A stretch of DNA of 63,242 nt, the filler included, from an uncultured bacterium (lineage in GTDB: Bacteria > CAYJRR01): the NCBI GenBank assembly GCA_964372275.1. It is 2 parts of 2 records of this genome, joined end to end, with 100 filler letters (N's around TTAATTAATTAA, not from the genome) between each part and the next. Parts side by side here need not be neighbours in the genome. Positions count along the whole stretch, not along the records: positions 31,999 to 63,242 come from CAYJRR010000050.1; 1 more part is not named here. One strand, 5' to 3'. A program made the position numbers and the translations under genes. Of this stretch, positions 1-63,242 are shown in pieces (position 1 is the stretch's first letter; each line of letters starts with the position of its first letter). The notes beneath the pieces were generated by a model. That model had not been told where the DNA came from and searched no databases. It saw only the letters and a list, made by a program, of their open reading frames with translations.

Positions 1-354
1 GTCGGTTTCCACCCCGCCCCGCGTCTGTTGTCGGGGGGGCTGGGGTTTCCCCGCGCGCGCGACCAGATGCCCTTCCTGCAGCGTGACCTTGTCACCGCGA
101 ACCGACTTGGCGCGGACCGTTCCGGCGATGATCACCTGCCCCTTCTTCGCCTCGACGGTGTCGATCGTCAGCTCGTTCGGGCTGCGCAGCTCGACCGTCC
201 CCTTCTCGGAGTAGATCTTCTTGAGCCGGTGGCCGATGTTCCCCCGGATGACCACGTCATCGCGGAAGCCGATCACCATGCCGTCCTCTTCCAGCTCGAA
301 GACGGCCCCTTCGGGGATCTCCAGGAGGGTTCGCGTAGGGGGGCGGGCCGACAC
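1..354 (-). CDS. Hypothetical protein, 3'-truncated by the window edge; possibly bactofilin/beta-helix-like
   Basis: Not in the ORF track. Manual translation from GTG at 354: MSARPPTRTLLEIPEGAVFELEEDGMVIGFRDDVVIRGNIGHRLKKIYSEKGTVELRSPNELTIDTVEAKKGQVIIAGTVRAKSVRGDKVTLQEG...; GC3-rich codons; VIxGxV-type repeats. Confidence 0.55.
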   Translation of the reverse strand, partial: MSARPPTRTLLEIPEGAVFELEEDGMVIGFRDDVVIRGNIGHRLKKIYSEKGTVELRSPNELTIDTVEAKKGQVIIAGTVRAKSVRGDKVTLQEGHLVARAGKPQPPRQQTRGGVETD

Positions 355-454
355 GAAGAATTCCCTAATCAGGATAACCGTTTCCGGCGCGCGGGGTCAA
401 ACTCGCGCCGCCGGCGTCGCTGCGATGGCCGGCCGGCCGTCGGCCGGCGGGCCG

Positions 455-1000
455 CTACTCCTGGCTCGTCCGCGCCCCCGAGTAGACGCCGTAGACGTTG
501 CAGCTCGGGGTGCCGTCGTCATCGACGTCGTAGCTCGCGACGATTCCGGTTTCGAGGTCGCTCTGCAGATTCGTGCCGACCACCGCCCCCCTCCCGGTGA
601 CGCGCAGCAGGCCGTCCGCGTCGGTCAGGTCCCCTTCAAACTCGAAGTTTCCCACGTCGTCGACGGCGCCGGCGACGACGTGGTCGGTGCCGAAGTCGAG
701 CTCGAGCAGCGTTCCGCGTTGGTCCACGATCAGGATCCCCTGCACCCAGTCCGGGTTCTCGTCCCCTTCGCAGGAACCGCCGACCTTGGCGTAGGTCAGG
801 ACGTAGGCGCCGTGGANNNNNNNNNNGGCGACGGCCGCCGGATGCGCGGCACGCAGCACGTCGAGAAACGAACGATCGGCCGCCGATCCCGACCAATCGT
901 TGTCGCCGCCGCCGCTCGAGCACCCGGCGAGGAGGGCCCACCCGCCGATCGCCGCGCATGCCGCGATCCGCGTCCATGCGGCCGGAATCGTTCGATTCAT
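455..1000 (-). CDS. Hypothetical lipoprotein (contains a 10-N gap at 817-826)
   Basis: Signal peptide with lipobox LLAG-C followed by an acidic, beta-rich mature domain. Confidence 0.65.
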   Translation of the reverse strand: MNRTIPAAWTRIAACAAIGGWALLAGCSSGGGDNDWSGSAADRSFLDVLRAAHPAAVAXXXXHGAYVLTYAKVGGSCEGDENPDWVQGILIVDQRGTLLELDFGTDHVVAGAVDDVGNFEFEGDLTDADGLLRVTGRGAVVGTNLQSDLETGIVASYDVDDDGTPSCNVYGVYSGARTSQE

Positions 1001-1047
1001 GGGCGCACTTTACCGGCCTACCGGCGCGGGAGACAATCGGGAGGTCC

Positions 1048-2661
1048 GTGAGCAAGCTCGTCCAGGAGTTTCTCGAGGGGATCCGGTCCGGGGGCGAGAC
1101 GCTCGCCGACTTCAAGCAGTCGATCCCGCGGTCGCGCGCCGTCTACGTCAACCGCAACTTGCGGATGCGCAACGAGAAGCTGATCGGCTTCGACATGGAC
1201 TACACGCTCGCGGAGTACGAGCGCGAAGCGTTCGAGGAGCTGGCGTTCGACATCACGGTCGAGAAGCTGATCGCCAAGCGCGGCTACCCGGAGGCGATCC
1301 GTTCGATCCGCTACAAGCCGGGGACCTACATCCGGGGTCTGGTCGTCGACAAGTCCCGCGGAAACCTGCTCAAGGTCGACGCCTTCCAGTACGTCACCCG
1401 CGGCTATCACGGCAAGACGATGCTGACCAAGGAGGAGCGCAAGCGGCTCTACGCCTCCTCCAAGATGAACCTCTCCGACGCGAACTTCGTCAGCGTCGAC
1501 ACCATGTTCTCGTTGCCGGAGGTCTACCTCTACTCGGAGCTGGTCGCCTTCTTCGATCGGGCCGTCGATCCGTCCTCCAAATCGCTGCGCGCCGTGGTGC
1601 CGGGCGAGCCGCCGCCGATGGCGCCGGTCGACGTCAGCGTCGTGGCGGCGGCCGGAGGCACCGTCGATTACGGCAAGCTGTTCGACGACCTTCGCGCCAT
1701 GCTGGACGAGGCGCACGCCGACAACTCGCTCAAGAGCGTCGTGGTCGAGAATCTGCCGCGCTACGTGAAACGCGACCCGAAGCTGGCGATCACGCTCTAC
1801 ACGCTGCGGGTGAACGGGAAGCGCCTGTTCCTGCTCACCAACAGCGAATGGCGCTACACCGACAGCGTGATGAGCTACCTCCTCGACGGGGAGCTACCCG
1901 AGCTTCCGCGCTGGCGCGACTACTTCGACATCGTCATCTGCTCCTCGAAGAAGCCGACCTGGTTCTCCTCTCGCACGACGCCGTTCCTGCGCATCGAGGA
2001 CGAACGGGTCGAGACGACCGTGGAGGCGACGGAGTCGAGCTTCCTCCCCGGCCGGGTCTACGAGCGAGGCAACCTGGTCGATTTCGAGCGGATGGCGGGC
2101 AGCCGCGGCGACGAGATTTTCTACGTCGGCGATCACATCTACGGCGACATCCTCCGGTCGAAGAAGGATTCGCTGTGGCGCACCTGCATGATCGTCTCCG
2201 AGCTGGAGGAGGAGCTGGCAAAGACCGAGGCGCTGGCCCCCAAGATCGAGAAGCTGGAGAAGCTCAAGAAGGAGAAGCACACGCTCGACTTGAAAGAGGC
2301 CGCGTGCCTGGAGCGCATCAACAAGCTGCGCGAGTTCAAGCTCCACAACTTCGACCAGCTCAGCAAGCTCGACCTGAAGACCCTCGACGACGAGATCAAC
2401 CGCGGCCTGGAGTACGTGGGGAAGATCGGTAACAACCTGACCGACATCCTGGTGAAGCTGAACAAGCTGGAGGCGGCGATCGACGCCGCCTACAACCCGA
2501 TGTGGGGGGAGCTGTTCCGAGAGGGGACGGAAAACACCCGTTTCGCCGACCAGATCAAGGACTACGCCTGCCTCTACACCAGCCGGGTCTCGAACTTCCT
2601 GAGCTACAGCCCGACCAAGTACTTCCAGAGCCCCAAGGAGATGATGCCCCACGAACTGTAA
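1048..2661 (+). CDS. HAD-IG family 5'-nucleotidase (cN-II-like)
   Basis: IGFDMDYTL motif I, LLTNS, KKP and YVGDHIYGD motifs; GTG start at 1048 after GGGAGG. Confidence 0.93.
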   Translation: MSKLVQEFLEGIRSGGETLADFKQSIPRSRAVYVNRNLRMRNEKLIGFDMDYTLAEYEREAFEELAFDITVEKLIAKRGYPEAIRSIRYKPGTYIRGLVVDKSRGNLLKVDAFQYVTRGYHGKTMLTKEERKRLYASSKMNLSDANFVSVDTMFSLPEVYLYSELVAFFDRAVDPSSKSLRAVVPGEPPPMAPVDVSVVAAAGGTVDYGKLFDDLRAMLDEAHADNSLKSVVVENLPRYVKRDPKLAITLYTLRVNGKRLFLLTNSEWRYTDSVMSYLLDGELPELPRWRDYFDIVICSSKKPTWFSSRTTPFLRIEDERVETTVEATESSFLPGRVYERGNLVDFERMAGSRGDEIFYVGDHIYGDILRSKKDSLWRTCMIVSELEEELAKTEALAPKIEKLEKLKKEKHTLDLKEAACLERINKLREFKLHNFDQLSKLDLKTLDDEINRGLEYVGKIGNNLTDILVKLNKLEAAIDAAYNPMWGELFREGTENTRFADQIKDYACLYTSRVSNFLSYSPTKYFQSPKEMMPHEL

Positions 2662-2703
2662 CGGGGGGTCCGTCGGTTCCCGCGCGTCGATGCCGCCGGG
2701 CGA

Positions 2704-5571
2704 TCAGTTCACGGCGGCGGACTTGGTCTCGACGTTCGGCTTGGCGTCACTTCCCTTTCGCCAGTCGACCGTCTCGATCGGGATCGACATCTTCTCCAAC
2801 TCGGGTTGGAGCGCCTTCTGCGGGCCGATGACCGTCACCACTTCGTGGCCGGCGCATGGCTCGAGCAGGTCGGCGAGGTCGGGCAGGGTGACCGCGGCGA
2901 GTCTCTTGGGATAGCCGTCCAGGTCGTTCAGGGGCCGGCCGTCCCGAACGAGCGACAGGAGCGTCATCGACATTTCGTCGATCGACTGGTTCTCGGTGCG
3001 GGACGCCGCGGCGACCGACCACTTGGCTTCGTTGAGTTTGGCGGCTTCGACCTTGCCGGCGCGCACCTCCCGGATGCGATCGAGGATCGTCCGCAGCGCC
3101 GGGGGTGTCTTGTCGTTCTGCACCTGCGAGCCGATCGTCAGCAGGGAGGTGCCGCCGCTGTAGTAGCTGGCTCCGACCCCCACGCCATAGCTCGCTCCGG
3201 CTCGTTCGCGGATCGCCGACCACAGGTCTTCACGCAACAGGCCGGTGAGGACGTCGCGGGCCGCGTCGTTGGTCGGGGTCGCGGGCCGAAGGTGACAGGC
3301 GACGACGACGCCGGACTGGGTTGCCTCGGGATCGTCGAGCAGGGCGATCTGGCGTGCGGGCCGGCTCGGTGGCGGCGGCAGGCCCGCCACCGGGCTTCCC
3401 GGATCGGTGGTGCGCCACGGGGAGAAGGTCTGCCGGACCAGGCGTTCGGCTTCACCGTAGTCCACGTCCCCGACCACGAGCAACGTGGCGTTCTTCGGCG
3501 CCAAGGTGCGAGCGAGCCACCGGTCGTAGTCGGCCGCGGTCAGCTTTCCGATCGCCTCGAAGTCGTGCTGCACGTGCGCGAGCGGGTGCCCGGGAAGCAG
3601 CAGGTTCATCCGCGCGCGGCGCGCCCAGATGTCGGGTCGCTTCTCCTCGACCTTGCGCCGACGTTTGAGCGCCTCCACCGCCTTGTCGAACCGGCGGCGC
3701 GACCAGTGGCTCTTCGTCGTCGTGACCTGGTCGGCGACGAGGTCGAGCGCGGCGTGCAGATTCCCCGAGGGCGCGTCGACTCCCGTCACCGACCCGTCGG
3801 AGTACGACCATCCGGTCCAGGCGGCGGCGATTTGCCCCGGGTCCTTGGCGTCGAAGTCCTCGAAGGCGAACCGCGGAAATCCCCACGGCTCGGCGGTCGC
3901 CTCGGCCCCACCGGTGTAGAGCGCGACCTGGACGAAGGGGGCCGATCCGTGGCGCTTCATCAACACCTTCAGGCCGTTTTCCAGCGTCAGTTCGCGGATC
4001 GCCCTGGAGTCGGGTGCGATCGCCAGCGCCTCGACCTGTGCCGGGGTCAGGCGTGTGAAGTCGGCCACCCCCTTGCCGGTGCCGAAGCTCGCACCGGCCC
4101 ACCCGGAGCCCTGGTCGAACGCGATCGTCGCCGCAGGCTTCTCCTTCTGGTCGTAGGGTTCGACCACCAGGCGAACCGCACGCTCGCGGCGGAGATACTT
4201 GAAGGCCAGCTCGCGCGAATCGTAGGAGGTGATCGCCGAGACGTCGCGCATGTTGCTGGAGAACATGTCGGGACGTCCGGTGAAGTGCATGTAGTGCGCG
4301 ATCTCGACGGCGCGCCAGAGCGAGGCCGACTGCCGGAACAGCTCGGCGAGCCATCCCGCCTTGGCGATGGCGAACTGCTTCCGCTGACCCGGCAACTTGA
4401 CGGCATCCTCGCCGATCGAGAACTCCATCTCCTCGTTGTCGGAGTTCCACAGCTCCCAGAGGCCATCGAGCGCCTTGTCGGCGATCTTCTCCGGCTCTTG
4501 CCCCTCGACCAGCTCGATGAAGCAATAGACGGTCGAGGCCACTCGGCTGGTGTCGGCCCCGCACCCCAGGCCTTCGATCTTCCGATCGTCTTCATGCTCC
4601 GTCTCGGGATAGAGCATGCTGCCGATCGCACCCGACATGCTCGAGGCCGTGATCTGGATCAACGGCTCGTTCGAACGGTAACCCCCGGGCAGCGACCATG
4701 CGAGCACGACCACGGGATTGGTCACCGGCCCTTTCAGCTTCTTGAACGTCCGGTCGGCGGGCGGAGGCGGTTCCGGCGAGGGGCCCTGGATCCGGGGCGT
4801 CCGCTCCGGCTTGAGCGCAATCTTGCCGTCGGCCGGATCGGCGAGGAGCGACGCCGGGAAGGCCTTCGGGATGAGCTGCTTCGCCTGCGCGCGGTCGAAA
4901 TCGCCCGCGACCACGATCGTCACGTTCTCCGGGCGGTACCACTTGTTCACGAAGGCCTGGATGTCGGCCATCGTGATGTTGGCCAGCGATTCGTGGCTGC
5001 CGATCACGCTACGGTGATAGACGTGTCCCTCCGGGTAGACCATCTCGCTGGCCAGCTCGTATGCCTTCCCGACGTCGTTCTCGATGCGGAGGCGCAGTTC
5101 GTTGCGCACCACCTCCCGCTCGATCTTGAGATCCTCTTCGGTCACCCCCGCCAGCGGATCGATCATCCGCTTGGCTTCGATCTCCAAGAGCGGGAGCAGA
5201 GCGTCCTTGGGGGCGAGCGTGAAGTAGTCGGTCCAATCCTGCGTCGTCGAGGCGTTGAAGACGCCACCGAGCTGTTTGACCTGGTCCATCACCTTCGGAT
5301 TCGATCCGTGGACGGCGCGGAAGCAGAGATGCTCGATCAGGTGGGCCATCCCCTCCTTGCCGGGGGGCTCGGCGGACGATCCGACGTCGACGATCGATGC
5401 CACCAGCACCGACGGCTGGCTGTGGTCCTCCTGGAAGAGGATGCGCAGCCCGGAAGCGAAGGGAAAGTCGACCGCGTCGAGCTGGTAGGGCTTCAGCTTC
5501 AGGACGTAGGAGGGCCCTACGCAACCCGCCCCGATGGCGAGGAGCAGTGCGGCGAGGCGGCAGCGGCGCAT
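2704..5571 (-). CDS. M16 family zinc peptidase, four-domain, lipoprotein
   Basis: HLIEH inverted zinc motif, NAST, EREVV; lipobox IGAG-C. Confidence 0.9.
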   Translation of the reverse strand: MRRCRLAALLLAIGAGCVGPSYVLKLKPYQLDAVDFPFASGLRILFQEDHSQPSVLVASIVDVGSSAEPPGKEGMAHLIEHLCFRAVHGSNPKVMDQVKQLGGVFNASTTQDWTDYFTLAPKDALLPLLEIEAKRMIDPLAGVTEEDLKIEREVVRNELRLRIENDVGKAYELASEMVYPEGHVYHRSVIGSHESLANITMADIQAFVNKWYRPENVTIVVAGDFDRAQAKQLIPKAFPASLLADPADGKIALKPERTPRIQGPSPEPPPPADRTFKKLKGPVTNPVVVLAWSLPGGYRSNEPLIQITASSMSGAIGSMLYPETEHEDDRKIEGLGCGADTSRVASTVYCFIELVEGQEPEKIADKALDGLWELWNSDNEEMEFSIGEDAVKLPGQRKQFAIAKAGWLAELFRQSASLWRAVEIAHYMHFTGRPDMFSSNMRDVSAITSYDSRELAFKYLRRERAVRLVVEPYDQKEKPAATIAFDQGSGWAGASFGTGKGVADFTRLTPAQVEALAIAPDSRAIRELTLENGLKVLMKRHGSAPFVQVALYTGGAEATAEPWGFPRFAFEDFDAKDPGQIAAAWTGWSYSDGSVTGVDAPSGNLHAALDLVADQVTTTKSHWSRRRFDKAVEALKRRRKVEEKRPDIWARRARMNLLLPGHPLAHVQHDFEAIGKLTAADYDRWLARTLAPKNATLLVVGDVDYGEAERLVRQTFSPWRTTDPGSPVAGLPPPPSRPARQIALLDDPEATQSGVVVACHLRPATPTNDAARDVLTGLLREDLWSAIRERAGASYGVGVGASYYSGGTSLLTIGSQVQNDKTPPALRTILDRIREVRAGKVEAAKLNEAKWSVAAASRTENQSIDEMSMTLLSLVRDGRPLNDLDGYPKRLAAVTLPDLADLLEPCAGHEVVTVIGPQKALQPELEKMSIPIETVDWRKGSDAKPNVETKSAAVN

Positions 5572-5582
5572 GGGGCCTCCTA

Positions 5583-6239
5583 CTACTCTTCCGGGTTGTC
5601 CAGGTCGAGCGTGTCCTCGTCGACGGTCGGGCAGCCGCCGTTCAGGACCTCGAGCGCGACGACGAGCTCGTCGTCGTCAACCGGCACGGAAAAGGTCTCG
5701 GCGAGAAGGATGTAGGGCGTGCCCGCCACCGTCTCGATGGCGCAGTTTTCCGGGCTGCCCGAGCCGGCGTGCGCCCCCGGAAGGCCGTTGATGTCGAACT
5801 GGAGGCAGAGGTTTTGGTCGAGGGTGTGCGGGACGCCGAGCGAATCGACGTAGTCCCCGCGGAACTCTCCGATCGAGATCCCCGGCTGACCCGTGTAGTC
5901 CGCCGCCCGTCCGACGAACAGATCGCTGTCGCCGTCGTCGGCGTAGCTGAGGGTGTCGAACTGGTTCTCGGGGTCGAGGATGACGCACATCGGACCGCCG
6001 GTCCCCAGGAAGGTCGCCGTGGCGCCGCCGCGCTCGCCGTCCCCCTTGTTGGGGCCGGAAAGCGTCACCGTCATCTGACCTGCCGTCCCGATGACGAACG
6101 TGCCGGTGTCGTCCAGGTCGACGATGCGCGGCGCGTCGCCACGGTTGGCCTGCCGGACGCCGTCGGGCATCGGATCGATGCAGCCCGCGGCCGCGGCGGC
6201 CGCGAGAAGGAACAGCAGGGAGGTCTTGCCGGACATCAT
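5583..6239 (-). CDS. Hypothetical acidic lipoprotein
   Basis: ATG at 6239 overlaps the upstream stop (ATGA); MMSGKTSLLFLLAAAAAAG-C lipobox. Confidence 0.75.
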   Translation of the reverse strand: MMSGKTSLLFLLAAAAAAGCIDPMPDGVRQANRGDAPRIVDLDDTGTFVIGTAGQMTVTLSGPNKGDGERGGATATFLGTGGPMCVILDPENQFDTLSYADDGDSDLFVGRAADYTGQPGISIGEFRGDYVDSLGVPHTLDQNLCLQFDINGLPGAHAGSGSPENCAIETVAGTPYILLAETFSVPVDDDELVVALEVLNGGCPTVDEDTLDLDNPEE

Positions 6240-7126
6240 TCCACCACCGTGTCGAGGGTGATCGTGACCGCGCCCAGGTCGTTCAGGATCGCTTCGGTCC
6301 CGACCACGATGTCGCCGGGACCGATGTAGGTCCCGGGAAAGTTGAGAACGTCGTTGAACTGAGTGCCGTAGTAGATCTCGGTGTCCCGGGTGATTCGCGC
6401 CGGGCGGGAGCCGTCGACCTCCGGCGCGCGGCCGTACCCGCCCAGGTCGAGCACCACCAGCGTGTCGGTCTCGTCGTCGAGCTCGTCCACGCTGTAGACG
6501 CGCTCCGCCTCGTCGATCAGCTCCCATTTTTCTCCGGCCGTCTCCGACGGGAAGTCGGAAAGGTCGGTCTCGGCCAGGGTGACGACGTACTGGTCCGGGC
6601 CGTCGTCCGTGACGTCGGCGAGGTCGACGTTCACCGAGTAGAAGTCGTAGAAGCCGTCCTCGGAATTGCAGCTGGTGAAGTCCTGGTCGGCGAAAGCCCA
6701 GACCGCCGCCCCCTCGTAGAAGGGGAACTGGAGGATGTCGAACTCGATCTCCCATGCGTCGTCGGTCTCGACGACCGTCCGGTCGCTCACCACTTCGCAG
6801 ACCTCGCGCGCGTCGCGCGTGGTGAAGGTGCCGACGCTCGTGCCGCCGTAGGGAAAGGTGTCGGCGCCGGCGCTGGAAGACGAGGGGGCCGCTTCGGGGG
6901 ACGGGTATCCCAGGTGGGAGTCGACTCCGGCGTAGACACCGACGTAGATCATTCCGATCCCCTCGGAGGAGCTGACGACCGCCTTGGGGATCCGCACCGT
7001 TCCGTGGACGTTTTCGGCGTTGACCCCCTCGTCGAACTCGCTGCATCCGGCGAGGAGGCCGAGCAGGATCAGACCGGCGAGGGGAAGCCTTCGATTCGAG
7101 TGCGCGTGTCGCATGAGGTCTTTCAC
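6236..7126 (-). CDS. Hypothetical acidic lipoprotein (start 7126 or 7114)
   Basis: Lipobox LLAG-C; directly downstream of the TonB-dependent receptor. Confidence 0.75.
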   Translation of the reverse strand: MKDLMRHAHSNRRLPLAGLILLGLLAGCSEFDEGVNAENVHGTVRIPKAVVSSSEGIGMIYVGVYAGVDSHLGYPSPEAAPSSSSAGADTFPYGGTSVGTFTTRDAREVCEVVSDRTVVETDDAWEIEFDILQFPFYEGAAVWAFADQDFTSCNSEDGFYDFYSVNVDLADVTDDGPDQYVVTLAETDLSDFPSETAGEKWELIDEAERVYSVDELDDETDTLVVLDLGGYGRAPEVDGSRPARITRDTEIYYGTQFNDVLNFPGTYIGPGDIVVGTEAILNDLGAVTITLDTVVE

Positions 7127-7142
7127 GAGGTGAAGAGGGACC

Positions 7143-9956
7143 CTAGAACTCGTAACGGGCGCCGAGCCGGAACGCCATCGGGGAGAACCGTCCGGCCGGG
7201 TACTTCAGGTTTCGCTCGTCGAGCGGGAACTGCTGGTAGGCGAAGATCTGGCGGTTGTTGAGCACGTTGAGCACCGTGAACTCCCCGCGCACCTTGCCCC
7301 AGGCGCCCGGGAGCTTCGGCCCGTACATGAACTTCAGGTCCCACAGGGGCGCGCCGGCGATCTGGCGCCCGACCAGGCGGGAATCGGTGCGGTTCTGGTA
7401 TCCGCCGTAGAAATCGTTCCAGACGTATCGCTCGTAGCGCACGCCGGAGAGGTAGTTGAGCGTGCTGCCGACCGTCAGACCGAAGTTGAAGTCGTAGGCG
7501 GCCGAGAGACGCACGACATGGGTGCGATCGTTGGCGAGGTACCCGTAGTCGTACTGGTTGAGCGGAGCGATGTCGAACGCGGCGGTGTACTGGTCCTCCG
7601 TCGTGCCGGTCGAACGGCTCCACGTGTAGGAGCCGAGGATCTCGAGCTGGTCGGCGAAGCGGCGACGGATCGTGAACTCGGTGTTTTGGTAGAAACGCCG
7701 GGCCCGCCGCGGCGTGCGGATGCGGAATCGGGTGTCGATCACCCCCATCCGGTTGCCGATCACCTGGCTGCCGTCGGCGTTCCAGATCAGGTTCGCGTCG
7801 TCGTCCTCGAACAGGTGGCGCGTCCAGCGGCCGTTCCAAGTCAAGCCCACGGCGATGCCGTACTTCACGTCGCGCTCGGCGCCGAGCCGGAGCGCGTCCA
7901 GACGGGGCGCGGTGACGCGGTCGGCGCGGACGGTGGGCGACTCCCCGTTGGTTCCGAAGTAGAGGTTCCCCGCGCCGTTCGAATTGCGGTCGAAGTAGTC
8001 TCCGAGGAACAGCTTCGTTCCGCGGCCGTGCCGATCGAGGAACCCGGATTGCGACAACTTCCCGGGGTCGATGAAGCGCCCGTAGCCGCCGCGGATGACC
8101 GTCTTCCCGTCGCCGGTGACGTCGTAGGCGGCGTAGAGGCGCGGACTGACGGTGAAGAACCCGATCACCTCCTTGCCGGTGTCGTTGGCCAGGCTGGTGC
8201 GGTCGAAGCGGAACCCGCCGCGCACGGTCAGCCGGTTCTGGAAAAAGTCCGGCTTCCAGGCGTCCTGCACGTAGAACGCCGCTTCGAGCCCCCTCCCGCG
8301 CGTCTCCAGGGGACCGGTGCTCTCGATGTAGTAGTACTCCTTGATCGGCGAGGTCGGATCCCCCTGATCCTCCGGGATGTCGATGAAGACGGTGTTCCCG
8401 GTGTACCCCGACAGAATGTGCTCGTTCAGGCGCGCGAGCTCGAGCCCGACGCCGATCTCGTGGCTTCCGAGCGCGTTGTCGAGGTAGTAGGTCGCCTTGG
8501 GGGTGAAGCTCAGGCGGCTGCGGCGGTTGAACGAATAGAAGAAGAAGTTGTCGCTCGAATCGGCGCCGCCGACCCCGATGCGTCCGGGGGTGACCAGGTC
8601 GCCGTAGATGTCGTCCCCGGAGAGCCACGGCCCGAACGACTCGAAGCCGTCCCGCCCCTCGCCGATCGGACTGACGTCGATCGACTGGGTCTTGAGGTTC
8701 AAACCGTTTCGGAGGACGAGGCGATCGGTCGCGAACCAGAGCCACTCGGTGGCGAGCAGCCATCCCCCTTGGTACTGCTGCCCCTCCGCCTCGTTCGGCA
8801 CGTAGGGGCTCTGCTCGATCCGCGTGATCAGCGTCGGATCGGTCTGGAAGGAGAACTGCAGCTTGTGCCGCGGCACCGGCTGGTAGGTGATCTTCCCCTG
8901 GAAGTAGTTGCCGGTGAAGTTGCGTGGACCGGCCGCCTGGTAGGCCTTCGACAGCGATTGCGCGAATTGGTAGGAGCCGAAGAACCAGACCTTGTCGCGG
9001 ACGATCGGACCGCCGAGCCAGGCGTTGTAGGCGTAGTCGATGTCCTTGGTGCCACGCTCCGAGAACTCGATCACGTCCTCGCAGTGCTCCTGGTCGGCGA
9101 GGTCGTCGCCCACCGGCGTGTAGTTGTCCTCGTACTTGGCGCAGCGGTGCTTCCGTCGCTTGATCCCCGGGAAGACGCCGCCGAGGATCGCCTCCGGCGT
9201 GACGTTGTCGCTGTAGTCGGTGGAGAGACCGCCGTGGAAGTCGTTGCCGCCCGACTTGGTGACGACGTTGATAATCCCGCCCAGCGCCTGGTGCTCCGGG
9301 TCGAAGCCGCCGGTCAATACTTCCACCTGCTCGATCGACTCGAAGTTGAAGTTCGCCGAGAAGGTGTTGGTGACCGGGTCGGTGATGTTGACGCCGTCGA
9401 CCAGGAACTGGTTCTCGTTCGACGCCGCGCCGAGCACGTTCGAGTTCCCGGAGCCGATGACCCCGGGGACCATGCGCGCCACCGAAAGATAGTCCTGCGC
9501 CACCGGAAGCTTGGTGAGGAAGTCCTTGTTCACGACCTCGCCGCCCTGGGTCTGGGTGACGTCGATCGTCGGGCGCGTATCGGTGATCGTGATCTCCTGC
9601 CCGGCCGCCTCGGGGGGCTGGAGCGTCAGATCGAGCGGGGTGGTTCGGTCGAGATTGATGACGATCCCCTTCACCGGTCGGGCGACGAAGCCGGTCGCCT
9701 CGAAGGTGGCGGTGTAGGTGCCGGGCGGGACCTCGACGAAACGGAAGCGACCCTTGTCGTCGGTCTTCTCGACGCGCTTGCCGATCATCGTCGGACCTTC
9801 GAGGGTCACGACGACGCCCGGGATCGGGCCACCTTCAGGGCCGGTGACCTGCCCGGCAAGTCCGCCGGTCTGGACGGCGGCGGTGGCGGGGAGCGAGACG
9901 AGGCTGGACGCGAGGGCGCCCACCAAAAGCAGTCGGGGAAGGAGGCGTCTCTTCAT
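7143..9956 (-). CDS. TonB-dependent receptor (Oar-like, N-terminal carboxypeptidase-regulatory-like domain)
   Basis: Signal peptide; GQVTGPEGGPIPG...GTYTATF domain; plug (VDGVNITDP, TGGFDPE, GGIINVVTKSG); C-terminal beta-signal GARYEF. Confidence 0.92.
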   Translation of the reverse strand: MKRRLLPRLLLVGALASSLVSLPATAAVQTGGLAGQVTGPEGGPIPGVVVTLEGPTMIGKRVEKTDDKGRFRFVEVPPGTYTATFEATGFVARPVKGIVINLDRTTPLDLTLQPPEAAGQEITITDTRPTIDVTQTQGGEVVNKDFLTKLPVAQDYLSVARMVPGVIGSGNSNVLGAASNENQFLVDGVNITDPVTNTFSANFNFESIEQVEVLTGGFDPEHQALGGIINVVTKSGGNDFHGGLSTDYSDNVTPEAILGGVFPGIKRRKHRCAKYEDNYTPVGDDLADQEHCEDVIEFSERGTKDIDYAYNAWLGGPIVRDKVWFFGSYQFAQSLSKAYQAAGPRNFTGNYFQGKITYQPVPRHKLQFSFQTDPTLITRIEQSPYVPNEAEGQQYQGGWLLATEWLWFATDRLVLRNGLNLKTQSIDVSPIGEGRDGFESFGPWLSGDDIYGDLVTPGRIGVGGADSSDNFFFYSFNRRSRLSFTPKATYYLDNALGSHEIGVGLELARLNEHILSGYTGNTVFIDIPEDQGDPTSPIKEYYYIESTGPLETRGRGLEAAFYVQDAWKPDFFQNRLTVRGGFRFDRTSLANDTGKEVIGFFTVSPRLYAAYDVTGDGKTVIRGGYGRFIDPGKLSQSGFLDRHGRGTKLFLGDYFDRNSNGAGNLYFGTNGESPTVRADRVTAPRLDALRLGAERDVKYGIAVGLTWNGRWTRHLFEDDDANLIWNADGSQVIGNRMGVIDTRFRIRTPRRARRFYQNTEFTIRRRFADQLEILGSYTWSRSTGTTEDQYTAAFDIAPLNQYDYGYLANDRTHVVRLSAAYDFNFGLTVGSTLNYLSGVRYERYVWNDFYGGYQNRTDSRLVGRQIAGAPLWDLKFMYGPKLPGAWGKVRGEFTVLNVLNNRQIFAYQQFPLDERNLKYPAGRFSPMAFRLGARYEF

Positions 9957-10199
9957 GAGATCGTTTTCGTCTTTCGCGTGCGTAGTCGCGGACAGTGGAC
10001 CGACGGCAAGGGCGGCGTTCTAGCGTGGAGAAAAGTGGAGCGTCAAGATCGAAACGCCGCCGGAAACCATGTGAAGTGACTTCGGGGCGCCTAGTAACTC
10101 CGCCGCGGCGCATGCCGCGCTCGCCACGGATTGACGGCCGCTGCACGTTGCTTGTAGGGTGCCGCCTCTCGAAAGCGTTTCCACAGGAGGCCGTCGATC

Positions 10200-10838
10200 G
10201 TGAACAGGTTGACCCGGGCGAAGCGCGCGTTGGCCGCGCTGGGATTTCTCGCGTTGCTGGGCTCCGAGGCCGGCGCCACCACCATGGTCGAGCTTTCGCT
10301 CGACGACTTGACCCATCTCGCCGACGCGATCGTCGTCGCCGAGGTGACGTCGGTCGGCAGTCGGTGGGAGGCGAAGCCGAACGGCGGCCGGATGGTGCGG
10401 ACGCACAACCAGATGACGGTCGTCGAAAGCTGGAAGGGGGAGCTTTTCCCCGGACAGGCGATCGACGTCGTGGAGCAGGGGGGGCTGGTCGACGGTCGGG
10501 GGTTCGACCTGATCGGGAACGCCGGCTACCAGAAGTCGGAACGGGTGCTGCTCTTCTTGGAGCCGCGGCGCGCCGGCGGGTGGCGGACGATCGGGCTCCG
10601 GCAGGGGAAGTACACGCTCGTGCCGAACGGTGCGAACGGGTGGCACGTGGTGCGAAACGTCGTTCCGATCGAGCGACGCGGACGGCCCCTCGACGCCCGG
10701 ACGCTTCGGCCGACGAAATCGCGCGGCGGTGACGACTTCGCGACGATGGCGTCCCGGGTGAAGGCGATCGTGGAGGCCGACGTCAAAGCCGGCATCCGCG
10801 GAAAGGACCTTCCGCGCTACAAGGGGATCGGACGATGA
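10200..10838 (+). CDS. Secreted hypothetical protein, probable accessory of the downstream metalloprotease
   Basis: Signal peptide; TTMVELSLDDL...ADAIVVAEV N-terminus; ATGA overlap with the next gene. Confidence 0.7.
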   Translation: MNRLTRAKRALAALGFLALLGSEAGATTMVELSLDDLTHLADAIVVAEVTSVGSRWEAKPNGGRMVRTHNQMTVVESWKGELFPGQAIDVVEQGGLVDGRGFDLIGNAGYQKSERVLLFLEPRRAGGWRTIGLRQGKYTLVPNGANGWHVVRNVVPIERRGRPLDARTLRPTKSRGGDDFATMASRVKAIVEADVKAGIRGKDLPRYKGIGR

Positions 10839-12175
10839 GACGGTTGGTCGTAGCAACGTCGCTGGCGTGGATCGCGCTGGCCGGAGAGGCCGCTGCCGGG
10901 GATCGCTACCTCCCGAACAACCCCCACTGGTTCGGGGAGGACATGCCGGTCACGCTGCGCTTCGACAGCACGCGCGAAAACTCGATGCCTCCGCTGCCGG
11001 CGCAGCACGACGCGGTGAAGGATGCGGCGCAGACGTGGGAGGACATCGACTGCACCAGCTTCGACTTCTCGTTCGGCTCGTCGGCGGATTACGACGGGTT
11101 CAACGGCGCCGACGGTTTCAACACGATCAGCTACGAAGACCCCGACGACGAGCTCGGGACCGGGACGCTGGCCGCGACGATCACGCCCTACGGCGATGGC
11201 TCCATCAACAAGGAGACGGTGAACGGGATCGAGTGGCGTCGCGTCCTCGAGTTCGACGTCGTCTTCAACGACGGGGTCGACTTCGGCACGCCGTCGGAGA
11301 TCGATTCGCCGGGATGCTCGGGACTGACCGACATGCAGGCGGTCGCCTTCCACGAGATCGGCCACGGCATCGGCTACGGACACCCCTGCGAATCGGGCGA
11401 GTCGTGCCCCGACTCCGAGGAACGCAACTCGGTGATGTACTGGTCGATCGCGGCGTGCGACGGGAAGCGCAATCCGAACAACTACGACCTGACCAGCCAT
11501 TCGACTTCGTACGGACTGGGCGGGGTGTCGGACTTCGCCGCGGTCGGGGACTCGAACGTCGGCGGCACGCCGCTCACCGTGCAGTTCCAGCCGTCGGTCC
11601 TGACCAGCGCGGCGGTGACGAGCGCCAGCTGGACCTTCGGCGACGGCGGAACGGACGAGACGACCGGCACGGAGGTCGCCGAGAACGTCTACGAGTCGGA
11701 AGGGCGCTACAACGTCAAGGTCCGGATCGAGGGGAACCACCCGGTCTGCGGCGACTTCGTTCACGAGGTGGAGAAGGCCAACTACGTCACCGCCTGCAAC
11801 GACCTGGTGCCGAAGTTTCACCATTCGGCGGACGGCCGGAAGGTGCGCTTCTACAGCGACACCGAGGGGGCGGCGGCGGGTTGCCTCCAGGTCCTGGAGT
11901 GGGACTTCGGCGACGGCGAGACCTCCTACGTTCGCGATCCGATCCACACCTATGCCGACGGCGGCAGCTACCAGGTGGTGCTGACCGCCCGGGGGCCGGC
12001 CGGCGAAGTGGTCGGCGATCCGGTGACGGTCAAGACCGGGGCCGGGGAGAAGGGGGGATTCTTCTCCTGCTCGGTGCTCGGGGTCGAAGCGACCAACGCG
12101 GCGGCGGCGGCCGGGGCGCTGATCGCGGCGGTGGTGATGTCGCTGGCGACGCTGGCGCGACGACGGCGGTCGTAG
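10835..12175 (+). CDS. Matrixin-type (metzincin) zinc metalloprotease with two PKD domains and a MYXO-CTERM-like sorting signal
   Basis: HEIGHGIGYGH, Met-turn SVMY, WTFGDG and WDFGDG PKD motifs; C-terminal GGFFSC, hydrophobic helix and RRRRS. Confidence 0.88.
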   Translation: MRRLVVATSLAWIALAGEAAAGDRYLPNNPHWFGEDMPVTLRFDSTRENSMPPLPAQHDAVKDAAQTWEDIDCTSFDFSFGSSADYDGFNGADGFNTISYEDPDDELGTGTLAATITPYGDGSINKETVNGIEWRRVLEFDVVFNDGVDFGTPSEIDSPGCSGLTDMQAVAFHEIGHGIGYGHPCESGESCPDSEERNSVMYWSIAACDGKRNPNNYDLTSHSTSYGLGGVSDFAAVGDSNVGGTPLTVQFQPSVLTSAAVTSASWTFGDGGTDETTGTEVAENVYESEGRYNVKVRIEGNHPVCGDFVHEVEKANYVTACNDLVPKFHHSADGRKVRFYSDTEGAAAGCLQVLEWDFGDGETSYVRDPIHTYADGGSYQVVLTARGPAGEVVGDPVTVKTGAGEKGGFFSCSVLGVEATNAAAAAGALIAAVVMSLATLARRRRS

Positions 12176-12197
12176 GCGGCGCTCGATTCGCGTGACG

Positions 12198-12227
12198 AAG
12201 GGCCCCCGGGAAACGGGGGCCTTTTTC
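12198..12227 (+). terminator. Rho-independent terminator
   Basis: GGCCCCCG-GGAAA-CGGGGGCC stem followed by TTTTT, about 25 bp after the stop codon. Confidence 0.85.
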
Positions 12228-12519
12228 GTGGGCGGCCGCGGGAACCGCGTCCGGGGTTGCGGTCGCGGGTCGGATTTCCCGCTCCGTTCCATTCCGACTC
12301 CGGTCCGGTCGGGTTCCTGTCACGGCTCCGACTCCGACCCCCGTCTGGGGCTCATCCACAGGCGGTCTCCCGGAGAGTTAACAGAATACATCTTATCGGA
12401 AGTATCCAATCCCCAACGATCCCCACGATTCCCGCGGCCGTTCGCCGGAGTCGGCCTGTGGCGGGCGTGGAACGCCGTAGCCGCGGGGCCTCGGACGGCC
12501 TATTCTCGCCGACCCCCGA

Positions 12520-13308
12520 ATGAATTCTTCCCCCCGTATCGACGGCGCCACCGGCGAGCCGGTCTGGTCGATCTGGACGGCGCTCGCGTTTCTGTTGCTT
12601 TGGGGGGCGCTCCTGGTCGTGATCCCGACCGCCTCGTTGATGATCGCCGGACTGCTCAAGGCGCCCGACCTCTCCGATCCGGAGGCACTTCGCCGGCACA
12701 TGGAGGCGTTTGCCGAATCGGTCCAGGCATCGCCGCTGCTGCCGGTCGCGATTGCGAGTTGCATGCTGCTCTCGTGGATCGTCGTCTTCGGACTGATGGA
12801 GTCGCTGCTCCGGGTCTACCCGCGGTCGGTGCAACGCCAGGCGCTCGGGATCCGATGGCCGACGCCCTCCTGGAGTCTCGCCGTCGCCGTTCCGGTGGGC
12901 GTCGTCCTCTACGGGGTCGGCGAGCGGATCGCGGTCGGACTTCTCGACGAGCCGACGCCGACCGGCCTCGAGCAGTTGATGCAGACGGCGGTCGGACGCG
13001 CCGCGGTCGTCTTCCTGGCCCTGGTGCTAGCGCCGCCGGCGGAGGAGATCTTCTTTCGGGGGTTCCTCTACCCGCCGATCGCCCGCCTCCTGCCGCCGGT
13101 CCGCGCCGTCGCCGCCAACGCCGCGATCTTCACCATCGCCCACGTCGCCACCTACGGATTCGAGCCGGCCTATCTGCTGCCGGTCGGGCTGCTCGGCCTG
13201 GGGGTCGCGGCCTTGCGCGCCTGGTCGGGGTCGGTCTGGCCCGGGATCGTCGCGCACGGGGTCTTCAACGCCACCTCGATCATCCTGTTTCTTGTAGTAA
13301 AACCGTAG
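12520..13308 (+). CDS. CPBP (type II CAAX/Abi) intramembrane glutamic protease
   Basis: EEIFFRG, FTIAH and HGVFN motifs; multiple transmembrane helices. Confidence 0.9.
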   Translation: MNSSPRIDGATGEPVWSIWTALAFLLLWGALLVVIPTASLMIAGLLKAPDLSDPEALRRHMEAFAESVQASPLLPVAIASCMLLSWIVVFGLMESLLRVYPRSVQRQALGIRWPTPSWSLAVAVPVGVVLYGVGERIAVGLLDEPTPTGLEQLMQTAVGRAAVVFLALVLAPPAEEIFFRGFLYPPIARLLPPVRAVAANAAIFTIAHVATYGFEPAYLLPVGLLGLGVAALRAWSGSVWPGIVAHGVFNATSIILFLVVKP

Positions 13309-13324
13309 AGATCCTGGAGGATCC

Positions 13325-14437
13325 ATGAAGCGTTTCTGGATGTCGTTGCTGCTCCTCGTCCCCGCCTCGGCGTACGCCAAGGAGGGGGACTGGAAGACGA
13401 AGCCGCCCGCGGAGTGGACGCTGGAGGAGGTGCGGGAGATCCTCTCGACCTCCCCCTGGGTGACGACCGTCGAAGTCTTCCCGGCGGCGCTGGCGACGCC
13501 GGGCTCGGGCCAGTCGAAGCCGGTCGCCCTGCCCCAGCGCGTTCCGCTGACCATCCGCTGGTACTCCGCCGGGATCGTGCGCGAGGCGACCGTTCGCGGG
13601 GCGGAGTTGGCGGGGAGCAAGATCCCGGCGGAACAGCGCGCCGAACTGACCCGTCCAAGCGATCGCTTCTACATCGTCTCGGTCACCGCGCCGGAGACGC
13701 TCGCCGTCCTCGATTCGAGCCCGTTGGAGACGCTCGTCGCGAACACGCACCTTTCGAGCGACAACGGGAAGCCGATACCCCTGACGTTGATCAAGCGTCC
13801 TGCGGAGAACGGCGGCCCCGAGGCGCTATTTCTGTTCGACAAGGGGGCCGGCATCCCCGCGGACGCCAAGAAGCTGACCTTCCGCACCGCCGCCGGCGAG
13901 CTGAAGGTCGAGGCCCGCTTTTCGGCCGACAAGATGGTCTGGAACGGGGCGCGCGATCTCGACGGCGATACCGGTCCGGTCTCCGCCGACGAGAAGCGGC
14001 GCCGCGAGATCCAGTCGGCGGTCCTGTCCGGCGAGGCCCCGGAGTTCGTTCGCGCCGTGACCGACGTCCGGATCGAGCAAGCCAAAGGGGAGAAGCGTCC
14101 CTGGAAGGTCTACGTTTTCTACGACCCCGCCCGCGAGCTCTCGCATCCCGCCGAAGCCCGACTTCCCGACATCGCTGGCCGCAAGCTCGGTGTCGCGCGC
14201 CGGGTCGGACGCTACTCGAGCGCGAACAAGGCGGCGGTGCAGGTGATCGTCTTCGTCGATCCTTCGAAGGGGAAGGCGGTCGACTACCTTCTCGGCGCCG
14301 ACGCGGAGACGATCGCTTCGCTGGCCCCGGAGTCGGGGGAGAAGCTCTTCAAGGAGAAGCTGACCGCCGCCGACGCCCCCGCCGCGAAGCCCACGGACGG
14401 CACGTCAGCGAAGCCCGCGACCAAGGGCAAGAGCTGA
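13325..14437 (+). CDS. Secreted hypothetical protein
   Basis: GGAGG RBS, signal peptide ending ASAYA, typical codon usage. Confidence 0.7.
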   Translation: MKRFWMSLLLLVPASAYAKEGDWKTKPPAEWTLEEVREILSTSPWVTTVEVFPAALATPGSGQSKPVALPQRVPLTIRWYSAGIVREATVRGAELAGSKIPAEQRAELTRPSDRFYIVSVTAPETLAVLDSSPLETLVANTHLSSDNGKPIPLTLIKRPAENGGPEALFLFDKGAGIPADAKKLTFRTAAGELKVEARFSADKMVWNGARDLDGDTGPVSADEKRRREIQSAVLSGEAPEFVRAVTDVRIEQAKGEKRPWKVYVFYDPARELSHPAEARLPDIAGRKLGVARRVGRYSSANKAAVQVIVFVDPSKGKAVDYLLGADAETIASLAPESGEKLFKEKLTAADAPAAKPTDGTSAKPATKGKS

Positions 14438-14444
14438 CCGGCTG

Positions 14445-15752
14445 CTAGGGAAAGATTCCCCGCTCGCGGTAGGCGCGCTGGATCCGCTGCAAGGCCGCGG
14501 CGTAGGCCGCCGTGCGGCTGTCGACCTTGAGCTGGCTCCCGAGCTCGTGACTCATCCGGTAGGAGCGGCGGATGTAGGTCTCGAGCTTGTGGTCGACCTC
14601 TTCGAGCTCCCAGCGCTCCGACTTCTTGTTCTGCACCCATTCGAAGTAGGAGACGATGACGCCGCCGGAGTTGCAGAGGATGTCGGGGAGGATGTCGGTC
14701 CCCTTGGCGCGAAGGATCTCCTCGGCCCCCGGGGTCGTCGGGCCGTTGGCGCCTTCGGCCAGGAGCCGCACGGTCAGGAGGGGCGCCGTCTCCTCGGTCA
14801 CCTGGTTCTCCAGGGCCGCGGGGATGGCGATGTCGGCCCGGGTCGACCAGAACTCTCTCGGGCCGATCCGTTCCGCGGCGGGGAATCCGGCGATCCCCCC
14901 CTTCTCCTCGACGTACTTCTTCAGGGCGACGGTGTCGATGCCGCCGGGGTTGGCGATGCTACCTGTGTGGTCGGCGACGGCGACGAGCTTGACGCCTTTG
15001 GCACCGAGCAGCACAGCGGCGTTGGAGCCGACGTTGCCGTAGCCCTGCACGATCATCGTCGCCTTCGACAGGTCGAACTTCTTTCCCCGCGCCCACTCGT
15101 CGACGCAGAAGGCGACCCCCTGCCCCGTCGCCTTCTCCCGGCCGAGGCTGCCACCGCAGGTGAGTGTCTTGCCGGTGACGACGTGCTTGACGGCGAAGCG
15201 ATCGTGCGCCGGCGCGGCGTTGAGGTAGGTGTCCATCATCCAGACCATCGTCTGGGCGTTGGTGCCGACGTCGGGCGCCGGGATGTCGTACTCCGGGCCG
15301 ATGTTTCCGCCGAGCGCGTGCGTGAAGCGGCGCGTGATGCGCATCAGCTCCCCTTCGGAGTGGCCGCGCGGAGAGAACTGGATCCCCCCTTTCGCGCCGC
15401 CGAACGGCACGTCGGCGAGCGCGCACTTGAACGTCATCCAGGTGGCCAGCGCCTTCACCTCGTCGATGTGGACGTCGGGGTGGTAGCGCATCCCCCCCTT
15501 GTACGGTCCGAGAATGTTGTTGTGCTGAACCCGATAGCCCTTGAACAGCCGGTAGTCCCCGTTGTCCATGCGGACGGGGAAGTTGATCATCAGCTCGTTC
15601 TTCGGCTGCGAGAGGATGGTGAAGACCTCCGAGTCGAGCCGGACTGCCTCGGCCGCGCGCTGCCACTGCATCACCGCGACCTGGTACAGGGAGAGCGGCT
15701 TGGGCGTTTTCGCGCTGTCGGTGCTGCGGAGAGTGGTCTCGGTTGCGGACAT
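14445..15752 (-). CDS. gdhA: Glu/Leu/Phe/Val dehydrogenase (glutamate dehydrogenase)
   Basis: GPYKGG, GGAKGG, PAPDVGT, QGYGNVG, EGANGP, NSGGVIVSYFEW. Confidence 0.95.
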   Translation of the reverse strand: MSATETTLRSTDSAKTPKPLSLYQVAVMQWQRAAEAVRLDSEVFTILSQPKNELMINFPVRMDNGDYRLFKGYRVQHNNILGPYKGGMRYHPDVHIDEVKALATWMTFKCALADVPFGGAKGGIQFSPRGHSEGELMRITRRFTHALGGNIGPEYDIPAPDVGTNAQTMVWMMDTYLNAAPAHDRFAVKHVVTGKTLTCGGSLGREKATGQGVAFCVDEWARGKKFDLSKATMIVQGYGNVGSNAAVLLGAKGVKLVAVADHTGSIANPGGIDTVALKKYVEEKGGIAGFPAAERIGPREFWSTRADIAIPAALENQVTEETAPLLTVRLLAEGANGPTTPGAEEILRAKGTDILPDILCNSGGVIVSYFEWVQNKKSERWELEEVDHKLETYIRRSYRMSHELGSQLKVDSRTAAYAAALQRIQRAYRERGIFP

Positions 15753-15992
15753 GGCGTTCTCGGAAGGGGGGGGATGTCCTCGTCGGGGTCGCGGTTGCCG
15801 GCCGCTACGATAGCACCATTACTCGGGCGCGCCCTGCTCGGTCCGGCGCCCGGAGATCGAACCGGTCTGTTCCGCAGGCGCGACCTCGCCGGTGAACCCG
15901 CCTTTGAACGCGCAGCCGGCGAGGCACGCTGGCACGACGATTCGGCCGATTGCGTTCATCCGGTGTCACGGGAAGGCTCGGCGACGCAACCT

Positions 15993-17132
15993 CTAGCCGG
16001 GCACGCAGACGGCGCCCTGTTCGATCCAGCGGAGGATCATCCGGTAGTCCGGGTCCTCGGTGCTGACGAACTGGATGTTCGGATGCCCGGTTCCCAGCGG
16101 CTTGGTCAAGATCAAGCTGGCGGGAGGATCGATCTTGTCCACGCGTATCACCAACGAGCGCGGCGAGACCTCCACCGTCAGCTCCGTGCAGACCTTTCCG
16201 GCGTTCTCGTTGAGCTTGAGCTTGCCGACCTGATCGCCCGGCTGGCCCCCCTTGTGGCAACTGGCGCAGTTCCGGTCCATCGGTCCGAAGATGGGATAGA
16301 CCTGGGTCACGAAGTCGACGACCGGCTCGGTGGATCCATCGTCGTCGTCGTCGTCGCCTCCCGGCGTTTCGGTCGGAGTCGGCGTCTCCTCGCCCGGCGG
16401 GGGGGGCGGCTCCGCGGCGAGGTCGACGAGGGTCCACGCCCCGGGGCGCACGATCGTGCCGACCGTGCTGAAGACGTCACCGGCGGGATCGGCGACCTGG
16501 ACGACGAGATTGGAGGTCGTCACGTTGAGAAAGACGAACCCGCCGGCGGAGCTGGTGGCGGACGCGCTCGGAGCGGGTTGGCGGCTCTGCGACAGGTAGA
16601 AGGCGCTCGAATGGGACATCGTGTCCGGCAGGATGCGCAGGTCGGAGATGCCGGAGAGCGGGTTCTGGGCCGAGTCGAGGACCAGGCCGAGGATCGCGCC
16701 GCCGCTCGTCTGCTGGACGGCGAAGTTCTGGCCGAAGGTGAGCGCGTCGACGCTGCTCAAGACCGGAACGAACAGCGCTTCGATCGATTCGCTGCCGATC
16801 CAGATCGTGCTGGAGATCGTCGTCACGTGCCCGTCCCCGGGCGTCACGATCAGGATCAAGGCCCCCTGCGCCGGGACGGGATCGAGCGTGAAGTCCCCGT
16901 TGGCGTCCGAGAAGGTGAAGAGCGGCGGGGAGACGCCGTAGGCGTCGATCCGGGCTCCGGCGATCGCCGAGCTGCTGCGCCAGTCGATCAGGCGGCCACG
17001 GACGGCGACCGACGTCACGGTCGCGTCCTGGGGGTAGAGCACCTCGGCTCGACACGCGCCGAGCGCGATCCCGACGGCCAGGAGGAGTCCCAGCCGGAGC
17101 GGCGTTCGAGGTCGGACATCGGCCGAATTCAA
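15993..17132 (-). CDS. Lipoprotein with carboxypeptidase-regulatory-like domains and a C-terminal monoheme cytochrome c (paralog 3)
   Basis: TTG start overlapping the upstream TGA; LGA-C lipobox; CASCH; SLILTKP...H...WIEQGA. Confidence 0.75.
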   Translation of the reverse strand: MNSADVRPRTPLRLGLLLAVGIALGACRAEVLYPQDATVTSVAVRGRLIDWRSSSAIAGARIDAYGVSPPLFTFSDANGDFTLDPVPAQGALILIVTPGDGHVTTISSTIWIGSESIEALFVPVLSSVDALTFGQNFAVQQTSGGAILGLVLDSAQNPLSGISDLRILPDTMSHSSAFYLSQSRQPAPSASATSSAGGFVFLNVTTSNLVVQVADPAGDVFSTVGTIVRPGAWTLVDLAAEPPPPPGEETPTPTETPGGDDDDDDGSTEPVVDFVTQVYPIFGPMDRNCASCHKGGQPGDQVGKLKLNENAGKVCTELTVEVSPRSLVIRVDKIDPPASLILTKPLGTGHPNIQFVSTEDPDYRMILRWIEQGAVCVPG

Positions 17133-18307
17133 CAGTCGTTCTCCGCGCCGAGGACGATCCAGCTCCAGATGCGGTTGTAGTCGACGTCGTACGGGCCCTG
17201 CGGGAAGTTCGCGTTGGGGTGCGGCGGTTGCCCACCCGGAGAGGGCCGGGTCAGCAGCAGACTCCGATCCGGGTAGGTCAGGTCGACGCGCCGAGTGCCG
17301 GTGTTCGGGGAGACGTCGGTCACGAAGCGCTGGTGGAGCGTATTGCAAGGGGTGTTTCCGTCGATCTTGAGCCCCCCCTCGAGATGACCCGGCTGATTCT
17401 GCTTGTGACAGTCGACGCAGCCGCGACCGCCTTGCGCGATCGTCTTCTTGAAGATGTTCTGCAGGTCGTCCTTGAAGGAGATTGCCTCGTCCGGTGTCGG
17501 CGTCGGTCCGGGCACCAGGGTCGGCGTCGGCGTAGGGGTCGGAGAATCGCCCGGCTCCGGTTCCGTCGGCGGCGGCTCGGCCGAAAGGTCGACGAGCGAC
17601 CAGGCGCCGGGGAGGACGGTGGTGGCGACGGAGCTGAAGACGGTCCCATCGGGATCGGCGACTTGCACGATCAGATTTCCGGTCGTCACGTTCAGGAAGA
17701 CGAACTCCCCCGAGGAGGTGGTCGCCGAGGCGGTCGGGGCCGGATTGCGGGCGACCGACAGGAAGTAGGCGCTGGAGTGGACCATCGTGTCGGGCAGGAC
17801 GCGCAGGTCTCGGATCCCCGCCAGCGGATCGCCGCTTTGGCCGAGCACCCGCCCAAGGATGGCGCCGCCGGTCGAGTGGACGACCGGAAAGGAGCCGCCG
17901 AAGCTGGCGGCGTCGGCATCCGGAATCGCGGTGAGGAAAAGGGCCTCGACCGATTCCGAGCCGACGAAGATCGGACTCGAGACGGTGTCGGCGTAGCCGT
18001 CGGCGACGACCCGGAGGGTCACCACCCCCTGCGCCGGTACGCCCTCCATCCGGAAATCGCCGGTCGCGTTCGCGGTCACCTGGATCGCCGGGAAGATCCC
18101 GACGGTGACCACCGTGGCGTTCGGCACGACGGTGGCCGAATTTCGCCAGCTCACCACGCGTCCCGAGAGGCCGACCTCGGTGACGGCCCCCTCGTCGTGG
18201 AAGAGGACCTCCGAGGTGCAAGCGACCACCGGGACGAGGAGAAGCGCGACCTGGGTCGCGCGGAAGCCCGCGCGTCCACCGGCCGGCGATCGTCCCGACG
18301 GGGGCAT
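17129..18307 (-). CDS. Lipoprotein with carboxypeptidase-regulatory-like domains and a C-terminal monoheme cytochrome c (paralog 2)
   Basis: TGATG coupling; VVA-C lipobox; CVDCH; SLLLTRP...H...WIVLGA. Confidence 0.75.
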   Translation of the reverse strand: MPPSGRSPAGGRAGFRATQVALLLVPVVACTSEVLFHDEGAVTEVGLSGRVVSWRNSATVVPNATVVTVGIFPAIQVTANATGDFRMEGVPAQGVVTLRVVADGYADTVSSPIFVGSESVEALFLTAIPDADAASFGGSFPVVHSTGGAILGRVLGQSGDPLAGIRDLRVLPDTMVHSSAYFLSVARNPAPTASATTSSGEFVFLNVTTGNLIVQVADPDGTVFSSVATTVLPGAWSLVDLSAEPPPTEPEPGDSPTPTPTPTLVPGPTPTPDEAISFKDDLQNIFKKTIAQGGRGCVDCHKQNQPGHLEGGLKIDGNTPCNTLHQRFVTDVSPNTGTRRVDLTYPDRSLLLTRPSPGGQPPHPNANFPQGPYDVDYNRIWSWIVLGAENDC

Positions 18308-19545
18308 CAGTTGAACTCCGCCCCTTCGCTGATCCAGCGAAAGATCGTCTGGTAGCGCGGGTCGAGCTCGCTGCTGAAGATCCCGCCGCCGTAGTGGTCG
18401 GCGGAGGCGGAAAGCGGCTTGGTCAGAAGCAGGCTCGCCGCGGGGTTCTCCTTGTTGATCCGGACCTGTTGGGCGCAGCTGTAGTCCTCGTCGAGATCGA
18501 CGAGGTCGTCGTAGACGTCGTCGATGGAATCGCTGGACCGACGCAGCTTGAGGCCGCAGGGTCCGTGGTCGTAGCAATCGCTGCCCCCCCAGTTCGACTG
18601 CGATCCACCGCCGACCGTTCCGCCGAGGAGCGAAAAACAGCCGCTCCACTCCTTCACGTGGCACGATCCGCAGCCGCCCCCTTCCGGCGCCGAGGTGACG
18701 AAGATCGGCAGCACGTCGTTTCGGAACGAAACCGGTTCCGACGTCTCGTCGGGGTCGTCCGTCTCCCCTGGAACCGCGAGGAGGTCGACGAACGACCATG
18801 CCCCGCTGCGAACGACGGTGCCGGCCGGCGCGTACTCGTACCCGCTCATCGATCCGTGCACCGCCACGTTCGCCGTCATCGACGTGGAGACGTTGAAGTA
18901 GACGAACCGACCGCTCGCCGAGGTCACGCTCGCCCCGGGACTCGGATCGCCGTTCGCGTCCAGGAAACGGGGCGCGTCGCTCGGAACGCCATCCGGGTAG
19001 AGGTCGAACCCCGACGCACCGGCGAGCGGGGACCCGGCGTCGGCGTCGATCACCCGCCCGAGGATCGTGCCGCGATTCGCGACCGTCGCGACGTTGAACG
19101 TGGCCCGGAAGGTGAGGTCGTCCTGGCTGCTCACCACCGGTACTTCGAGGTTTTCGATCGGAACGTTGGTGACCAGCAGCGGTACCGAGATCGTCTCGAC
19201 GTGCCCCGCGGCGGTGACGTCCAGGATGACCAACCCCTGCACCGGAACCCGTTCCAGCCGGAACTCCCCCTCCCCGTCCGACTCGGTCACGATCGCAGGG
19301 AAGATGCCGAGGGTGCGGATCGTCGCGCCGACGACCGGAGTTCCGAGGCCGAAATCGACCAGCCGCCCGGAGACGGAGACCTCCGAGACCTGGCTTCCCG
19401 AATCGAACCGGACGTTCGCTTGGCAGCCGGCAAGCAGCGTGGACAGCAGCGCGCAAGAGCCGACCCGGAGGCGAGCGCGTAGCACGTCGAGGCCCCCCTT
19501 TGAGCCGCCGAGCCAAAGCGAGCCCAACACAAGGGATTGTCTCAA
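18307..19545 (-). CDS. Lipoprotein with carboxypeptidase-regulatory-like domains and a C-terminal monoheme cytochrome c (paralog 1; start uncertain)
   Basis: LLAG-C lipobox; CGSCH; SLLLTKP...HYGG...WISEGA. Confidence 0.75.
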   Translation of the reverse strand: MRQSLVLGSLWLGGSKGGLDVLRARLRVGSCALLSTLLAGCQANVRFDSGSQVSEVSVSGRLVDFGLGTPVVGATIRTLGIFPAIVTESDGEGEFRLERVPVQGLVILDVTAAGHVETISVPLLVTNVPIENLEVPVVSSQDDLTFRATFNVATVANRGTILGRVIDADAGSPLAGASGFDLYPDGVPSDAPRFLDANGDPSPGASVTSASGRFVYFNVSTSMTANVAVHGSMSGYEYAPAGTVVRSGAWSFVDLLAVPGETDDPDETSEPVSFRNDVLPIFVTSAPEGGGCGSCHVKEWSGCFSLLGGTVGGGSQSNWGGSDCYDHGPCGLKLRRSSDSIDDVYDDLVDLDEDYSCAQQVRINKENPAASLLLTKPLSASADHYGGGIFSSELDPRYQTIFRWISEGAEFN

Positions 19546-19645
19546 CTATCGGTACTGCCGTCCAGACGTCGTCGAGGTCGAAGTGCCGCGTCAACCGCGC
19601 GGTTCGACTCGCGAAACGCCGCGTGCATCGCGCTGCCCACGTGGA

Positions 19646-21004
19646 TCAGCGGCGGAAGACCTCCCGCCACGACGACGGGTCGTCCGCGTCGAACGGAACG
19701 ACGTCGATCCGGCGAACCGCCGGAAGGTCGGAGAGCGGACCGATCAGTCCGTCGGCGGTGCAGACCAGCACGAGCGCCATCCCCTCCTCCGGAACGGCGC
19801 GGGCGGCGGCGGCGTTGGCGGCGTCGAGCGACGTCGATTCGATCGACGCGACGGTCCGTGCCGTCCAGTCGTCGGGGAGGCCGAGCAGGATCTCGTGCAT
19901 CCGCCGGCCGACGAGCTGTTCGGGGGTCTCGGTCTCGAAGGCGAGCGAATGGAGGAGATGTCCACGGGCGAGTTCGAGCTCGTCCGGGCGGAGCCCCTCG
20001 CATCGGAAGGCGGCGATCAGATCGAGGAGGAGTCGAACGCAGGCGACGGTGTCGTCCCGGCCGGGGAAGGTCCAGACGCCGCCCAGCGCCGCTCCCCGGG
20101 TCGGTTCGAAGCGGCTGTGCGCCCCGTAGGACCAGCCGCGCTTCACCCGCACCTCCTGCATCAGCCGCGCGGTGAAGGTGCCGCCGAAGGCGTGGTTGGC
20201 GACGACGAACGGGAGGAAGTCGGGGTCGGCGGGGTGGAGCGACGGCCACCCGAGGAACAGTTGGGTCTGGCTTCGTTCGGGCTTGTCGACGAGGAGCAGT
20301 TCGACGCCGCGGAGCGGACGCGCGTCGGTGGGCGGCGCCGGATCGATCGTCCCCGCCGGGAGCGAGCCGAGGTACCGCTCGAGCAGGCGCTCGGCGCGGT
20401 CGATCGGGATGCCGCCGGCCACGCCGGCGATCGTCCGGAGCGAGGTCCGCGACTCGCGCCAACAGGCGACGACGTCGTCGCGGGTCAGGAGCGGCAGGTC
20501 GCGTCCCGTGCCGCCGACGAAGCGGCCGTAGGGGTTCGCGCCGTACACCGCGCGGTGGAGAAAGGCCCCTCCCAGCGCCTCGTCCTCCTCGCGGAACAGG
20601 GCCAACTCCGCCACCAGCTCCGACCGCGCCCGCTCCAGCTCGCGCTCGTCGAACGCCGGCTCGAGCAACATCTCGAAGAAGCGGTCGGCGAACGGCTCGA
20701 GGTTCCGCGCCAACACCTGGCCGCCGAGTCGGATCGCCTCACGGTCGGCGGAGGCCTGAAACAGACCGCCGAGCGTCTCCACTTCGTCGGCCAGACGGGC
20801 GCGCGTCCGGGTGCGGGTCCCCCGCTCCAACATCCGGGCGGTGAGCGCCGCGCGCCCCTCCTTGCCGGGCGGATCGGCGCCGGCGCCTCCGCGCAAGTCG
20901 ATCCGTAGCGTGACGAGGGGGAATCCGTCGCGCGCCGCGTGCGCCATCGGGACTTGGGCGATCCGCCGCTGCTCCGCCGTCCGGACGCTGCGAGGGGCGG
21001 CCAC
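19646..21004 (-). CDS. M16B peptidase, non-catalytic subunit
   Basis: M16 fold motifs (RLMQEVRVKRGWSYG) without HxxEH. Confidence 0.85.
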   Translation of the reverse strand: MAAPRSVRTAEQRRIAQVPMAHAARDGFPLVTLRIDLRGGAGADPPGKEGRAALTARMLERGTRTRTRARLADEVETLGGLFQASADREAIRLGGQVLARNLEPFADRFFEMLLEPAFDERELERARSELVAELALFREEDEALGGAFLHRAVYGANPYGRFVGGTGRDLPLLTRDDVVACWRESRTSLRTIAGVAGGIPIDRAERLLERYLGSLPAGTIDPAPPTDARPLRGVELLLVDKPERSQTQLFLGWPSLHPADPDFLPFVVANHAFGGTFTARLMQEVRVKRGWSYGAHSRFEPTRGAALGGVWTFPGRDDTVACVRLLLDLIAAFRCEGLRPDELELARGHLLHSLAFETETPEQLVGRRMHEILLGLPDDWTARTVASIESTSLDAANAAAARAVPEEGMALVLVCTADGLIGPLSDLPAVRRIDVVPFDADDPSSWREVFRR

Positions 21005-21008
21005 GGAC

Positions 21009-22298
21009 CTACTCCCCCTCCTCGGGCCGGGCGACGACGGTGGCTCGCCGGGCGCCGAGCCACCGCCGGGCGACGCGCCGGACGTCCTCCGCGCCCACGG
21101 CGCGGATGCGATCCACCTCCTCCAACAGGCGCCCGGCGTCGCCGGTCGTCACCGCCCAGCTCCCCAGGAGTTCCGCCTTCTCCGCGGCCGTCCGCATCGA
21201 CGCGAACAGGCCCAGCTCTGCCTGGTTGCGTGCCTTCTCCAGCTCGTCGCCGGAGAGGTCGGCATCGCGCAGTCGGGCGAGCTCCTCTTCCAGCACCCGC
21301 TCCGCGTCCGCCGCCGCGTGGCCGGGCCGAATCTCGATCGTCACCTCGAACAGGCCGGGATGCCGGAACGGGGTGAGCGAGCTCTCCACCTCGGCGGCGA
21401 TGGCGAGATCGTCGACCAGCCGGCGCCGGAGACGCGCCGAGTTCCCGCCGAACGCGGTGAGCTCCAGCACCAGCAGCGCCGCCCGGTCGGGCTCCCCCAG
21501 CGCCGGACCCGGGTAGCCGATCACGAGCTTCTCGTTCTCGATCGGGAGCCGCACCTCCCGCCGCCGCCCCGCCGGCGGACCCTCCACCGCAAATCGGCGC
21601 GGTGGGATCGGCTGCGCGGCGATCCCGCCGTAGTGACGGTCGATCGTCTCGCGGACCGCCGCCCCCTCGACGTTTCCGACGACGACGAGCGTCGCGTTGT
21701 TCGGGGCGTACCAGACGCGATAGAAGTCGAGACAGTCCTCGCGTCGGATGGCGCGGATGTCGCGCTCCCAGCCGATCGTCGGCCAGCCGTAGGGGTGACG
21801 CTCGAACGCGGCGGCGTAGAGCATCTCGGAGAGCGTTCCGTCGGGGAGGTCGTCGACGCGATAGCGCCGCTCGTTCAACACCACCTCGCGCTCCGATTCG
21901 ACCTGCGAATCGTCGAGGCGGAGGTTCGCCATCCGATCGGCCTCGAGGAGCGCGACCAGCTCCAGGTTCCCCGCTTCGGCCGGCAGCCCGGAGGTGTAGT
22001 AGGTCCAATCGACCCACGTGGCGGCGTTCGTCGATCCGCCTCTCGCCTCCAGGATGCGGTCGAACTCCCCGTCGGAGAGGGTCTTCGTGGCACGGAACAG
22101 GAGATGCTCGAAGAGATGCGCCATGCCCGTCTTGCCCGGGGCCTCGTCGGCGCTCCCGACGTCGAACCAGGTCTGGTAGGCGAAGACCGGCGCCTGCCGG
22201 TCCTCGTGCAGGAGGAGCGTCAGACCGTTGTCGAAGCGCCACTGCTCGACCGGCGACGTCGAGCCGGCGAACGGGATCGACCGGACGAGCCGGGGCAT
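21009..22298 (-). CDS. M16B peptidase, catalytic subunit
   Basis: GMAHLFEH, NAAT, EREVVLNER; ATG at 22298 coupled to the hslO stop. Confidence 0.92.
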   Translation of the reverse strand: MPRLVRSIPFAGSTSPVEQWRFDNGLTLLLHEDRQAPVFAYQTWFDVGSADEAPGKTGMAHLFEHLLFRATKTLSDGEFDRILEARGGSTNAATWVDWTYYTSGLPAEAGNLELVALLEADRMANLRLDDSQVESEREVVLNERRYRVDDLPDGTLSEMLYAAAFERHPYGWPTIGWERDIRAIRREDCLDFYRVWYAPNNATLVVVGNVEGAAVRETIDRHYGGIAAQPIPPRRFAVEGPPAGRRREVRLPIENEKLVIGYPGPALGEPDRAALLVLELTAFGGNSARLRRRLVDDLAIAAEVESSLTPFRHPGLFEVTIEIRPGHAAADAERVLEEELARLRDADLSGDELEKARNQAELGLFASMRTAAEKAELLGSWAVTTGDAGRLLEEVDRIRAVGAEDVRRVARRWLGARRATVVARPEEGE

Positions 22299-23191
22299 CA
22301 GTTCTTGGGGCCGTGGAAGGTCGCGAGCAGCACGTCGAGCTCGGCGCGATCGATGCGATAGTGCTCGTTGCAGAAGCGGCACACGACCTCGGCCTGGCCG
22401 TCCTCGGCGCGCATCTTCTGGAGCTCCTCGGCGCCGATCATGCGCAGCGTGTCGACCACCTTCTCGCGCGAGCAGGCGCACTGGAAACGGAGGTCGGCGC
22501 GTTGCAGGATCCGGTACGGGGACTCGTGCGCGACGGCGTTCATCAGCGTCTCGATGGCGAGCTCCGGAGTCGAGCCGTCGTGGAGAATGGACGCGCGCCC
22601 CCCCTGCCCGTCGAGCACCGCCTTGTAGGCGTCGAACTTCTCGAGCGACGCTCCCGGTAGCGCCTGGATCAGGATTCCGCAGGCGTTGGCGATGGCGCGG
22701 TCGGGCAGGAATCCGGCATGGAGCGCCATCGCCGAGAAGACCTGTTCCGACTGGGTGAGGTAGGCGCCGACGTCGCTCCCCACTTCGCCGGCAAAGAGCG
22801 GAACGGTGCCGCGCGAGAGGACCTTGAGCGGGGTGCTTCGGATCACCAGGATCGTCCCCTCCCGTCCGAGCGGCGGCGGACCGCCGGGCGCATCGGGGAG
22901 GTCGGCATAGACCTGGGGATTGGAGATGAACCCGCGGAGGTTCCCGTTGGCGTCGGCGTCGGCCATCACCCCCCGCACCGGTCCGTTGGAGGTGATCTGG
23001 AGGGAGAGCTTCTCCTCGCCCGACAGGGGGGTCGACAGGAGCGACGCCGCCGTCATCGTCTCGGAGAGGAGCCGGCTCGCCCCGGACGCGGTGGCGTGCC
23101 GGCGCCGTGCCTCGTTCGAGGTCTCGGTGGTGCAGGCGGCGACGAACCGGAACTCGCCGTCCTCCGTCATCCCCCGCACCAGATAGTCCAT
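22298..23191 (-). CDS. hslO: Hsp33 redox-regulated chaperone
   Basis: MDYLVRG N-terminus; CACS...CRFC zinc motif. Confidence 0.93.
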   Translation of the reverse strand: MDYLVRGMTEDGEFRFVAACTTETSNEARRRHATASGASRLLSETMTAASLLSTPLSGEEKLSLQITSNGPVRGVMADADANGNLRGFISNPQVYADLPDAPGGPPPLGREGTILVIRSTPLKVLSRGTVPLFAGEVGSDVGAYLTQSEQVFSAMALHAGFLPDRAIANACGILIQALPGASLEKFDAYKAVLDGQGGRASILHDGSTPELAIETLMNAVAHESPYRILQRADLRFQCACSREKVVDTLRMIGAEELQKMRAEDGQAEVVCRFCNEHYRIDRAELDVLLATFHGPKN

Positions 23192-23212
23192 GCAGTCAGT
23201 CTAACGGCGGCT

Positions 23213-23827
23213 CTAGCCCTTTCCCAGTGGGAGCGAGCGCTGCCGGGTCTCCCCCTCGGGGAGGCGGAAGCAGCGGCGGCATCGCGCTTCGTAGGCGTCG
23301 GTGCTCCCCACCAGCACCCTCGCCTCGCGGTTCACCAGGCGCTGGCTCCGGTTCGACGGGTTCCCGCAGACGACGCAGATGGCGAGGTTCTTGGTGATGA
23401 ACTCGGCGACCGCCAGCAGCTGCGGGATCGGCTCGAACGGCACGCCGCGCGAGTCCTGGTCGAGGCCGGAGACGATGACGCGAACCCCGAGGTCGGCCAT
23501 CCGCTCGCAGATCTCCACCAGGTCGAGTCCGAAGAACTGCGCCTCGTCGATGCCGACCACGTCGAACGCCGGCTTGGCCCTCGATCCGCCGACCGCGTTC
23601 CATACGTCGACCGCCTCTCCGACCGCGGTCGACGGGATGCGGCGCGCGTCGTGACTCACGATGGCATCGACGGCGTACCGGTCGTCGATCTTCGGCTTGA
23701 ACACCGCCACGCGCTGTTTTGCGATCTGGGCCAACCGCAGCCGGCGCATCAGCTCCTCGGTCTTGCCCGAGAACATGCTGCCGCAGATCACCTCGATCCA
23801 GCCGATCTCCCGTGGAGCGATGTTCAT
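23213..23827 (-). CDS. tdk: Thymidine kinase
   Basis: GSMFSGKTEEL, IDEAQF, CVVC...YEARCRRC. Confidence 0.95.
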   Translation of the reverse strand: MNIAPREIGWIEVICGSMFSGKTEELMRRLRLAQIAKQRVAVFKPKIDDRYAVDAIVSHDARRIPSTAVGEAVDVWNAVGGSRAKPAFDVVGIDEAQFFGLDLVEICERMADLGVRVIVSGLDQDSRGVPFEPIPQLLAVAEFITKNLAICVVCGNPSNRSQRLVNREARVLVGSTDAYEARCRRCFRLPEGETRQRSLPLGKG

Positions 23828-23838
23828 CGACCGTCCTG

Positions 23839-24582
23839 TCAGATCCCCAGTTTCAGCCGCTCGGTGAGGAACGGGTGGATCTTCGCCGCCTCGTTCTTCC
23901 GCACCGCACCGTCGATGTCGTACACGACCCGCAGGAAGACGGCGGTCGACTCCGCGTCGTCGAAGATCACGAACGAGGAGAGCGGCCGCCCGTCCCGAGG
24001 CTGTCCGACGCTGCCCGGATTGACCAGGAAAAGGTGGCCGTCCTTGAGCCGGAAGGTGTCCCCTTCCCGCTCGACGCCGGCCGGTCCGTCGGCGCTGATC
24101 AACGCCGGATAGTGCGTGTGGCCGAAGAAGACCAGCCGGATCGCCGGATTCGACTCGCGCACGTGCCGCACGTTCACGTCGAGATCGAACGGCGTGAGGA
24201 TGTACTCGTTCTGATCGCGCGGACTGCCGTGCACCAGGAGCGTGCGCTCGTCGAGCGGCGCGCTCTGCGGGAGCTTCTCCAGCCAGGCCCGGTTCTCCTC
24301 GGTCAGCACCCCGCGGGTCCAGCGGATCGCCGAATCGGCGGCGGCGTTGAAGTCGAGATCGGCCGGATCGGCCAGGCCCGCCGCCACGAAGTCGTGGTTC
24401 CCCTGGATCGTCAGCGCCGACGCCGCGCGGATGCGGGCGGCCGTCTCGTTGGGGCTCGCGTTGTAGCCGACGACGTCCCCGAGGCAGCAGATGCGGTCGA
24501 CCTTCTGGCGCTCCGCCTCGCGGAGACACGCCTCGAGGGCCTCCTGGTTGGCGTGGATGTCGGAGAGGACGGCGGTGCGCAT
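23839..24582 (-). CDS. Calcineurin-like metallophosphoesterase
   Basis: SDIHAN, GDVVGY, GNHD, HGSP, GHTH, NPGSVGQPRD. Confidence 0.92.
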   Translation of the reverse strand: MRTAVLSDIHANQEALEACLREAERQKVDRICCLGDVVGYNASPNETAARIRAASALTIQGNHDFVAAGLADPADLDFNAAADSAIRWTRGVLTEENRAWLEKLPQSAPLDERTLLVHGSPRDQNEYILTPFDLDVNVRHVRESNPAIRLVFFGHTHYPALISADGPAGVEREGDTFRLKDGHLFLVNPGSVGQPRDGRPLSSFVIFDDAESTAVFLRVVYDIDGAVRKNEAAKIHPFLTERLKLGI

Positions 24583-24666
24583 GGGATTTTGAAGAGGCGA
24601 AGGGCCGCTACGTTACCACGCGGGGGCGATCCGCCACGAAAACCGGCGGCGGCGGTGCGCGTCAAG

Positions 24667-24836
24667 GGTGGATAACCACGTGGAACCCGCTCCCGGCCGG
24701 GTTCCACGCATCTCCTCGTGTAAGAACCGGTTCGCGAAGAGGTTTTTCGATCGTCCCGCCGTCCCCGAAGGGGCGGGGCCTCGAAAAGGAAGGCGCTTCG
24801 ACGAGGAATCCACAGTATTCACCCCGGTTGTCCACA
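24667..24836. promoter_or_regulatory. Cluster of DnaA-box-like 9-mers and a parS-like partial palindrome
   Basis: TTATCCACC (minus, 24667-24675), GAATCCACA (24806), GTATTCACC (24815), TTGTCCACA (24828); CCACGTGGAAC at 24676. Confidence 0.35.
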
Positions 24837-24839
24837 GAG

Positions 24840-27632
24840 TCATCCCACCCTGGACAACAGGTCGGCGCGAAGGCGCTCGATCGCCGCCGGGTCGGTCACC
24901 TTCCCGCCGCCGACCCGGCGCACGTAGAAAGAGTCGGCGACCTGATCGACCTTGGTCGAGACGATGGCGACGCCGATGTCCAGTCCGAGGGTCGTCAGCC
25001 CCGAGGCGATGTCGAACAGGAGACCGAGGCGGTCGATCGCGTAGACGTCGACCACGGTGCTGTCGGCCGACGCGTCGTTGTGGATCTCGACGCGCGGCGG
25101 CTTCCCGGGGGGACGAGGGGCGCGGTAGCTCGGCGGACTCCGCTTCTGGATCAGCTCGGACGCCGTCTGCTTCCCGGTCAGCACCCACAGAAGGTCCCGC
25201 ACCATGCGATCGACGGCGAGCAGGTCGACCGGACCGCCGTCGGGCCCGACCACGTCGAAGCGGTCGATGGCGATCCCGTCGGCCGCGGTGTGGATGCGCG
25301 CCGTCCGGATCGACATGCCGGCCGCCGCCAAGCTTCCCGCGAGGTCGGCGAACAGGCCGGCCCGGTCGGCCGCCTGGAACGTGATCTCGGTGGCGCGGCC
25401 CCCGCCGACCACCCGGGCTTGCACCCGCAATCCGGTCGCGGACGGAAGCTCGCCGAGGAGGAAGTCGTCGACGACGCTTTCGGGGTGGGTGGCGACGAAA
25501 TAGCGCTCGGGCAGGTTCGCCAGGAACCGGTCGAAGCGCTCCGCGTCCACCGTGCGGCGGCGCTCGGCCAAGAGCCGGCGCGCCGCTTCGGAGGTCGCCG
25601 CGCGGCGTTGCTTCGCCTCGTCGCGGACGGCGGTCGCCCCCTGCTCCAGCAGCAGCGTCGTGCGTTGGTAGAGCTCGCGCAGCAGGGCCCCCTTCCAGTC
25701 GGTGTAGGTCGTGGGTCCCACGCTGGCGATGTCGCAAACGGTCAAGGCGTAGAGCAGCCGCAGTCGCTCGATCGTTCCTACCTTGGCCGCGAACCCGGCG
25801 ATCGTTTCCGGGTCCGAGAGGTCGCGGCGCTGGGCCACGTGGCTCATCAGCAGGTGCTGCTCCATCAGAAAGTGGACGTCCTCCCGCTCGGATCCGGAGA
25901 GCCGGAGTTGCGCGGCGATGCGCGGGAGCATCCGCAGCCCGGCCTCGGTGTGTCCGCGTTCGCTCTTCCCGACGTCGTGCAGGAAGCTGCCGAGAACCAG
26001 TACGCGTGGCGGAAGGCCCTTGGCGATCTCGTCGAGCACCGGCTCCCGCGCCCGGAAGGCGCCGCCGCGCAGGCGGTGCGCGTTCGCCGCGGCGAGCACC
26101 AGGTGCGTGTCGCAGGTGTAGACGTGGTAGGTGTCGTGCTGCACCCGGCAGTAGAGCGCTTCGAACTCCGGGAGGACGGCGGCGAGCGCTCCGAGGTCGT
26201 TCATTTCGAGGAGCGCCCGTTCGAGGCCGTCGCCGTCCGGAACGAGCAGCAACGACCAGAAGGCATCGACCACCTCCGCCCGATCGCGGTTCTCGGCGAG
26301 AAGGCGCCTCGACGCGCGCACCGTCTCGCGGGCCTCGGGATGGAGAGGCAGGCGCATCGCCGCGGCGACCTCGAACAGACGGATCAGCGCCACCGCGGAC
26401 GGTTCCGTGCTTCGCGCCCGTCGGGGGCCTCCCCCGGTTGACGGTTCCGCGCTTCGCGCTCGTCGGGGGCCTCCCCCGGTTGACGGTTCCGCGCTTCGCG
26501 CTCGTCGGGGGCCTCCCCCGGTTCCCCCTGCTGCGCGGTCGGCGAAGGTCAGGCGTCCGCGGCGGACGCGGAATCCGGCCGGCGCGCGCGCGCGCAGCGA
26601 TGAATCGCGCGGGCGCGAGGGGCGTGGGCCCAGGTCACGGGCCGCGCGGTGGAATCGCTCAGGGGCCCGGTCGACGACCAGTTGAAGGAAGCGCTGGATC
26701 GCCGCCATCGCCTGCGCGAGCGACTGCATGAACGGCTCGACGTCCGGAAACCCCAGGGCGGCGGCGGTCGCCGCCTGGCGGTCGAAGGAGAGGCGGTCCT
26801 CCTTGCGGCCGGCGAGGCGGTGGAGCGCGGCGCGCGCGCGCAGCAGCCGCTCGAAGGCGGCGTCGTGCTCGGCCAGGTCGTCCGGTCGCACCCGATTGCG
26901 CGCGACCAACCCGGAAAGGTCGGTCCGCCACACGGCGCGGGCGATCCAGGCGGCGGTATGCGCATCGCGCAGTCCGCCTTCCCCCTCCTTGAGGTTCGGC
27001 TCGTTGCGGGACACGGCGGCTCCGAAGCGTTCCCGCCGCCGGCCGATCTCGGCCAGCTTCGCGGCGACGAACCCCGGCTCGTCGACCCGGAACAGCTTCC
27101 GCTCCAGCTCCGAGGCGAAACGGCGGTACAGGTCGGCATCGCCGGCGACGAAGCGGTGGTCGAGGAGCGACGAGCGGGCGGTGACCTCGGCCTTTCCGAC
27201 CGCGATGCACTCCGGGATCGTCCGTGCGGCGTGGCCGATCTCGAGGCCCGAGTCCCACAGCGCGTAGAGGACCTGCTCGACGACCGCGCGTGGCGCCGTC
27301 GCCTTCGTGCCGTCGGAGCCGGGGAAGACGAACAGCAGGTCGACGTCGGATTTGGGGGAGAGCTCTGCGCGGCCATATCCGCCGACGGCCACCAGCGCCA
27401 GGCCCGCCTCACGCGACGGGCGTCCGCGTTCGGCGATCCCGGGAAGCGACGGCTGCGCCAGCGCCTCGGAAAGTACGGTGGCGATCAGCCGGTCGACCCC
27501 CATCGCTCGGGCGCGCGCCTGCTCCCTCGCCAAACGCGTCTCTTCGGCGGCGGCGAGGTCCCGCTCGAGCGCGGCGACACGCTCCTTCAGCCGCTCACCA
27601 CGATCGTCCTCCGGCGCGCTCGAACGGTTCAC
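24840..27632 (-). CDS. glnD: [protein-PII] uridylyltransferase
   Basis: AVGGYGR...SDVDLL nucleotidyltransferase motif, EPNLKEGEGGLRD, HD domain (YHVYTCD, LHDVGK), two C-terminal ACT domains. Confidence 0.93.
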   Translation of the reverse strand: MNRSSAPEDDRGERLKERVAALERDLAAAEETRLAREQARARAMGVDRLIATVLSEALAQPSLPGIAERGRPSREAGLALVAVGGYGRAELSPKSDVDLLFVFPGSDGTKATAPRAVVEQVLYALWDSGLEIGHAARTIPECIAVGKAEVTARSSLLDHRFVAGDADLYRRFASELERKLFRVDEPGFVAAKLAEIGRRRERFGAAVSRNEPNLKEGEGGLRDAHTAAWIARAVWRTDLSGLVARNRVRPDDLAEHDAAFERLLRARAALHRLAGRKEDRLSFDRQAATAAALGFPDVEPFMQSLAQAMAAIQRFLQLVVDRAPERFHRAARDLGPRPSRPRDSSLRARAPAGFRVRRGRLTFADRAAGGTGGGPRRARSAEPSTGGGPRRARSAEPSTGGGPRRARSTEPSAVALIRLFEVAAAMRLPLHPEARETVRASRRLLAENRDRAEVVDAFWSLLLVPDGDGLERALLEMNDLGALAAVLPEFEALYCRVQHDTYHVYTCDTHLVLAAANAHRLRGGAFRAREPVLDEIAKGLPPRVLVLGSFLHDVGKSERGHTEAGLRMLPRIAAQLRLSGSEREDVHFLMEQHLLMSHVAQRRDLSDPETIAGFAAKVGTIERLRLLYALTVCDIASVGPTTYTDWKGALLRELYQRTTLLLEQGATAVRDEAKQRRAATSEAARRLLAERRRTVDAERFDRFLANLPERYFVATHPESVVDDFLLGELPSATGLRVQARVVGGGRATEITFQAADRAGLFADLAGSLAAAGMSIRTARIHTAADGIAIDRFDVVGPDGGPVDLLAVDRMVRDLLWVLTGKQTASELIQKRSPPSYRAPRPPGKPPRVEIHNDASADSTVVDVYAIDRLGLLFDIASGLTTLGLDIGVAIVSTKVDQVADSFYVRRVGGGKVTDPAAIERLRADLLSRVG
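26398..26523. repeat. 3 x 42-bp in-frame tandem repeat with internal hairpins, inside glnD
   Basis: Unit GACGGTTCCGCGCTTCGCGCTCGTCGGGGGCCTCCCCCGGTT at 26398, 26440 and 26482; encodes (GGGPRRARSAEPST)3. Confidence 0.95.
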
Positions 27633-29614
27633 GGTCCCTTGCTGGAGGCGGTCTTTCTCTTCGCGCCCGCCGTCGGTGGCTCGACGCTCCCGGCGCGCGA
27701 GTCGAGGTAGGCCGCCACGCCCTGCGCGACCGAGTCGGCGACCGCCAGCTGGTACTTCTCGTCGGAGAGCCGCTTCTCGTCGCGGGGGTTCGAGATGAAC
27801 GAGGTCTCGACCAGGATCGCCGGCATCTGCGCCGTGAGCAGGACGTAGAACAGCGCGCTCTTCACGCCATGGTCCTTCACCGACGGGTTGAAGCGCTTGA
27901 CCTCCCGGTGGAGCTTCCGCTGCACGCTGTCGGCCAGCTCCGCCGACATCCGGGTGTACTCACCGCGGATCAGTCCCGCAAGGATGCTCTCCAGGTTCGA
28001 CATCTTCTGCGGGCTTGTCGCGTTCTCGATGGCGGAGAGGCGGGCCGAAGCGGCGTCGGAGGCGGCGTCGGCGTAGTAGGTCTCGATCGCCGAAGTGCTC
28101 GTCCGACCCTCGGTCGAATTGCAGTGGATCGAGACGAACAGGTCCCCCTTCCCTTCGTTCGCGATCGCGCTGCGCTCCTCGAGCGCGAGGAAGGTGTCGT
28201 CCGACCGGGTGAGCACCGCGTCGTAGCCGAGATCGATCAGCTTCTTCTTGAGCTTCTTGGCGATCGAGAGGGTGACCACCTTTTCGCGCAGCCCGTGCAC
28301 GCCGATCGCACCGGGATCGTGCCCGCCGTGGCCGGCGTCGACGTAGATCCGGCCGAACTTGACGCCGAGCTGCTCGAAGAGACCGAAACCTCCGGGGTCG
28401 TCCGCCAGCCGCTCCGCCCGCTTCTCGAGCAGCTCGGCGGAGGCGGATCCGCTCTCTTCCGGTGTCGGGGCGGCGGTGGCATGGGCGGCGGGCGAGCGCG
28501 ACGGCGCCGACTTGGCGTTGACGTCGACGATGATCCGGAACGGATCGTCGAGCTGTACGATTTCGTACCGGTCGACCGAACCGACGTCGAGCACCACTCG
28601 CACCACCTCGGGTCCGAACTGGGCGACGCGGGCGCGCTGCAGGAGCCCATCGCCGATCGGGATCTCCCAGGCGTTGTCGAGCTTCGGCGCCTGGCCCTTC
28701 AACCCCTCTCCGACGCGGGCGCGGGAGAGGTCGAGGTAGATCCGCGGCGGCTTGTCGCCGTCGGCCGGAAGCTCGTGCGCCGTCCAGCCGACGCTTCCGC
28801 CGGCGTAGATCGCGACGCGCGTGTAGCCCTCGTTCGACCAGTGTTTCACCGCCGTCAGCGATTGGACTTCGGACGAGACCTCCCCGCCGCTCCGCGGCCG
28901 GGGCTTGGCCGCCGCTTCCGGGGCCGCGACCTTCGGCGCCGCGCCGCCTCCCATGGAGTTCGTCGCGGTCGCCGGCGTCGTCGATCCGGACCCAGGGGGT
29001 TCGGGGGAGGCCCCCGAGGAGCGCGACGCGCGGGCCGCCTCGGGGGAGGCCCCCGAGGAGCGCGACGCGCGGGCCGTGCGGGGCTCGAGCGCGAGTTGCC
29101 GCCGCGCGTCGTTGACCATGTCCCCCTTCGGGTAGCGCTCGATCAGCGAGGTGAGCGCCGTGACCTCGGCCTCGTGCTTGTTCAGCAGGTGGAGCGCTTT
29201 CGCCTCCCAGAACAGGGCGTCGTCGGCGTAGTTCGAGGAGGCGTGCTCCGCGCTCAGGGTTCGGAAGGAGCCGACGGCGCTCTCCAGGTCGGTGCGAAGC
29301 CGGGAGACGTCGTAGAGCTCGCTGTAGAGCGTCCCGACGTTGTAGAGGGCGTCGTCCGCGAAGCCGCTCTTCGGGTACCGCTCCGCGACCGCCTTGAACT
29401 GGTCGATCGTGTCCTGCCACGTGTGGCGAAACCGGCGCTTCTCTTCGGAGGCGGACTTGAGCTGGCGGTAGGACGACTGCGCGGCGGCGTAGGCCTCGGC
29501 GGGACCCTCCGCGGCCGCGGTCTTCGGGGACAGCCCCAGGAGGATCGCAATCGACGCGAACGCCCACGCGGGACCGGACGGTCGGGGTGGGGAGATCGTT
29601 CGCACGCGTCGCAC
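27629..29614 (-). CDS. N-acetylmuramoyl-L-alanine amidase (TPR + AMIN + Amidase_3)
   Basis: DAGHGGHDPG, FVSIHCN, ILVETSFISN; N-terminal TPR (YPKSGFADDAL). Confidence 0.92.
   Translation of the reverse strand: MRRVRTISPPRPSGPAWAFASIAILLGLSPKTAAAEGPAEAYAAAQSSYRQLKSASEEKRRFRHTWQDTIDQFKAVAERYPKSGFADDALYNVGTLYSELYDVSRLRTDLESAVGSFRTLSAEHASSNYADDALFWEAKALHLLNKHEAEVTALTSLIERYPKGDMVNDARRQLALEPRTARASRSSGASPEAARASRSSGASPEPPGSGSTTPATATNSMGGGAAPKVAAPEAAAKPRPRSGGEVSSEVQSLTAVKHWSNEGYTRVAIYAGGSVGWTAHELPADGDKPPRIYLDLSRARVGEGLKGQAPKLDNAWEIPIGDGLLQRARVAQFGPEVVRVVLDVGSVDRYEIVQLDDPFRIIVDVNAKSAPSRSPAAHATAAPTPEESGSASAELLEKRAERLADDPGGFGLFEQLGVKFGRIYVDAGHGGHDPGAIGVHGLREKVVTLSIAKKLKKKLIDLGYDAVLTRSDDTFLALEERSAIANEGKGDLFVSIHCNSTEGRTSTSAIETYYADAASDAASARLSAIENATSPQKMSNLESILAGLIRGEYTRMSAELADSVQRKLHREVKRFNPSVKDHGVKSALFYVLLTAQMPAILVETSFISNPRDEKRLSDEKYQLAVADSVAQGVAAYLDSRAGSVEPPTAGAKRKTASSKGP
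29001..29076. repeat. 2 x 39-bp in-frame tandem repeat inside the amidase, same family as the glnD repeat
   Basis: TCGGGGGAGGCCCCCGAGGAGCGCGACGCGCGGGCCG at 29001 and 29040. Confidence 0.9.
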
Positions 29615-29642
29615 GGATGGTACACCGTGCGGCGGCCGGTCG

Positions 29643-30764
29643 TCACGAACCGAGGGCCGACCAGACCGCGTCGTGGAATCGCGGGCGAAGCCGCCGGATC
29701 GACTCGTTCGAACGGTCGGGCCAGACGCGATTGGTCAGGAGGACGACGACCGTTTCCGACGGCGGATCGATCCAGACCGACGTACCGGTGAAACCGGTGT
29801 GCCCGACGGCCGCCGCCGGCGGGCGGCTTCCCGCGGTCGAACCGCGCGCCGAAGGGGTGTCCCATCCGAGAGCCCACGTCGTTCCGGAAGGCTCCGCCTG
29901 CCGGGCGAAGAAGGTGCGCACCGTCTCCTCCCCGATCCACGACGCCCGCCCGTGCCAGGCGTCGAGGAGCGTGGAGACGAATCGACGGATCGATTCGGCA
30001 TCGCCGAACAGTCCGGCGTGCCCCGAAACGCCGTCCATCGCATAGGCGTTCTCGTCGTCGACACGTCCGGTGAGCGTTCCTCGCGTCGGGTCGCGCTCGG
30101 TCGGCACGAACCGCGCCGTACGACGGTCGGCCGTCGCGGTGGAGAGCGGACGGAAGAAGAGACCCTCCGACGGACAGTCCCGGGCGAACAGCCGGTCGAT
30201 CCGGTCGCGCCCAAGCCGCTCGATCGCCTCGGTGAGGAGGATGAAGTCGAGGTCGCCGTAGAGCGCCGCCGTGCCGGGGGGCGCCTCCGCCGCGGTGTCC
30301 CGCGCTCGCCGGAAGATCTCCGCCCGTCGGTCCGGACTCGACGCCGGGACCTCCAGATAAAACGGCCGCCAGGCGGGAAGACCGGCCGCGTGCGACAACA
30401 GCCGGCGAGGCGTGACGCCGGGGCCGGCCGCGACCGGTCCCGGCAGCAGCTCGGAGACCGGGCCGTCGAGCGGAAGCCGGCCGTCCTCGACGAAGAGCAT
30501 CGCCAGCGACGCGGTCACCAGGGGCTTGGTCAGCGACGCAAGATCGAACACCGAGCGATCGTCGATCCCGGATCCGGCCGAGGCGCCCCCGTGCGCGCGG
30601 AGGAGGATCTCGTCGCCGCGCGAGACGACCGCCTGGTAGCAGGGAAAGACCGGACCGACGGCGCGATCCAGGATCGCCTTCGCGGCGGCCAGCGGCGCCG
30701 ATCGCCTCCTCGCGTCGCGGCGGCGGCGGGCACCGGGCGAGCGGCGCCGCGCGCCGGCGCTCAC
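29643..30764 (-). CDS. Beta-lactamase-family serine hydrolase
   Basis: ASLTK (SxxK), YGD, GHAGLF, GHTGFTG; GTG overlapping the upstream stop. Confidence 0.85.
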   Translation of the reverse strand: MSAGARRRSPGARRRRDARRRSAPLAAAKAILDRAVGPVFPCYQAVVSRGDEILLRAHGGASAGSGIDDRSVFDLASLTKPLVTASLAMLFVEDGRLPLDGPVSELLPGPVAAGPGVTPRRLLSHAAGLPAWRPFYLEVPASSPDRRAEIFRRARDTAAEAPPGTAALYGDLDFILLTEAIERLGRDRIDRLFARDCPSEGLFFRPLSTATADRRTARFVPTERDPTRGTLTGRVDDENAYAMDGVSGHAGLFGDAESIRRFVSTLLDAWHGRASWIGEETVRTFFARQAEPSGTTWALGWDTPSARGSTAGSRPPAAAVGHTGFTGTSVWIDPPSETVVVLLTNRVWPDRSNESIRRLRPRFHDAVWSALGS

Positions 30765-31735
30765 GGTCCGCCCGCTCCGGTCGCGCCGGCGTCCGCGCGG
30801 AGCGTCACGGCGGACTCCATCGCCACCAACCGTCCGGCATCGGCGTCGAGTCGGGCCCGGATCCCGACCGGCAGCGTGCGATTCTCGCCGTCGTGGCCGA
30901 ACGGGAGGCCGGCCAGGACCGGCTTTCCGCAGGAACGGAAGCGCGACGCCAACACCGATTCGACGGGAACCGATGGATCGGCCGGATTGTCGCATCGCGA
31001 GAAGCGGCCGAGCGCCACCCCGGCCACGGCGGAGAAGACCCCCGCGAGATCGAGCTGCGTCAGCATCCGGTCGACGCGAAACGGCTTCTCCCCCACCTCC
31101 TCCAGGAAGAGGATCGCCCCGTCGAGCTCGGGGAACCACGGCGTGCCGAGCAGCGAGACGATCAGCGACAACGTCCCGCCGACGAGCGGCCCGTCGGCGA
31201 CGCCGCCCACGAGAGCCCGCCCCTCCCCCAGCACGCCCGTCGCCGACGGCCCCATCACGGCGCGCCGGAACGCGTCCCGCTCCGCCGGCTCGAGACCCAC
31301 CTCCGCCATTCGTCCGGTGACCACCGGTCCGTGAAACGTCACCAGTCCCTCGCGAAGGAATGCGAGCAGAAGTGCCGTCACGTCGCTGAAGCCGAGCAGC
31401 ACCTTCGGGCTTGCGGCAAGACGCGGCAGATCGAGGCGAGGAAGGAGCCGCATCGACCCGTAGCCGCCCCTTGCGCAAACGATCCCCGAGATCTGCGGGT
31501 CGAGGAACGCCTCGGTCAGCTCGTCGGCGCGTCGGGCGTCCGACCCGGCGAGGAACCCGTCCCGGTCGAACAGGTCGGGACGCCAGTCGACGTGGAATCC
31601 GAGCCGTTCGAACTCGGCGACGCCGCGCGCGAGGCGGTCGCGGTCGAACGGCGACGCCGGCGCGACGACGCGCAGCCGATCGCCGGCGCGAATCGCCGGC
31701 GGTTTGATCAGAGGCCGTCGAGAGAGTCGTGACAC
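30761..31735 (-). CDS. ldcA: S66 LD-carboxypeptidase (start 31735 GTG or 31711 CTG)
   Basis: VVAPAS, ARGGYGS, GFSDVT, FLEEVGE, PFGH. Confidence 0.9.
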   Translation of the reverse strand: MSRLSRRPLIKPPAIRAGDRLRVVAPASPFDRDRLARGVAEFERLGFHVDWRPDLFDRDGFLAGSDARRADELTEAFLDPQISGIVCARGGYGSMRLLPRLDLPRLAASPKVLLGFSDVTALLLAFLREGLVTFHGPVVTGRMAEVGLEPAERDAFRRAVMGPSATGVLGEGRALVGGVADGPLVGGTLSLIVSLLGTPWFPELDGAILFLEEVGEKPFRVDRMLTQLDLAGVFSAVAGVALGRFSRCDNPADPSVPVESVLASRFRSCGKPVLAGLPFGHDGENRTLPVGIRARLDADAGRLVAMESAVTLRADAGATGAGGP

Positions 31736-31896
31736 TTGAGGCAGGCGCTCGCGTTCTTGGCTTTCAAACCCTCTCCGGTGAACCCCGGAGGATGCGGATT
31801 GATTCGCATCGTCTGCGGCGAGTGGCAGGCGATGCACTCCTTCTCGTCGTGACAGGAGGCGCAGGCTTCGACGCTGGTCGGGGCGACCTGGGAGTG
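31708..31896 (-). CDS. C-terminal fragment of a multiheme cytochrome c (5' end lost in the gap)
   Basis: Not in the ORF track. Manual translation HSQVAPTSVEACASCHDEKECIACHSPQTMRINPHPPGFTGEGLKAKNASACLKCHDSLDGL* gives three CxxCH in 62 aa. Confidence 0.85.
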   Translation of the reverse strand, partial: HSQVAPTSVEACASCHDEKECIACHSPQTMRINPHPPGFTGEGLKAKNASACLKCHDSLDGL

Positions 31897-31898
31897 GT

Positions 31899-31998
31899 NN
31901 NNNNNNNNNNNNNNNNNNNNNNNNNNNNNNNNNNNNNNNNNNTTAATTAATTAANNNNNNNNNNNNNNNNNNNNNNNNNNNNNNNNNNNNNNNNNNNN
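31899..31998. other. Artificial contig-joining linker
   Basis: N-run with TTAATTAATTAA (stops in all six frames) at 31943-31954. Confidence 0.97.
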
Positions 31999-32000
31999 CG

Positions 32001-32822
32001 ACGAGCCTCACCGAGGCCGGCTACGTGGGCGAGGACGTCGAGAACATCATCCTCTCGCTGCTGCAGAACGCCGAATACGACATCGAGAAGGCGCAGAAGG
32101 GGATCGTCTACATCGACGAGATCGACAAGATCTCCCGCAAGGGGGAGAACCCGTCGATCACCCGTGACGTCTCGGGAGAAGGGGTGCAGCAGGCGCTGCT
32201 CAAGATCATCGAAGGGACGATGGCCAACGTCCCGCCCAAGGGGGGGCGCAAGCACCCGCAGCAGGAGTTCCTGCAGGTCGACACCACCAACATCCTCTTC
32301 ATCTGCGGCGGGGCCTTCACCGGGCTCGAGGACATCATCGAGCAGCGCACCGGCGTGAAGACGATGGGGTTCGGCGCCGACGTGCGCGGCAAGGCGGAGA
32401 AGAAGCTGGGCCAGATCCTGGCCGAGGTGCAGCCGCAGGACCTGCTCAAGTTCGGCCTGATTCCGGAGTTCGTGGGGCGGCTGCCGATCATCACCACGCT
32501 GAACGAGCTCGACGAGTCGGCGTTGATCGACATCCTCACCAAGCCGAAGAACGCGCTCACCAAGCAGTACGAGAAGCTGTTCGAGATGGAGAACGTGAAG
32601 CTCAAGTTCCAGGAGGCGGCGCTGGGGGCGGTCGCCAAGGAGGCGCTGCGCCGCAAGAGCGGGGCGCGGGGCCTGCGCGCCATCCTGGAGAACCTGATGC
32701 TCGACGTGATGTTCGAGCTGCCGGGCCAGGACAACGTCCGCGAGTGCATCATCAGCGAGGACGTGGTCGCCAAGGGCGAGCGCCCGATCCTGGTCTACGA
32801 GAACGAAGCCGAGAGCGCCTGA
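32001..32822 (+). CDS. clpX: ATP-dependent Clp protease ATPase ClpX, 5'-truncated
   Basis: [47 protein letters not shown]. Confidence 0.97.
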
Positions 32823-32871
32823 CGGAATTCACCTTGCGGACGCACCGCGCGTGCGCTTCGTAACGGGTCGA

Positions 32872-33132
32872 ATGTCCGACAAGGAGCGAAAGGCCGGCCC
32901 GCCGGTCGAGGAGGAGGCGCCGCCGTCGGAGGCGGCGCTCGGACCGGTCCTCGCCCCCGACATCGAGGCGGCGCTGCGCGGCCAGGCCTTCCCCGCCACG
33001 CCCCACGACCTGGTGCGCCGCGCCCGCGCCAACGGCGCCGACGAGCGGGTCGTCGACCTCCTCGCCGGCCTGGCCGCACGCCGCTACACCAGCCTCGGCG
33101 ATGCGTTGCGCGCCCTCGACCTGCTGAGCTGA
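32872..33132 (+). CDS. DUF2795-like small protein
   Basis: ALRGQAFPAT..DLVRRARANGADERVVDLL pattern. Confidence 0.7.
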   Translation: MSDKERKAGPPVEEEAPPSEAALGPVLAPDIEAALRGQAFPATPHDLVRRARANGADERVVDLLAGLAARRYTSLGDALRALDLLS

Positions 33133-34143
33133 TCACTCGCGGGAGGAGTGGATCTCGTGGCGGACGTCGCGAGGGTGGTCCCAGCCGCTCGGGTCGGGCT
33201 GGACGAGCGACAACAGGTCGACGTCGGCGATCACCAGGTTGGCGTGGCCGCTCACATCCTTGAGCGGACCGTCCGGTCCGCAGACGAAACTCTCGCCCGC
33301 GAACGGCTCGTTCCACGGGGCTTCGATCCCCTTCCGGTTGGCCGCGGCGACGAAAACGTGGTGGCGCGCGGCGTCGACGGGGAATTCGGCGGGCCACAGG
33401 CGCCGCGCCTTCTCCCCGTGCACCGCGCCGGGGGCGAAGATCAGCTCCGCCCCCTCCTTGCGCAGGCTCCAGACCACCCCCTCGAAGTGGCGGTCGTAGC
33501 CGAGCAGGATCCCGATCCGCCCGACGCTGGTGTGGAAGACCGGGAAGAAGGGATTCGACGACATGTTGGCCATCGCGGCGGCGGCGGCCGCCGCGACCGA
33601 GGTCGACACCGATCCCCTGGTGCGGCCGACGTCGTTCCGCCCGTCGCTGCGCCCGTAGTAGAACCCTTCGTTCAGCCGTCCCTCCAGGTCGGCGCCGTGC
33701 GGCACGTGCGTCTGGCGATACTTGCCGAGCACCTGCCCCTCCTCGTCGATCAGCACCGCGGTATGGAAGCGGTTGCCCGTGATCCGATCGAGCTCGTAGA
33801 TCGGCGCCACGACGATCATGCGGTGGAGCATCGCCGCCGCCTTGACCCGCCGCACGGTGTACCCTTCGAGCGCGTCCTCGGCCACCGTCCGCCAGAGCGG
33901 CTCGGTCCCGAGCGGGAAGTAGGGCCAGGAGAACAACGCCCCGAAGCAGATCGCCTGCGCCCCTTGCGCCCGGGCCAGGCGCATCAGCTCCAGGTGGTGT
34001 TCGACGTTCGCCATCCGCACTTCGTCGAGGCGGTCGGCGAGCTCCGGCAGGTCGGCGTACCGGGCCGGCATCGACGGATAGACGTTCGCGGTCTGCGCGA
34101 CCGCGATCCGCACCACCCGCCGCTCCGGGGTGTTCTCGATCAT
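33133..34143 (-). CDS. Nitrilase/beta-ureidopropionase homolog lacking the Glu-Lys-Cys triad (probable pseudoenzyme)
   Basis: Carbon-nitrogen hydrolase motifs present as ICFGALF, GKYRQTHVP and GILLGYDRHF; ATGA coupling to the FAD subunit gene. Confidence 0.85.
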   Translation of the reverse strand: MIENTPERRVVRIAVAQTANVYPSMPARYADLPELADRLDEVRMANVEHHLELMRLARAQGAQAICFGALFSWPYFPLGTEPLWRTVAEDALEGYTVRRVKAAAMLHRMIVVAPIYELDRITGNRFHTAVLIDEEGQVLGKYRQTHVPHGADLEGRLNEGFYYGRSDGRNDVGRTRGSVSTSVAAAAAAAMANMSSNPFFPVFHTSVGRIGILLGYDRHFEGVVWSLRKEGAELIFAPGAVHGEKARRLWPAEFPVDAARHHVFVAAANRKGIEAPWNEPFAGESFVCGPDGPLKDVSGHANLVIADVDLLSLVQPDPSGWDHPRDVRHEIHSSRE

Positions 34144-35003
34144 GATTCCCGGAGCATCCACGCCAGCAGCGAGCGCGCCACGTGCATGCGGTAGTCGGCG
34201 GTGGATCGCAGGTCGTCGATCGGACGCAGGTCCTCGGCGAGCGCCGCCTGCGCGGCGGCGATTCGGGCCGGAGTGACCTTCTCCCCGAGCAGGATCGCCT
34301 CGGCGGCGCGCGCCCGCACCGTGGTGGCCGCCACGCTGCCGTAGGCGATCCGCACCCCGTCGAGCCGTCCGCCGCGACCGGCCCGGAACGCACCGGCCAC
34401 CACCACCTTGGAGATCGCCTGCGCGCGGCGCGTGCCGACCTTGCGATACCCGAACCGCCAGCCGTCGATCGAGGCGCGCGGGACGACCACGGCCGAGATC
34501 AGCTCGTCGGGGCGGGCCGCGGTCCGGCGGTAGCCGAGGAAGAACTCCGAAAGCGGGACGGCGCGCGTGCCGGCCGCGGAGACGAGCTCGACCTGGGCGT
34601 CGAGCGCGAGGAGCACCGGCGCCGGATCGGCCGCGGGGGAGGCGTTCCCCAGGCTTCCGCCGAGCGTCCCGCGATTCTGGATCGCGATCGCCCCGACGTC
34701 GCGCGCCATCGCCGCCAGCACCGGCGCGACCCGCGCCACCTCGCGGGAGCGGCGGAGGTCGGTGTAGGTGGTGAGGCTCCCGAGCCGGAGCGCCGCGCGG
34801 TCGAGCGCGATCCCGCGCAGGTCGGCGCGGAGCGGTTGCAGGTCGAGGTACCACGCGGCGGGGGCCCTGCCGTCGTTGAGCGCCACGTAGAGATCGGTCC
34901 CCCCCGCCACCGGCCGCGGGCGGTCGGGGGCGGCGAGGAGCGTCAGCGCCTCGTCGAGGGATCGCGGGCGCGTCAGGCGAAATTCGCGGAGATCGCCTCT
35001 CAT
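34140..35003 (-). CDS. Xanthine dehydrogenase family FAD-binding subunit
   Basis: AGGTDL, IQNRGTLGG, ASPAAD, PIDDLRS. Confidence 0.92.
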   Translation of the reverse strand: MRGDLREFRLTRPRSLDEALTLLAAPDRPRPVAGGTDLYVALNDGRAPAAWYLDLQPLRADLRGIALDRAALRLGSLTTYTDLRRSREVARVAPVLAAMARDVGAIAIQNRGTLGGSLGNASPAADPAPVLLALDAQVELVSAAGTRAVPLSEFFLGYRRTAARPDELISAVVVPRASIDGWRFGYRKVGTRRAQAISKVVVAGAFRAGRGGRLDGVRIAYGSVAATTVRARAAEAILLGEKVTPARIAAAQAALAEDLRPIDDLRSTADYRMHVARSLLAWMLRES

Positions 35004-35623
35004 CGCCGCCCCCGCACCCTTCCGGCTCCCACTCCGCTCGGTTCCCTATCGTTCCGTTCCGTTCCCTTCCTTCTCCTTCTCCCTCTCCCACTCCGGCCCC
35101 CTTCTCCCGCGCGAGTCGGGAAGGGAGCCGGAGAGGGAGAAGGAAGGGAATGGAACGGAAGGGACCGGAAGCTCGGCGCGGCGGCGGCGACCGACTCGAC
35201 GATCTTCACGTAGCCGGTGCAGCGGCAGAGGTTTCCCGCGAGGCCTTCGCGGATCTCCGCCTCGCTCGGCCGGCGATTCCTGGAAAGCAGATCCGCCGCC
35301 GCGATCAGCATCCCCGGCGTGCAGATGCCGCATTGGGCGCCTCCATGGTCCCAGAAGGCCTCTTGCAACGGGTGGAGCGTCGTTCCGCGAGCGAGGCCTT
35401 CGACGGTGACGACCGCGGCTCCGTCGGCCTGTGCCACCGGCACCAGGCAACTGTTCACGAGCTCCCCGTCGAGGAGCACCGAACAGGCGCCGCACTCCCC
35501 TTCGCCGCAGCCCTCCTTCGTCCCGGTGAGCGCGACCTCCTCGCGCAGGACGTCGAGCAACCGCTTCATCGGCGGAGCATCGATCTCCCGGCGTGCGCCG
35601 TTGACCGTGAGCGCGATCTTCAC
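35000..35623 (-). CDS. Xanthine dehydrogenase family [2Fe-2S] subunit with a low-complexity C-terminal extension
   Basis: GTKEGCGEGECGAC, QCGICTPG, NLCRCTGY; GTG at 35623. Confidence 0.92.
   Translation of the reverse strand: MKIALTVNGARREIDAPPMKRLLDVLREEVALTGTKEGCGEGECGACSVLLDGELVNSCLVPVAQADGAAVVTVEGLARGTTLHPLQEAFWDHGGAQCGICTPGMLIAAADLLSRNRRPSEAEIREGLAGNLCRCTGYVKIVESVAAAAPSFRSLPFHSLPSPSPAPFPTRAGEGGRSGRGRRRRKGTERNDREPSGVGAGRVRGRR
35040..35166. repeat. Long imperfect pyrimidine/purine inverted repeat
   Basis: TTCCGTTCCGTTCCCTTCCTTCTCC...TCCGGC arm pairs with GCCGGAGAGGGAGAAGGAAGGGAATGGAACGGAA arm. Confidence 0.8.
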
Positions 35624-37863
35624 GTCCGCTCGCTCCGAACGGCGGCGAGGATGCGCTCCGGCGTCGCCGGGATCCGGGTCAGCTCCACCCCGAGCGCGCG
35701 AGAGATCGCGTTCACGATCGCCGGCGCGCCGCCGTCCATCGGAAGCTCGCCGATCCCTTTGGCCCCGAATGGGCCGTGCGCGTAGGGTCGCGAAAGCAGC
35801 ACCACCCCGATCGGCGGCGTCTCGATCGCGGTGGGGATGACGTAGTTGGTGAGCTGGCCGTTCGCCATCCGGCCCTCGCGCATCACCACCTCCTCCATCA
35901 GCGCCCACCCCAGCGCCTGCGTCGTCCCCCCTTCGATCTGCCCCTCGGCGAGGCGCGGGTGGATCGCCTGGCCGATCTCCTGCGAGGAGACGAGCCGGCG
36001 CACCTGCACCTCGTAGGTGTCGAGGTCGACTTCGACCTCGGCCACGACGCAGGCCCAGGCGTACGCGCCGTAGGCATCGCCGCGGTAGTGCTTCTCGTCC
36101 CAGACCTGTTTCGCCGGATTGGAGAAGGTCGCGATGAACCGCGCCGGCTTTCCCGCGTCGATCCAGCGCGCCGCCGCCCGGCGGAACGACGACGGCGTCC
36201 ACCTCCGGCGTCGGGCGCCACCGTCGGCGGCCTTCTCCGAGGTCGCCGGCACGTCCCCGGCGAGCGCCGCCGACAGCTCTCGGGCGGCGTCGGCGAGGAT
36301 GCGGCCGACGACGGCCACCGTGCGCGAGGCGACGGTCGGTCCGCTGTCGGGAACCTCCGAGGTGTCCGGATCGGCGACGTCGACCGCGTCGTAGGGGATC
36401 CCGATCGTGTCGGCGACGATCTGCGCGAAGGCGGTGCGCGTCCCCTGGCCGATCTCGGTCGACGCGGCGAGCACCCGCACGCGTCCCTCACGGGTCAGCT
36501 CGACGCCGGCCTTCGACTGGAGCATCAGCTCTCCGCCCCCGGTGAAGCCGGTTCCGTGGAAGAAGGTGGCGAGCCCGAGGCCGCGGCGCTTGGTCGCGCT
36601 CGTCCGGTTGAAGGCGGCGATCTCCCGGGCGCGCGCCCGCCATCGGCTCTTCGTGAGCGCCCGCTCCAGCGCCACCCGGGACTGTCCGGCATCGCCGACG
36701 ACCTGGCCGGTGGCGGTCGTGCCGCCGTCGCGGAGCAGGTTCCGGCGGCGAAACGCGACCGGGTCGATCCCCACCCGCCGGGCGACGACGTCGAGATGCC
36801 GCTCCACCGCGAAACAGGCCTGCGGCACGCCGAAGCCCCGGAAGGCGCCGTTGGGCGGCGTGTGGGTCTTCATCACCCGCGAGCGGATCGTCACGTCGTC
36901 GCAGGCGTAGGGCCCGGCGGCGTGGATCGTGGCGCGCGAGAGGACGACCGACGAGAGCGTCGCGTAGGCGCCGCCGTCGAGGACGACCTCGATCTCCATC
37001 CCGAGGAGACGGCCGTCGCGCGCGACGCCCGTGCGGTGGCGGACGAACCCCGGATGCCGTTTGGTCGTCGCCACCATGTCCTCGGCGCGGTCGTAGAACA
37101 GTCGCACCGGCCGGCCCGACGCCTTGGCGAGCAGCGCCGCGTGGCCGGCGATCACGTTGGGGAACTCCTCCTTCCCGCCGAAGCCGCCGCCGGTCACCGT
37201 CTGGGCGATCCGCACCCGGTCGGCCGGCAGGTCGAACAGGCGCTTCATCGCCTTGTGCACGTAGTAGGGGCACTGCATCGACCCGCGGACGGTCACCTCC
37301 CCGTCGGGCCCGACCCAGGCGATCACCCCGTTGTTCTCGATGTAGGCCTGCTCCTGGGCTCCGAAGGAATACGTACCTTCGACCACGACCGCGGCGCCGG
37401 CGATCGCCCGCGCGGCGTCCCCCTTCTCCACGAGGTAGCTCTTGAACGCCTCGGTGGCGTTCCCGAGCTCGAGGACGGCGGGCAGCGGCTCGTACTCGAC
37501 GCGGACCGCACGCGCCGCCGCTTCGGCCCGTTCCCGCGTCGGCGCGGCGACGAGCGCCACCGCCTCCTCGCGGTGCTCGGCGACTCCGTCGGCGAGGAAC
37601 GGCTGGTCGTCGACGATCAGCTGCACCACGTTCCCGGCGCCGAGGGCGGGCAGGTCGGCGGCGGTGACGACGGTGACGTCGCGCCAGTCGAACGCCGGAT
37701 CGCGCGCGATCGACCGGATCTTCGCCCGCGGGTGCGGCGATCGCACCGTCGTCCCCCACCACGCGCCCGGCACCTCCAGGTCCTGCACGTAGAGGGCGCG
37801 GCCGGTCAGCTTCTCCAGCCCCTCCTTGCGGCGCACGTTGGCCCCGACCGATCGCGCGGACAT
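35620..37863 (-). CDS. Xanthine dehydrogenase family molybdopterin-binding subunit
   Basis: GGGFGGKEE, AFRGFG, TEIGQG, GPTVASR, GQIEGG, KGIGELP. Confidence 0.94.
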   Translation of the reverse strand: MSARSVGANVRRKEGLEKLTGRALYVQDLEVPGAWWGTTVRSPHPRAKIRSIARDPAFDWRDVTVVTAADLPALGAGNVVQLIVDDQPFLADGVAEHREEAVALVAAPTRERAEAAARAVRVEYEPLPAVLELGNATEAFKSYLVEKGDAARAIAGAAVVVEGTYSFGAQEQAYIENNGVIAWVGPDGEVTVRGSMQCPYYVHKAMKRLFDLPADRVRIAQTVTGGGFGGKEEFPNVIAGHAALLAKASGRPVRLFYDRAEDMVATTKRHPGFVRHRTGVARDGRLLGMEIEVVLDGGAYATLSSVVLSRATIHAAGPYACDDVTIRSRVMKTHTPPNGAFRGFGVPQACFAVERHLDVVARRVGIDPVAFRRRNLLRDGGTTATGQVVGDAGQSRVALERALTKSRWRARAREIAAFNRTSATKRRGLGLATFFHGTGFTGGGELMLQSKAGVELTREGRVRVLAASTEIGQGTRTAFAQIVADTIGIPYDAVDVADPDTSEVPDSGPTVASRTVAVVGRILADAARELSAALAGDVPATSEKAADGGARRRRWTPSSFRRAAARWIDAGKPARFIATFSNPAKQVWDEKHYRGDAYGAYAWACVVAEVEVDLDTYEVQVRRLVSSQEIGQAIHPRLAEGQIEGGTTQALGWALMEEVVMREGRMANGQLTNYVIPTAIETPPIGVVLLSRPYAHGPFGAKGIGELPMDGGAPAIVNAISRALGVELTRIPATPERILAAVRSERT

Positions 37864-37889
37864 CGGCCGGCGATCTTATCACCGGGTCG

Positions 37890-38999
37890 TCACGGGGGGC
37901 CGAGCGCGGCCAGGCGCCGTCGCGCGCGGAGGTAGAGGAGGCCGTCGGCGGCGACGGCGCGCAGGCCGTCGGAAAAGGGCGCGGGCAGCGGCAGGCGCCA
38001 GGCGATCGCCCCCGGGTCGGAGACCGGTTCGCAGACCAACTCCCCGGACGCGACGCGCACCAGGAACTGCGCGTCGAACGCGACGAGCGGCGGCTCGAAG
38101 GGGCGCCCGTCGAGGAGTCCTCCCGGCGTGACGAGATGGAGCCGCGCCGCCCCGTCGACGTCGGTCGCGATCAGCGCCCGCGCCGCGCCCCTCCCCGGCT
38201 GCAGGAATCCGGCGATCGGTCGCTCCCACCGCACCGCGCCGTCCGCGAGCGCGTAGGCGCGGACCAGGCTCCACGGCTGCTCGAGATGCCCGCGGTCGTC
38301 GACGGGATGATAGAGGACCACCGTCTCGCCGTCGGAGATCGGATCCCAGTCGCCCGACGCGTCCGGGTAGGTCCAGCGCGCCTCTCCGCTCACCGCGTGC
38401 AGCCCCACCAGCGCGTCCTGCCGCGGGAACCGCGGATCGAGGCGCGCCTGCACCACCACCACGTCCGCGCTCGCCGCGGCCAGGCGCCCGGGACGCTCCC
38501 ACCGCGGCGCCGCCTCCCCCCACGCGAAGCAGGAGGTGGCGGCGCCGGTCGACCGCTGCTCCTCCAGTACGAACCCGGCAGGCAGTGGGTGGAGCGACTG
38601 GAGCGCCACGTAGCTGTTGGCGGCGCGTTCGATCTCCTGCTCCCGGAGCTCCCGGCCGTCGAGGGCGAGGCGACGTACCCGCAACCGCTTCCCGGTCGCC
38701 CGGCCGGGCGCCTTGGTGACGGCGAGCAGCCCGTCGCCGTCCCGCACCGGCCCGAACGCTTCCAACACCCCCTCCGGCGCCTCGACCCGGAAGCGCGTGC
38801 CGCCGTCCTGTGGATCGAACGCATGCAGCACCGCGTGGTGTGTCGGATCGCTGGCCCGCACCGGCATCGTCACGCCTCGAAGGACCGGGATCCCGTCGAC
38901 GACGACGGGGGGCTCGGGGGCGAGGTCGACCGGGACCTCGACGTCGAAGCGCCATTCGGGTCGGCCGGCCGGAACGGAGCGGGTCGGGAGCGTCGTCAC
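37890..38999 (-). CDS. Hypothetical protein with PQQ-like beta-propeller repeats (start uncertain)
   Basis: Repeated G..RW motifs (SGEARW, DGAVRW, GAIAW). Confidence 0.55.
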   Translation of the reverse strand: MTTLPTRSVPAGRPEWRFDVEVPVDLAPEPPVVVDGIPVLRGVTMPVRASDPTHHAVLHAFDPQDGGTRFRVEAPEGVLEAFGPVRDGDGLLAVTKAPGRATGKRLRVRRLALDGRELREQEIERAANSYVALQSLHPLPAGFVLEEQRSTGAATSCFAWGEAAPRWERPGRLAAASADVVVVQARLDPRFPRQDALVGLHAVSGEARWTYPDASGDWDPISDGETVVLYHPVDDRGHLEQPWSLVRAYALADGAVRWERPIAGFLQPGRGAARALIATDVDGAARLHLVTPGGLLDGRPFEPPLVAFDAQFLVRVASGELVCEPVSDPGAIAWRLPLPAPFSDGLRAVAADGLLYLRARRRLAALGPP

Positions 39000-39243
39000 G
39001 TCGGTTCGATGATAGTCGGGGTCGGTTCCCCCCCGGGATCGGGCAGCGCCATGCACCGCCCCCCACCCCCGGGATCCGGCCGCGGCCGTCCGCGAACCGA
39101 TCCCATCCGACAAGGCCTCTCGACGACGGAAGAATTCCGCCTGCAGCGGCCCGACGGAGGGCCTGGCCCCCGTCTTGCGAAAGGAGCCCCTCGTCGCATC
39201 CGTTGTGATTCCGAACACGATCGAAGGCGTGGGGAGGTCTCCG

Positions 39244-39870
39244 ATGAACCGGATTCCGCAGGGGGTCGTCTTGGCCGTTGCAATCAGCTTCGCCGCCGCG
39301 TGCGGGCAGGACTACCTGCCGACGGCCGCCGACGCCGCCGTTCCGCTTCCCGAGGCGCCGGAGCACCTGTTCGACGCCGGCACCGACGAGGTCGCCTACA
39401 AGTTCGCGAGCTACGATTTCCTTCGTTCGGCGGTAACCGACGTGTTGGGGGTCGCCCCCGCCATGCCCGCCAATCCGGGCTCGCCCCTCGCCGATCCGGT
39501 GGGCTACCTGGACGCGAACCGCACAGCGCTGGGCGCGCCGTTCTACGACGCGGAGACCGATCTGACCAACGTCGGCGGGGCGCCGGTCGCCGGAGGCCTC
39601 AAGGCGTGGTTCCTCGCCTCGTCGTCGGCGTGCGGGAAGGCGATGGAGACCGATATGACGCGGCTGTTTCCCGACGGGACGAACGACTACCGACACGTCT
39701 ACGGGCTCCTGCTCGGACGGGAGCCGTCTCCCGAGGAGGCGCAGCGCCTCGACGAGCTCCAGTCCGTGACCGCGGCGAACGGGATGGATGTCTTCGCGAC
39801 CCCGGCCCGCAAGGCGGCGATCGCCTGCTTCGCGATCCTCGGATCGCTCGAGTTCCTGGCCGAGATCTAG
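39244..39870 (+). CDS. Hypothetical lipoprotein, partner of the DUF1501 protein
   Basis: GGGGAGG RBS, FAAA-C lipobox, LLGREP...GSLEFL C-terminus. Confidence 0.7.
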   Translation: MNRIPQGVVLAVAISFAAACGQDYLPTAADAAVPLPEAPEHLFDAGTDEVAYKFASYDFLRSAVTDVLGVAPAMPANPGSPLADPVGYLDANRTALGAPFYDAETDLTNVGGAPVAGGLKAWFLASSSACGKAMETDMTRLFPDGTNDYRHVYGLLLGREPSPEEAQRLDELQSVTAANGMDVFATPARKAAIACFAILGSLEFLAEI

Positions 39871-39897
39871 CCGAACGTACACGAGGGGGGAAATGCC

Positions 39898-41448
39898 ATG
39901 GTTCGCACGCAGAACGAGCTGTCGAGAAGGACCTTCCTGCGCCGGGTGAGCGCGCTCCTGTCCACCGCCGGCGTCACCGCGGCCGCCCACTCGAGCCTGA
40001 TGGATCGCATCGCACGCAAGGCCGCCCGCAAGTGGGGGAGCGACGCGCTCGCCGCCGACGGCATCGGCAGCGTCCACTTCTGCGTCGAAATCCTGATCCG
40101 CGCCGGCTTCCAGACCAACTGCCTCTTCCCCTCCGAAGGGCACTTGACCCCGTTCGGCTCCGCCTTGCGCAGCAGGGCGCTGAACCAGTACTCGAGCCCC
40201 GACAAGATCATCACGGTGCCGATCGCCGGGAGCCCGCGACCGCTCTACATCGCCCCCTACACCCGCACCCCCGGCACCGTCGAAGGGGCGCAGAAGCTGG
40301 CCGAATACGCCCCGCGGATCGCGATGACCGAGTCGGTGAAGCTCACCAACGGCCACACCGACGACTGGCGGGCGCGCTCGCCGAACAACCTGGCGATGTG
40401 CCCCACGGCGCTGCACGCGATGCACGCCCCGGGGTCGGCGGTGAAGGCGGTGGAGTTCAACCGGTTCGGCAACGGGATGACGATCAATCGCACCGGCGAG
40501 GAGGCGAACTTCTTCTCCAAGGTCGCGAACCGGAGCGAGTTCCTCGGACTCTACGAGGACCTCCCCAACTACTTCACCAAGGAGGAGCTCAAGCTCGCGA
40601 TCGGCGAGATCGAGGACGGACTCGTCGTCGACGGCCGCGTCGGGGCGATCGGGGATCTCGACCGCCTGTTCCAGGCGAGCCAGATCAAGGGCTACGACGA
40701 CGCCGTCGCGCTCTCGCTCTCGGCGCGGGCGCAGGCGCAGCTCTCGATGAAACCCCGGGTGGCGATCGAAGGGATCGACGCGGCGGGACTGAGCCTCGAT
40801 CCGGCCTACGACGCGCAGCTGATCGCCGACTTCGGCGGGGCCGCCGAGATCAGTCGGTCGGTCGACGGCAACGTCCCGATCGGCCAGACGCTGGCCGGGA
40901 TCGCCAAGGGCTTCCGGGCGAAGGCGCTCACAACTGCGACGATCACCCTAAACGCCGGAGACTGGCACTCCTTCGACAAGCCCTCGACGATCGACATGGC
41001 CAGCAGCCAGCAGGGGGAGTGGAACATCTGGCTGGGGAACGCGCTCTACGGGTTCCTGAAGACCCTCGACCGCACCCCCGACCCCCACGATCCGACGAAG
41101 AAGATGAGCGACAGCTTCTTCCTCTCCATCTCCTCCGAATTCACGCGCACCGCGATCCGGACCGACGACACCGACGATGGAGTGAACACCAACAACAACG
41201 ACGGCGGCTCGCAGGCGTTCATCTTCATCGGATCGAACGTCCGGGGCGGAAGCTACGGGAACGTCACCGGTCAGGGGGGCCTGGTCGGCTTCGATCCGGT
41301 GACCGGGCTGACCGGCGGGATGGCGCCGACCGAGTCCCAGGTCTGGAAGTCGGCGGGGGACCTGATCGGAATCCCGCGGCCGATCCTCGACGGCCAGATC
41401 TCCGGCGGCGCGCCGATCCCAGTGCTCAACCGGCGCAACGCGGTCTGA
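39898..41448 (+). CDS. Tat-exported DUF1501-like protein
   Basis: SRRTFL twin-arginine signal; GDWHS, SSEFTRT, GSNVRGGSYG. Confidence 0.7.
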   Translation: MVRTQNELSRRTFLRRVSALLSTAGVTAAAHSSLMDRIARKAARKWGSDALAADGIGSVHFCVEILIRAGFQTNCLFPSEGHLTPFGSALRSRALNQYSSPDKIITVPIAGSPRPLYIAPYTRTPGTVEGAQKLAEYAPRIAMTESVKLTNGHTDDWRARSPNNLAMCPTALHAMHAPGSAVKAVEFNRFGNGMTINRTGEEANFFSKVANRSEFLGLYEDLPNYFTKEELKLAIGEIEDGLVVDGRVGAIGDLDRLFQASQIKGYDDAVALSLSARAQAQLSMKPRVAIEGIDAAGLSLDPAYDAQLIADFGGAAEISRSVDGNVPIGQTLAGIAKGFRAKALTTATITLNAGDWHSFDKPSTIDMASSQQGEWNIWLGNALYGFLKTLDRTPDPHDPTKKMSDSFFLSISSEFTRTAIRTDDTDDGVNTNNNDGGSQAFIFIGSNVRGGSYGNVTGQGGLVGFDPVTGLTGGMAPTESQVWKSAGDLIGIPRPILDGQISGGAPIPVLNRRNAV

Positions 41449-41485
41449 CCCTCACGCCACGGCCGCCGGTGATAGGCTGGCGGCC

Positions 41486-42124
41486 GTGGCGGACGCGATC
41501 CGGATCGCCGGGATCGTCCTCGCCGCGGGCAAGGGCTCGCGGATGGGAGGCCCCAAGGCGCTGATTCGGATCGGCGGGACGACGCTCCTCGAAGGGGCAC
41601 TCGAGGGGATGGCCGCCGCGAGGTTGGAGGACGTGGCGGTGGTCCTCGATCCGCGCGCCGAGATCTTCGGCGAGGCGAGCCGGATCGCCGCCGCCACCGG
41701 CGCGCGCGTCGTCGAGAACCCGGCTCCGGAGCACGGCATGCTCTCCTCCGTCCGCTGCGCCCTCGACGCGCTCGGCGAGCCGGCGGCCGGCCGTCCGGCC
41801 TCCGAATCGGACCGCGTCACCGCCGCCACCCACGTGGCGCTTCTTCCGGTCGACCATCCCCCGATTCGTGCCGAGACCTTTGCGCGACTCGCCGCGCAAG
41901 CGGCGAACCGGCCGGAGGCGATCGTCGTCCCGCGCTTCGGCGGACGGCGTGGCCACCCGGCGCTGTTTCCCCGGTCGCTCTTCCCCGCACTCGTGTCCGC
42001 CCCGAACGAGATCGGCGCCCGCGCCGTCCTCCGCGCTCACCCGGACCGTGTCCTCGAAATCGACGTCGACGACCCGGCGGTGGTGCGGGACCTCAACACC
42101 CCCGACGACCTCCTCCGCGCGTAG
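41486..42124 (+). CDS. mocA: Molybdenum cofactor cytidylyltransferase (MocA-like nucleotidyltransferase)
   Basis: GIVLAAGKGSRMG, VDHP, GHPALF, DLNTPDD; XDH context. Confidence 0.85.
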   Translation: MADAIRIAGIVLAAGKGSRMGGPKALIRIGGTTLLEGALEGMAAARLEDVAVVLDPRAEIFGEASRIAAATGARVVENPAPEHGMLSSVRCALDALGEPAAGRPASESDRVTAATHVALLPVDHPPIRAETFARLAAQAANRPEAIVVPRFGGRRGHPALFPRSLFPALVSAPNEIGARAVLRAHPDRVLEIDVDDPAVVRDLNTPDDLLRA

Positions 42125-42193
42125 GCCTCGACAGGCCGGCCGGCCTCGGCCATCCTCCCGACGAACCGACCCCGATCCCGGGGCGACGCGTGC

Positions 42194-43048
42194 GTGCCGG
42201 TGAACGACGCCGACGAAATCTTCGCCCCCCTGGCGGCGGAACGCGCCGCCGGGCGGGGGTGCGTGCTGGCGACGGTGGTGGCGACCGCCGGCTCGGCCCC
42301 GCGCGAGCCGGGGGCGAAGATGCTCGTCCGCGAGGACGGATCGATCGACGGCACCGTCGGCGGCGGCCCCCTCGAAGCGGAGGCGATCGCCGTCGCGCGC
42401 GAGCTCCTCGCCCGCGGCGACGCCTCCCAAAAGCGGGAGTTCGAGCTCGCCCACCGCGGACCCGCCTCGCTCAAGATGCGCTGCGGCGGGCGGGTGGAGA
42501 TCTTCTTCGACGTGCAGCGCCCGCCGCCGGCGATCGTGGTGATCGGCGGCGGACACGTCGGGCGCGCCACGGCGGCGGTCGCCGTCGCCGCCGGGATCCC
42601 CACCGTCGTCGCCGACGACCGCCCCGAGTTCGCCGATCCGGGCCGGTTTCCCGGGGCGCGCGTCCTGCACGCCGACCTGCGCTCCTCCCGGCCGCTCGAC
42701 GGCGTCCCGGTCCGCCCCGGGGATGCGCTGGTGATCGTCACCCGCTGCCACGACGTCGACGAGGGGGTCCTGCGCGCCGCGCTCGGCTCCGAGGCCGACT
42801 ACGTGGGGATGATCGGCAGCAGACGAAAGGTGTCGGAGATCTTCGGCCGGCTCGCCGCCGACGGGATCGACCCCGCCGCCGACCCGCGCGTCCACGCGCC
42901 GATCGGACTGGCACTCGGAAGCGACGCTCCCGGCGAGATCGCCGTCTCGATCGTGGCCGAGATTCTCCGGCTCCGGTCCGGCCGCGATGCCTCGCACCTC
43001 CGGGATTCGCTGCCCCTCCGCCGTCCGCGCGCGCGACGAAACGCCTGA
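42194..43048 (+). CDS. xdhC: XdhC/CoxI family molybdoenzyme maturation factor
   Basis: GSAPREPGAKM, GTVGGG, CGG, YVGMIGSRRK, HAPIGL. Confidence 0.92.
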   Translation: MPVNDADEIFAPLAAERAAGRGCVLATVVATAGSAPREPGAKMLVREDGSIDGTVGGGPLEAEAIAVARELLARGDASQKREFELAHRGPASLKMRCGGRVEIFFDVQRPPPAIVVIGGGHVGRATAAVAVAAGIPTVVADDRPEFADPGRFPGARVLHADLRSSRPLDGVPVRPGDALVIVTRCHDVDEGVLRAALGSEADYVGMIGSRRKVSEIFGRLAADGIDPAADPRVHAPIGLALGSDAPGEIAVSIVAEILRLRSGRDASHLRDSLPLRRPRARRNA

Positions 43049-43107
43049 GCCGGTCCGCGGCGGCCCAGGCATTGCGTCGGCGCGCCTTCGTGCCGACACT
43101 TTTGGCC

Positions 43108-43476
43108 ATGCCCTCCCCCGAGCTCGCCGACCTGACGACGTTGCGCTGCGTCCCCTGCGAAGGGGGCGTTCCCCCGCTCGATGCCGGCCGGGTCGACGCG
43201 TTGCTGCCGCAGGTGCCCGGCTGGACGGCCGCCACCGCTTCCGGGGGCGAACGGCGCCTGCGCAAGCGCTTCACGTTCCGCGATTTCGCCGCGGCGATGG
43301 CATTCCTGAACCGGGTCGCCGCGCTCGCCGAGTCCGAAGGGCACCACCCCGACTTTCACGTGAGCTGGAACAAGGTCGACTTCGAGATCTGGACCCACGC
43401 CATCGGCGGACTCTCGGAGAACGACTTCATCCTCGCCGCGAAGATCGAGCGGCTGGTCGCGCCCGTGACCCCTTGA
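43108..43476 (+). CDS. phhB: Pterin-4a-carbinolamine dehydratase
   Basis: CVPCEGG, AESEGHHPD, WTHAIGGLSENDFILAAK. Confidence 0.92.
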   Translation: MPSPELADLTTLRCVPCEGGVPPLDAGRVDALLPQVPGWTAATASGGERRLRKRFTFRDFAAAMAFLNRVAALAESEGHHPDFHVSWNKVDFEIWTHAIGGLSENDFILAAKIERLVAPVTP

Positions 43477-43509
43477 CCAAAGTCCCTGAATCGGGGCAGG
43501 GTCGCCTTC

Positions 43510-44691
<1,182 letters not shown>

Positions 44692-44880
44692 CCGGACCGA
44701 CCCGACCGGTCCGGCGATGGACGCCTTTTTGCGCCGCGCGAATTGCCTGGGGCCTGCGGGGCCTGTGCTATAGATAGAAGCGAGAAGGCGGCCGGTGCGC
44801 GCGCATTCGGCGGCGGGAGGGGAGCTTCGTGACAAAGCCCGCCCGCCGAGCGTCCGGCGGCCAAAACCCGAGGATTCTGA

Positions 44881-47370
<2,490 letters not shown>

Positions 47371-47619
47371 TCGCATCGGGGGCTCGGCGCCCCCGCCCCG
47401 CCTGTCCGCGGGTCCCCTCCCCCGCTCGCCGTCACGAGACGTTCTTCGGGCCTAGGCCCGAGTGGGATCTGGGCGGGCCATTGGGACACCGAGGGGACGC
47501 GCGGGCGGTTCCCCGACCTTCCACGTCGCAGATCCCGAAACGCTGTTCCGACGGTGACTTCGGCGGCGCGAGCGCCGTGGCATGCGCGCTGCTCCCTCGT
47601 CTGGCCGAGGGAGGTTCCG

Positions 47620-48777
47620 ATGGCCAAGGGGAGAGCCGTTCTCGCGCTGTCGACGCTGCTGTTCGCCGCCACCGCGCAGGCGCAGACCGAGCAGTCGTGC
47701 ACCCAGTCGCCCGATCCGCTCGGCGCGCTCGTCGACGCCTTTCCGTCGCAAGGGGCGACGTCGACCTGCGGGGGCGCGCCGTTCGTGCGCCGCGATGCGC
47801 CGCTGGCGGCGCCGGTGGAGGGGCTCTCCGAGCTGCCGGGGATTCCGCTCCCGAGCCGCGGCCCCGATGCCGACGGCTACTTCCATCCCGATCCCGGCTA
47901 CGTCGAAGGAGGCACCTTCGCCACGCCGCTCGACCGCGCCGAATGGCGGGTCGACCCGTCGAAGGTGGCGCCGCGCGCCGCCCCCGGCTTCGTGCGGATG
48001 GTCGAATGGAACGTCGCACGCGGCGCGAAGCTCGACGGAGCGGTCAAGCAGCTCAAGAAGATCAACGCCGACGTGATCGTGCTCAACGAGACCGACCTCT
48101 ACGGCGGGAGCAGCGGCGGGAAAGTGGTCGCGCGGGAGATCGCGGCGGCGCTGGGTTACAGCTACGTCACCGCCGTCGAGTTCAACGAGCGCCGCGACGA
48201 CCGGCGCGGCTCGAGCGGAAACGCCGTCCTGTCGCGCTGGCCGCTCACCGATCCGAGGTTCTTCTCCATCCCGATGTTCACCGAGAACGGCGGCTACGAC
48301 TGGGCGCACAGCCGTACCGAGCCGCGGTGCGGGCAGCGCAGCGCGATCGCCACCCGGATCGACGTCCCCGACGCGCTCGGCGGCACGCGGACCTTGAACG
48401 TCGTTTCGCTCCACACCGAGAACAAGACCACGCCGCGCGTGCGGCGGAGGCAGTTCGACGCCGTCCGCGAGGCCCTCACCCGGCCCGGCGAGCCGACGGT
48501 GATGGCCGGGGACCTGAACACCTTTCTCGCCACCGAGCGGCTCGCCTTCCGCGACCACCTGCGGCGGAACGCGGGACTCGTCGACTGCGCCAACGGCGAC
48601 CTGACGCCGACCTTCTCCGCCGGCCCGGTTCCGGTCCCGATCCGGCTCGACTGGGTGATCGTCCAGGCCGGCTCCGAGAACTCGCTCGCCTGCCTTCCCG
48701 GCAGCTACCGCGTCCTCGACCACGGCGGCGCCAGCGACCACATGCCGGTCCGGGTCGAGCTGCGCGTCCGGAACTAG
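47620..48777 (+). CDS. Secreted endonuclease/exonuclease/phosphatase (EEP) family protein
   Basis: Signal peptide; WNV, LNE, GNAVLSR, AGDLN, RLDW, ASDH. Confidence 0.88.
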   Translation: MAKGRAVLALSTLLFAATAQAQTEQSCTQSPDPLGALVDAFPSQGATSTCGGAPFVRRDAPLAAPVEGLSELPGIPLPSRGPDADGYFHPDPGYVEGGTFATPLDRAEWRVDPSKVAPRAAPGFVRMVEWNVARGAKLDGAVKQLKKINADVIVLNETDLYGGSSGGKVVAREIAAALGYSYVTAVEFNERRDDRRGSSGNAVLSRWPLTDPRFFSIPMFTENGGYDWAHSRTEPRCGQRSAIATRIDVPDALGGTRTLNVVSLHTENKTTPRVRRRQFDAVREALTRPGEPTVMAGDLNTFLATERLAFRDHLRRNAGLVDCANGDLTPTFSAGPVPVPIRLDWVIVQAGSENSLACLPGSYRVLDHGGASDHMPVRVELRVRN

Positions 48778-48816
48778 CGACGGCTCGCGATTCGGGACCC
48801 GACGCTCCGCAAAAGA

Positions 48817-48855
48817 CGCCGCGGGTGCGCGTGAAAGCCACGCGCACCCGCGGCG
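48817..48855 (-). terminator. Perfect 17-bp hairpin between convergent genes (intrinsic terminator)
   Basis: CGCCGCGGGTGCGCGTG-AAAGC-CACGCGCACCCGCGGCG, followed by TCTTTT on the minus strand. Confidence 0.75.
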
Positions 48856-48871
48856 AGCGGACGTGCCCGCT

Positions 48872-49729
48872 TTACGTACCGTCGTAGGTGACGGTCCAGT
48901 CGTCGCACGCGTTCCAGGTGACGGTGATCGAGCCGTCGCCCGAGACGGCGAGAAGCGTTCCCGAGACGATCGCCGATTCGCACGAGGGATCGATCACCAG
49001 CGGATCGGGGGTCGAGACTTCCGTCGAGACCGTCTCGCCGTCGAACGTCTCGCTCCACGTCCCCTCGATCGTGTAGGTGCCGGCGACCAGCTCGTCGACG
49101 AACGGCTCGTCGGGGGTGTAGAGGTAGACCAGGTTCTCGGTCACGCCGCCGGCGACCTGTTCCCCGTCGCCGTTCGCGGCGTAGTCGATCACCAGATCGG
49201 TCTCGTATCGGAACGCCCCTTCCGGCCGGGTCGAGGAGATCGTCCCGTCGATCGACTGGCTTGCGGAGTAGCCCTCGCCGCTCACCGCGTAGTCGAGGTC
49301 GAACGCTTCGTCGAAGGCGTAGTCGGCGGCGTCGGGGGAGGTGTCCTCGAGGTCGACCGTCCCGGAGTAGGTCTCGCTCCACCCGTCGTCCGATTCGGCG
49401 CAGTCGAAGGTGTAGGTGGCGTCGAGCGGGATCTCGTCGCCGTCGGCGTCGGTCGTGTCCCCCGAGACCGTCCAGCACTCCTCGTACTCTTCGTCGTCCT
49501 CCCACTCCTCGTCGTCCTCGCCGGCGAAAGCGGGGCCGTCACCGCCTCCCCCCGCCGTCCCCATTCCGTAGAGCGCGTCGGTCGCCTTGTCGTGGAGCCT
49601 CGCCCCGACCGCCTGGCTGTTTTCGGCGTCGAGCCCGCCGGTGGGCGAGGAGAGGCTCGAGTCGTTGAGGCAACCGCCGACGAGTGCGGCGGAGAGAGGG
49701 ACCCACAGTGTCTTCTTCACCAGTTCCAT
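48872..49729 (-). CDS. Hypothetical highly acidic lipoprotein
   Basis: LVGG-C lipobox; Asp/Glu/Thr-rich beta-type sequence with four mature Cys. Confidence 0.75.
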   Translation of the reverse strand: MELVKKTLWVPLSAALVGGCLNDSSLSSPTGGLDAENSQAVGARLHDKATDALYGMGTAGGGGDGPAFAGEDDEEWEDDEEYEECWTVSGDTTDADGDEIPLDATYTFDCAESDDGWSETYSGTVDLEDTSPDAADYAFDEAFDLDYAVSGEGYSASQSIDGTISSTRPEGAFRYETDLVIDYAANGDGEQVAGGVTENLVYLYTPDEPFVDELVAGTYTIEGTWSETFDGETVSTEVSTPDPLVIDPSCESAIVSGTLLAVSGDGSITVTWNACDDWTVTYDGT

Positions 49730-50049
49730 CGTTCGACCCTCCGAGTGAATGCTCGGTTCGTTGCCCGTGCCCTGGGTAGACGCGCGACCCTCCCTCGCGC
49801 CGGCCGCTGATCGTGCAAGTCATCGGCCACGCGGTTCACGGCGGGATCCACCCGCAATCCGGCCATCGAGATCATGAACCGGCGTTTTCGCGTTGGCGCC
49901 GTTCGTTCCAATTGGACGAATTGCGACTACGCGACACGCTGTCGCGTGCGAGCCAATCGGTCGCGAACCGGTTCGATCCGCGCCGGCCTCGCCACGCACG
50001 GACGGAGGCGCATCCGATCGCGTGCGCACGGCCGCGCTCCGGAGGTCGC

Positions 50050-50550
50050 ATGCCCCTCGTCCTGAAGTCGTCGGCGTTCTCGAACGGCGGGGAGATCCCG
50101 TCCAGGTTCACCTGCGAAGGATCGGACGTCTCGCCGCCGCTCGCCTGGACCGGCGTCCCCGCGGGCGCGAAGAGCCTCGCCCTGATCGTCGACGACCCCG
50201 ACGCCCCCGATCCGAAGGCGCCGCAGCGAACGTTCGTGCATTGGGTGCTCTACAACATCCCCTCCGGCGCGAAAACGCTCCCCGAGGACGCCCGCGACGA
50301 GAACAGCGGCCTGCCGCACGGCACGCGGCGCGGGACGAACGACTGGCGAAAGATGGGCTACGGCGGTCCCTGCCCCCCGATCGGCCGCCACCGCTACTTC
50401 TTCAAGCTCTACGCCCTCGACACCGTCTTCGTGGCACTGGTCGCCGCGACCAAGGCCGAGCTCGAGCAGGCGATGGAAGGCCACGTTCTCGAGTTCGCGG
50501 AGCTGGTGGGAACCTACGAGAAGCACCCCGGCGCCGAAGCGCGGCCATAG
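50050..50550 (+). CDS. YbhB/YbcL (PEBP) family protein
   Basis: GGAGG RBS; SPPLAW, DDPDAP, HWV, GPCPPIGRHRYFF. Confidence 0.93.
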   Translation: MPLVLKSSAFSNGGEIPSRFTCEGSDVSPPLAWTGVPAGAKSLALIVDDPDAPDPKAPQRTFVHWVLYNIPSGAKTLPEDARDENSGLPHGTRRGTNDWRKMGYGGPCPPIGRHRYFFKLYALDTVFVALVAATKAELEQAMEGHVLEFAELVGTYEKHPGAEARP

Positions 50551-50582
50551 CGATCGCGGAATCCGATCGGTTCCGAGCCCCG

Positions 50583-51053
50583 TCACGGCGGGACGAGCTT
50601 CACCTCGACCCGCCGATTCGCGGCGCGTCCCGCGGAATTCCGGTTCTCCTCCGCCGGCCGCGCCTCCCCGTAGGCCTTCCGCACCAACCGGCGCGGATCG
50701 ATCCCCGCCCCGACCAACCACGTCGCCACCGCGTCGGCTCGCCGCTTGGCGAGCGCGGCGTTCACCGCCTCGTCGCCGACGTCGTCGGTGTGTCCGTCGA
50801 CCTGGATCGGCTCCGGCCGCGCCTTGGCCGCCTCCACGAACGCCCGCAGATCCGCCTCCGCATCGCCCGGCACCCGATCGGTGCCCGACGCGAAGCGGAC
50901 GATCACCTTCGGCGGCGGCGCCCCCGCGTCCGCCGCCTCCGCCGGCGCCGGCGTCGGGGTCTCCTCCTCGGAGAGGAAGACCGGCTCCCGCCCGAACGCC
51001 ACGCCCACCACGCAGAAAACGACCATCGCCACGATCCACCCGACGCGTCCCAT
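50583..51053 (-). CDS. OmpA-family peptidoglycan-binding protein
   Basis: Signal peptide; VDGHTD, LAKRRADAV, YGE, NRRVE. Confidence 0.88.
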   Translation of the reverse strand: MGRVGWIVAMVVFCVVGVAFGREPVFLSEEETPTPAPAEAADAGAPPPKVIVRFASGTDRVPGDAEADLRAFVEAAKARPEPIQVDGHTDDVGDEAVNAALAKRRADAVATWLVGAGIDPRRLVRKAYGEARPAEENRNSAGRAANRRVEVKLVPP

Positions 51054-51110
51054 GCGTCCCGATTCTACCCGGCCCCGCGCACGCCCCCCCTCCCAACGGC
51101 GCGAGTTTCC

Positions 51111-51138
51111 TTGACTGCAACCGGTGCTCGGCTATCCT
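51111..51138 (+). promoter_or_regulatory. Sigma70-type promoter of the tRNA operon
   Basis: TTGACT-16 bp-TATCCT followed by a GC-rich discriminator just upstream of tRNA-Val. Confidence 0.6.
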
Positions 51139-51152
51139 TCGCGGCGCTCTTC

Positions 51153-51228
51153 GGGCGGCTAGCTCAGCGGTTAGAGCACCTGCCTTACACGCAGGGGGTC
51201 CCAGGTTCAAATCCTGGGCTGCCCACCA
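51153..51228 (+). tRNA. tRNA-Val(TAC)
   Basis: Cloverleaf; anticodon arm CCTGC-CTTACAC-GCAGG; GGTTCAAATCC T-arm; CCA end. Confidence 0.97.
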
Positions 51229-51257
51229 TCCGCTCGAAGCGCGCGGCGCCGCAGCAC

Positions 51258-51334
51258 GGGGTGGTAGTTAAGTTGGTTATAACGCCGGCCTGTCACGCCG
51301 GAGGGCGCGGGTTCGAGTCCCGTCCACCCCGCCA
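51258..51334 (+). tRNA. tRNA-Asp(GTC)
   Basis: Cloverleaf; CCGGC-CTGTCAC-GCCGG; GGTTCGAGTCC; CCA end. Confidence 0.97.
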
Positions 51335-51745
51335 CGAAGCAAACGCCTCAAGTCCTCGCGACTTGGGGCGTTTTGCTTTTCCAGCCACCTCGTCGGAGGC
51401 CACTGCACCAAGGACTGCACCAAGCGCTGGCCGGCCTCCCTCGGCGGTGTGCTCCGGGCCCGTCCACCTCTCCCGGCCCGCCACCTTCCGCAGGGGCACG
51501 ACCTCGCAGGAGAGCCGCTCGAGCTTGAGCTTCGCGACCTCCTCGCAGAGCGTCTGCCAGGGAAGCGTCGTGTAGACGTCCATGATGTCCGTGCTCTTCC
51601 CGTGGGTGATCCACTTGAGCACGTCGATCCGGCCCCTGTCCGCGCGTGCGAGCGTGATGAAGGTCCGCCGGAGTTCGTGCATCCGCCGCCGGCGGAACCC
51701 GAACCACCCGAGGTCCTTCTCGAACTTCCTCATTCTGTGGTTCAC
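51293..51745 (-). pseudogene. 5'-truncated tyrosine recombinase/integrase remnant reading into tRNA-Asp
   Basis: HELRRTF (HxLR), ITHG and DVY catalytic motifs; in-frame TGA at 51752-51754 upstream; C-terminus WRGGRDSNPRPPA is antisense tRNA. Confidence 0.8.
51336..51382 (+). terminator. Hairpin/terminator downstream of tRNA-Asp
   Basis: AAGCAAACGCCTCAAGTC-CTCGC-GACTTGGGGCGTTTTGCTTTT. Confidence 0.7.
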
Positions 51746-51877
51746 GGCCCATCACGAAGGTGTCGACGAGGATCTCCGACCGGGCCTCGAGCCCCGGCTC
51801 ACCCGAGATGTCTCGACGGTCTCGGTCGACGACCTCGACGTTGATGTGCACCCGGGGCGCGCGGTAGGGTCGGCGGC

Positions 51878-53059
51878 ATGTCCGATCGCATCCTGCTCGC
51901 CACGAAGAAGGGGACGCTCATCCTCGACCGCAAGAACGGGCGGTGGACGCCGCGTCCGATCGCGCAGGCCGGCCAGTCCGTCAGCTACGCGGCCCGCGAT
52001 CCGCGCGACGGGATGATCTGGGCGTGCATGGACAACGCGCACTGGGGCCCCGCGCTGATGCGCTCGAAGGACGAAGGGAAGACCTGGGAGGATGCCAGCC
52101 GCATCGCCTACCCGCAGGGGGCCCGCTACATCGAGCAGCTGATCCCCGACCCCAAGGCGATGGACCCGTCGAACAGGCCGATCACCTACAAGGCCGCCGC
52201 CCTCATGAAGGTGTGGGTGCTCGGCTTCGCCGGGAAGGACCAGCCGGGCGTGATCCACGCCGGCACCCTGCCCGGCGGACTGTTCACGACCCGTGACGGC
52301 GGCGAGACCTGGGAGCTCAACCGCCCGCTGTGGAATCACCCGAGCCGCGGCGGCGACCTCTTCGGCCGCGAGGCGACGAGCAAGAACGAGTGGGGCGGCA
52401 CGCCGGCGGCGATGGCCTACGGCGAGTTCGTGCCCGGGATCCATTCGGTCGCCGTCGATCCACGCGACTCGAACCACGTCTACGTGGCGGTCAGCTGCGC
52501 CGGCGTCCTCGAGACGCGGGACGGCGGCAAGACCTGGGCGGGCCGCAACAAGGGCCTGCTGAACGACTACCTGCCCAACGCGGAGGCGGAGTGGGGCCAC
52601 GACCCGCACTTCGTGACGCTCTGCCCGGCGCAGCCGGACCGGCTGTGGCAGCAGAACCACTGCGGCATCTTCACCAGCGAAGACGGCGCGGAGCGCTGGA
52701 AGCGCGTCAGCCAGAAGGACGTCTCGGCGCACTTCGGCTTCCCGATCGCCGCGGACGAGAAGGACGGAAAGACCGCCTGGGTCGTGCCGCTGGCGAGCGA
52801 CCAGGAGCGCATGACGGTCGGCGGCGGCCTCTTCGTGGCCCGCACCCGCGACGGCGGCGCGAGCTGGCAGACCTTCCGCGAGGGCCTGCCACAGGAGCAT
52901 TGCTACGACGTCACCTACCGCCACGCGTTGGACGTCCGCGGCGACCGCGTCTGCTTCGGCAGCACCACCGGCAACGTCTACGTCTCCGAGGACCGCGGCG
53001 AAAGCTGGCGCTGCGTCGGCAACAGCCTGCCCCCCGTGCACTCCGTCCGTTTCGCCTGA
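51878..53059 (+). CDS. BNR/Asp-box beta-propeller protein
   Basis: Six SxDGGxTW-type Asp boxes; no signal peptide. Confidence 0.88.
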   Translation: MSDRILLATKKGTLILDRKNGRWTPRPIAQAGQSVSYAARDPRDGMIWACMDNAHWGPALMRSKDEGKTWEDASRIAYPQGARYIEQLIPDPKAMDPSNRPITYKAAALMKVWVLGFAGKDQPGVIHAGTLPGGLFTTRDGGETWELNRPLWNHPSRGGDLFGREATSKNEWGGTPAAMAYGEFVPGIHSVAVDPRDSNHVYVAVSCAGVLETRDGGKTWAGRNKGLLNDYLPNAEAEWGHDPHFVTLCPAQPDRLWQQNHCGIFTSEDGAERWKRVSQKDVSAHFGFPIAADEKDGKTAWVVPLASDQERMTVGGGLFVARTRDGGASWQTFREGLPQEHCYDVTYRHALDVRGDRVCFGSTTGNVYVSEDRGESWRCVGNSLPPVHSVRFA

Positions 53060-53067
53060 CCGCCGCC

Positions 53068-53340
53068 ATGCCGCACGTCAGCTTCACGCGGCACCTGACC
53101 CGCTTCTTCCCGACACTCGTGGACGGCGAGGTCCCGGGCGCGACGGTCCGCGAGGTCGTCGACGAGCTCGATCGCCGCTACCCCGGCCTGGCGGCCTACA
53201 TCGTCGACGAAACCGGCCGCCTACGCCGCCACGTCAACGTCTTCATCGGCGACGACCCGATCGCCGACCGCGAGCACCTCTCCGACAGGATCCCTCCCGA
53301 GGCTCGCCTGTTCGTGATGCAAGCCCTCTCCGGCGGCTGA
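53068..53340 (+). CDS. MoaD/ThiS ubiquitin-like protein
   Basis: ATVREVVDEL..RYP, VNVF, C-terminal ALSGG. Confidence 0.9.
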   Translation: MPHVSFTRHLTRFFPTLVDGEVPGATVREVVDELDRRYPGLAAYIVDETGRLRRHVNVFIGDDPIADREHLSDRIPPEARLFVMQALSGG

Positions 53341-53629
53341 CGCCCGGCGCCTACGACGAGGAACCGATCGCCGAATTCGCGTTCGAGTGGCGGCGCCCGG
53401 ACCGATCCGGCACGAGCCGGGCAGCTTCGGTCTCGGGCCCTACCGGCCGGCGCACGTGTCCGCGCCGCCGGCAGGGGGCGTCCCAGACCGTGAGCACGAG
53501 CTTCGACCGGATCGCGCAATCGCTCGTCGAGCCGCGAAAGGTGAGCGCCTCGCTTCCGACCGTCCGTTCGGCGGGCGGATGAACGCCGCGGCGGAGGCCC
53601 GCGCCCCGGGGCCGCACGCGCCGGCCCCG

Positions 53630-54310
53630 TCAGAACTCGATCACCAGGCTCACGCGCTCGGGGAGCGCCTCGTGCGGAGGCGCGTTCAGCCGATAGGCCG
53701 GGTTGGAGAGGACGCGCGTGACGCACTCGCGTTGGTCGCGGGTGAGGTCGGCGCTCTGGGCGACCGGCTCCAGCTCGTGGTCGCCGACCCGGCCGCTGGC
53801 GGCGTCGATCGAAACGGTCCAGCGGAGGCTGCCGGTCGACGTGGCGCCGACGAAGCACCGCGAGAGGCGCGGACTGCGCGCGGAGACCTGGAGACGGAAG
53901 TCGTCGGTCCAGTCCGGCGCGCCGCGGCCCGCGAGGTCGTAGCCGGGGCGGCGCTGCCGTTCGAGCGTGCCGTCGAGCGGTCCGGGTCTCGGGCGCCGGG
54001 TCGGCGGGGGGGACGGCTTCGCGGCGATCGTCGGCACGCGCGGGGAGGCGATGGCGGGGGGCCCCTTGGCCTCGTCGCATCGGAGGAGGAGCAACAACAG
54101 GAGCAGGGCGGCGAGCGCCGCGAGGCGCCGTTCGCGGCGGTGGTCGCGTGGCGGGCGGCGTCCGAGCACCCGCCGCACCCGCTCCGCGGCCTGCGCGCGA
54201 AGACGCGGAAGCAGCCGCCGGGCCTCCTCCCTCCGGCGCCGCGCCTCCTGGCGCAGGTCGTCCGGTGACCGCGCCGGCGCGGCGTCGCGCGGATCAGTCG
54301 TGCCCGGCAT
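53630..54310 (-). CDS. Single-pass membrane protein with a Pro-rich linker and a TonB-C/AgmX-like C-terminal domain
   Basis: Basic N-terminus, LAALAALLLLLLLL helix, PSPPP linker, LSRCF...VSID..SGRV...ECV..VL Cys-pair domain. Confidence 0.55.
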   Translation of the reverse strand: MPGTTDPRDAAPARSPDDLRQEARRRREEARRLLPRLRAQAAERVRRVLGRRPPRDHRRERRLAALAALLLLLLLLRCDEAKGPPAIASPRVPTIAAKPSPPPTRRPRPGPLDGTLERQRRPGYDLAGRGAPDWTDDFRLQVSARSPRLSRCFVGATSTGSLRWTVSIDAASGRVGDHELEPVAQSADLTRDQRECVTRVLSNPAYRLNAPPHEALPERVSLVIEF

Positions 54311-56207
54311 CGGAGATCCTCCATCCGAAGACGGGCGCGCCGTCCGGCGTGCGCCACTCGACCGGGTCGAGGGCGAGCGGGGCGAAGGGCGACGGCGCCT
54401 CGGGCTCGGGGGCCACGAACGGCCACGGAAGCGGGTCGGCGGGGGCGAGGCGCACGGCGCCGGCGAACGTCTCGCGTGCCGGCGACAGCGACCGGGCTTT
54501 GGCCCCCACCGACTCGTCGAGGTGACGCAACCCCTCGAGGATCGCCTGCGCGCGGTCGGCGAGAAGCTCGGCGTTGCGCCGCTGCGCCCGCTTCCGGGGA
54601 TCCCCGTCGAGCAGCGGATCGAGCACGCGCACGACCGACCGGAGCGTCGCGGCGTGCGCGGCGCGGACCGACGCCTCCTCGGCCTCGATCTTCTCGATCA
54701 GCTCCCGGAGGAACCGCAGCGTGAGAGAAGGCTCGCCGGCGATCCCGTCGCGAAGCTCCGTCGCGAGGCTGCCCACCTTGCCGCGCGCCAGCCACCGCAG
54801 ACGCGCGGCCTTCAGGTCGAACGAACCTCCGCGGCGCGCCCCCGCGACGACACGCTCGAACGACCGTTCGTCGGCGCGCAGCGCGGCGCGCCAGGCCAGC
54901 TCCTCGACCACCGCGTTGTACTCCTGGCGTGGCACCAGCGCCTGCAGCGTGGCGATCACCCCGTCGTCGGTCTCGTACCGCGACAGCACGTAGGAGAGCC
55001 ACCGCCGTCCGAGCCCCAGGATCGCCGACGACTCCTGCGACTCCTCGGCCTTTCCCATGGCGAAGGCGAAGGAGCGGATCGCCTCCTGCGTCCGGCCGGC
55101 CTCGAGGAAGGCGATGCCGCGGTGGAGCGCGATCGCGGCGCGATCCCGGAATCCGGACGAGGGATCGAGATCGAGCAGGCGCTGCCCGCGCTCTCCGCCG
55201 AACACGGCGAGCCGGCGCTCCGGCGTGTCGGCGCCCAAGAAACCGATCCAGAGCGCGAGCTCCTCCCCGGACCGCCGCGCGGCGAGCTCGTCGATCATCG
55301 CGAGGACGAGCCGATCCAGTCGTCCTTCGTGGGTCGAGTGTCCCCTTGCCTGGGTGAACAGGAACAGCCTCCGCGAACGATGGAGGCTCATCCATTCCTC
55401 GACCGTCCACGACAGGCATCGCCGGAGGAACGACGCCGACGGGCTGTCCGAGGGGAAGAGCTCGGCCGCCGCGCGCACCTCCTTCGCCCCCGCCGCCGAG
55501 ACCCCCAACGCCTTCGCCTGCCGCTCCGCCGCGAGCGCGTCGCGGCGGATCTGCCGCGCCTGCAGTTCGGCGAGCGCGAGGTCGAGGTCGAAGATCCGCG
55601 CTTCGACGGCGGCGACGCTCTCCACCTTCGATCGATCCAGCGTCGAGAGCGACTCCTCGAGAAGGTCGCGGAGCGTCGCCCCGAGCACCCGCCGATCGCG
55701 GAGATGCTCGGTGGAGCCCGATCCGGGCAGCGCTCCGTAGATCGCGTAGCAGGGGGTGCGCGCGTAGGCGACGGTGCGCAGCTCCGACGGCGCGAGCACG
55801 TCCTTCAGCGAGACGAAGCGCTGCTGCCGGCCGACGTCGAACGCCCCCCACGGAGGCGGCCGCTTCGGCGCCGGACCCCGGCGCGCGGCGTCGACGAGCA
55901 CGTTGTGCAGCGCCAGCGGCCACAGCCCGGCGCCGCCGCGCTCGTCACGCGCGAAGCCGTCCGGACACAGGCCCATCTCTCCCAGCGCCGTCCAGACCGC
56001 CGAGCGGAAGTCGCCGTCCCGGGAGGCGCGCTCCCCCCGATCGAGGAGGCCGTTCCGCAGCAACCACAGCGTGAGCGTGTCCTTCGGTCGATCGTCCTTG
56101 AGCGCGAGCCGCGCGTTGTAGAAGACGAGATCCTGCGACGACGGCGACGGCCCGGCGGCGAGGAGGAAGGCCGACAGGACCGGCGGCGCGAGGGCGAGGC
56201 GGCGCAT
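54294..56207 (-). CDS. Large secreted alpha-helical/TPR-like hypothetical protein
   Basis: ATG at 56207 (TGATG coupling); signal peptide; HRGIAFLEAGRTQEAIRSF TPR-like segment. Confidence 0.7.
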   Translation of the reverse strand: MRRLALAPPVLSAFLLAAGPSPSSQDLVFYNARLALKDDRPKDTLTLWLLRNGLLDRGERASRDGDFRSAVWTALGEMGLCPDGFARDERGGAGLWPLALHNVLVDAARRGPAPKRPPPWGAFDVGRQQRFVSLKDVLAPSELRTVAYARTPCYAIYGALPGSGSTEHLRDRRVLGATLRDLLEESLSTLDRSKVESVAAVEARIFDLDLALAELQARQIRRDALAAERQAKALGVSAAGAKEVRAAAELFPSDSPSASFLRRCLSWTVEEWMSLHRSRRLFLFTQARGHSTHEGRLDRLVLAMIDELAARRSGEELALWIGFLGADTPERRLAVFGGERGQRLLDLDPSSGFRDRAAIALHRGIAFLEAGRTQEAIRSFAFAMGKAEESQESSAILGLGRRWLSYVLSRYETDDGVIATLQALVPRQEYNAVVEELAWRAALRADERSFERVVAGARRGGSFDLKAARLRWLARGKVGSLATELRDGIAGEPSLTLRFLRELIEKIEAEEASVRAAHAATLRSVVRVLDPLLDGDPRKRAQRRNAELLADRAQAILEGLRHLDESVGAKARSLSPARETFAGAVRLAPADPLPWPFVAPEPEAPSPFAPLALDPVEWRTPDGAPVFGWRISDAGHD

Positions 56208-57052
56208 CAGAAGAACCATCCGGTGCCGAGGGAGACCTCCCACCACCAGCCGAGCTCGGTGCCGAGCGTCGGCAGCGCGACCATGGCGCGCGGCGACAGG
56301 AATCCGCTGGGATGGAAGTAGACGTCCATCGACAGCCCGCCGAGCAACGCGTATCGCGCGGTGTCGATCTGCATCCCGCCGGGTCGGCGCCCCTCCAGGT
56401 TGTCGAGCTCGCGGGAGGTCAGCTGCGGCAGGAGGATCGAGCGGGCGATCCGCTCCCAACCGACGCCGGAGAACGCCCCCGGGTAGTAGAGGTAGCGCAG
56501 ACCGGCATTCGCGGTCAGCACCAGCTCGGTCGCGGGGAACGCCCCCGGTCGGGCCGTCGCCACCCCTTCGGCGATCGGGTAGCCGACATTGAAATCGAGC
56601 TCCCAGCGGCTGGGGCGGCCGACCTGTCGGTAGGGGGTGAGCTCGATCTTGTCGGCGCTCGCGCTGCCGTGGGTCCGGACGCGCGTCATCGCGAACTCGG
56701 TCATCAGGCTGTTCGACGGGCGGCGCAGGACGACGCCGCGGCGCTCGGTGGTGAAGTTGTTGAGCTCGAGCAGCACGCTCCCGGTGATCCCCACCCCGAC
56801 GCTCTTGCGCCGCCAGTCGACCCGCACCGCGCGCGACGCCGTGCCGATCGACCGCTCGACCAGCTCGTCGACGGGAAGGCGGAACTGCTCGATCCAATCG
56901 GTGGCCGGCGGCGGGTCGGCGAACGCTTCGGCGGCGGAGACCGCAGGGGCGGGCGGGAGAGGGGGATCGGCGGCGGGGGACGGAGACGGGGACGGGGTCG
57001 GCGTCGGGTCCGCCAGGAGCGCGAGCGCGAGGAGGGCCGGCTCAAGGATCAC
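56207..57052 (-). CDS. Putative outer-membrane beta-barrel protein
   Basis: Signal peptide, Pro-rich N-terminus, alternating amphipathic strands, C-terminal WEVSLGTGWFF beta-signal. Confidence 0.65.
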   Translation of the reverse strand: MILEPALLALALLADPTPTPSPSPSPAADPPLPPAPAVSAAEAFADPPPATDWIEQFRLPVDELVERSIGTASRAVRVDWRRKSVGVGITGSVLLELNNFTTERRGVVLRRPSNSLMTEFAMTRVRTHGSASADKIELTPYRQVGRPSRWELDFNVGYPIAEGVATARPGAFPATELVLTANAGLRYLYYPGAFSGVGWERIARSILLPQLTSRELDNLEGRRPGGMQIDTARYALLGGLSMDVYFHPSGFLSPRAMVALPTLGTELGWWWEVSLGTGWFF

Positions 57053-59033
57053 GAGGGAAGCCTCCGTCCCCCGGCTCCGGGAAGTCCGGCTCGTAGCACT
57101 GGTTCCGGTAGTCGTCGCGGAACTCGGCGCGCACGTTGTAGACGCCGGCCGAGTCGAAGGTCGGGTGGTCGCAGAACCGGGAGCAGCGCAGGAGCGTCCG
57201 GTCGAGCGGGAACTCGCCGGTTCGCCACAGATCGGTCCCCCAGTAGGAGCGGTCGGAGCGGGAGATCCCGAACGGCACCGTCGCCGAGAAGGCGGTCGCG
57301 CTTCCCGCGACCACGATCTCGTAGTCGAGCCGCAGCAGGAACGGGAACTCCCAGTAGAGACCCAGCTCGTACGACGACTCCGGATCCTGGTCGTGCACGT
57401 CCGGGAGCATCGACAGCGGCTGCGGATCGGGAAAGTCGTCGCTCCGGAAGACGACGATCCCGGCGACCGGGTCGGCGGCGCAGAACGAGAACGATTCGTC
57501 GGGGAGCGCCGACACGCTCTCGTCGTTGAAGAAGGTGGCGAGTCCGAACTCCCCGAGCCGGACGTTCTCCGACAAGGGCGTCCGCTCCGGGGCCAGGAAC
57601 TTGAGACCGGTCACCCGGCCCGCCTGGTCGGCAGAGTACTTGTCGATGAACGTCAGGTACTGCTTGCGCGTCGGCAGCACCGGCACGTTGGCGATGGTGA
57701 ACGGCCCCAGCGACAGCTCCGGGATGTCGGGGAGCAGCGGGCAGTTGCGCGCGGAGGTGGTGAGGATGTCGTCGAGGTCGTCGCCGCCGCCGAGCGCCGG
57801 GCACCACAGCGCGAGCGAGCTCAGGGCGTCGATCTCGATCGAGTGCGCGTAGCTGTCGAAGAGGAAGGCGCCGCTGACCCGCGGCGAGCTCTGGCCGGCT
57901 TCGAACGACAGGACCTGCTCCAGCGCCTCCTCCACCACGAATGCCACCCCGCCGCTCGGATCGTCGTGGTGCAGGGCGAGGGTGAGGACCATGTCGTTCC
58001 CCTCGGGGCGAACGTCGTCGACCGCCGCCTGCAGGTCGGCGGCGAGCTGGTCGGCGAACCCCTGGGTCTGCCAGTCGTCGATGCAGAGCACCTCCGAGGC
58101 GTCGAGGCGGAGGCGCTGCCGCTGCATCGCGCGGTGCTCCTCGGAGATGGTGCGCTCGCAGGGCCGGAGCAGGAAACCGACGGCGGTGTTCGAGCGGATC
58201 GGACTGCGCAGCTCGGGGAAGGCGGCGGCGACCTCCGGGTTCTTGCGCGCGACCGCCGGCGCCCGGAAGGTGCCGACCGCGTCGGTCACCGTCGACTCGG
58301 CGCAGACCAGCGGCTCGGGCCAGGCCTCGAACGGCAGCGCGTCCGGCTCGAAGATCGCGCGCTCGGAGGTCTCCAGCGCCTCCCACGGGAGCGCCGTCAT
58401 CGTCTCCGGGCAGGCCGGGTCGAAGGCGTAGGCGTACGGATTGCCGGCATCCTGCACGTCGGCCTCGCCGTAGCGCGCATCCGAGATGCGAAACGTCCGC
58501 CGCAGACCGAGGTCCTCGACCTCCTCGTTGCGGAGATTCGGGAAGTGATGGCGCGCGCGCCATTGGACGCGCTCGTTCGTCTCGTCGAAAACGCCGTAGA
58601 CGATCAGGCTCCGCTTCCGCGCCGGCGCCCCGGGGCCGACGAGGTAGAGCTCCGTCGTGGCGTTCAGCACCAGCTCCCCGTCCCGGTGGTAGCGGAGGCG
58701 CAGATCGACCGAACCGGGCCGGTCGGGGAGGTGGAGGCTCATCGATCCGCAACGTGCCGTCCGCCCGCAGTCGACCGGCAGGTGGGTGTGAACCGGCTCG
58801 AGCGTGGACAGGTCGGTCCAGGGGAGCTCGAACGGATCGGTGCGGTAGGTCAGCTCGACCACGCTCTCCGGCCCCAGCCCCTGGCTGGCCTCGATGCGAT
58901 AGAAGAGGAAGAGCGTCTCCTCCTCCTCGAACCACACGGCGTCGGACAGGGCGAAGCCGGCCCCGATGTCGGTGAGCGGCAGCTTCTCGCAGCCGGCCGC
59001 CAGCAGGACCGCGACCAGGAGGAGCGCCCGCAC
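57042..59033 (-). CDS. Large Cys-containing hypothetical lipoprotein
   Basis: GTG at 59033 overlapping the upstream TAG; MRALLLVAVLLAAG-C lipobox. Confidence 0.75.
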   Translation of the reverse strand: MRALLLVAVLLAAGCEKLPLTDIGAGFALSDAVWFEEEETLFLFYRIEASQGLGPESVVELTYRTDPFELPWTDLSTLEPVHTHLPVDCGRTARCGSMSLHLPDRPGSVDLRLRYHRDGELVLNATTELYLVGPGAPARKRSLIVYGVFDETNERVQWRARHHFPNLRNEEVEDLGLRRTFRISDARYGEADVQDAGNPYAYAFDPACPETMTALPWEALETSERAIFEPDALPFEAWPEPLVCAESTVTDAVGTFRAPAVARKNPEVAAAFPELRSPIRSNTAVGFLLRPCERTISEEHRAMQRQRLRLDASEVLCIDDWQTQGFADQLAADLQAAVDDVRPEGNDMVLTLALHHDDPSGGVAFVVEEALEQVLSFEAGQSSPRVSGAFLFDSYAHSIEIDALSSLALWCPALGGGDDLDDILTTSARNCPLLPDIPELSLGPFTIANVPVLPTRKQYLTFIDKYSADQAGRVTGLKFLAPERTPLSENVRLGEFGLATFFNDESVSALPDESFSFCAADPVAGIVVFRSDDFPDPQPLSMLPDVHDQDPESSYELGLYWEFPFLLRLDYEIVVAGSATAFSATVPFGISRSDRSYWGTDLWRTGEFPLDRTLLRCSRFCDHPTFDSAGVYNVRAEFRDDYRNQCYEPDFPEPGDGGFPRDP

Positions 59034-60955
59034 TAGGCGACCAGCTCCGCGAACGAGACGCGGCCGAGCGCCATCACCCGCTTCATCGCGTCGACCAGCT
59101 CCGCGCGCCCGCGCCGCGCCATGCGCAGCTGCTCGGCCCGCGTGGGAAAGGCCATGTTCGCCCGCGCCGCGCGTTGCAACGCCGGGGTCAGGATCCCGAG
59201 AAGCGTCTCCTGCCAGCGCGGGTCGTGCACCGACAGCCACCCGGCGAGCGCCTTGACGTCGACCTCGAGCATCAGGTCTGCCTGCGCCTCGCGCGGCAGC
59301 TTCAGCAGCATGTCGGGGTAGAGGATGTTGTAGTACCAGAAGGGGTAGGACCCGTTCCAGCGCTTGAGCGCCCCGTCCAGCAGCGCCTGCCGCTCGGCGT
59401 CGGTGAGGTGCGTGAACAGCACCGAGAGCGCCCCCGGCGCGTCGAACTCGCGACCCAGGTCGACGATGCCGCTCGCCTCCTGCTTCGGCGGCGCCGGCAG
59501 CGGGCGCCCCATCCGCGCCGCATCCAGCGCGGCGAACAGGTGGGCCCGCTCGTCGTTGGAGACGCGGTTCGACAGCAGCAGCTGCGTGCCGAGCAGCGAT
59601 CGGAACGTGGGCTGCAGGCTGCGGGTCACCTCGTGCTGGATGTCGACCGGCACCATCGCGAACAGGAGCGCCGCGTGGCGAGGCGAGAGCGCCTCGATCA
59701 GGTTCGCCACCCCGGCGCTGCCGAAGTCCTCGCGGATGGAACGGTAGAGGTCGGCGTCGTGCTGCGACAGGAGCGACGACGAGATCGCGTGGTGGTTGAG
59801 AGTGCGGAAGAACTCGGCGTCCGAGGGGAGCGGCTGGTTGTCGAGGTTCCGCAGGTACTCGGCGAACTCCACTTTGCGCGCCGCGAGGTCGCCGTCGGAG
59901 GAGAAGGTCAACGCCAGGCGGTCCTTGAAGACGTGGATCGCTTTCGCGAGCAGCGCGAACTCCCCCGCCTTGAGCCACTGGTGCAGCAGCGCCACCACCA
60001 CGCTCTCGTCGCGCTCCATCTCCGCCTTCGAGATCCGTTCGTTCCACAGCGCCCGAGCCTCGTCGACGAACGCCTGGTCCTGCTCGTCGGGGGTCTTCTG
60101 TTCGGCCGCGGCCCTCTCCGCCGCGCTTTGGATCGGCGCGGCCTCGGTCGACGCCGGGAGGCCGCCATCGGCTGCGGGCCCGAGCGCCCCGGCGGCGAGC
60201 TGCGCCGCCATCATCTTCTCTTCGATCGACTCCTTCCCGAGGCGGCGAAGTGCCCAGATGACGGAGAGCGTCGCCAGGGTCACCAGGAGCAGCGCGATCA
60301 TCCAGGAGAAGTGCGGCAGCAGCGCGACCCACAGCTCCCGCACGGCCACCGCGCCGTCCCAGGTCGTCGGCGGCGTCGGCGCGGGGGCCGGCGTCGCCGC
60401 CGGACGCGGCGTCGGCTCGGGGGTCGGCTGCGAAACCCCAAGGCTCGGCGAGATCGGGTCGAGGAGCTGGCGACCGACCGTGACCTTCAGCCATCCCTTC
60501 GAGAGGCGCTGCTCCAGCCGGCGCACCAGCGCCTGCACGTCGCGCGCGGGGACCGATTTCTCGTGCGCGAAGTCGCACTGCGCCTGGGTGAGGTACTCCT
60601 GCGCCGGGACGGCCCCCGGCCCCTCCTGCTGGGGGATCCCCGGCAGCGAGGAGCTGCGCGGCAGGTCGACCACCGCGTGGTCCCGGTAGACGCAGCCCTT
60701 GGAGACGCACCGCTCCGGCGCGCAGTCCTGGAGCAGGCCCGAGTCGAACCGGCTCTCCAGCTCGCGCAGCTCCACCAGCACCGGCGGCGGGATGTGCCGC
60801 TGCGGAATGGCGGCGGCCCCCGTCTGGGCGGCCGCGGAGTGCGGCAGCACGGCCGCGAGAAGGGGGAGCAGCGCCGCGCCGAGGCGGCCCGAGATCGGCC
60901 GACCACTCGCGCCGGGCGACGGAAGAGGTCTTGAAATCGGCTCGCGGGCACTCAT
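59033..60955 (-). CDS. FliF-FliG fusion-like rotor protein (signal peptide, RBM-like periplasmic domain, one TM helix, FliG-M/FliG-C-like cytoplasmic part)
   Basis: ATG at 60955 coupled to the motB stop; VALLHQWL (FliF C-terminus-like); ANLIEALSPRHAALL...EV...RVS (FliG-M-like); DMLLKLPREAQADLMLEVDVKALA...ELVDAMKRVMALGRV (FliG-C-like). Confidence 0.7.
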   Translation of the reverse strand: MSAREPISRPLPSPGASGRPISGRLGAALLPLLAAVLPHSAAAQTGAAAIPQRHIPPPVLVELRELESRFDSGLLQDCAPERCVSKGCVYRDHAVVDLPRSSSLPGIPQQEGPGAVPAQEYLTQAQCDFAHEKSVPARDVQALVRRLEQRLSKGWLKVTVGRQLLDPISPSLGVSQPTPEPTPRPAATPAPAPTPPTTWDGAVAVRELWVALLPHFSWMIALLLVTLATLSVIWALRRLGKESIEEKMMAAQLAAGALGPAADGGLPASTEAAPIQSAAERAAAEQKTPDEQDQAFVDEARALWNERISKAEMERDESVVVALLHQWLKAGEFALLAKAIHVFKDRLALTFSSDGDLAARKVEFAEYLRNLDNQPLPSDAEFFRTLNHHAISSSLLSQHDADLYRSIREDFGSAGVANLIEALSPRHAALLFAMVPVDIQHEVTRSLQPTFRSLLGTQLLLSNRVSNDERAHLFAALDAARMGRPLPAPPKQEASGIVDLGREFDAPGALSVLFTHLTDAERQALLDGALKRWNGSYPFWYYNILYPDMLLKLPREAQADLMLEVDVKALAGWLSVHDPRWQETLLGILTPALQRAARANMAFPTRAEQLRMARRGRAELVDAMKRVMALGRVSFAELVA

Positions 60956-61581
60956 CAGTGGATCCTCACGATCACGCGGCGGTGGCGGGCGAGCCGGTGC
61001 TCCTCGCCGAGCCCGGCCAGCTCCGTCTCCGGCAGCGGCTTGGTGTCGGCGTACCCCTCGACGCGCACGCGGTCCCGCGGAATCCCGACGTCCTCCAGCC
61101 GCTGGCGCACCACGATCGCCCGCGCGCTGGAGAGCTCCCAGTTGGTCGCGAAGGGACTCCCCTTGGAGACCGGCATCACGTCGGTGTGACCCTCGACGGC
61201 GAAGGAGTAGCGGTTCGAATAGGGGGTCAGCAGTTGCAGCATCGAGGCGACCGTCGCCTCCAGGTCCGGTCGGATGTTCGCCCGCCCGGAGTCGAAGACC
61301 AGCCCCGAGTTCAGCGACAGCTCCAGACCGTCGGGCGTCTCGTCGGTGCGGACCAGCTCCTGAAGCTGGCGCTTCGCGATCTCGGCGTCGATCTCCTTGC
61401 GGATCGACGCGAGGCTCTGGGGGCTCTCCGCCCCCGACAGGCTCTTCACGATCTGCTGCATCCGACCCTTGCTCAGGTTCGCCGCGGTCAACAGCACGAC
61501 GAAGAAGAGGAGCAGGTTGGTGATGAGGTCGGCGTAGCTCAGGAGCCAGCTCTCCTCGTGTCCTTTGGCTCTCCGTTCCAT
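60955..61581 (-). CDS. motB: MotB-type stator B subunit
   Basis: WLLSYADLIT TM helix with the conserved Asp, plug-like helix, OmpA-type domain EGHTD...NWELSSARA...GYADTKP...RRV. Confidence 0.92.
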   Translation of the reverse strand: MERRAKGHEESWLLSYADLITNLLLFFVVLLTAANLSKGRMQQIVKSLSGAESPQSLASIRKEIDAEIAKRQLQELVRTDETPDGLELSLNSGLVFDSGRANIRPDLEATVASMLQLLTPYSNRYSFAVEGHTDVMPVSKGSPFATNWELSSARAIVVRQRLEDVGIPRDRVRVEGYADTKPLPETELAGLGEEHRLARHRRVIVRIH

Positions 61582-62319
61582 CTATCCGACCCGCGTCTCC
61601 GGTCGGAACTGGCTGGCGCTGCGCGCGACCAGCTCGTTCGCCGTCTTCTCGCACCGTTCCAGGAATCCGAGCCGCTCGTCGAGCAGCCCGTTCAGGAAGT
61701 GCCCGACCGGCCCGGCGACGCCTGCGCCGAACGAGACGCCGTAGAGCGTCGCCAGCAGCGCCAGCGACATCGCCGCGCCGATGTTCAGGTCGTCGGTGTT
61801 CATCTTGCTGAACAGCTGCACCATGCCGGTGATCGTCCCCACCATCCCGAACGCCGGACCCAGCTTGGAGAGCATCTCCCAGTTGTTGATCGCCGGCTGC
61901 CAGTAGGCGATCTCGGCGTGCCGGAGCTCCAGGAAGACCTTCGCGCTCGCCACCTCCGGCGCGCGGTTCACCGCCAGGTCGAGGATCTGCTTGATCGCGG
62001 CGAAGCGGCTTTTCTCCGCCAGCGCCAGCGCCTGGCTGCGCTTCCCTTCGTGCCAGAGCTGGCTCAGCTGATCCCGCTCCGCCTCCATCGTCCGGCTCTC
62101 GGTCCCGAAGGTGCGAAGGCCGGGGATGATCTCCTTGAGGCAGAGCACCGTGCGCCAGGCGGTGGTGTGGCTGGAGCTGGCGAGCACCGCGGCGGTCGAG
62201 CCGACCAGCACCATCACCAGGGCGTGCAGGTCGAACGCCGAGACGGTGTGGGTGCTGCCCCGGTCGGTGAAACCGAGCCAGACGACGAAGGCGAGCAAGA
62301 CGAATCCGATGAGTTGCAA
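61582..62319 (-). CDS. motA: MotA-type stator A subunit
   Basis: GAGGAGG RBS plus TTG at 62319; four TM helices; GPAFGMVGTITGMV and IGAAMSLALLATLYG. Confidence 0.9.
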   Translation of the reverse strand: MQLIGFVLLAFVVWLGFTDRGSTHTVSAFDLHALVMVLVGSTAAVLASSSHTTAWRTVLCLKEIIPGLRTFGTESRTMEAERDQLSQLWHEGKRSQALALAEKSRFAAIKQILDLAVNRAPEVASAKVFLELRHAEIAYWQPAINNWEMLSKLGPAFGMVGTITGMVQLFSKMNTDDLNIGAAMSLALLATLYGVSFGAGVAGPVGHFLNGLLDERLGFLERCEKTANELVARSASQFRPETRVG

Positions 62320-62336
62320 GCGATCCTCCTCGTGCT

Positions 62337-62969
62337 CTACGGCTGGGTCTTCTGCAGCTCCTCGAGCTTCTTCCGCACCGCCGGGTCGCTCTCGATCGAC
62401 TCCACCTCTTCGTAGATCTCGATCGCCTTCTCCCGCTCCCCCATCATCAGCAGCAGCGACGCCTTGGCCCGCAGGAACTCCGGATGCGACGGGTAGCGTT
62501 GCAGCACCGTCTCGCACCACTCCAGCCCCAGCGGGTAGTTCCCCCCCTTGATCGACTCCTGCATCAGCGCGCGCGCCCGGGTGATGCTCACCTCCGGCGC
62601 ATCCTGGTCGATGCGTAAGCCCCGGGCGCGGTAGGCCTCGACCAGCGCGCCGTCGGCGCGGGTCGGCGGCGGCGGCACCACCCGCGTCGCCGGGATCGTC
62701 TTCACGTTCTTGCTGCCGGCGCCGTGCTCGATGACGATCCGCTGTCCGCTGGCCAGCACCGGCAGGTCGACCTCGGTGATGAGGCTTCCGTCGTTCCAGC
62801 GGACCTTCATCACCGTCGTCGACCCGAAACCGAACGGCCGCGCCAGCGTCCCCTCCTCCTTGAGCGCGGGGTTCTTCTGCGCCGGCGGCTCGACCAGGTA
62901 GTAGGTGTAGTTGCGCGCCGCGCAGGAGACGAGCGGAACGGAGAGGAGCAGGAGGATCGTTTTCTTCAT
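62337..62969 (-). CDS. Lipoprotein with a C-terminal TPR
   Basis: MKKTILLLLSVPLVS-C lipobox; YPSHPEFLRAKASLLLMMGEREKAIEIYEE TPR. Confidence 0.78.
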   Translation of the reverse strand: MKKTILLLLSVPLVSCAARNYTYYLVEPPAQKNPALKEEGTLARPFGFGSTTVMKVRWNDGSLITEVDLPVLASGQRIVIEHGAGSKNVKTIPATRVVPPPPTRADGALVEAYRARGLRIDQDAPEVSITRARALMQESIKGGNYPLGLEWCETVLQRYPSHPEFLRAKASLLLMMGEREKAIEIYEEVESIESDPAVRKKLEELQKTQP

Positions 62970-63242
62970 GGGAGGAAGGGGAGGAACGAGCTGTTGAGGA
63001 GCGAAACGCCGACGCCGTAGCGGCCGTTGGTCGAGGCCGAGAGCGTGAGGCCGTAGTTCGACTGGGCGATCGGAATCCGGGCGATGAAGACGGCGGTGAG
63101 CAGCGGGTCGAGGATCTCGGTGTTGTCTTCGGTGATGCTGCGCACCAGCGCGGTCGGGAAGCTCATCAGCACCTTCCCCCCCACCAGCACGTTCCGTGCG
63201 CTCGGCACCGCGCGGTAGTAGCCGCCGCCGATCCACATCACC
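62966..63242 (-). CDS. 3' end of a hypothetical protein (possible beta-barrel); 5' part outside the window
   Basis: Open frame with amphipathic strands (YGLTLSAST, YGVGVSLL); ATGA overlap with the next gene. Confidence 0.6.
   Translation of the reverse strand, partial: VMWIGGGYYRAVPSARNVLVGGKVLMSFPTALVRSITEDNTEILDPLLTAVFIARIPIAQSNYGLTLSASTNGRYGVGVSLLNSSFLPFLP

Follow-up and report, generated by a model that had tools for sequence, protein, structure and literature searches.

The nine genes at the end of the DNA stretch analysed here, which is called the window at its full length of 63,242 nucleotides, are the downstream nine of a conserved 12-gene cassette. On balance, this cassette probably encodes a flagellum-independent, envelope-spanning machine with a rotor and stator of flagellar ancestry at its core. 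Since it is also found in bacteria without flagella, it may represent an undescribed rotary machine, and full-text searching of the literature recovered no description of it.

Arrangement and distribution of the cassette

Third-position GC and a map of open reading frames placed nine tightly packed minus-strand genes between positions 53630 and 63242 (Table 1), which confirmed an earlier note on this DNA that had claimed at least nine co-oriented, overlapping or abutting genes. Adjacent genes abut or share 1-17 nt, the sole exception being a gap of 17 nt between gB and gC. The order of the whole cassette is u5, u5b, u6, gA, gB, MotA, MotB, gE, gF, gG, gH and gI. The same note had claimed a window free of flagellar and che genes, and this was borne out: a Pfam scan detected none, 30 further open reading frames covered by it being housekeeping genes, and 12 flagellar proteins used as tblastn queries reached a best match of only E 0.07.

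Table 1. Genes of the cassette located in the window.
Gene	Position	Strand	Product
gA	62966-63242	-	C-terminal 91 aa only, truncated at window end; whole protein ~320 aa, secreted
gB	62337-62969	-	210-aa lipoprotein, C-terminal TPR repeats
gC	61582-62319	-	Flagellar-type MotA, 245 aa; A subunit of 5:2 ion-driven stator
gD	60955-61581	-	MotB, 208 aa; plug, Asp-bearing membrane helix, OmpA-like peptidoglycan-binding domain
gE	59033-60955	-	Putative rotor protein, 640 aa
gF	57042-59033	-	663-aa lipoprotein
gG	56207-57052	-	281 aa, C-terminal GWFF
gH	54294-56219	-	641-aa secreted protein; alternative start Met at 56207
gI	53630-54310	-	226-aa bitopic membrane protein

Gene order was identical in 16 of 16 related loci as far as the contigs extend, ten of which hold all nine genes, and from this recurrence it follows that the arrangement is not due to chance. 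The carriers are Myxococcota (Archangium, Cystobacter, Nannocystaceae, Polyangiaceae and Bradymonadia), so that the co-occurrence of the gene set in other genomes, on which the earlier note had made its reading depend, was found in the same order in at least four myxobacterial lineages. All reading frames are intact and the order is kept in distant lineages at 36-80% protein identity; in one MAG (G003) the cassette is split between two contigs, with both halves retained. The possibility that the upstream continuation encodes a standard flagellar cluster was refuted, as 12 syntenic loci display three further conserved envelope genes, u5, u5b and u6, in its place, and past these no conserved genes were found in the syntenic loci.

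The cassette also occurs in genomes that lack flagella. It is present in two Archangium genomes (G001 and G005) from which flagellin and true FliG are absent, and of the 56 genomes sampled that encode a gE orthologue, 27 gave no flagellin match. The flagellated MAGs G002 and G003 possess separate, complete flagellar clusters with a FliF, FliG and MotB of their own. Flagellin was commoner among genomes with the cassette than among the others (29/56 versus 104/345; odds ratio 2.5, phylogeny being ignored), and the cassette may therefore be linked to flagella in some lineages.

Stator and putative rotor

By homology, gC and gD are shown to constitute a flagellar-type ion-driven stator, equipped with the channel prolines, the MotB Asp, a plug and an OmpA-like cell-wall anchor. 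The product of gC matched Pfam MotA_ExbB (E 2.1e-12) and, as top NCBIfam model, PomA (6e-14), and 8 of 8 distinct sequences matched among solved structures (E<=0.001) were flagellar MotA/PomA. In a tree of 26 rows it formed one clade with the MotA of a paralogous cassette and three flagellar MotAs (support 98/97), outside the ExbB/TolQ-type proteins. Prolines at the positions of E. coli P173 and P222 are kept in all 12 gC sequences, and the position of R90 is occupied by K or R in 11 of the 12; an acidic residue beside the E98 position, in an alignment column that is gapped, is present in 10 of 11 orthologues and absent from the window's own MotA. The start codon of gC is TTG, preceded by an AGGAGGA site. 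For gD, matches were obtained with Pfam MotB_plug (9.6e-15) and OmpA (6.2e-15) and with NCBIfam MotD (4.5e-33), the best NCBIfam models across the stator pair being PomA, MotD and MotB. Alignment with E. coli MotB (E 8e-16) revealed a retained Asp within the motif SYAD, which we take to be D32 in the E. coli numbering. According to one study, a B subunit with plug and OmpA domain is regarded as specific to flagellar stators (PMC12505986).

Likewise by homology, and in agreement with its predicted structure, gE is shown to combine a full FliG-like cytoplasmic region with a periplasmic domain resembling a ring-building motif (RBM), the two being linked by one membrane helix. It begins with a signal-peptide-like stretch, which is followed by a Cys-rich periplasmic domain of RBM-like alpha-beta-beta-alpha-beta fold (about residues 53-168) and the single membrane helix (about 201-238). 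A helix similar to the FliF tail (about 316-332) then precedes the C-terminal region, in which residues 331-640 form FliG-like N, M and C domains. A match to Pfam MgtE_N, a FliG-fold domain, was found at 1.7e-6, and the family profile, built from 48 sequences, matched the middle and C domains of T. maritima FliG with E 1.3e-9 and residues 28-320 of Salmonella FliG with E 6.6e-8. Against Pfam FliG_C, gE alone fell below the cut-off; four of the 48 family members matched, none better than E 0.0019. The AF2 model of gE (pLDDT 84.9) had FliG as its best fold match in Foldseek, in VIA re-alignment and in a Foldseek-independent search of 48,161 chains (Z 10-11 in the latter two). In the VIA re-alignment, where the top FliG match scored Z 11.1, Salmonella FliG 5-323 was paired with gE 331-635, and FliG_C (1qc7_B) was matched with Z 10.3 and rmsd 2.1 across 88 of 89 residues.

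Residues 53-168 of gE matched FliF RBM3 with Z 8.3-9.2. C-terminal domains of cation-efflux transporters were matched just as well (Z 9.5, against 9.2 for FliF), and the periplasmic fold alone is therefore no proof of ring building. When the gE profile was compared with an alignment of eight FliF sequences in hhalign (E 3.6e-4, probability 37%), gE 213-332 was paired with the second membrane helix and the C-terminal tail of FliF; a single FliF gave E 1.6e-3, and the match to the FliF tail is statistically weak (probability 16-37%). Within the family L328 of the tail-like motif is kept in 45/48 and W327 in 29/48 sequences, and the helix is placed exactly at the expected FliF-FliG junction. Profile match, top fold, RBM-like domain and FliF-tail-like helix together bear out the label 'FliF/FliG-like', under which this protein had been introduced. 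The charges of Salmonella FliG that contact MotA (K264, R281, D288, D289 and R297) are not kept at the aligned positions of gE, and charge is poorly conserved in its equivalent of the torque helix.

A second cassette of A. gephyra contains MotA, MotB (plug and OmpA) and a membrane FliG-like protein, which passes the cut-off of Pfam FliG_C (30.7 bits, cut-off 23.3) and was aligned with the gE family over 495 columns (hhalign, E 3.8e-13). The accessory genes of both cassettes are unrelated and only the MotA-MotB-FliG-like trio is common to them; judged by sequence, this trio is a reused module.

Envelope partners, proposed machine and alternatives

The best-conserved accessory protein is gF (50% mean column identity, 42 sequences), whose designation as a large lipoprotein is upheld by a lipobox (LAAGC). 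It displays 12 invariant or near-invariant Cys and a fold of tandem Ig-like beta-sandwich domains at the N-terminus followed by alpha/beta regions (AF2 pLDDT 84.6). Its structural matches were generic Ig-like only (best Z 7.2, VIA), a profile search against the PDB gave no match, and the homologues listed are all named 'hypothetical' or 'lipoprotein'. Of the two proteins that the earlier note had described as TPR or TPR-like, the lipoprotein gB retained the label (lipobox LVSC; Pfam TPR_19, E 1.5e-5, 25.6 bits versus a cut-off of 25) and shows 60-80% identity across related loci. The other, gH, did not: it belongs to no known family in Pfam or profile-versus-PDB searches, and weak TPR-cluster leads in Atlas (scores up to 0.81) suggest that it is possibly a helical repeat protein. 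Signal peptides are present in orthologues of gA (e.g., L016:6985-7944; 44-94% identity over 12 loci) and of gG (36-59% identity among related loci). The label 'beta-barrel' for these two remained without confirmation, gA having no Pfam match or known family and gG no family match, and gG is considered a putative outer-membrane beta-barrel. In gI the N-terminus is basic and cytoplasmic, and a single membrane helix is followed by a Pro-rich linker and a conserved domain of ~95 aa at the C-terminus. The protein resembles TonB/TolA in layout only; 'TonB-C-like' could not be upheld, as gI had no match in Pfam, NCBIfam or PDB and hhalign probabilities were not significant (4% for E. coli TonB, 0.07% for TolA). 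That the accessory proteins are divergent flagellar proteins, a possibility raised in the earlier note, was not indicated, for no flagellar family was matched in Pfam, NCBIfam or profile-versus-PDB searches, the reach of which ends short of very divergent homology.

In the proposed machine gE would oligomerise into an inner-membrane ring, the equivalent of MS-ring and FliG ring in one, and MotA5B2 units anchored to peptidoglycan would push its FliG-like domains, powered by a proton (or sodium) gradient. Motion of the ring would be passed on by the periplasmic domain to the envelope proteins gB, gF, gH, gI, gG, gA, u5, u5b and u6. As export gate, rod, hook and filament are lacking, the output would be some envelope or surface process, such as surface movement, polymer or protein handling, or outer-membrane dynamics. 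A distinct trans-envelope rotary machine with a FliG-like ring of its own, as originally suggested, is supported within the reach of computation, while we infer the ring, its rotation and the function of the machine.

Rather unlikely, although the strongest of the alternatives, is a force transducer similar to Ton and Tol, in which no ring rotates and MotAB energises single molecules of gE and/or gI. These would pull or gate outer-membrane proteins and so serve uptake, secretion or upkeep of the envelope, with the FliG-like domain as a mere docking site for MotA. The TonB/TolA layout of gI, the many lipoproteins and outer-membrane-like proteins and the missing torque-helix charges of gE would fit, and to our knowledge all other non-flagellar 5:2 motors work without a FliG ring. 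However, a flagellar-type stator with plug and OmpA domain is unlike ExbBD/TolQR, gE retains the whole of FliG N-M-C and an RBM-like domain, which are ring-building parts in flagella, and the similarity of gI to TonB/TolA is not significant.

It is improbable that stator-like channel and FliG-like scaffold form a sensory or regulatory device, which signals the load on the envelope, the proton-motive force or contact with a surface and performs no mechanical work. Flagellar stators are mechanosensors, the regulatory domain of the MgtE channel also has FliG/MgtE_N folds, and there is no nameable output structure; but 12 structural envelope genes are co-conserved, kinase, cyclase and transcription factor are absent from the cassette, and conservation of the accessory proteins, above all gF, is strong. 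Still less credit is given to the view that the cassette provides the true flagellum of flagellated Myxococcota with an auxiliary or alternative motor unit, be it a scaffold in the periplasm or a second set of rotor and stator: the enrichment of flagellin among carriers agrees with it, whereas the intact cassette in Archangium and the many carriers without a flagellin match do not, the cassette never adjoins a flagellar cluster in the examined loci, and flagellated carriers own a separate FliF, FliG and MotAB. That the cassette is an anti-phage system akin to Zorya, or what remains of flagellar genes in decay, is highly improbable, as weak ZorB matches of MotB (best 1.4e-17) are far surpassed by those to flagellar MotD/MotB, ZorA, ZorC and ZorD are unmatched, and intact frames and a conserved order in distant lineages contradict decay.

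Comparison with known systems

With the core of the flagellar motor (MotA5B2, FliG ring and FliF MS-ring) the cassette shares the clade of its MotA, the plug, Asp and OmpA domain of MotB, and in gE the FliG-like N, M and C domains, the FliF-RBM3-like domain and the FliF-tail-like helix. It differs in that cassette and window lack a type III export gate, rod, hook, filament, FliM/FliN (no homologue of which was found in the cassette) and che genes, that FliF-like and FliG-like parts share a polypeptide chain, which has just one RBM-like domain and does not conserve the torque-helix charges of FliG, that flagellin-free genomes also carry it, and that nine envelope proteins without a known family accompany its motor.

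ExbBD-TonB, TolQR-TolA, GldLM/T9SS and ZorAB likewise couple an ion-driven membrane motor to envelope partners, and we know of none with a FliG homologue; the MotA of the cassette lies outside the ExbB/TolQ clade, and ZorA, ZorC and ZorD are missing. The Agl-Glt gliding and Agl-Nfs spore-coat machineries of Myxococcus xanthus (see PMC3858216 and PMC13104615) are driven by the TolQR-like motor AglRQS, which is not known to have a FliG-like partner. They resemble the cassette in phylum and in combining an ion-driven 5:2-type motor with TPR, TonB-like bitopic, lipo- and outer-membrane proteins in a complex that spans the envelope, accessory proteins being compared by description, but in the cassette a MotAB of flagellar type is paired with a FliG-like protein.

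Fusions of FliF and FliG are known, and in Salmonella a full-frame fusion is reported to assemble rings (PMC6079021). In Chlamydiaceae, which are non-flagellated, such a fusion occurs naturally as a single protein, and it is described, like gE, with a signal sequence, a membrane helix, fewer RBM-like domains in the periplasm and a FliG-like part in the cytoplasm (Bergeron, bioRxiv 10.1101/023564). The chlamydial protein, as presented there, has only the middle region of FliG, and a type III secretion system is its proposed partner, whereas gE possesses the full N-M-C region and its gene immediately follows motAB within a dedicated cassette of 12 genes.

Gene layout and conservation of the cassette

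Since the G+C content of the window amounts to about 70%, shadow frames crowd the raw ORF lists; gene calls were taken from third-position GC, frame plots and start mapping, which yielded nine genes on one strand (gA to gI), including motA (gC), motB (gD) and the gene of a putative rotor protein (gE). Adjoining genes abut or share 1-17 nt, with the sole exception of a 17-nt gap 5' of gC, inside which an AGGAGGA ribosome-binding site is situated, and the operon-like packing claimed in the earlier note is thus borne out by the gene map. No match was obtained in a Pfam scan of gA, gF, gG, gH and gI; orthologues of gA carry signal peptides. A further 30 ORFs proved to be housekeeping genes; they include those of M16 peptidases, Lon, citrate synthase, a TonB-dependent receptor and GlnD. 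Of the three M16-family (insulinase-like) genes two adjoin each other and one codes for a long form of 955 aa, and a CarboxypepD_reg/Plug gene resembling TonB-dependent receptors lies near them. The 265-aa ORF of ClpB type may be a truncated gene or have a miscalled start, and the 150-aa ORF is probably not a gene, as it overlaps tRNA-Asp. A stand-alone OmpA-family protein is encoded 2.6 kb downstream of the cassette, outside the conserved synteny. Among the six sequencing runs listed, four metagenome DNA runs (from two studies) contain the whole stretch or part of it, and none is an RNA run containing it.

Features of the window and their coordinates
Feature	Coordinates	Strand	Size	Remarks
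M16-family peptidase gene	2704-5571	-
M16-family peptidase gene	19646-21004	-
M16-family peptidase gene	21009-22481	-
CarboxypepD_reg/Plug gene	7143-9956
ClpB-type ORF	32025-32822	+	265 aa	ClpB D2-small domain; C-terminal half only of ClpB-type AAA_2
OmpA-family protein	50583-51053	-	156 aa
tRNA-Val (TAC) and tRNA-Asp (GTC) genes	51153-51334	+
ORF overlapping tRNA-Asp	51293-51745	-	150 aa
Cassette, nine genes	53630-63242	-
gA		-		truncated at window edge
gB		-	210 aa	lipobox; TPR repeats (Pfam)
gC		-	245 aa	MotA_ExbB 2.1e-12 (Pfam)
gD		-	208 aa	MotB_plug 9.6e-15 and OmpA 6.2e-15 (Pfam)
gE	59033-60955	-	640 aa	MgtE_N 1.7e-6 (Pfam)
Conserved loop of gE	about 60602-60667
gF		-	663 aa	lipobox; without Pfam match
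gG		-	281 aa	GWFF at C-terminal end; without Pfam match
gH		-	641 aa	signal peptide; without Pfam match
gI		-	226 aa	without Pfam match

A scan of species-representative genomes for relatives of gE led to 16 loci, which belong to Archangium (eight), Cystobacter, metagenome-assembled genomes (MAGs) of Archangiaceae, Myxococcaceae, Nannocystaceae, Polyangiaceae, Bradymonadia and Myxococcota, and two unclassified MAGs. The gene set does recur, a point which the earlier note had proposed to check: its order is kept in 16/16 loci within contig reach, all nine genes being found in ten of them, and protein identities with the related loci range from 36-61% in gE to 60-80% in gB. Upstream of gA, where a standard flagellar cluster would have refuted the reading of the same note, 12 loci have three envelope genes in common, namely the lipoprotein gene u5, u5b and u6, the last encoding a secreted protein with TFCF at its end, and in none of the loci examined is the cassette bordered by flagellar genes. 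In one A. gephyra locus an ABC transporter and proteins without known family lie 5' of u5. Because nothing is conserved between distant loci past u5 or past gI, the cassette is considered to comprise 12 genes. In a Nannocystaceae MAG (G003) the genes motA to gI are located on one contig (L011, contig C39) and an orthologue of u6 on a second one (L054, contig C9), so that both halves are kept even when unlinked; the u5-gB half does not adjoin motA there, and this split suggests two sub-operons, u5-gB and motA-gI. Within the phylum, 62 of 401 sampled genomes match the gE profile at E<=1e-10, 56 of them at orthologue level.

The stator pair and the putative rotor protein gE

When gC was compared with solved structures at E<=0.001, all eight distinct sequences matched were flagellar MotA/PomA (best 6.6e-11), and the top NCBIfam models were PomA/MotA for gC and MotD/MotB for gD (4.5e-33), all scoring below the equivalog cut-offs. 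The positions of P173 and P222 in E. coli MotA are kept in 12/12 gC sequences and that of R90 is occupied by K or R in 11/12; the E98 column is gapped, with E or D one residue earlier in 10/11 orthologues and A in gC of the window. A maximum-likelihood tree was calculated for 26 A subunits, comprising gC orthologues, E. coli MotA, ExbB and TolQ, and all MotA_ExbB-family proteins of one Archangium and one Nannocystaceae genome. It separates gC, the MotA of a paralogous cassette (see below) and three flagellar MotAs from all ExbB/TolQ-type proteins (support 98/97). Long branches are present, and the 26 rows do not settle the branching order within the MotA side. The alignment of gD with E. coli MotB runs from end to end (E 8e-16) and the ion-pathway Asp is kept, at the position which we take to be D32 in E. 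coli MotB numbering. According to a recent survey, a B subunit with plug and OmpA-type domain is a hallmark that sets flagellar stators apart from 'generic' ones (PMC12505986). By homology, gC and gD clearly encode a flagellar-type stator, predicted to be driven by ions and anchored to the cell wall.

The family of gE is small, with 157 representative clusters at E<=0.001 among 1.84 billion proteins, and its close homologues are annotated as 'hypothetical'. In Pfam gE alone matches MgtE_N only, and FliG_C is touched by four of 48 family members at E 0.0019 or worse. With the alignment of these 48 sequences as search profile, the middle and C domains of T. maritima FliG were matched at E 1.3e-9 and residues 28-320 of Salmonella FliG at E 6.6e-8, MgtE ranking lower. 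For the AF2 model of gE (mean pLDDT 84.9), FliG was the top fold match in Foldseek (best E 3.4e-4), in structure re-alignment (VIA, Z up to 11.1) and in a search of 48,161 chains independent of Foldseek. Salmonella FliG 5-323 was paired with gE 331-635 by VIA, which also placed the FliG C-terminal domain 1qc7_B on gE with an rmsd of 2.1 over 88/89 residues; gE hence displays the three-domain helical N-M-C fold of FliG including the C-terminal six-helix domain (VIA Z 10-11).

The charges of the FliG torque helix are another matter. With the Salmonella torque-helix numbering taken from the profile alignment with solved FliG, K264, R281, D288, D289 and R297 correspond to S, A, A, N and Q in gE, and in the 48 gE sequences charge is conserved at no position of the torque-helix equivalent. 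According to PMC7564593, MotA R90 and E98 pair with FliG D289 and R281. Neither FliM nor FliN was detected in the cassette with Pfam and NCBIfam. Any contact between MotA and gE would therefore have to rely on a diverged interface, and it is here that the rotor reading is weakest.

The membrane and periplasmic parts of gE were compared with FliF. No YscJ_FliF (RBM1-2) domain was detected in gE or the 48 family members with Pfam at E<=1; in the AF2 model residues 57-164 show an alpha-beta-beta-alpha-beta succession, which is the topology of ring-building motifs (RBM), and the periplasmic domain contains four invariant cysteines. This domain matches RBM3 of FliF with Z 8.3-9.2 and PrgK, CdsD, SpoIIIAG and PrgH with Z 6.1-6.8, but since the C-terminal domains of cation-efflux proteins match equally well (Z 9.5), the periplasmic fold alone is not decisive. 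Between the first two RBM-like strands a highly conserved loop (residues 97-118, SLPG...GPG...QEYLT, with P105 and G106 invariant) is found, where model confidence is low; the ring-forming beta insertions of FliF RBM3 and SpoIIIAG presumably occupy the same position. A complex prediction with four copies of gE residues 50-170 scored 0.32 (mark 0.42, controls 0.00) and is neutral on ring formation.

Further towards the C-terminus, hhalign aligned the segment 297-332 of gE to the final 35 residues of a single genuine FliF (E 1.6e-3, probability 16%). When an alignment of eight FliF sequences was used, gE 213-332 was paired with a stretch of FliF that runs from its second membrane helix through the linker into the C-terminal tail (E 3.6e-4, probability 37%). 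The C-terminal tail of FliF is the segment that binds FliG. In gE the tail-like helix (DESVVVALLHQWLKAGE) directly precedes the FliG-N-like domain; in the family L328 is present in 45/48 sequences and W327 in 29/48, with Leu instead in 13 more. The statistics of this likeness are weak and its position within gE is persuasive, which hints at a FliF-type tail. Profiles and model taken together indicate that gE resembles a FliF-FliG fusion, in which FliG-like cytoplasmic domains are combined with an RBM-like periplasmic domain.

Second cassette and relation to flagella

A second cassette was encountered at about 2.856 Mb on the A. gephyra chromosome (L017, locus coordinates 4591-16985), with genes for MotA, MotB (plug and OmpA) and a 576-aa membrane protein. 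The latter passes Pfam FliG_C with 30.7 bits (cut-off 23.3), and its hhalign match to the gE family (E 3.8e-13) extends over 495 columns, in which periplasmic, membrane and FliG-like parts are all included. The flanks of this cassette are made up of secreted proteins and lipoproteins unrelated to the main cassette, one of which (627 aa) contains Ig-like, CarboxypepD_reg and squalene-hopene-cyclase-like repeats, and in phmmer comparisons of the L017 accessory genes with the main cassette only MotA and MotB matched. Members of the paralogue family, named 'FliG C-terminal domain-containing protein' by annotation pipelines, are known from Archangium, Cystobacter fuscus, Aggregicoccus and MAGs. As L017 shares with the main cassette the trio of MotA, MotB and FliG-like protein alone, this trio can be regarded as a module with exchangeable envelope partners.

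Two Archangium genomes (G001, G005) possess the cassette and have neither flagellin nor a true FliG; FHIPEP and YscJ matches in these genomes derive from two type-III-like loci at other genomic sites, and the only two MotB_plug proteins of A. gephyra are the MotBs of the main and the second cassette. In the MAGs of Polyangiaceae and Nannocystaceae, both of them flagellated, complete flagellar clusters lie away from the cassette and have their own FlgC, FliF, FliG, FliH, FliI, FliK, FlgD, FlgE and MotB. The cluster of the Nannocystaceae MAG, flgC-fliFGHI-fliK-flgDE, is complete (L018, 6918-15969). Flagellin was matched in 29 of 56 gE carriers vs 104 of 345 non-carriers, an enrichment (odds ratio 2.5, p 0.002) that is uncorrected for phylogeny, and the cassette may be linked to flagella in flagellated lineages. 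It is nevertheless not in need of a flagellum, being intact in flagellin-less Archangium and in the 27/56 carriers without a flagellin match, although the counts of genomes lacking a match are inflated by incompleteness of MAGs. With flagellin in 133 of the 401 sampled genomes of the phylum, flagella appear much commoner in Myxococcota than would be expected from the model species.

Proposed machine and comparison with known systems

While the identity of the parts is nearly certain, their joint operation has to be worded with more reserve. Synteny indicates that MotAB and gE are inherited together with nine envelope proteins. In the mechanism we propose, gE would form a ring, MotA5B2 would turn or push this ring, and its motion would be passed on to the periplasmic and outer-membrane partners. 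Taken as a whole, the cassette is read, with a slight preference, as a non-flagellar rotor-stator envelope machine; that the gE ring actually rotates is conceivable and put forward with some doubt.

Among the envelope partners, gF, gG, gH and gI found no meaningful match when their profiles were compared with solved structures. The AF2 model of gF (pLDDT 84.6) starts with tandem Ig-like beta-sandwich domains, and its fold matches are generic Ig-like only and confined to about residues 21-265, the part of the model on which the comparison chiefly bears; Atlas look-ups of gF and gH produced sub-threshold leads only. No cytoplasmic ATPase, kinase or regulator occurs among the cassette genes. The main rival explanation, a non-rotary transducer comparable to Ton or Tol, could refer to the TonB/TolA-like layout of gI. 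Neither Pfam nor NCBIfam detected a TonB_C or TolA C-terminal domain in gI at E<=1, hhalign probabilities were 4% for TonB and 0.07% for TolA (each a weak comparison against a single E. coli sequence), and the A-subunit tree keeps gC apart from ExbB/TolQ; we consider such a transducer rather improbable. Zorya was rejected, as PADLOC, run on ten proteins, returned weak ZorB matches of MotB only and no ZorA, ZorC or ZorD, and found no defence system.

The rotor-stator reading, in its fullest form, would describe a self-contained non-flagellar rotary organelle, in which MotAB turns gE as a combined MS-ring and FliG-ring and thereby drives an outer-membrane-linked apparatus composed of proteins without known relatives. 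We advance this form tentatively, as a possibility somewhat short of an even chance. If it is true, at least two such machines exist in Myxococcota, since L017 reuses the trio with other partners, and the flagellar torque generator is a portable module separate from type III export, which bears on the question which part of the flagellum arose first. The old question of how flagellar motor and export apparatus were united would become directly testable by comparison of both systems. Furthermore, Archangium, Cystobacter and Hyalangium would offer a simpler, culturable system for stator-rotor coupling, and a new envelope function in myxobacteria would be indicated.

A non-flagellar cassette of MotAB and a FliG-like protein was not described in the full-text literature searched, though subscription journals or supplements may hold one. 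What comes closest is the FliF-FliG fusion of chlamydiae noted by Bergeron (bioRxiv 10.1101/023564). Compared with FliG, which is soluble and cytoplasmic and binds FliF and FliM, gE sits in the membrane and bears a periplasmic domain, and in contrast to the flagellar stator the MotAB of the cassette is also present in Archangium genomes without flagellin or true FliG. The Agl-Glt/Nfs machinery is set apart here by motor type, its motor being AglRQS and that of the cassette MotAB. To our knowledge, the known non-flagellar 5:2 motors (Ton, Tol, Agl, GldLM, Zorya) all work without FliG, and the known cases in which a MotAB stator acts on a FliG rotor are all flagella. The cassette is read as the rotor-stator core of the flagellum placed in another context: flagellar-type MotAB and a FliF/FliG-like fusion in genomes without flagella would represent the first flagellar torque generator outside the flagellum.
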